DNA from: Catajapyx aquilonaris
Taxonomy: Eukaryota
Assembly (NCBI GenBank): GCA_000934665.2
Contig: JYFJ02000135.1
Coordinates: forward strand, 124,001 to 175,408
Length of the DNA stretch: 51,408 nt
Reading direction: 5' to 3'
Below the pieces are notes generated by a model. That model was not told the origin of the DNA and ran no database searches. It worked only from the letters and a program-made list of their open reading frames with translations. The position numbers and the translations under genes are program-made. Below are positions 1 through 51,408 of the stretch, piece by piece; the stretch's first letter is position 1, and every line of letters begins with the position of its first letter.

Positions 1-3000
1 AAAAACCGAGACTTTCCACCTTACGAAATAGGATAGGAAGGAGCCTCGTTCCCGAAAGTTTATATCACTCAATATTCGTAGCACTGCAGCCTCCGGATTG
101 AAGCCTATGAAATACTGATTAGTTTCGGAGTCAAACGACTTTGGGGAAACTCGGCACCGATGGGGTTAAAGGCCCTCTTTTTTTAACCCCCCCCCCCCTC
201 CCCTTTCCGTCTTTCTTTATCCTGCCCCTCAAAAGCGTTTTCCAATTCTAGGAATCGCCGTACGTTTGACACTGCATGTGGCCGGCATAATGTATTAATT
301 GTGCCACTCTATCAAGTACCAACGTTTATTTCTATCACAAATCACTTGATACTGTTCCAACATACCTTCTTGTCGCATATACTGTATATGATTATTATTA
401 TTTTAAATATGTGAAGTTGCTCGGATGTCTCTAAAAACCACAGATCCGTCCCTATAGAATCAGTTCAGCTCACCCACGACCCAATACATGAACAAGACAC
501 CGTGCAATTAGCATAGAAAGACCTGTGACCAATCAGAGCCTAGAGACGCTCCCAGCAGATGTCCCGCTAGATGACGCTGGACAATACAACCCGTGGCAGT
601 GATGTAGCACAACGAACCCCCATCAAATTAGCAAGTTCTGATCACAAAATCCTGTCCCTAATCGCCCTGCTCATTATTTTCAAGGCCCATCTGCCATACC
701 ACACACAGCCTTGCTAATTCGCACGAGCCACGCCCTTAATCTTAACCTACCCCCCTTCATGACTTGAAATGTCCTCATCCCCCCACCCACCTACCACCAC
801 CCGATAGCAGACCTTTTCACTCCAATAAGGATGAGTGACAGGAGCAGCCTCTTGGGGGGCTTTTGGCTAATGAAGAGGGAGCGGCAGATATCCACGGCCA
901 TGTTTTATCCCCGATAATCCCGTGCCTACCTTACCAATTGACAACCTTTAATAAGTGTCGCTAACTCTCAAGAACCGCAATCATTTTCATGTATGCTGAG
1001 AGAACCACGGTTGGTAATGAAGCGTGTCACATAATATTATTTGAATATTCGAACAAACGTGACATCGAGTCCCTATGAATCATAATTTCACTATAAATTC
1101 ATTATACCTCCGGTGCTGAATCGTTCCTCTGAGAACGTGTGTCCAGTTCTTTGGTGACACGTAGTTTAATTGCAGCAGCGGGAGGTCATAAAAGATCTGG
1201 CTTATCATTATTGGAGATCATGGGCCAGTTCAGAAGATAGCGGGGGTATATAAGGAGGGGGGAGAAGTATATATAAAAAAAAGTTGCTTCTGTAGGTGGA
1301 AGGCTAGACATGTTTGTCATCATCAACGTTACTTCGAAGTATCGCAGCTGTCACTCCAACAAAATATGCTGTTGGTGACCTTGATTTCACAACGCTAATA
1401 TAAAAACTCACGGGGAGGTCAATTAGAATTGAAGAAGAAAAAAAAATCCAGATTCTTAAAAATCATGCGCAATGTATCTCATGCAGAAATCCTTCCTGGT
1501 CGTAAAGTAGGCGTGAGCTTGACGTAAGTCATCTACATAAATTGCCAAGACTGACAAGACCCTGATGTCATCACGTCACCACAATGACTGGTTTCGTTCC
1601 CCTTCTTTTTGCTCCCTCCAACTTAGTAAGAGGGAAAAATCCGCCGGTCGACACTCTAAGTTATGACTCTTATGCCCATCTAATTACAGTAATCCATACC
1701 ACGGAAAAAAATGACTGAGATTATTTTTCTCGCCGCATTTCGCAACAAGGTAAAAATATACGAACATGTCATTTGTATGGTTGCTCCTTAAAAAATTATA
1801 CGTCAATTTGTATTAACAACCACTAATAAACGTCCAGCGTATTTTTCCTTAATATTTTCTATCCAAAAAGTAAGTCAAAAAGTAAGCCGAAAAGGCGAAG
1901 AATGCACCCAGGCTGCCCTCTCTTGGTCGAACCGCGAACTAGGGAACCCCCTCCGGGTGAAAAATCGTTCTGTAACTGCTTTGCCGAAACCTTTTCCTCC
2001 GACTCACTTCCGAGTGCGGCGGGAGAATACAGAGATGAAGTGTTCCAGAGAAGAAGCAAGCTCTACATGCCCGGATTTCTTTTCGATTTTTTTTTTCTTC
2101 TTTTCCTTACAAACCTACAACCGGCTTTTTGACCTTGCTGTCGTCATATGGCAACGTTGGACCTCCAAATAATGCAAAAGTCAGATTTTTCAGCCCATGT
2201 TCCACGTTTTGACATGACATGCAGCCAGCTTGACGTTCCCCTTCCTCATGTGTGAGTGCAGGTTCTTCACACGTTCAACCCTGTGACAAGTACAGGGCTC
2301 TAAAAAACCGGCGAATAAAATCATTCTGCGGGTCGCGATTACAAAGAGCCAGATCGGATGACAAGAGTCGACACCAAATATTTAATCAATGCATTGTACC
2401 CAGGTATCCCCTACTTCATATACATTGCAGTGTCGAATTTATCCCATTTCTAGGGGACCCTTAATTTGTCTGTCAGCCCCAGCTACTTTTGCCGGAAGCC
2501 TAATGGCTACTCATGTGATGTGTGTGCACATGTGAGTTCCCCCCCCCCTCCCCCTCCCACTCCCCACACTGAACAGAGGGGCCTGCTTTTGACCCCACCT
2601 CAACTGCAACTCCAGGGGTTGACAAGGGAATGCCGTCACCTCCGCAACTTTCTAATGAGCCGGAGCTGGGGGTCACGTCAAAAAGTGTGGAGAACCCGGG
2701 GGGTTCTGGCGACACTTGAAAATAATAATTCCTGCTCTGTTTCATACCAGAAGCTGACTGACTCAATGAAAGGTTGAATCAACAGTCGGGCCGCGTGCCT
2801 GCGGGGAAAAGGGGAGAGGCGGGAGTGGGAGTGGGAGGACTGCCTGCCTGCTTCACTATTTGTCAGGCTGGAAACTGCGGCTGGATACGCTCTATTACGA
2901 CATGGCATCAAATCATTCCGCCAATTCGCCTTCCTGGGACAGGTGAAAACAGTTCAAATGCAGGGAAAATACTCGTATTGGAATTAGAGGACCGGGTACA

Positions 3001-5870
3001 GTAATGAGCAAACTATTCTGAATATTGGACAATTCGCAGACTGCAATGTACTTGGTAGCAAAAAAAAACTACTAATATTCTATACCCGATTTCAGCATAT
3101 TTTTTCGCCATCCGCATGACAATGGGAGCTAAGGAACAGTGGTTGACACTGGAATATACAGTGCGGTAGAAGTTCCACAGGTTTCCATTTCCGCGCATGA
3201 ATTGTGAGCCATCGATGCCAGAAGTAAGTCGAACTATTTTTCATCGTACAGTAATTATTACGCATTTAATGTTGCCCAAGTCTGCACTACAGTACAGTAT
3301 ATATAAATTTGCTAACATGTCGCATGCATGCAAGTGTATTCTACAATGTCGCGGGGTGAGAATTACAAGGTTGTAACTGCAATGAAAATCCTATGTAGTG
3401 AAGAAGCTTGTAGTTCTCACCCCGCGATGTAGTGATGTACAAATTGTCAGTCCCAACATGTAACCAATTTTCGCAATGGTAATTGTACACACAAATTATA
3501 CAGTTGATGACAAAAGTGCTTCCCAAAATTATATCGCATCAAAGACTATATCACCCCATAAGAAGTTCCATCTTCCAACATGATACTGCAACTTTGTAAT
3601 AAGCAGCAATCTTCTCCCAGTAAAAGACAATGCAAAATTACTCCAGGCTGAAAACGACCAGTAGCCCGTTTCAAAACTCCTCAATTATTTAGTGGCGATA
3701 ACCATTCTCGTAGGAAAGGTTTATTTGCACAGTTTTGTCGAGTCAGAGTCAAGTGCCAAGTCTATACCACTCTCATGGCGCAACATCTGCAAGCGTCGTA
3801 AAACTTTCGTTTGTACACATGTACTGGCTACTCTCCCATCTAAAAATCCCAAACTCAGACATACTCCTCAATGAAACTATTTCGCAATGAATAATTTTCG
3901 CCGAAAAATTCAAGACCCCGCCAAAAAAGTGTCTCCCCCTAGCACTACATGTCGCTTCAATCATTCATCCGTCACGTGACCTTTTGATAAATCATACAGA
4001 ACTTGCCGAGTCAACAATGGTGCATATCTCAGCAGGTCCCGCCAGTCGAAATAACACGGATAGCTGGCTTCCACCGGCGACAGTAATAGGCCTACTATCG
4101 GATTAGTCCAGTGACCAGGAATGGACGTTGATGCCCCAACCTTTCCGTCAGGTCATGATACCCAATTTCAATGCCAGATATAAACCCATTGCTGGAACTA
4201 ATTTGCCTCAATTTGCAGATTGCATGTTTAGATACGAAAGAATCTGGGGGACCCGCCGGCTCGCATTTCACTATGGCATTGTGACTCACAAGATGTTGCG
4301 AATGCATGTCACCTCAATAGTCATGCTATATACAAGGGTCATCAGCTACATGATCAAACAATAATATTTGAATCAGTTATTTATTGCAAACATTGTTTTA
4401 AATATTACAGGCTACAATATCAGACAGTTTACAAAGTTTGGACGTAAAAAAAGTTTCTGACACAAATCACTCGGGTCGAAAAGTGTCACGGGCACATCCG
4501 CCAATAATAATCCTTACTCCACCCCTCCTTCCGAGACTTACCCAAAAGTTTGAATTCAGTTCATGGTGTAGAGGGAGGTGGTGGGTGGATGGGAGGAGTC
4601 AAGAGAAGCCATTATTTCAACTACAACTACTCAATATACCAAGCCCAAAATCGCCGCCTAGTTGCAAAACTCTTTGAGGTATTCATAAATTGGCCTACTG
4701 GGAAGCACGCAAATGCCTTCCATGCTCCGTAACTCACCGGAGTTATGACATTTCAGAGATTACAGTTCCGACCTATGTATAGAACACAGAAGTTAAGAAT
4801 GTAAATAGTCTGTTCCTTCGCTTTTTAGCCCCCCACCCCTGCAAAAGTGTGGATTAAAAACATCCCCTGTGGAAATTAACCGCCTTTTTCAGCCACCCCC
4901 GACATATCGAGTGTGCGCATTACAGGACAAACAATGAAAAGCATGGAAAAAGTTTACTAGCGTTCCTAATTACCAGTGTGGGACGCCACAAACACATGTC
5001 TTGATTACTACGTTTACCGTTAACAGGTTTTTTAATGGTAATTATACGGTGTTGGGTGCCTGAGCCTGGCTTGCACCACCCGCTGTGGGCGCAAGGCCAG
5101 ATGTTTAAGCCTAGATGACTTAGCTCCACCAATTAAAACAAGACACTGGATTTTTACACTACCGGAAACACGGATTTCAATTATCAATTCGGCAGCCATC
5201 TTGGACCCAACATGGTCGCACCCAATAAATCCACTCGCCCACCAAAAACAAACGGCGTTTTCTTAAGAAACTTCAACAACCACCAGACATGGTGAGGTCA
5301 AGGCTGACCTGCAAGACCTGCAAGTAATGCCAATTAGAAGTCTTCCAATAAACAATGGGCGCACTGTAACCCACACCCGGCCGGCCAGGCCTGAATTCAT
5401 TATTCTCGATGGTTGCCAATTTGGCACTAGGGACAATAAATCTCGTTTCTTTCTTTTCCTTTCCGCATGGTAATCAATGTTTATTGGCCTTTCCCTCACT
5501 TGCTAGGGCGAAGAATAGTTTCGGCCTAGATTCGTCCAGCGTCACGGAACCGACACATTGCCATTCAAGCAAAAAGGCAGATGTTTCCCCCCGCCAAATC
5601 GACCGACATTAAGAATCAAGCAGTCACATATGAATATTATATCTTTAAAAAACCACACACAGTGTAACGAATGACTACTTGATGCACTCAATTACTCCGC
5701 TCCTTTCGGTCATTACCTGTGAAATCTGCGCACAATATCAATACCCCCGGCCGTAAACTTGAGCCGTTTTATTGCTCCCAAATCAACCGGTTGCTGCCTA
5801 CTCAGGTGTGACGCAACAGTCGTGGGAATTGTCGCTAACGGTACACCTGTCGCGTTTCGGTCGCGGCCAC

Positions 5871-6317
5871 CAAAATGGCGGACTGTCTCGGACACAACCT
5901 CCTACCCCACCCTTTTTTTTCTCTCTCTTCCTTTTTCTCTCTATAGCGACTTCTGGGGTTCTCTTTTCCACATCCCCCGGGTTTGGTCCGCCACTGCTGC
6001 CGCCGCCCGCCTGATGGCTGCGACTGACAAAGGCTACAAATCATGAGAATGGCCGATAAAGGCCTATCCGAGCGGGCCGGCCAGGGACGCGGCTCCCTAC
6101 TTTATGACGTCTGTTCATCACGCCATCATAAATTAGAAACTCGAATCTCGAGGGGTTTTTTCCCCGGATGGTGCTGCTGCAGAAGCGGGGAGAGGGGCTG
6201 AGAGGGGTGAAAATAGAGACGTGGTGTTGGCCCCCGTTGGCGTCGCGCAAAAATTTGGATCCGCCATCTTGACCGACGCCTTCCATAGATGGCGACACTG
6301 TTCATAAAAATGGCGTC
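5871..6317. promoter_or_regulatory. Cluster of YY1/Pleiohomeotic (Pho)-type GCCAT sites in a GC-rich patch; candidate Polycomb response element or enhancer
   Basis: CAAAATGGCGG 5871-5881, GATGGCTG ~6013, AATGGCCG ~6048, CGCCATC 6121-6127, CCGCCATCTTG 6261-6271, AGATGGCGAC 6287-6296, AAAATGGCGTC 6307-6317; CT/GA runs at 5921-5942. Function is inferred from motif density only. Confidence 0.4.
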
Positions 6318-9300
6318 TTTTTCTTTTTAAAGAAAACTCGCTTTTTAGAAAGCCCCCTGAAGACGTTACTGACCGGAGTCCCCCCCACCCTCCCCTTCCA
6401 GTATTTACGACCTGGTGAGGACCCCGCCCGGGTTGCCAGGCTTGGAACTACAATCGAGAGGTGTGCGATTTCAGACTGAAGTGGGTGCGAAAAAATATAG
6501 CTTTCAATTTGCACATAGAGGCTTGAAACCCCGATCCGCCTGAATGTATCCTAACACTCCAACTCTTGACGTGACATGTGATGCGACTCGTATTGGAGGC
6601 TGGGGATGGGGGAGGTGCGGCAGCTTTGGCCTTTTTCCATCAAAATTGCAAAAAAAAAGGGGGCCTTTAGTATATATGGGGGGAAAAAAGAGTCCAGTTT
6701 CCCCTCCCACCATTTTGCACTGGCGTGTAGTGGTCATCAAACAATCCTCTCCAGGATTGTACTGGTTGGAAAATTATCTTTGGTTAATAAAGATAGACAG
6801 GCAGTCCCCATTGAGAACATTCACTCGCTGTCATTTGTAACGAAGAACTATACAATTCGGTACCCGATGTACCACGCAATTGAACTCGCCGCAACGATGA
6901 GTGCAACTGATGGTTCCCCCGCCCATCGGATTTCCCGCCGTCAATAAACGACTGAATTAAGAGCTCAACTAATACACTTTTCCCGCTTGTGTCCGACTAT
7001 CGTCCCGTTTTGTGCAAAGACGATACCCAACACCCTTCCACCCCCCCTCTACTGATTGTCAAAACAATGGTGCCCGGTAATAATGGTAAAAAAATGGCTG
7101 ATCAATGTAAACGTGAGTGACAACTGAAGCCCGAACCTGTTTCCCTGTCTATTTGTTCGTTGGCTATTGAAATTAAATCCGGATTTCGTGCGTGGAACAC
7201 TGGGAAACTATTCCACGCTCGATGTGAAGATAATTGTAACCTCTCTTGTGTTCGGGGGGGCCTCCAAAAAAAAATTGCATACTATCACACTCGGGATTTC
7301 CTGGGTTTATCACAACCCTCGAACCGCATGAGTGCCGTTCAATGCAAGAACTACATCACGAGTTACCCAATTATGGCGCAGGAAAGATATATGGAGAAAC
7401 TTTCTCATGGTACAATAATAATTGATACATTTTTTTTTTTTTTCGAGAACCTTTTGCAATGTCAATCCCGGAAGCAGTGTTGCTTACTGTCTTTTGCCTT
7501 CTGCTACTAGTCTCCCCTCTGGAAAAAGGTGGACACTCAAGTCCCCGGGAATCAATACGGGCACACACAACGGAGCTATAAAGGTTCGACTGCCAGAAAG
7601 AGATAAAAGAACGGCCCCAGCATGGATCCCGTGGAAAATGAGGCCCGTTTTCAGTCACTTGAGGCTGAGGATAGAAATCACTGGAAAGGCCAGTTTTCCA
7701 GCCAGGTCACTTACTAGTCCAAGAAGGCATGAAAAGAAATGGGACCAGATTGATGGGCCGGGCTGTGTGGGAAAATGTGCGGAATAATATATATTGCACA
7801 ATGCACAATTACTCGCAGTTTCCAAAAAACGGACACTGGAGGCTCTGTCATAGCTAGGGCTACCATCAAGTGCTGCCATCACACTGCGCAAGGTGGTCAT
7901 AAAGTGCGGAGAGGTTGTTGCACACCCGGGGAAAAAGTGAAAACATGGTCATAATTTCACGGTGTATATCCAGACTGTGTAATGCGTTGCGTAACTTTCC
8001 CCCCCAAAAGACCTATCTTCCGGCTCGGACCCCCATTTAGAGGGGGGGCCTCGAAAAATCTGTCCATTTCTTTTCGCCAGCCGAAAGATATCATTCATGA
8101 CCACGAATCATGTGGATGGTCATTGCTTTTTTTTTCCTTTTTCTTCGCTTTTTTTCACTCTGTATCGATCTGAAATCTTTTTCGAGCAACCTCAGTCCCC
8201 ACTTTTTTCCCTCGAGCAAACACTACAGAGTAGTCCAGTTGTCGGGACGTGAACGTCATATTCTAAAAACAATTACTGAAATCTTGCATCTCAAAATACA
8301 ATCCTCGGTAGCATGCAAACTTACACAATACATGACATAGATATATATGTTAACTCAATTTGATTTTTTTGCGTCTAAAAAAAGGGATAAACATTACACC
8401 TGCAGAGAATGCATCGTTACAACACCGGAAGCATGGAATGTGAAATTCTTTCTTGTACGAACAAGAATCAAATGCACTATGAGCGTATAGTTGCTCACTA
8501 AACGGAATAGCACCGAGAGCCATTATAGGCACCAAAGTGTGTAATAAAATACATTTCAGTACATAATTTTACGCATTTAGTGTCGCGTAATACACTGAAC
8601 CTTTCATATAGCGAAATCGCTCCGTTCCGCATATATTTTCCTGAATGTGAAAGAAATGCATTGCAAATAATCCGCTTCGACGGAAAGCATCACCGCAATA
8701 CTCATACTTTCAACTGTAACTATTACGCCAAACACTGTACTAGCAACTAGGGTACAGGTGCACACTTTGTCGCATAATCACACAATCAGCAAACATGTCG
8801 CAATTCTTATGAAAAATAATTACATACAATCACGAGTTGTCCACCTTCAACCAGGACCGTCCACCCTCCCAGTACTAACCATCTGCAATAAATTCACACC
8901 ACGATGCGGATTACAAGCTGCCCGCCAGTGGATAACCTCACTTGACTTTCGCAACAAACATGACCACCAGCTTACTAACAACTCCCATAAAAGTCAACTG
9001 AAAATATTCTCAACAACTCGAGACAATTATAAATATTTTTACGCAAATATTACCGTTTCTCGCAACATACCCGCATTGTTGCATCTCCCTGACAGCATCC
9101 CTCTCATCCCTGTCTATCTTCCTCCCCCCAACCTCAATCTCCCCCACAAGTGACCCACGACCAAGCAACAGCAAGACTAGCGCCAGAGCATCTGTCAAAT
9201 CAATAGGAGGACCACCGCTCTCAGAAGACTGGCAGGGAACAAGACGAAGGAAAAACCCCCCGCCATATTGCCCATTTAATTCCAACCCAAAAACACACCA

Positions 9301-11018
9301 TTTTTATATACACCTATATTTTGTGAGTATATATAAACCTCAGTGTGCATATATACGAGAGGGTAGATGGATCGAGGGTTGGGAAGGTTCTTTCGGCAGG
9401 GCAGAGTCAAGTCTTTTGATCTAGCCGCAGGATCGATGTAGACGCCAATAAGCGGAGGGCAGGAGCTCCCAATGCTACGACACTGTCTCTTTTACCTTTG
9501 GAGTTTTTTGGTCATTGCAATTGGCTTCCGAAATTATTACCTGGCTACATAGTTCATTTTTAGAGCGAAACACACTAAAATGGGCGTAATAAAAGGCAAC
9601 AATCGGAACAGTAGCTCAAATACAAGTAACATTTGCACCCAAATATTACAAAAAAATAATATTTAACAATATGTACAAATTTGCGCTTAATTTTCATCAA
9701 CACGACGGAAAATATTGCTCAAATTATACTGCACTTCACATGCTCCATTTTCGCATATGAAAATATGTCGTTTCGCAAATACATACCGGACAAAAATGTG
9801 TCCCACGATTTCGTCACAATATGGCCTGAGAAAAAAACGCGGCAATTATAAATAGAGACTAACGAACACTTGCGTCAATCAAGACTTAGAAAGTTTTATT
9901 GCCCGTGTTGCCTCATCAGAATTACTGTGAAGTGTTACATTGCGACATTACTGAAAGTTGAGCCCTGGTTTGCAATGGCCGATTCCTACAAAAATTGTGC
10001 AAAAATATTAACTATTTTCCCGGGTGATCTAACTGCCGGTTTTTTTCGCATCACTGTTCCGGAGCATTATGAAATACCGAAATAAATGGCTCGTTACATA
10101 TTCCTTCAAGTCAAAGCACCCACAGCGGCCCGGCAGTTACAATTCTTGCAAAAACACTGCAAAAAAACTCCGTGTTTTCCACCCACTGAACGCGACAAGT
10201 TCATCGAAGCAGCGATTCTTAACATTCCGGGAGAACTACGACAAACGCGTGGCAAAATAGCCCGTAAAATAACGACAAATTATTTTCTTGTTTTCCTCCA
10301 CCATAACCTCATTTTTTTTTCTCTCCAGACCATATCAGAAAACTCCCCGCGATTATTAAAACTCCGGTCATTATTCGGCCGCATTGTCTGCACACCGGGG
10401 TTTACGGCCTACAATAGTTACAAAGTGCGGGCACTCAACTATTTGACGCCCGGGTAAAAGTCTTAATAACACTTAATACCAACTTTATGAATACTTGGAA
10501 GCCTCGAAACGAGGTGTGAAAATGTCTCCGTTCGTTTTGCGGGGAAAGCATGTGTACCGCGTGCTATCTTCCCCGGTACGGCATATACTTTTCCAACCCC
10601 CACCGTGTTCGCCAACCTTCGAGTAGAAAACTGATGGTCAGGCAAGTAAGATGGATTGCAGGCGAACTCACAAAGACACTTTGACACTTGATTGACAGTG
10701 GTCCTGGTTCGGCTTGATTGATAGAAAAGCACAAACAGGGCGCAGATGGTAGCCGAAATAGTTCAGGGTACCGCGCTGTTATATATCGGATGGTACGCCA
10801 CGTGATACCGTCTAGAACCTCCCTATTTTCCCGGAGTTCGGAGTAATGGCATCTTCTGCCGGCGAGGCCGCTGCGCCCTGTCACTCAAATGTCACCTGTC
10901 ACTCACAGCCGATGCGCTACAGCTGAGTCGCACCGCTGGGGGAGGTTGCACACACAGAAAAAAAACTACCCCCTCCGGAAAATCGAACGCACCTCCGGAG
11001 AAAACCTATGATACTCAC

Positions 11019-11058
11019 ATTTCATGCGCTTAGGGCAGTCCTGCTTCCGTCGCGGCAT
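11019..11058 (-). CDS. tsh: First coding exon (40 nt) of a teashirt/tiptop (TSHZ-family) zinc-finger transcription factor; rest of gene lies left of the window
   Basis: Minus strand reads gagccATG CCG CGA CGG AAG CAG GAC TGC CCT AAG CGC ATG AAA T|GTGAGT = MPRRKQDCPKRMK plus a phase-1 consensus donor (11018-11013). Good Kozak context. Matches the M(S/P)RRKQxxP NuRD-binding N-terminus; the MPRRKQ form is that of TSHZ proteins. tsh versus tio, or another family member, cannot be settled from 13 aa. Confidence 0.75.
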
Positions 11059-11269
11059 GGCTCGACCTCTGACCTAGCACCGTCTGTATGTTGTTAGGAG
11101 GGTGTCACACTGTCCACATGTCACGCACCAAGTGGGAGGGGTAAGTCACTTGTGTCCACTATCACCCAACCCGCCCCCCCGTATGAGGAGTCGACTTGCG
11201 GTGGTACTCTACCGGGGGCAGAGGCAGTGTCGGCGCCTCCTCGGCCGATCAGTCCGGCAATCTGAACTT

Positions 11270-11600
11270 GCACTGAAAATGCTACGGGCCAAGAGGCACC
11301 TCATGGCGAGCCCAGTGACGTCATGACAGGTGGGCGGGGCATGGCCAAGTCGGGGGCCCGCTCACGATTCTCGCTTGGCGCCTGGGACTTGGGTCCTTAA
11401 TGGGCCGCAATTCCAACTGGCGGGTATGGCCCGATCCATCCGCATGGGGACATATTGCGTCCTGCGAATACACAAGGAAGGGCGGCCCGTGGGTTGGACC
11501 ATACCGGATAATCCGGACAGTACGACAACCTGGATACACCCCACACTACATTTGAATCCATACTGTACGTGGTTACTAAGATAGTGGATTCAAAATGGCG
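11270..11600. promoter_or_regulatory. GC-rich, probably bidirectional promoter between tsh/tio (minus) and the ZNF407-like gene (plus)
   Basis: Minus-strand Inr-like TCAGT at 11276-11272, palindromic CRE TGACGTCA 11316-11323, GC box GGGCGGGG 11332-11339, YY1 motif CAAAATGGCG 11591-11600; flanked by outward-facing splice donors at 11018 (-) and 11751 (+). Confidence 0.5.
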
Positions 11601-11750
11601 TCCATGATGCGCGTGGCCGTAACCTGGCGACCCACATAGGGCCAAACAGTCTACTACTCGGCAAACGAGCTGAGATTGGAAGCTGGAGGAAATGATTTTT
11701 ATTTCGGGTTACGGGTCGAGTTAGGATCCGGTGGGTGGTCTGGACGAAAT
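11580..11750 (+). other. Candidate non-coding 5' exon of the ZNF407-like gene (start approximate)
   Basis: Ends at the donor AAT|GTGAGT (11751-11756) followed by G/T-rich sequence. The ZNF ATG at 19009 directly follows an acceptor (ttctattgacag|ATG), so an upstream exon is likely. Pairing with this donor is inference. Confidence 0.4.
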
Positions 11751-14700
11751 GTGAGTATCCACGGCTTGGGATGGTTGGGTGGAAACACCCGGATTCTGCG
11801 GGTGTGGCGATCACGGGGCGTTTTTGTATGGTGCTTGGGTCTGGTTTTTGGGTACTGTCAAAGTGTGAGATCGAATTTGCAGTGTTTGAAGGGGGTGGGA
11901 GGGCGCGGGATGATTTTTCAGGTATTTAGGCGACCCAGACTGAGGGTTCAAGTCAGCTGGGGTTGTTGTAGAACCGGTGTTTTATCGAGCTGCTGGGCCT
12001 GGTTTGGGTTCGATTATGACCGCTTGGTGGCAGCACCAATCACATAGCCGAGCTCAGCGCGCGAGGCTCAATGTGCTTCGTACTTCAAATCGCTGGTGAA
12101 CAGATGAGGAATAGATAATTGCATGACGTAGTTACTGTAGTTATCACAGATATAAACAAGCTGTTTGGGAACATGGTCTGTTCTCTTCAAGGCCGGAACC
12201 CAATTTTAGTGGGGCGTAAACATGCACAGTGCGATGTTGCATTTAATTCAGGTGCGTAATAATCTACTTCCCAGCGTGATATTGTGAGAAATTCACAGCA
12301 CAGAAAGCTGTAATAATGTACAGAACCCAACTTTCAGTGGTAACAATGAATTGCGCTATTTCTTCCTGTAATCAACAGCGCTGCCCCTCATGCGAGGTAT
12401 TTATTGTCAAATAGTTGAAAGACATTAAATTCAATCTGACCCAAACATGACTATTACAAGTGGTTCCTTTGTACATTACTGTTTCACAGTAGGTACATGT
12501 TGTTGACTCGATGAAAATATTATAGTCATTCCCTGATAAACCGTTGTGCCAAACACGTCCAGAGGCATAACCGACGGATCCTCCTTTCTGGCAGCAGAAA
12601 TGAGAGTGTGTGACCTCTTGACATGTGGCACCATGTTCACAGCACAGTATTTCCAAGACGCTGCTTATTACATCCACTGTAATTTTCCCTGGAATTTCGC
12701 ATTGAATCTGGTAATTTTAAATTAGTTATTTCCTGTACACTATTACGTATTTGCCATTACAAATGCAGTCCACTTCGTGTACAGTGCATATGGTTGGTCT
12801 ACTGCATGTGTGAGACGACATAAAAAAATCTATAAATAAGGGTATAACCAACGTATCGTGGTCATATTAGTAATTTTATTTATTGTAAAGGGCCAAATTC
12901 GCAGAAAATTTTTCGGTTCCGGTTTCTAATTTGTTTTGAAACGCGATTTAAAGAAATCGGGAAAATTACACAGTGTGAATTTTAAAGCAATTTCAAAACA
13001 AATTTTTGTGACATCGTCGATCATGATGAACAACAGCAAAAACCCAAAAAACGATAATAACAAAATATACGGTATAACTTTTACGAGATCCAAGTACATG
13101 ATGCATATAGGGTTACCGGCTAAGTTATTTGTATTTTTGGACCATGCAGTGTAGTTGTTGTTTAACATGATTTAGCATTATTTAACGGGTTTGGTTACGT
13201 TTACACTAGTGCCTAAGCAGTAAAACGGGCTCTACGTGACGAGGAGGGAAGTACATGTATTTACTTCTCAAGCCTTTCAAATCCACTTTTCACATTTCGG
13301 TAATGGGACGTCTAGTAACTGGCTAATACTGTACACGAAACGCCCTGCAGTGTAACAGGTCATTTACATTTGCCTAAACAGCAGCGAATGTGATAACCGC
13401 ACCACTGTAACATCAGCACTCCACTGCACTATCACAGTCGCCCGAGCACTTAACATCATATCGTACATACGAACAGCCACTATATGAGTCTGCATCCCAT
13501 CCCACAGTATACACAACAGTGAAATAGACATCCACATGCCCTGCATGTCCAGCATCCTTATCTCCCAGCACTCTTTCTCCTCCCTCGAGTCAGTTGACCC
13601 CCCAGCTTCTCTCCGGATCCAGTCAAGCACAACATACAGCCAACAATAGTCGTCCACAATACTGTCATTTGTCTATTAGCCCTTCCCGGGTGTGTCCCTC
13701 CGGATCCATCACTACTGGACCTCTATTTGCATGCACTTATCTCCGCCGTTTCCCAAAGTGGACTGACTAATGGACATATAAACTCCGGATTGCAACAACA
13801 CAGAGGCAAGTCACTCAGGCACTCATTGGCCCGGGAGCACGTATAAATAGCCTCCAAGCATAGAAATTTCACAAAGAGAAGTGTTTCCGGAGGTCACAAT
13901 AGCGCTGCCGTAAATTGGGAAAGCCCAGCTTCTGGTTGTTTCAATGTTGGGTCTCAGAATGGGAAATGCCACTTGAAGCGCGTCTTCTGTAAATAAGTTA
14001 TGCGGGACCACTCCGTAACAGCAATCCCTCTCCCAAGTCTTGCCCTGCATATTATGTAGTCTTCATCTTGAATCTCGTCTCATGTCCCCCCCCATCTCCT
14101 CCTCCTTCCTACCCGAATCTCGTTACTCTGAGACGACAACGGACTACTTGTGCTTGGGTTTGAACAGCTCACTTCCTACTCCATCACCAACTGGGAAATT
14201 CATGCGGTCAAAATAATATATCACGAGGAAAGGACACACATGAATACATAAGCTGGTATCATACACCCTTGTTTACAGATGGCAACGCGCTGAATCATAT
14301 CAGGTGTTTAGTTAATACCACATTTTATGTAATGTTTTGGAATGATTGATTAAGGGTGTATGAACCCGCTTTCTACTGGCATCAAGTGTATAGAAGAAAA
14401 TTCGCAGTCAGAATGGCAGCAGTTGCGTGCCTTGTTGCCGTTCCTTCTCCGGTTTTTGCGTACATTTTTGGACAAGCTGCAAACAAAGAGCATGTGGGTG
14501 GTGCGTACTCCGGGCCGTAAATCAGTTATGGAGGATGGAAAAAGGTGCGACAGCTATCCATTACCGGCCTCCCCTCTCCCCCTGCCCCGGTAACTTCCTT
14601 GCCCCCCTTGCCCCCCGACCAGAGGCGCTGTGTGAACCCTGCTGAATGCGAAAGGAGCTCGGACGTGTCTTATAATCTTGTCCGTTGCGTGTTTCCACCG

Positions 14701-17700
14701 TACCTGTGTCACTCTTTGATAATTCCTCAAATGACTACCGTGGGATGGATTATTGCTGCTCTCCTCTTCAGTTGAGGTCGAAATTGGTGGTGAGGCTTCT
14801 TAAATTACGAATGATCCCCGAGGTTTCGCCATTATGTGCCGGATATTATTTGTCAGGGTGTGCTGGAGTACATTATCAATATTGTATGGATCTTTCATGA
14901 AGAAACGTATGGTATAAGCAATATTACAACAGTCGTATGTTTGTTATTAGTGTCGTCTATTGCTGACTAACAGTGCTGTAGCACTGTACGAGTACAATAA
15001 TGTCTGCGATGCAATTTACGATGTTGTTATTGCAATATCATTATTTGCCTACAATTCATTTGTCTTGTGGCCAAAATGACAGGATAGTTCACATGATGGT
15101 TTTTATATGCAGGGTGGTGAGTGTACTGTATAAGTCCTCAGTTCAAGAAGTTTGGGCATATAATTATTGGGCTGTATTACCTTTATATCATACACATATG
15201 CAATAAACCGCCAGGCCCAGTTTAGATAAGGATTGTTGGGTTTGCGACTCTTGACACATTTCTCTGCACAAAAAAATGAAAAGTGGAAAAATGGCGTCCA
15301 GTAATTAAATCCCGAAAATGAATGTACAAATAGAAAAGAACCTTCCTTTTCTCATAAATCAAAGAGGATTTACCCCGAGTAATTAATTACCCCGAAGTGG
15401 CTATAGGCACCTGCTAGTTCCGTTTCTTGGCCACTGTTGTTTCTTGAATGGCATTTCCCTAATTCTCTCTCCTACCGTGGTTTTTGATCAAGTGCCTCAT
15501 TATTATTCTCGTCTAGGCCTGACATTGCTCCAAGGAATGCCCCAATATGCATATCGCGTCATGTAAGTTTTCATGCGTATATAGGAGCCAAAACAGATGC
15601 ACAATTGTTGAACGTACGAAAACTGTTGACATCCAAAGACCCTCAATTGTTTAAAAAAAAAACTGAGTTGCTAACGCCGAATTGGACATGAAAGGAGCAA
15701 TAAAACCGCCGTAAAATGAGCGGGACTGGCAAATAACTCGTCACTTTTTTGATCTCTACCACAGTGTATATAACCGGGCCCATGCTTTATAGCGAACCTT
15801 TACAGGAGATTATTAAGCTACCACCTTAAGCCCTCGGCGGGTTTAGTTCCAGAAAACCAGCAGATTTATCTTATCAGAAGCACTTCCTTACCGCTCCTCT
15901 ACACCCTCCCAACTGGTTCTATACACGCCAATAAATATCTGACCGCCAATAGGTCGTAAAGTGGACTGTGCGTTGAGAAAGAAATTGCAATAGAGAGGAA
16001 CCGTTGCCATTTGTGCCCATCACCCAAATTAAATCACTGTTGGAATTGGCCCGAAAATTGCTTGCCATGATTGGTTACGAGACACGGTCCTTATACGTAT
16101 GTGGAGTATTGTATAATTTTTTTGTATTGTAGTGTTTTCAACAATATGGCTCTGGAGGGTTCCCCGTGAACTATAGGCAACATGTACGTCACTTCCACTG
16201 CGCTCCAGCCAATCCCAGACGTTATTCAAGAAGGGCACGTCCTGTTCAGTAGCATCGGCAGTTTCTAACAGACTGGAACTGTGGCCGGTACTATTAAAAA
16301 TGCGTCATCTCCGTTACTCCTAAGCGGGGTATATGATTATTCAGGACGCTTGACACCACCGCCTTCCTGTAGCACACTGCTAAGTCTATTGGGCGTCCGA
16401 CAGAAGCCTCTTGGAGTTTCCTAAGCCGGTTTAGCCTCCGCCGTGTAGACGTCACATCGCATGATTATTGAATCTAAGTGGAACCTGTCGTTGTTGCAAG
16501 AACTCCGCTGCCAATTTGCTGGACGTACGCGAATGAAGTGGATGTCACTGCAGTCTACAGCACATCAAACTGCAGGCTTTAATTGACAAGCCAAAATGGA
16601 ATCAGCCGTGTAAAAGGGATTTTCCGTGCCTGACATGTGCCATGTTAATCAATCGTAATCTCATTCCCGGACTAAGCTTGCCGGAGACCTACTTGTCAAA
16701 CGGGAAGACGCGCTCTGGTGCTTTTCATTCCTCCGCTATTCCGGACTACAGCACACGACCAAACTAAGGCCCCCCCCCCTCCCTCTACTTCGGGGGTGGG
16801 CAAGTGTCCATTAGGCCCCCCCTTTGGAGGTAGCTTATTGGCATGCTTGACAGGTCACAAAGGTCGAGGATGACAGTCCTGCCTCTGCGACATGTTTAAT
16901 ACGTCGGGTACAGGGCCTAATCCAAAATGTGATACTTCCTCCTTTTCTCGGTACAAATGCTCGTCTATACTATACACACAAACTATAAATGAAGCCATTC
17001 TAGGTCACATAAAGTGACGCATTATTTTTGTTACTATAGTATGCCCTGTAGCTCTAGAAAAATTAAATATGTTGGCCTCATATTTTTTGGGCACAGTACA
17101 ACCCTCTGTAAATGCAATTGAGACAGTTTGATCTCGGCCATTGATAGTAACTGATCTCGACCTGAACCATTCTATCAATTCTATTTTTTTTTCTAATTCG
17201 CTCATGACATTGTGTCAGTTTCAGGGCATTACTGAAGAGTGGTATTAATTTTTCATCTCTTCATCTATTCCAAAGTTGATGGATCCGTGACCTTAGGACA
17301 GACCGGAAAAAGGGACAGCCAGTAAAGCTTATCACACTCGGAAATGTTGGGTGGGCCGTTTCGGGGCATTAAATTTATTTCAATCTATCCCCACGGATCC
17401 TATTGATTTAGGCGTATCCTTTAGGACCGTGTCGGCGCTCGACATTTACAAGCCTTTATTCGGTTATGGGCCAAATAATAATGTTTACCGGGCCCTCAAA
17501 CATTTTAAAATACCGGGTCCTCCGCAATGGGAACAGTAATAAAGCATGAAAGATTCACGGCCACTTGTTATGTCGTGCGTGATATACCTGGGACCCCGAA
17601 TGCATCAATCTTGATAAGGGTTTTGGATCTAAGTCAGTCTTCCAGGAGCACTTTATGGACCTGCCCATTTTCGGCGTATCGGCCAAAGTACCAGGCTCTC

Positions 17701-19008
17701 TAAAAGTGTACTGGGAGTATTCTTACATTGGCGGAAATAAATATTTCTAAGGGCATGGTGCAGGTGATAGAAGAGGTTGGCAGTGACATTTTTGACAGCT
17801 GATGTATTGATTCCGCAAATAATACCGTGCTTATCGATCAAAGTCCTTGTGTCTAGCTCTATACTTGGCCACTATTGGCCAATAGAAGCCACTTAGTGCT
17901 CGGCGGAACTGTGGAAGTCACTTTTGACAAGATCGGTGCTACTCTGTCTGGATCCTTCGAACTTAAATAGACCAGAACTTCGTCAAATTCCGACGAGCTG
18001 TCCAATCAGCCGACTAGAAAAGTATAGATCTGCCCTGTGGGAAATGGACTCTAAGATTAGGATGGTATTAGGCAACGGTCATACCTTGCACCGGAACAAT
18101 TTGGTCCGCTTGTACGAATTGGTCAGATCAAAGTAAGGCGAGCCAATCCCCTATGTCAATCACACTTCAGCAGACCAATTTTTGTCCAAGTCATTCAATG
18201 ACCCTATGTTATTTATGCAAATGCCATATTGCCAATTTGATGTGATGTTACGGCGTTGACCATTGTTGTCACTCTTTTTTTTATATGTAGTGTGTGTTGC
18301 GGTCAGTGCAGGAAAAGCTTGCAGAAGTTCCTGGAGGAAAAGAGCTGGGCAGAAGCAATGTTAGGTGGTGGGTGGAGTGGAGGTGGTGGGTAGGGGGAGG
18401 AGAGGGAGAAGGCTCAGGGCAGGGGCGGCCGCTAGTCAATCCCTCTGACAATCAAACTCTATCGATCCACTTCCACGGTCCACCGGCCTGGCGGCGTTGC
18501 CAGTGTTGAAAATTTGGGGAGTGCCTGAAGAAATCTAGGATTATGTTTCTCAGATTAATAAAGGAATCAGTCAAAGACATACCATTTGTATGGCGGGGAA
18601 AATTGCAAATATGGCATAGAATGGTGGCTATTAGGGACTTGCAAATTGAAATAAGTTGTTCAGTTAACATTGTTTGGTACATGCAATAAGTTGCAATTTT
18701 ATATATGTACAGTGCGTGTGTTATGCGCACTTTGTATGTGTCCAGTGGGGGTAGCAGGCAGTATTGCAACGTGGCTCCTTCACCGAGGTCCAGCTTACCC
18801 AGGTTGAAAGATTCCCGGATTCCGTCAACGCCAATTCCAAAGCAAATGTTACTCTAGAGATCCGGAGCCGTATAGAAAAGGGGCGGAAACCAGCACCAGA
18901 ACATTTGTCGTGCCCGCTCTTGAATTATAAAAATTGTGGAAATGGTCGCATGTGATGACATCTGAATCTTCCGACTGAAATTTTTTATTCCTCTATTTCT
19001 ATTGACAG

Positions 19009-20413
19009 ATGTCTGAAATGGAGTATGACGACACCCACATCTGCCTGAAGTGCAACACCACCGTGGTTGGATTGGACAACTACGTGTTCCACCGCAAGCA
19101 GCAGTGCAAAGCATCCTCTGCGAAACCTTCAAGCGGATCTCTGATTGATCCGCCGTCGCTCATCGTCAGTTCCGACGCCGCATCTTGCCTGTCAGTCAGC
19201 GCCGGCGGGAAAGACGGCGGGTCCAGAAACGACGAAGATGCTCAGCCCAAAGCGGATGACTTCTTTCACTCATTGGAATTACAGAGCAGCGCCATCAAGC
19301 GGCCGAGTCTTAAAGTCAAATCATCCGGGGTTCGAACCCGCCGGGCTGTGGCGGATAGCCTAGCCGGTAAGAAGGCGAAGGAGAAGCCCAAAGTTGTGCC
19401 CAAAAACAGGCCGCAACTGCTGAAGAAACCGGACAAACCTAGGAAGGAAGACAATCCGGATGTACTTGAGCCGTTTCAGGACATACCGGATCTGGCTGAG
19501 AGTCATATGCCGTATGATGACTACACGGGTGGGAAGTGGCCGCCGCCTGAGTCGCTGGCGTCCAGTTTGACCGATCCTTTTCAGTCGGACGTGGACCTTC
19601 AGTATCAGTATCCGCCGTTGGGTCACACGGGTGGGAAATGGAAACCGGGGGATCAGCACCTGTTCGACACTGATCCGCCACCGGCCAGCCACACTGGCGG
19701 GAAGTGGAAGCCAGGGAATTTTGAGGACGGACACTCTTCGGCTGGTGGGAAGTGGAAATCGGACCACTTTGAGTACCACCCGGCGTCTGGGAGCAAGTGG
19801 AAGTCGGTTGGGTTTGATGACAACCATCCGCAGACTGGGGGAAAATGGAAGCCATACAACTTTGAGGACAGCCATCCGCAAACTGGAGGAAAGTGGAAGT
19901 CTGTCGGGTTCGATGACCATCACCCACAAACTGGAGGGAAGTGGAAGTCTGTTGGGTTCGATGACCACCACCCTCATACTGGAGGGAAGACCTTCCTGGG
20001 CCAGAAGGAGTCATCCGACCTGAATAGTATATTGCCAGACACGTGGCTGTTTGACCACGAGGTACATCCAGCCGAAGACAAGTCCTCCGAAGTGTACCTG
20101 CCTCCGCCGCCACCTCCTACGACTGCCACTCGTGGTAAGTGGATGCCAGGGAAGCGAGACCTGCGCAAGTCTGGCAGCACGGTTGAATATTTCTGCAAGC
20201 CATGCAACCGCCGACTTACGAGCAGAGCCATTTACGAGAAGCATCTGTTGTCCGAGTACCACTCCAAGAGAGTCAACTCCTTGGATGAGTCTCATAAGGA
20301 CGGCTGGAGTGGTCGGAGCCCGAAGCGGGCCATTAGGCGTAGCCCTTGGTACAACGACTGCGTGCTGGGATCCGGCAAGCGAAAGAAGCGACCAAATGCC
20401 AAGCTAGTTCAGG
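19009..20413 (+). CDS. ZNF407: ZNF407-like coding exon 1 (C2HC finger, GGKW repeats, matrin-type finger, basic NLS-like tract)
   Basis: 483-aa ORF; acceptor AG 19007-19008, donor CAGG|GTGAGT at 20414, phase 1. Confidence 0.9.
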
Positions 20414-23400
20414 GTGAGTTATTGCATATGTACTGCAGGAGCCAAATAATATCTCAATGATTACCCACAACACATGGATGGGCTGGCCCGATGCCTACAT
20501 CCAGTCCTGCCAAGCTATGTAACATGTCGTCACAACAGTATACCGGTACTGTTGTGTGGACACATGATGAAGGTCCTTAAGAGCAAATGTGGCTGTATAA
20601 TATGCATCTAAAATTCTGATAGTTTGTCACGACAATATGGGAAACCATTTAATCACAGACAAGGCCTATATTTTTTTATGCAAAAGATAGAGAGTTTGAT
20701 CAAATGAAAACGAGAATTGTGCCATAAAAATGTTTAAAACCTGTCGTTTGAGATGTCACTTGACCATGGCAATTGCCTACTCATAGTGTAGTGCTCATGA
20801 CTTCAGGCAGTTTGTCAATAGGTGGAAGGGAAGTCAAACAGCAGCTGTTTAAAGACGACAGTGCCCCTCCAGACAACCAAGGAGGATACAAGAGCAATTA
20901 TTACTCTGTTTTGTACTCAAATGGACAAACGCCATCTCTTTGTATTGGCGAATACAACTAAACGTACAGTAGATATGCCATGCATCTCGCCGCCTCGTGC
21001 CTGCGAGTGGTGTAAAAAAAATTCCAGGTGTTCTAGATCCATTCCACTGTTCTGACAGCGGCATGTCTCTCAAACTTTCATCTTTTTGAAATATTTTACA
21101 CCACTCGTAGACAAGCGAGAGACAAGCGTAGACAAGCAAGAGACATGGCAGATCCGTACATTGCCTTCATTCGCCGATATTGTGTGGGTTTTGTCTACTC
21201 TGCCCAAAACCAGATAATAACTCCCTTCCTTCATAGTACATGCCGGAAGGGGCACCATCTTTGCTTTGCTACACTATAGCATACGACTAACACTTCACCT
21301 ATCGTAAATCAGCTTGAATCTATAAGTGTTAACCAACATCCCAACGGATGGGAAATAATGTCATTATAATATCACCTTGCTCGCTTTCATTTGATCCGGA
21401 CACTCATATAAAATGAATATCGTATAGTGTCGAAGAGGGAATTAACATACAAAATCGTTATGATTTTGCTAACTCATTTTTATGTTGCGTTGACTGACAG
21501 ACATCAGCGTATTGGAGATTTGTCCGTACACTCTGGCACTGAGCGGAATTGTGGTGGGGGTGGCGGGGGAAAACCGCCTTGTACATGACTGTCGCTGACG
21601 TTCGCCCGCTTTGAGGTAAAATCAATCGCGCTTTTTTCAAATAGAACATATTGTATCTATCCGTTTTAGATGGCAAAAATAACCGAATCATTACCAAATC
21701 AGAAACTTGATACAGTTTGTCAGACGTTACACCCATTCATATCGTCAGTCCATTGAATAAAGCATCTCCCATTTTTTTGCAAGGAGAGTCAATGATAAGC
21801 AGATAATATTGAAAATGAGATAATAGCGTATGTTTTAAATGGCATGCAGAATTTGTTCACAAAAGCGTGCACATGTCATTGTAATACAAGAGTAAGCAGA
21901 TATGTCTCGAGTGTGCCAACATGTCAGCGCAATGTGCGTTATTTAAATAACCTTTCCTTACAATACGCACCGCAATCTCAGCAAAACAGGTTTCGTTCCA
22001 CGTATCACAATACAACAGAAATGTTAGGAGACTTTGAACAACGCTTTGGAAGAAACAATATCTGCATCGTGAAGAAAAGGTTCATTGAACTGGTAGTGGC
22101 CTCCTTGCCAAGGTCATCTCGAGATGCTGAAAATGACGAGGAACTTGGGATGTCACTTGCATGCAAGTTTCCCAATATAGGAGTATACATACTGCAGAGG
22201 GAAGAGTATCGACTGTTCCGATTTAGAAGAGTTCACCCCGCGGAGGCACATAAACAGTTATCCCATTACAACTGTCAGCGACGAAAACAAAGTAGCATTG
22301 GGTGTAAGAACTTTTTATCGAGAGTTTCAAAACTGCGCCGGGGAAGAGCGGCGGGGGGGTATAGATTCAATGTGCCGAGGGAGCATTCAAAATCCAATCG
22401 GGACATAAAAGTGATGCACGCATCTCTGAGCCCGAATGTAAACCTTCTGTCTTCCAATGAATAGAAATGGCTCGTTATACATTCCGGGGGATCACGGGGG
22501 TTGTGGCTTCTACAGCTGGAGGCTATCGATGAAAATATTGACAAGAGGAATACAATCTTCCTCTAGCGTGTGTTCCGCGGTATTTATATCCGGAGTAAGA
22601 AGTGACGTCGATAATGAAGCCAAGATTGGATAAGGGGACCAGGGCCCCGGAACAATGACTTCCACATTTTCTAAAAAAAAATGAATTTTCACCAGTTCCA
22701 GATACGCCGCTGGATCTGACCTCTGGCACGTTGCAGTGCGAGGCGTGCAAGTCCAGGGTACCGGAGCACCTCCTTGGGAAGCACCTGGTGTCGCATTTCC
22801 ACTGCTTTAAGGCTGTTGGGCATCCTAAGGAGCAGGAGGTCATACTGGGTAATATGGACAAGATAGTGCGACAAGCGCCGTTTCAGTGCGGTCTGTGCAG
22901 GTTTTACTGCAACACGGCCGAAAATCTGTTGTTCCACTGGGAGTCGGACATGCACAAACAGAAGGATGACCTCTTCAAGGGGTACTACCAGTGTTCTTTC
23001 TGTAAACACCAGTGTGACACCAGCGAGGCGATGATGGAGCACCTGACCGCATACGACCACACCGAGATGGTGGCGGTCATTGGCAAGTCGGTGCCTCTTG
23101 TCATCCGGAAGTACGTGCCTTTGGAGTGTCCCAAGTGCGGACGGGTGTTCAAGTACAACTTTGAACTCAAGGCTCACGTGCGGTCCGAGCATGGCGACAA
23201 AAGTTACCTACCTCCGAGCGAGATCAAACTGGGATGTAAATATTGTGAGTACACGACCATCTCGGACGTCTCGCTGCAAAAGCACCTCAAATACCAGCAC
23301 AAGGAGAAAGACACTCCCGTCAAGTTCTTCTGCCATGTGTGCAAGCTACATTTCCAGACGAAAGAGGCGGCGGTGCAGCACAGAAGGACGCCGGTATGTT

Positions 23401-26400
23401 GTCGAATGATGGAGTACCTCACCTTTCTCCTTGAATCCTTGCATTCATCACCATTCCTTTCTGTGCAGGAACACCGATACCTCCGTGAAGGTCGCAAGGG
23501 TCAAGTCAAGACTCGGTCTTGTCCTCATTGCAATGACAAGTTTCTGGGGGACCCTCGTTACAGGCTGCACCTAAAGCAGCGTCACCCGGAGAGATGCTCG
23601 CGGTGAGAATCATAAGTAGTTTCGATCTAATTATTACACGGCCAAAATATTAACCGGATAAATTTCAGGTGTTACAACTGTGGGCAAATATTTGCTCTGC
23701 GGCAAGAATTGGCTCGCCATACTTCCAAAGGCTGCTCTCCTGCCAAAAAGGTGGTTCCAGAAAAATCTCAAATTAGCCCGAAGAAAAGTCCGGTGTCCCG
23801 CACATGTTCTCTTTGTGCGTTTCAAAGTGATAGCCAGGCAGAGGTGCTGTTTCACCAAGCACTTCACGAGGATCCACAATGCATAGCACCAACCAAGCCA
23901 AAAATTGGATCGAAAAATGAGGTCGGTGTAAATTAGCATCATGTAGTGTCCAATGTTTAACAACAATTTCGTTTTATTTCAGAATACAGCTCTGAGTAAA
24001 TATCGATGCCCTATCTGCAGTAATTACTTCCAAAAAAATATTCTGCGTGGTCACATTCGCAAGCATCTGGGTGACCGTCCATTCCAGTGTCCAGAATGCA
24101 CGTCCAAGTTTACCACCACTGCCTCCCTCAACGGGCACATCCGACGTGCCCACACCACCCAGAAGAAGCACAGCCTGCCTTGTCCAGATTGCCCCTTCAT
24201 GGCTTCCAATCCACACATATTAGAACGGCACCGCGCATGTCACAAGAAGGACCGCACACGAACTGAACTCTGTGATGTGTGCGGCAAGGCCTTTTTCAGC
24301 AAGTAAGTTGACGCTGTCATTAGTTCAAGGAGGTGTTCGCGCCCAGTAAGCAACGCGACACCAGAAGACCAGTCACATTTTCCTCGAAATTGACTTGTAG
24401 TCCTTGACAACAATCACATGTCCATCTCCATACAGAGGAGGCCACAAGGTGACTTGTGGTCACAGTGTTGTTTCTGCTACTCTGAGTCTGTCAATCGCAT
24501 TTTAATTGTTGGGTGTAAATTATGGTGCAGCACCCAACATTCTCGTTTTTTCTCCTGTTTCTATGCACATGGCAAAGAGGACGTAGACCATGTACCCCCA
24601 TCTTCTTCTCCCGTCTCCACAATTCGAGATGGGCAGAGACGTATTAAATCACGCAGATGTGCCCTCCCACTCCCATCCAGTCGTACGGGGTCATCCGATT
24701 CCTAGCCAAGGCGTTCGATACAAAGAAAAACTTGAAACTAAGAAAAAAAAAAGCGGCATCTTCACGCCGTGCCGGCTTCCTCTTCGTGCCGCGGGAGAAA
24801 AGGGCAGTTCCCAGCAGCCCCCTCAAACCAGAGCCTCTTATGAAAGACTCCCCAGACATGTCAGGGCAGCCAATGCTCGTAAATATGTCGAGCCTAGGCT
24901 GCAGGGGTTGGAGTGAAGGTTATGGAGTGCATGGCTGACTGTTTGGACCGGAGCCCACGCCGAGTGCCACCTCCGATCTGATTGGTCCCTGAAGCGCGTT
25001 TTCGTGACGCTCCTGGTCGTCCGGACCAATCGTGGATGAGGTTGAGGCGCGTCCGGCGGGTCCAAGCAAATGGAGCAGTTTACAACGAACATCATGCGCG
25101 GACCGTATATCCTTCAGCTCGGAGACAGGTTTGATGAGCAGACCGCCTTTTTCCCTTTCGGAAAAAGAAGGGGAGATGGAGAGGGGGAAGGGAGTAGGGG
25201 TCTAGCCAGCTTTCTCGAGATTTTCATGCGCCCTCGACACCAGATTTACGGGCGCTGCGCTCCGAAAAGAATGCCATAAATCCTGTGGTGGCCAGGCAAC
25301 CCCCGATGCCCGCCCTTGCGGAGATTGGCATGATTCGATATAGTTTTCAAGCGTGATAAATAGTAATTACTACCTCTGGTTTTTACCGCCCTTCGTTATG
25401 ATGACCACTATATTTCATACGGTTCTCTGGAAATAAATATCGCCAAGTTGTTGTAATGCCCGGTGATGGGGGTGGGGGAAGGTGAAGGTTTTTGGCGGTA
25501 TACTTCTCTCGGGAAGGAAAACCAGACTACATAGATTTGCCTGCAAAACGCCCCTTACAGACGGGGGCCTTTTTACATGAGAAACGTTATTTTTTTGTAT
25601 GTGTAAATGATGCGATCCGGAGATGACGTGCCATCAGACAAATTAGGATTAGCGGGGAGAAAGTTTGATATATTTTTTCCAAAGGTTAAGGCATAAATAA
25701 TTCTTTTAAATCGTGTTCTATTAAACAAATGAATCATAATTTTTTTAAACCCTCGGCGTGTTCGTTACCATCAGGGGATAAAGGGTGATTTCTACATTAA
25801 TTTTTACCGTCACTCATAAATCCGGTTTTAGTGCCTTTTTTGACGGGTTACATGGCAGCACAAATCATTTTAAAAATTGTCGCACAAGTAGGGAAGCCGA
25901 AATGGTATATTACTACTCCAGTTTCCTGATGTCTTGAATGCACGTGAGCTCCATGGAAGAGTCTGGAGCATTAGAACTCATTTTTAAGTGTTCTGATGTC
26001 CGTGCTAGAAACCGAGGAAAGGCGTAGGTTTGACTCCCATGTTCAGGTAATGGGCGTAATGTTAATAAAGCACGATTTTATGACCCATGACTTCACGCGC
26101 GTGCTTTGAACACAACCAATTCCCCAAGGTAAGAAAGTACGCCCTTCAGTCTCCCACCCTTGTGTTTGTACAATAAATCCAGTGTACGACCCGTATTCTA
26201 AGCAACTGACTTTCTGCACTTTAAATTCACTTATGGATGAGGGGAAATAGACATCCTTAAATTTACAAGGGGCAGGTTCGTTTTTTTTTTTTGTCGCCTT
26301 CCCTCTTCCTTATACTGTCGCTTCGTGTTTCACACGTTAAAACTAATCAAGTCGGGAGATTTATACCACAAGTAAATCGTGAAAGGAGGAGAAAAAATGA

Positions 26401-27766
26401 CGTCGTCAATTTACTGTCTTTGATGTTGCCATAGAGCGGGGTTAAAGAAGTACAATTCCTATGCGAAGTTGTGTCATGTGAAACCTTCACCGAAGACAAA
26501 CGGGACGAGTTCTGAGCTGGCATACCGTAAAATTGTTTTCCCACTTTTTTGCCTTGTTTCTCTCCCTAGGTACAACTTGGTGCACCACCAAAAACTGCAT
26601 ACTGGCAAGCTCTTCAAGTGTACCCACCAGAACTGCATCTTCTCGTGTCGATCCGAGGGCGAGCTCCGTGCCCATCGTCGGATCCACTCCGACGAACGGC
26701 CCTACGAGTGCGACATGTGCGAGTATGCGGCCAAGACCCACGGACAGCTGGCGAGGTGAGGACACTTAATACCGTGGTGTGATGTTATGACTTCCTTCAC
26801 TCTTATTTCAACAGGCACCGCAAGTTTCACGAGGCTGTGCGAATGCACAAGTGCCCTCATTGCGAATTTACGGCCACGTTCCGGGGACATCTGCGCCGAC
26901 ATCTGCGGCTCCACACCGGCGCCAAACCGTTCAAATGTCCCTACTGCAACTATAAATGCAATCTCCTGGTACGTTCAGGCCCTCTAGAGTTCGTTTTATA
27001 AGAAATTGGACCCAGTTTTGGGTCGATGACGTCCAATCATTATGGCCGCATCAATCAAAAGTGGTTTTGTATTGATCCTGACTAATATTAATTTCAGGAG
27101 AATCTTCGCAAGCATATTCTGCAAACTGTGAAACATGTGGGGAAGCACATGTACGAGTGCAGGTTTTGTCCTCCTGGTGAGGAGCCATATGCTACAGACC
27201 TGTCCACCGAATTCCGCATTCATCTGTGCCTAAACCACAAAGACCAGTTCCCTAACACAAAGGCAATCACGTCCTACCTGGCTGGACTATACGACGCTGA
27301 TGATGACCCTGAGACCACCGAAAATCCTCTACCGGTTGTGAAGAAACGGTGAGTGTATGGGTAATCAATTTAAGCCAGTTTTATTATCGTTGTCGTATGC
27401 ATTCCCAGCCTCCAGCCAAATTATACACTGTCAAAACACCCCTCGGTGGACACTGCTCCAGAGGTACCTCCTAAGGAACCGGATAATGTGATATATGTCA
27501 ATGTGCTTCCTGAAGAAAAAGACTTAAAGGAACTGAACATAATCATGGAAGAAGACAAGGAGACCATGTCAAAGCCTGAGAGTGAAAAGCTAGAGGTATC
27601 AACTCAATTGAACAATCTTGTTGAGAGTGATCCTGGAACAACTGGGCCTACAATCACTGCAGATGAAGTTACACATTATGAGGAGTTGGTAAACCACTGC
27701 CTGCAGACACTGAATGAAACTGGGTCTGCCTCTCCAGGACAGCCCTTTGTGTTTATTTTTGAGTAA
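19009..27766 (+). CDS. ZNF407: ZNF407-like multi-zinc-finger protein, 9 coding exons, about 1252 aa: join(19009-20413,22696-23393,23469-23602,23669-23921,23983-24302,26570-26755,26815-26968,27098-27348,27409-27766)
   Basis: All eight introns are GT-AG with matching phases and splicing rebuilds fingers across junctions; total 3759 nt. N-terminal C2HC finger, several matrin/U1-type C-x2-C...H-x5-H fingers and a C-terminal C2H2 array. The array's last fingers (HTGAKPFKCPYCNYKCNLLENLRKHILQTVKHVGKHMYEC...EFRIHL) resemble my recollection of human ZNF407 (HTGEKPYRCPWCDYRSNCAENIRKHILHTGKHEGVKMYNC...EFRNHL). Gene model is high confidence, orthology moderate. Confidence 0.85.
19690..19989 (+). repeat. 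Coding tandem repeat, 48-bp/16-aa unit (KWKSVGFDDHHPQTGG)
   Basis: Four clear 48-bp units at 19795-19842, 19843-19890, 19891-19938 and 19939-19986, plus two more diverged units upstream. Confidence 0.9.
20851..21262. mobile_element. Degenerate long inverted repeat (foldback or MITE relic) in ZNF intron 1
   Basis: Perfect inner arms CGAGTGGTGTAAAA 21004-21017 / TTTTACACCACTCG 21094-21107. Nested imperfect matches outward: TGCCATG/CATGGCA, TATTGGCGAAT/ATTCGCCGATA, TTATTACTCTGTTTTG/CAAAACCAGATAATAA, GTGCCCCT/AGGGGCAC. Confidence 0.6.
22696..23393 (+). CDS. ZNF407: ZNF407-like coding exon 2 (PLDLT motif, matrin-type and C2H2 fingers)
   Basis: Acceptor ttttcaccag (alternative in-frame ttccag gives start 22702); donor CCG|GTATGT at 23394; ORF 22731.. 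frame. Confidence 0.88.
23469..23602 (+). CDS. ZNF407: ZNF407-like coding exon 3
   Basis: Acceptor cctttctgtgcag, donor CG|GTGAGA; encodes EH...CPHCNDKFLGDPRYRLHLKQRH. Confidence 0.85.
23669..23921 (+). CDS. ZNF407: ZNF407-like coding exon 4
   Basis: Acceptor aatttcag; encodes CYNCGQIFALRQELARHTSKGC and CSLCAFQSDSQAEVLFHQALH; donor GAG|GTCGGT. Confidence 0.85.
23983..24302 (+). CDS. ZNF407: ZNF407-like coding exon 5
   Basis: Acceptor ttttatttcag; three C2H2 fingers and the start of a fourth; donor AA|GTAAGT. Confidence 0.9.
26570..26755 (+). CDS. ZNF407: ZNF407-like coding exon 6
   Basis: Acceptor ttctctccctag; completes CDVCGKAFFSK-YNLVHHQKLH; donor AG|GTGAGG. Confidence 0.9.
26815..26968 (+). 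CDS. ZNF407: ZNF407-like coding exon 7
   Basis: Acceptor atttcaacag; encodes HRKFHEAVRMHKCPHCEFTATFRGHLRRHLRLHTGAKPFKCPYCNYKCNLL (frame absent from the ORF track); donor CTG|GTACGT. Confidence 0.9.
27098..27348 (+). CDS. ZNF407: ZNF407-like coding exon 8
   Basis: Branch-like GACTAAT then atttcag acceptor; encodes ENLRKHILQTVKH...SYLAGLY; donor CG|GTGAGT. Confidence 0.9.
27409..27766 (+). CDS. ZNF407: ZNF407-like coding exon 9 (terminal, acidic tail)
   Basis: Acceptor attcccag in the required phase 2; open to TAA at 27764-27766. Confidence 0.8.
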
Positions 27767-27889
27767 ACATTTTGGTTTGTTTACTTTATGGGGAAGGAAT
27801 GAGATCATGGATTTCCAATGAACCCATTGTCCAGGTTTCCCAGTTGTTTCCATATTTATTGCATTTACCTGGTCATTGTCAGTGTGTAC

Positions 27890-27895
27890 AATAAA
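27890..27895 (+). terminator. Candidate polyadenylation signal of the ZNF407-like gene
   Basis: AATAAA about 124 nt after the stop, preceded by TGTA; a second AATAAA at 28073-28078. Confidence 0.5.
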
Positions 27896-30800
27896 AGTTA
27901 CAGTTGCATAATTTCCTCCCTTTATCCTTCTTTGCAAGTGGAGGTACTGTATGTTTCAGTAGGGTGACATCTGGAACCAAAATGAATAGTAAGTAAGAGT
28001 TTTTTAAATCCATTACAAATTACATCACTAAATCTAACACTCCCTTAGCCACTGCCTACTTTTGAATCATGTAATAAACTAATCGACATGGGGAGATAGG
28101 TGGATGCAAGTAACTAAAAATGCATTCATATTACTGATAAGAACATGTGTGACTTCATCAGCTTCACTTTGTCATATGGAGCCCATGTTTTCCATATAAA
28201 GAATTTTCCGAGGAATTTTCACTGTGTACAGGATTTGATGTAAACATATCATGAAGCCCTTGTACCTGATAATACTGTAAACTTATACTGTAATTTAAAT
28301 TCCCAGCGTAAAATAATAATGTGACATAAGTACAGGTCAAATTTGACGCACGTATGTGCTAACATTTCGTGCCATCATCGCTATATGGTATTGAAACGGG
28401 TAGCGATGAATGAGAGCCGTGAAAGAATATTCTTTCTGTGTCAGTGTTGCATGTGTTGGCCGCCATGAATGATCACTAAGGAAGTTGATGCAAAATATTG
28501 GGCTGGAGTGAAACCAAATGCTGATCAATGCAAGCCACTGGAAAACAAACACGAGGTAGCCTAATTCAATACCTAATTCAATATATACGGTTACGGTATG
28601 TTTTATGTCAAGAGACAGAATGATTAGAGGAGGCTTTTATTTTTACCTTAGTATACAATATTATTTTGAAGTAAAATTTTGTGGAACTGTGCGGTACCAC
28701 ACAAACGGGGCAGCTTCACAGGTACACGGTGCACCGTCGCATCTACAAAAGGTAAAAACAACGAAATGTAAGGATGCGAAGCAAACAATCAACACGATTT
28801 TCATTACACGAGATATGGTAGTCCACGTGGATGACACGTGGTCCGATCAAGCTGCCCCATTATTTTAGCAAGTCACGTCCGTCCTTACTATGCGCGCACC
28901 TACGGCTTTCTACCAGTGCTATGGTATATCACAGTACCTTATCGAGTAAAACATTGCAAGCCGTCTCAATGGTCTCATACAATGCGCAAATATACCAGAC
29001 ATCTTTTTTGTTGTTGGAATTCAATTTTTGTCGACTGTGTTGGTCACTGTCCTACACACCCTGTGCCTCCGGGGTATGTGCATGACCCCTGTGCTTCCAG
29101 GTTCCCATCCTTGCGTACCGATCTCCGCACTAGCGTCCTCTGTACTAAAAGTGCTAGTAATTGGATCTCCCTGGAGACATGGCGGGCCCTGGTGGATCTG
29201 AAGCCAAGACTCCAAGAGTTTAGGGACGTTAATGTCTCTCCCGTCATCTCCCACAGCCCCGAACAACGCATCCCATCCTCCTCACCCACCCTACCACCCT
29301 CCCTTTCGCCGTTTAAGTGCCAAAATGCTAATATACTGAAGACACAAACGACGTTGAGTAACAAAAGCCAGACGGCCAACTCGTGATGGAAGCCGACGGA
29401 GAGGCATTAGAATATCTCCAGCCAGGACTAGCGCCGGCAATTAAGAGCCAGAGCTAAAGAACAAATTGGATCAAGATCAGGGAGGTATTTTTCATCCGTC
29501 TCATTACACGCCTAATTCTTGCTCTTGTTTGATTTACAGAGATGTCCAGGAGAGGAGGGTGATTATTCACTTTTAGCACTCCGCCGTGAAAGTGTGGCCC
29601 TGAGTAAGACTGGCACATACATTATTATTATTATATATGCATTTTTACTGCTTCCTCCAGGAGCTCATGGCTGCGAGCGGGAGAAAAGGGGAAGAGTTAT
29701 AGTGCGGAATCTCTGATGTGACACTTCTAACTGCCAGTTACTTGTACGAAACGTTACAATATTGCAGCCCTAATCGAGATTTAAAACGGAGCCGGATGGC
29801 TTGATAAGAGAGGAGTAAAATTTTCACGTGCTGGGATGTGTCGCTGCAATTTAGATTTCATTTTGATTATTCACTGCTACTTAGCTAAATTCGTATCGCC
29901 TGGAATGGTTGTTGTCGCAAAAGCTCTCTTTTCTCTCTGGCTGCAAAACCTACAATAAAACAATGCTATAGAAACCTTGGATGGATTTTTAGGAAGGCGA
30001 GTAATGATGGTTGTATAGCACCAGGATACGTTTGTCCAATTTTTTGACACGATGTTTAAAATAGCTTACTAATTTTCAAAGATTTTCAAGCTATTCCAGC
30101 AGCCATATACAAGTAAAAGCATCATAGGCACAAATGATGGAAAACGCCACTACATTACTTTGTAATGAAAAACTCAAACGCTAATGACGCAAGCAAGACA
30201 TAATGTTCCGCCTAGTCCAACTTTGAAAAGACCAAACGGAGTCGACAAAGAATTCTGACTGTTGGAACACCCCGTAGATTTGTTTTTGCCCTTGGACGCC
30301 CACCGCCCTGGTAGGTGCCGCCCCGAGGGGGTCACTAAAAGGCCACCGCCGTTAAGTTCCCCATGAAACATGGGGCGCCTAATATTTTCATCACACAGAC
30401 CCGTCTCATCTACCCCTCCTTTGAATCAAGCACTTGGCCCGCCTCGATTATAGGCTTTATTACCAACCACAAACTCTACTTGTGCACCCTTCCCTGTCTC
30501 CTTAGCCACACACTTAACTCACCTCTTTCCTTGATTACTGCTCCTTCCAGCAGTATCTCTCAGAATTCATGTCCCCTGACAACATAGGAGTCCTCTGCCA
30601 ATGGCTACTCTTAATACAGGGTATTTCATCATGATTTTCCCACGAGCAAAGGCACTCCCTTCCTCTAGAAATTCGCTGGTTTCGTTTGAAATGAACCAGT
30701 CTTTAGAGATTGATGTGGCTTTGAATAGAGGGAGCATCAGGCTGTTTGAGTGTCCACGGACACCGAAATGATCTCAGGGGAATGTGACTTTCTGGCACTG

Positions 30801-33800
30801 GCGCATCAGATCAGTGAGATTAGTTGTTTGGGGCTTTTCTCATTAACGCCTGTGCGAATTATCCATCCTTGTCAGGAATAAAAACAGTTTCCTCTCTCGT
30901 GCTTGCTCTTCGCTCCATCTCCAATTGCAAAACCTTCTTCCTTTTTTTTCATTCCCCTTTAAAAATCCCTCATCCCATCCATTTCTAGAAACAACCCGCA
31001 CCCCACTTGGCGACTGGCATCCTCTCCAGAGTCCTAAATGCCTTACAACCGGTTCTCCATTAATCTTATTACCCACTTGCATTATCGCCTCGTCCCCTTG
31101 CATTCATTCCCTGCTCCATCTTAAGCAGGGTCTTTGCCTTACGTACTTGCGCCAAAAACTTGGACACCTTGTGTATGATTCAGTAGACCAATATTGTTAA
31201 TGTTTTGCTACCGTAAAATGGTTCAGACTTTTAGTAATCACTTTTGAAAAATAAATGTTGGTCATTGCCCTATGTTGTTAAATTACGCAGCCCAGCACCT
31301 CATTGCTGAACTTCCATAATGCTCTAGCCTGAAATGAAAAATACTTGTACTCATTTTGCATAAACCGATCAGCAACTGCCTGACGAAATTACCCCATGTC
31401 TTTGCCGGCACCTCATCGCCACAAAAAAAAGAGCCCCATCTCCTTACTTCTCCCGCAGACTACAAAGTCCACGATTTACGCCCCACCTCCATTCCCTCCG
31501 TCCATATCTTTGTTTTTGAGGAATGGGACTTGTCCGGTCGTCCGTCTTGAAGACCGCACTGGTGGTCTGCCCGCTTAGCGGGAATTTCGTTTGCATAAAG
31601 ACGCCACTCCGAGGAAGCAAATCAAGGGCGGTCCCAGACGCAGCACACACAACTCTCACATACACATGATCGAAAAAACCGAAACCGATCTTTCATGCGG
31701 TTGGAGCCACAGAAGGTAGTAGCCTGGGAGGTCCCATGTCCACTTCACCTTCGTCGCTCATGAGTAATTTTTAATTATGTCCTCCCTTGTCAATGAGAAG
31801 TGGTGGGCGGACACCAGCTTTGAAACTGGATTTGAGAACATGGATTGAAACAGAGCGAAAAAAAACAGGGTCGAATATCACCACAAGGTTGCAACAGCAG
31901 GCTCATTTGCCGGTGAGAATGACCTCCGAGGGCAGTTACAAAAGCTTCATTACCCCTGCAGTTTTTTTTCCACATACGTGTTAGTTTACGTGGCAGTGCC
32001 GATTGTAAATTACGCCCACCTCGTAAGCTGAGCGGCCGGAAAAATTAAGCAAATAAAGTGCTACGGCGTGTCGTAAACATTAAGAGTGTGGTACACGGTT
32101 CGTCTATTTGTTTACTCTGCAGATTCAATAGCTGGAAGTGTGCAGCGATAATGAATTGGGTTCAGCCATCGCTAGAGTCTGCCGAACACACCATGTCCCC
32201 TTTCTTCTACTCCCAGGAAACATTCATTTCGAAAGAGCGTAAACTTCACTCCATAAGCGATATTTATGGATTCTTGATTACAGGGTGAGTGAGCTTTATG
32301 GTAGCCTGATAGGGAGCAGCGTAGTATATGAGGGGCAGCGGGCGCCCTCTTGAATATATGACGACGACCGTGAGAAAACCGCAGACCCAAGTTAAAGCAA
32401 TCTGTAAGAACATATAGGGTAATATATCTCAGATTAATCCACAGGCCAACATCGGACTCTGAAATTAATGTACCACAAGCAGCTACGCGGTTCTGCTCGT
32501 TTCCACCGAGGAAATTATTTAGATCTATAAGTTAATTTAGATGGTCAACTTCTTATTGCACTAAATATGCCGAATGCAAATTGGTATGAAATGTACCGCC
32601 GAAATAGACTAACAATTTATAGCTCCACTGCCTTTCAATAGCTAATGAGTTGCTTGATTATCAACATGCCTAAACAGGTATAGTTTGTTAAGGCAACCCG
32701 TTTCTAATTTGCGTCAACGTTAGTGGCAGGTGCAATCTTCTGTCAGCAATCAATAACACCATTGGAATCACGCTTATTCTCAGCCGGACGCCCCATAAAT
32801 AAGGCCTCCCAATTTCAAAGCAAACACACCCCCACGAGGGTCAGTCGTACCCCACCCGGGTATCTGTTGAGTGAAAACCCCACAAGTCGTACCCAATAAT
32901 TTTTCTCCCTAGACTTAAAGCATTATAAGTGTTCAAGTGACGCCCAGGTGAGGTTGGGTTCATTGGTGTGACTGAACGCTGGTGTGATCCTCCAGAAATT
33001 CCTTTTTGTTATTGCCCGTGGGGGAGTTGCGGCGTCCTTTGAAACCCCCTTCTTTTTGCCTAAGAACCCACCAAGGCCGTTAATAAATTGGGATTCGCGT
33101 CCGGTGACGTCCGGGTGTACACATCATCCTGGGACCACCTTTCAAATGCAAAAGTGAATTATTCTAAGGTGGCCAGTGGAATAAGTCATGAACCTTTCCC
33201 TCCTTTTTTTCGACTTTGAAAAAAAAGAGAGAAAAGGACGGTAAATCTGTCTCCGGTCCGCGATGCGAAGTGTTGATGACCGAAACACATCAGCGCTTAA
33301 GTCATTCACACTCGAGAGGTGGTTGGTGAGTCTGACACCGCGCGTCAGCACTGTCGCCATCCATCACTAACCGGCAGCCATCTTGGGGATGACTTTATAG
33401 GGTCGCCTCGCTATTTATCATCAGGCACAGGGAGCAGAACGGCTTGAAAACAGCCACTGAACATTTTCTCCATTCTCCCAAAGTCGGATCGCATGTCTCT
33501 ACCCAATATGGTGGCCCCCTGAATGCTAAGTAGTTGGCGGAGATAGGAGTGAAGAATGTGGCATGGTGAAGGATTTGGACAGGCTGGGTTGTTCTTTCTT
33601 GGCTCGATTGAAAGATGCCCTTTTCTGATTGTTCTCGTTTCTTCCTTTTTTCTTCGTCTTCTTCTCCTTTTTCTATCTGCAGAGGGGCGTCGACAAAATG
33701 CTCAGTGGATCGAAGATGTGGGCAGCTGATGGTGTGAAGCATGGTGATCAAGCTCAGCTGCGGGGTTGGTCACCACGATACTGTTTGGAGTGGAACGCGC

Positions 33801-48528: not shown

Positions 48529-48583
<55 letters not shown>
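48253..48583 (+). mobile_element. tRNA-derived SINE with (ATT)n tail and 9-bp target-site duplication
   Basis: A box TGGCGGAGGGG 48266-48276, B box GGTTTGATCCC 48310-48320. Body GGTTTTCTGTGGTTTCCC...CCAGGTAAATGCCGGG...AGGCCACAGCCGCTTCCTTCC resembles Lm1-type insect SINE bodies (from recall). Perfect ATT tail ~48530-48583. TSD ATACTTTTG at 48244-48252 and 48584-48592. Confidence 0.9.
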
Positions 48584-48586
<3 letters not shown>

Positions 48587-48609
48587 CTTTTGGCATCGGT
48601 TTCTAATTA

Positions 48610-48710
48610 CAGTTTAATTCGGATATAACAGCCTCGGATATAACAGACTTTTGGTTATAACATACTGATTTCCGTGGTCCCTTGAAGTCTGTTGTATCCT
48701 GATTCAACTG
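48610..48710. mobile_element. 101-bp pogo/Tigger-type (Tc1/mariner superfamily) MITE
   Basis: TA|CAGTTTAATTCGGATATAACAG ... CTGTTGTATCCTGATTCAACTG|TA: about 22-bp imperfect TIRs (18/22), TA target duplication, internal repeats of GG(A/T)TATAACA. Confidence 0.8.
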
Positions 48711-48825
48711 TAATTATCTAATTGGCTAATATGTGCACTAGCCATAAATTACCTACTATGGTGCATATTTTGAAATTTTGCAATGATATCTTTCAGAAAA
48801 CCCATAAACGTCAATCAGAGAAGCC

Positions 48826-48865
48826 ATGAGTTACCAAATGCAGTCATCAGCACAAAGCCGATCAA
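48826..48865 (+). CDS. arm: arm coding exon 1 ([13 protein letters not shown])
   Basis: gccATG context, donor A|GTAAGT at 48866, phase fits the next exon. Confidence 0.85.
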
Positions 48866-50804
48866 GTAAGTAGGTTATTAAAGTTCACCTTTTGTTAAAA
48901 AAAGGCTGATCTCACCCACCACCTTTGCTCAAATTTCCACCCCATCTGAATTGCCTATCATGATAACAAGTGCAGTATGAGTCTTGGAAATATGCAGAGT
49001 TGTCACATGTCATGTGTTTGACTTAGTATTTTTATCATAAATAAAGCATCGATAATGAGCTATACTATTGATGGTTATTAAGCAAAGCTCTATTAGAAGT
49101 GATGGCTAATTATCAATTCCAGTTGGCCACGGCAACTACCAAAACCCAAGTGAGCTACCAATGGCTAACCCAAAGGAGCAGACACTTTTGTGGCAGCAGA
49201 ATTCATACATTGGAGACTCTGGGATTCACTCAGGAGCCAACACCCAAACTCCTTCTCTCAGTGGGAAGGATGAGGACATGGACACCAATGACCCACTAAT
49301 GTTCGATTTGGACCAAGCAGGGTTTGGGCAGGGCTTCACTCAGGACCAAGTAGATGGTAAGTTAAATTTTGAAAAAATACTTACGTAGGCCCCTGAGTGG
49401 AAAGGTTAGCATCACGCAATGTATCTGATAAATGCTTTAATACTGGTCAATAACAAGTAATATTTATGTCTGGTTTGTATGTACAGATATGAACCAGCAG
49501 CTGAACCATACCCGCTCCCAACGTGTGCGTGCAGCCATGTTCCCAGAGACCCTGGAGGAAGGGATAGAGATTCCTTCAACCCAGTTTGACCCAACACAGC
49601 CCACAGCAGTGCAGCGCCTGTCTGAACCTAGCCAGATGCTAAAGCATGCAGTTGTGAACCTGATCAACTACCAGGACGATGCAGACCTGGCAACCCGTGC
49701 CATACCAGAGCTGATCAAACTGCTTAATGACGAGGACCAGGTGGTGGTCTCGCAGGCAGCCATGATGGTTCACCAGCTGTCCAAGAAGGAGGCCTCTCGC
49801 CATGCCATAATGAACAGCCCACAGATGGTGGCTGCCTTGGTGCGAGCCATCTCCAACAGCAACGACCTGGAGACCACCAAGGGAGCAGTGGGCACCCTGC
49901 ACAACCTGTCCCACCATCGCCAGGGCCTGCTGGCCATCTTCAAGAGCGGTGGAATCCCAGCCCTGGTGAAGCTGCTGAGTTCCCCAGTGGAATCAGTCCT
50001 CTTCTATGGCATTACCACCTTGCACAACCTGCTGCTGCACCAGGAAGGATCCAAGATTGCCGTGCGCCTGGCTGGTGGCCTTCAGAAGATGGTGGCCTTG
50101 CTGCAGCGCAACAACGTCAAGTTCTTGGCCATAGTGACAGACTGCCTGCAGATCATGGCGTATGGGAACCAGGAGAGCAAGCTGATAATTTTGGCTTCCC
50201 AAGGGCCAGTTGAACTGGTGCGCATCATGCGTTCCTATGATTACGAGAAGCTTCTGTGGACCACCTCACGTGTGCTCAAGGTACAGTCTTTTAGAAATTT
50301 TCCTCAAGTGCATGATTAAGCAAATAACTGCAGACTTGTTAAAGTAAGGCTGGAAAATTTAACCAGTTCTTTCTAGATGAAGAGTAACTTTAACTATAGA
50401 ATCAGATAGTAACACACCTTTTACAAATATAATATTGCTACTTCCAGGTACTGTCAGTGTGCTCTAGCAACAAGCCAGCAATAGTTGAGGCAGGCGGCAT
50501 GCAGGCTTTGGCGATGCACCTGACACATGTGTCTCAGCGCCTGGTGCAGAACTGCCTGTGGACTCTGCGCAATCTGTCAGATGCTGCCACAAAGGTGGAT
50601 GCACTGGACAACCTGCTGAACAGCTTGGTGCAGGTGCTGGCCTCTGATGACATCAATGTGGTCACCTGTGCTGCAGGGATCCTCTCCAACCTGACTTGCA
50701 ACAACCAGCGCAACAAAGTCACTGTGTGCCAATATGGAGGCATTGAGGCTCTTGTCAGGGTCATCAGGAATGCAGGAGAGAGGGAGGAAATCACAGAACC
50801 AGCT
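48826..50804 (+). CDS. arm: Armadillo/beta-catenin, 5' part: join(48826-48865,49123-49356,49487-50280,50448-50804); continues beyond the window
   Basis: MSYQM... start, [30 protein letters not shown] phosphodegron, [15 protein letters not shown] and Arm repeats near-identical to Drosophila Arm; GT-AG introns with consistent phases 1,1,0,0. Confidence 0.97.
49123..49356 (+). CDS. arm: arm coding exon 2 (GSK3/CK1 degron DSGIHS)
   Basis: Acceptor aattccag, donor G|GTAAGT. Confidence 0.95.
49487..50280 (+). CDS. arm: arm coding exon 3 (alpha-catenin-binding region and first Arm repeats)
   Basis: Acceptor gtatgtacag, donor AAG|GTACAG; homology stops exactly at RVLK. Confidence 0.97.
50448..50804 (+). 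CDS. arm: arm coding exon 4 (VLSVCSSNK...EEITEPA)
   Basis: Acceptor cttccag, donor GCT|GTGAGT. Confidence 0.96.
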
Positions 50805-51313
50805 GTGAGTCCAGTGTTACTGAAAATTCATGTGTTGTAAGGGATATCATTGGGTTTAACCATGCAAAATGTTTCCGTGGTCATGAAGTTACTGATCTCA
50901 TTTTGCTTTTGCAAGCATATCAACACATCTTTTGTCCAGCTATTGTCTGTAATGAGCTGAAAAGTAACCTCAAATTACATTGCCTGGTAAAGAAATATAA
51001 AAAAGTAAAAGATACAAAGATGAATACTTAAGATTCTTACAGGAACCTGCTGTCAAACATCAGCAATTATACGGTACAAGGTACACTTTAAAATGTTGCC
51101 TTATTATTTATTCTGTGCTGGGAAAGCCAATTTTGTCTGCAGTCAAAATTAGCTTGGTAATAATGAGGAGGACATGTTGAACAGGTTCATTTTGTAGGCT
51201 CATCAGGTGTTATTGTTGTGAGTAAGGAATTCATCATGCATTGACGAAAGAAATCTTGCAGAATGGACTTTCAGTGCAATGAACTAGTTTTCTGGCATTT
51301 GTGGGGTTTAATA

Positions 51314-51408
51314 CGAGGGGCGGTCATAAAGTTCTTACAATCACCTAGAAAGAAGAGAGTCACGGGCTAGTGCAGCTATTGTGTGGTAGGTCCTTTTCCA
51401 CATATGCG
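51314..51408. mobile_element. Probable left end of a mariner-like element in an arm intron (truncated by window edge)
   Basis: TA|CGAGGGGCGGTCATAAAGT matches the TACGAGGG...AAAGT start typical of mariner TIRs; partner TIR not in the window. Confidence 0.5.

Follow-up and report, generated by a model that had tools for sequence, protein, structure and literature searches.

Head-to-head linkage of teashirt and a ZNF407 orthologue in Catajapyx aquilonaris and its likely bilaterian ancestry

The closest described counterpart of the gene pair reported here is the human TSHZ1-ZNF407 block (18q22.3). Table 1 of PMC2831330 enters ZNF407, with 36 conserved elements, as a TSHZ1 bystander, Table 2 of PMC3436827 places a cluster of 59 ultraconserved elements on TSHZ1/ZADH2/ZNF407/ZNF516, and the human gene order is ZNF407, ZADH2, TSHZ1, SMIM21 and ZNF516 (PMC5057431), which bears out the claim of the original prediction that human ZNF407 and TSHZ1 are near neighbours with ZADH2 between them. 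The gene located 1,407 bp from human TSHZ1 is another than ZNF407 (PMC7530604, Table S3), namely ZADH2 according to the order in PMC5057431. In C. aquilonaris the same two families are near neighbours, the TSHZ member again being the developmental gene beside which ZNF407 lies, but ZADH2 separates the two in the human block. The two human genes presumably face the same way. Linkage of this kind is known more widely: a study of 2012 (Irimia et al., PMC3514665) described nearly 600 ancient gene pairs, which resemble the present case in uniting unrelated genes, one of them a developmental regulator, in a linkage of more than 600 million years, and for which that paper gives two causes, co-regulation and bystander enhancers. 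The tsh-ZNF407 pair is unnamed in the main text of PMC3514665 but may stand in its supplementary list; the supplement of PMC7530604, a list of ancient chordate blocks, does not contain ZNF407, and a term search of the accessible text of PMC10735318 found neither tsh nor ZNF407 genes named. No publication linking insect tsh with ZNF407, or Drosophila CG31612 with ZNF407, was found in a search that lay outside subscription papers and orthology databases. The linkage is most likely an ancient one of a known kind, apparently unreported for invertebrates. Here we describe the locus, the identity of both genes and the corresponding locus of Drosophila, together with the possible causes of the linkage.

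The window, i.e., the whole stretch of 51,408 nucleotides that was analysed, corresponds to positions 124001-175408 of contig C52 of the C. aquilonaris genome (G000:C52:124001-175408) and carries the first coding exon of tsh on the minus strand and the ZNF407 orthologue on the plus strand. As had been predicted for a TSHZ-type first exon and a ZNF407-like gene, the two are adjacent and head-to-head, with divergent start codons 7.95 kb apart. None of the scanned open reading frames (ORFs) of at least 110 aa between these start codons matched a Pfam family, in a scan that genes with small exons could escape. A contig-wide Pfam scan outside both genes (ORFs of at least 110 residues, including 124 kb of contig to the left of the window and leaving out six extra ORFs that cross the locus borders) matched 2 of 114 ORFs, both of them armadillo exons at the right end. 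The 175-kb contig accordingly holds only three recognisable genes, again with the reservation that small-exon genes could escape the scan, and together with the 69.6-kb first intron of tsh this makes for a gene-poor setting around a developmental gene, as in regulatory blocks. The ZNF407 orthologue is compact (about 16 kb, against 69.6 kb for tsh intron 1 and at least 60.8 kb 3' of tsh), and 21 kb separates it from the first armadillo coding exon. Both tsh and the ZNF407 orthologue yielded a single genome match each among the best candidates scored.

The first coding exon of tsh/tiptop (11058-11019, minus strand) consists of 13 codons plus one base, MPRRKQDCPKRMK, encodes the PRRKQ N-terminal motif and precedes a GTGAGT donor. 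The N-terminus of Tribolium Tio/Tsh (EFA10732.1; PMC8173736, supplement 1) agrees with this exon at all 13 residues and continues with Trp. Human TSHZ1 also begins with PRRKQ, and NuRD was pulled down by that peptide (PMC8166343), whereas the fly Tsh and Tio sequences given in supplement 1 of PMC8173736 lack the PRRKQ start; a fly-type alternative first exon was searched for and was not found. The body of the gene is a 1167-codon frame (C52:64349-60849) on the strand of exon 1 with four atypical C2H2 fingers and a PLDLS motif, the C-terminal 24 residues of which are those of Tribolium Tio/Tsh in a comparison by eye. Direct splicing of exon 1 to this body was rejected because the phases mismatch at the two best acceptors. 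Instead, an intermediate exon 2 is predicted at C52:65457-65262, on the same strand and left of the window: its acceptor (C52:65457) is the sole one among 14 candidates restoring Trp-Asp/Glu that opens a long acidic frame as in Tribolium, and the split codon at the predicted exon 1/2 junction encodes Trp, as it does there. With the predicted donor at 65262 and acceptor at 64233, exon 3 would extend over C52:64233-60846 (same strand, left of the window), and the three exons join in frame into an open 1207-aa model of teashirt/tiptop with four zinc fingers and PLDLS. Predicted intron 1 measures 69,561 bp as a whole, its proximal part occupying positions 1-11018 (minus strand) of the window. The downstream tsh/tio exons that had been expected left of the window were thus located as two predicted exons of the same contig and strand, lying about 70 kb leftwards, and the TSHZ call for the MPRRKQ exon is upheld by identity with Tribolium Tio/Tsh at both ends of the protein; exon 11058-11019 is, as judged from its sequence, part of teashirt/tiptop. 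Membership in another protein of the RRKQ type was considered and rejected on the same grounds, i.e., the match to the Tribolium start and the tsh body on the same strand. The homeodomain family is absent from the six Pfam hits of the body protein of this gene, a difference from vertebrate TSHZ, including that of the human block. Insect Tsh is expected to lack a homeodomain.

The ZNF407 orthologue comprises nine plus-strand exons, all with AG/GT ends, which together encode 1252 aa without internal stops, exactly the length given for the spliced protein in the original prediction. Coding exon 1 (19009-20413) contains an N-terminal C2HC finger, which opens other protostome family members as well, an FFxSLELQ motif, nine GKW/SKW repeats and one matrin-like finger; exons 2-5 (22696-23393, 23469-23602, 23669-23921 and 23983-24302; jointly 22696-24302) encode the middle zinc fingers, and exons 6-9 (26570-26755, 26815-26968, 27098-27348 and 27409-27766; jointly 26570-27766) include an H-x6-H finger (26936-27136) and the stop codon (27764-27766), followed by AATAAA at 27890. 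Internal introns range from 59 to 2282 bp. A pyrimidine tract and AG stand immediately before the ATG at 19009, and because this acceptor abuts the start codon an upstream exon must exist. Four GTRAGT donors are located between tsh and the ZNF407 orthologue (11141, 11751, 15117 and 15563), and the likeliest site of the upstream exon appears to be the GC-rich stretch beside tsh exon 1. The putative non-coding first exon (11592-11750, plus strand, with a provisional 5' end) would include the AAAATGGCG motif at 11592, a motif with eight plus-strand occurrences in the contig, and end at the GTGAGT donor at 11751. The corresponding 5' intron (11751-19008, plus strand) would measure 7,258 bp, three times any other intron of the gene.

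Exon 2 was compared with 1.84 billion proteins in a full HMMER scan, which returned 83 proteins with E-values up to 1e-30, many of them aligning across most of the protein. Named members of this family come from beetles, flies, a mosquito, a sawfly, a butterfly, locusts, a stick insect and a cockroach among the insects, and from shrimp, a centipede, a nemertean, a brachiopod and molluscs (limpet) outside them; the protostome members carry unrelated labels such as ZNF91, Xfin, ZNF236 and ZNF700. A word-index protein search with exon 2 gave no matches, and exon 2 or exon 8 as queries against Atlas and PDB retrieved generic zinc fingers alone, while the top Atlas match of the centipede family member was a chordate ZNF407 cluster. 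Vertebrate ZNF407 was represented by C-terminal fish fragments no longer than 639 aa. When the C-terminal finger region of a family member served as the query, these fragments showed 57-59% identity and ZFP64 40-46%. Regarding the forward BLAST of 39 named vertebrate proteins, all eight fish ZNF407 fragments came out on top, with 164 bits versus 120 for the best ZFP64; the other 31 proteins were 16 ZFP64, two GZF1 and 13 ZNF143/76. In the reverse direction, the whole fish fragment proved an unsuitable genome query, since it was swamped by generic intronless zinc-finger arrays, which filled the matches listed (best 145 of 2588 candidates scored); the window gene was absent among the 150 of 276 matches listed in this exon-by-exon search, and the search was therefore redone with a diagnostic segment and with the spliced protein. 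A 56-residue fish segment with the H-x6-H finger placed exon 8 of the window gene (27098-27244) first of 16 genome matches (E 4.1e-4 versus 0.035 for the next). When three fish ZNF407 queries were ranked against 21 targets (the window protein and, as rivals, the 20 short stretches that topped the whole-fragment genome search), the window protein was first for two queries and, for the third, second by E-value with the highest bit score; it was last of the 21 for two ZFP64 queries. The reciprocal best match on which the ZNF407 call had been made to depend was in this way obtained.

The six C-terminal fingers are collinear in order and spacing among the window protein, locust, centipede, nemertean and fish ZNF407, and this array includes a C-x4-C finger and an EN[LI]RKH-x6-H finger, both of which are missing from the two ZFP64 proteins compared. 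A split uniting ZNF407 with the protostome family received support of 98 in a quick tree of 33 rows and of 99/95 in a tree of 67 rows including a long butterfly branch (90/72 without it), the window protein standing among the insects, nearest to the locust sequence without firm resolution. A generic zinc-finger array, ZNF143/76 and GZF1 were ruled out as identities by the forward BLAST ranking and the 67-row tree. ZFP64 (ZNF338) is the second-best vertebrate match and has the N-terminal C2HC finger type of the family (E about 1e-6) in common with the window protein; it differs in lacking the H-x6-H finger, in its recognition helices and in falling outside the ZNF407 clade in both trees. Both trees favour the phylogenetic part of the ZNF407 call, which is only tentative with respect to ZFP64, since AU tests rejected neither a ZNF407+ZFP64 clade (p 0.060) nor a ZFP64+protostomes clade (p 0.062), among trees built without ZFAT, ZNF335, ZNF142 and ZNF507. 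Taken together, the sequence comparisons identify the window gene as a ZNF407 orthologue, co-orthology with ZFP64 not being rejected (AU p 0.06), and the mislabelled protostome zinc-finger family can be named as ZNF407 orthologues.

A second insect is provided by the Drosophila CG31612-tsh-tio locus (2L 40A). FBgn0051612 is CG31612 (PMC4380341, PMC6485956), and two published guide sequences for it (PMC7062466) translate to DTHLCI and VPASHT. DTHLCI occurred exactly in 21 of 333 proteins, always at the N-terminal finger of the family and in three Drosophila proteins among others, and VPASHT was matched at five of six residues in seven of the 333, including the same three Drosophila proteins and the window protein; the remaining ten guide frames had no matches among the 333 proteins, a set rich in family members, for which such counts do not equal chance rates. 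The two guides coincide with family motifs, correctly ordered, and CG31612, hitherto an uncharacterised fly gene, is by this match the ZNF407-orthologue gene of Drosophila. (Note that no human orthologue for CG31612 is given in the supplements consulted of PMC10960990, PMC4380341 and PMC6485956.) CG31612 occupies 2L:21,762,314-21,795,447 (minus strand) and tsh occupies 21,828,593-21,837,011 (plus strand; PMC10960990), so that the ZNF407 orthologue is head-to-head with tsh as in C. aquilonaris; the fly locus differs in the gap, the annotated starts being 33,145 bp apart, and in that tsh is duplicated there. CG31612 spans 33.1 kb, mostly intron, against a coding sequence of 2,964 bases.

The linkage is found in this insect, in Drosophila and in vertebrates, which constitute the whole sample. 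Because it recurs in a second insect and in the published vertebrate block, it is likely that tsh and ZNF407 were already linked in the bilaterian ancestor; this part of the original prediction stands as probable for a sample of two insects and vertebrates. The vertebrate order ZNF407-ZADH2-TSHZ1 would then have arisen by a local inversion and an insertion. That the insect and vertebrate adjacencies are instead separate in origin, or that the insect gene is not specifically a ZNF407, we consider very improbable. The sample contains no intermediate lineages, a different gene intervenes in human (PMC5057431), and a survey of thousands of neighbour pairs will yield some chance matches. Moreover, the orientation presumably differs between human and insects, and the AU results and the families outside the trees favour doubt about the specific identity. 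Against this, ZNF407 is indicated by four lines of sequence evidence (forward BLAST, the H-x6-H segment search, the tree and the collinearity of the fingers), and it would be unlikely for the same gene out of many thousand to come to lie beside tsh/TSHZ, on the same side, twice. Even co-orthology with ZFP64 would leave the gene among the neighbours of TSHZ, as we take ZFP64 to be close to a TSHZ gene in vertebrates. In the published record, ZFP64 has been entered as a bystander of SALL4 (PMC7530604).

The region between tsh exon 1 and the donor at 11751 (11059-11750) is, from its composition, motifs and splice signals, a putative divergent promoter. It is GC-rich (57.3% in 11001-11600, within the top 2.3% of the 600-bp windows of the contig), and the transcription starts of tsh and the ZNF407 orthologue would be a few hundred bases apart. 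A degenerate pattern for tsh exon 1 plus donor matched ten metagenome loci, six of them near-identical, in which the upstream DNA extends over 646-4,502 bp in nine loci and 10,000 bp in one (L043). A candidate conserved tsh promoter element (11316-11338, minus strand), composed of a GC box, TGTCA and the TGACGTCA palindrome, was matched at 21 of 23 bases in four of the ten loci, compared with 19 of 23 for the best of 300 random pieces of the contig; as the four loci are near-identical, they amount to a single independent observation. A weaker candidate non-coding element in tsh intron 1 (6101-6134, strand not assigned) has TTTATGA-type sites at both ends and matches one of the ten loci (L044) at 29 of 34 bases, oriented alike with respect to exon 1 (E 0.014). 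We take these sites to be of the Hox/Caudal type. Both candidates are on the tsh side, in a comparison with ten short loci around tsh exon 1 that barely reached ZNF407. The same low-power comparison turned up no conserved non-coding element within the insect ZNF407 gene, as opposed to the 36 of human ZNF407, and 16 family queries found no ZNF407 coding exon upstream of tsh exon 1 in any of the ten loci, of which only L043 spans the 8 kb needed.

A shared bidirectional promoter, from which both genes are transcribed and by which they are co-regulated, would be one cause for retention of an ancestral linkage. The 0.7-kb GC-rich region with its GC boxes, the palindrome, the motif facing ZNF407 and the strong donor at 11751 is consistent with it, as are the head-to-head arrangement in both insects and the higher levels of both genes in S2 than in Kc cells (9.55 versus 0.8 TPM for CG31612 and 62.2 versus 0.17 for tsh, in only two samples; PMC10960990). 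The ZNF407 first exon in C. aquilonaris is itself predicted, however, and a AAAATGGCG-type motif facing away from tsh was found in none of the ten metagenome upstream regions; because the annotated fly starts are far apart and the nearest neighbour of human TSHZ1 is another gene, i.e., flies and humans lack the arrangement, it is weakened as a general cause, and we regard it as improbable. An extension of it is more improbable still: in the bilaterian ancestor a single promoter would have served tsh and a ZNF407-like gene in head-to-head position, the tight arrangement seen here would be the original one, and ZNF407 would be no bystander but a partner co-regulated within the Tsh programme; vertebrate ZNF407, ZFP64 and ZNF507 (neighbours of the three TSHZ genes) would be its diverged descendants, the N-terminal finger having been retained by ZFP64 and the C-terminal array by ZNF407. 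If it were true, CG31612 would be a ready genetic model for the block and for ZNF407 function.

Given ancestral linkage, a regulatory block is somewhat favoured as the cause of its retention, in that a break between the genes would sever tsh from enhancers in the introns of ZNF407 or beyond it. As the starts would be only a few hundred bases apart, any tsh enhancers on that side would have to be situated within ZNF407 or beyond it: in the 7.3-kb 5' intron, in one of the subsequent introns or in the 21-kb stretch that precedes the first coding exon of armadillo. The full statement, i.e., ancestral linkage retained because a break would part tsh from such enhancers, we hold to be about evenly balanced between right and wrong. 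Its causal half, the enhancer-in-bystander idea of the original prediction, has support in vertebrates (PMC2831330, PMC3436827), but in insects it is a proposal, against which the compactness of ZNF407 and the position of the conserved candidates on the tsh side may be set. The linkage might also be ancestral but passive, ZNF407 marking the edge of the tsh domain, where few breaks became fixed, with no insect tsh enhancer inside it and with vertebrate enhancers settling there later. The placement of most non-coding space inside or 3' of tsh and the compact ZNF407 agree with passive retention; the putative 5' intron, large by comparison with the others, and the mostly intronic CG31612 do not, nor does the persistence of the pair in Drosophila, where gene order is heavily shuffled. 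Passive retention appears unlikely, though somewhat less so than the shared promoter. Were the regulatory-block reading true, a well-known vertebrate regulatory block would be pushed back to the bilaterian ancestor and would become testable in Drosophila.

Two minor observations concern the fly locus. The gene identifiers 35427 and 35430 suggest that further annotated features are located between CG31612 and tsh. The widely used FRT40A insertion is in the first intron of CG31612, 742 bp into the gene by coordinates taken from different releases, next to tsh (PMC2854151); the first intron of CG31612 starts near the 5' end of the gene, a likeness to the arrangement predicted for C. aquilonaris.

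The first intron of the predicted teashirt/tiptop gene (tsh) contains a GC-rich patch at window positions 5872-6430, which carries AAAATGGCG-type motifs on both strands, at 5872 (+), 6262 (-) and 6307 (+). The patch surrounds the candidate conserved element at 6101-6134, and may function as an enhancer or as an additional promoter. Three of the metagenome tsh loci (L037, L043 and L044) share a conserved element of about 30 bases, with CAGGTAG at its end, which is located upstream of the tsh ATG at a distance of 280-790 bp. This element is a different one from that at 11316-11338 (-) in the window, and is similar to the latter when this is read on the opposite strand.

Within the inferred first exon of the ZNF407 orthologue there is a short upstream reading frame of 14 codons (11596-11640, +), the start of which is located inside a AAAATGGCG motif. 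Intron 1 of the same gene holds an open frame of 221 codons (21799-22464, +), which may be a chance occurrence or a transposon remnant. The N-terminal part of the encoded protein comprises nine GKW/SKW repeats (19522-20154, +), most of them reading TGGKWK; in a Pfam scan of the protein the repeats were covered by no Pfam family. At least one GKW was found within the first 600 residues in 101 of the 109 ZNF407-family members with an intact N-terminus (maximum 8). Vertebrate ZFP64 proteins (P0213-P0219) start with a C2HC finger (N-terminal 30-55 residues, E about 1e-6) resembling the one found in protostome members of the ZNF407 family.

In Drosophila, the FRT40A insertion (PMC2854151) is located at 2L:21,794,705, within the first intron of the ZNF407 orthologue CG31612. 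The distance from the insertion to tsh on 2L is about 34 kb, with the FRT40A and gene coordinates taken from different releases. The two genes listed as neighbors of vertebrate TSHZ3 are presumably ZNF536 and ZNF507. The listing itself places one gene on each side of TSHZ3, approximately 1 Mb off (PMC7530604).

An armadillo/beta-catenin gene (48828-50840, +, Pfam Arm), continuing past the contig end, was detected by Pfam scan about 21 kb after the ZNF407 orthologue on the same contig. Armadillo is a binding partner of fly Tsh, and its presence in the neighborhood of tsh is therefore a curious coincidence.
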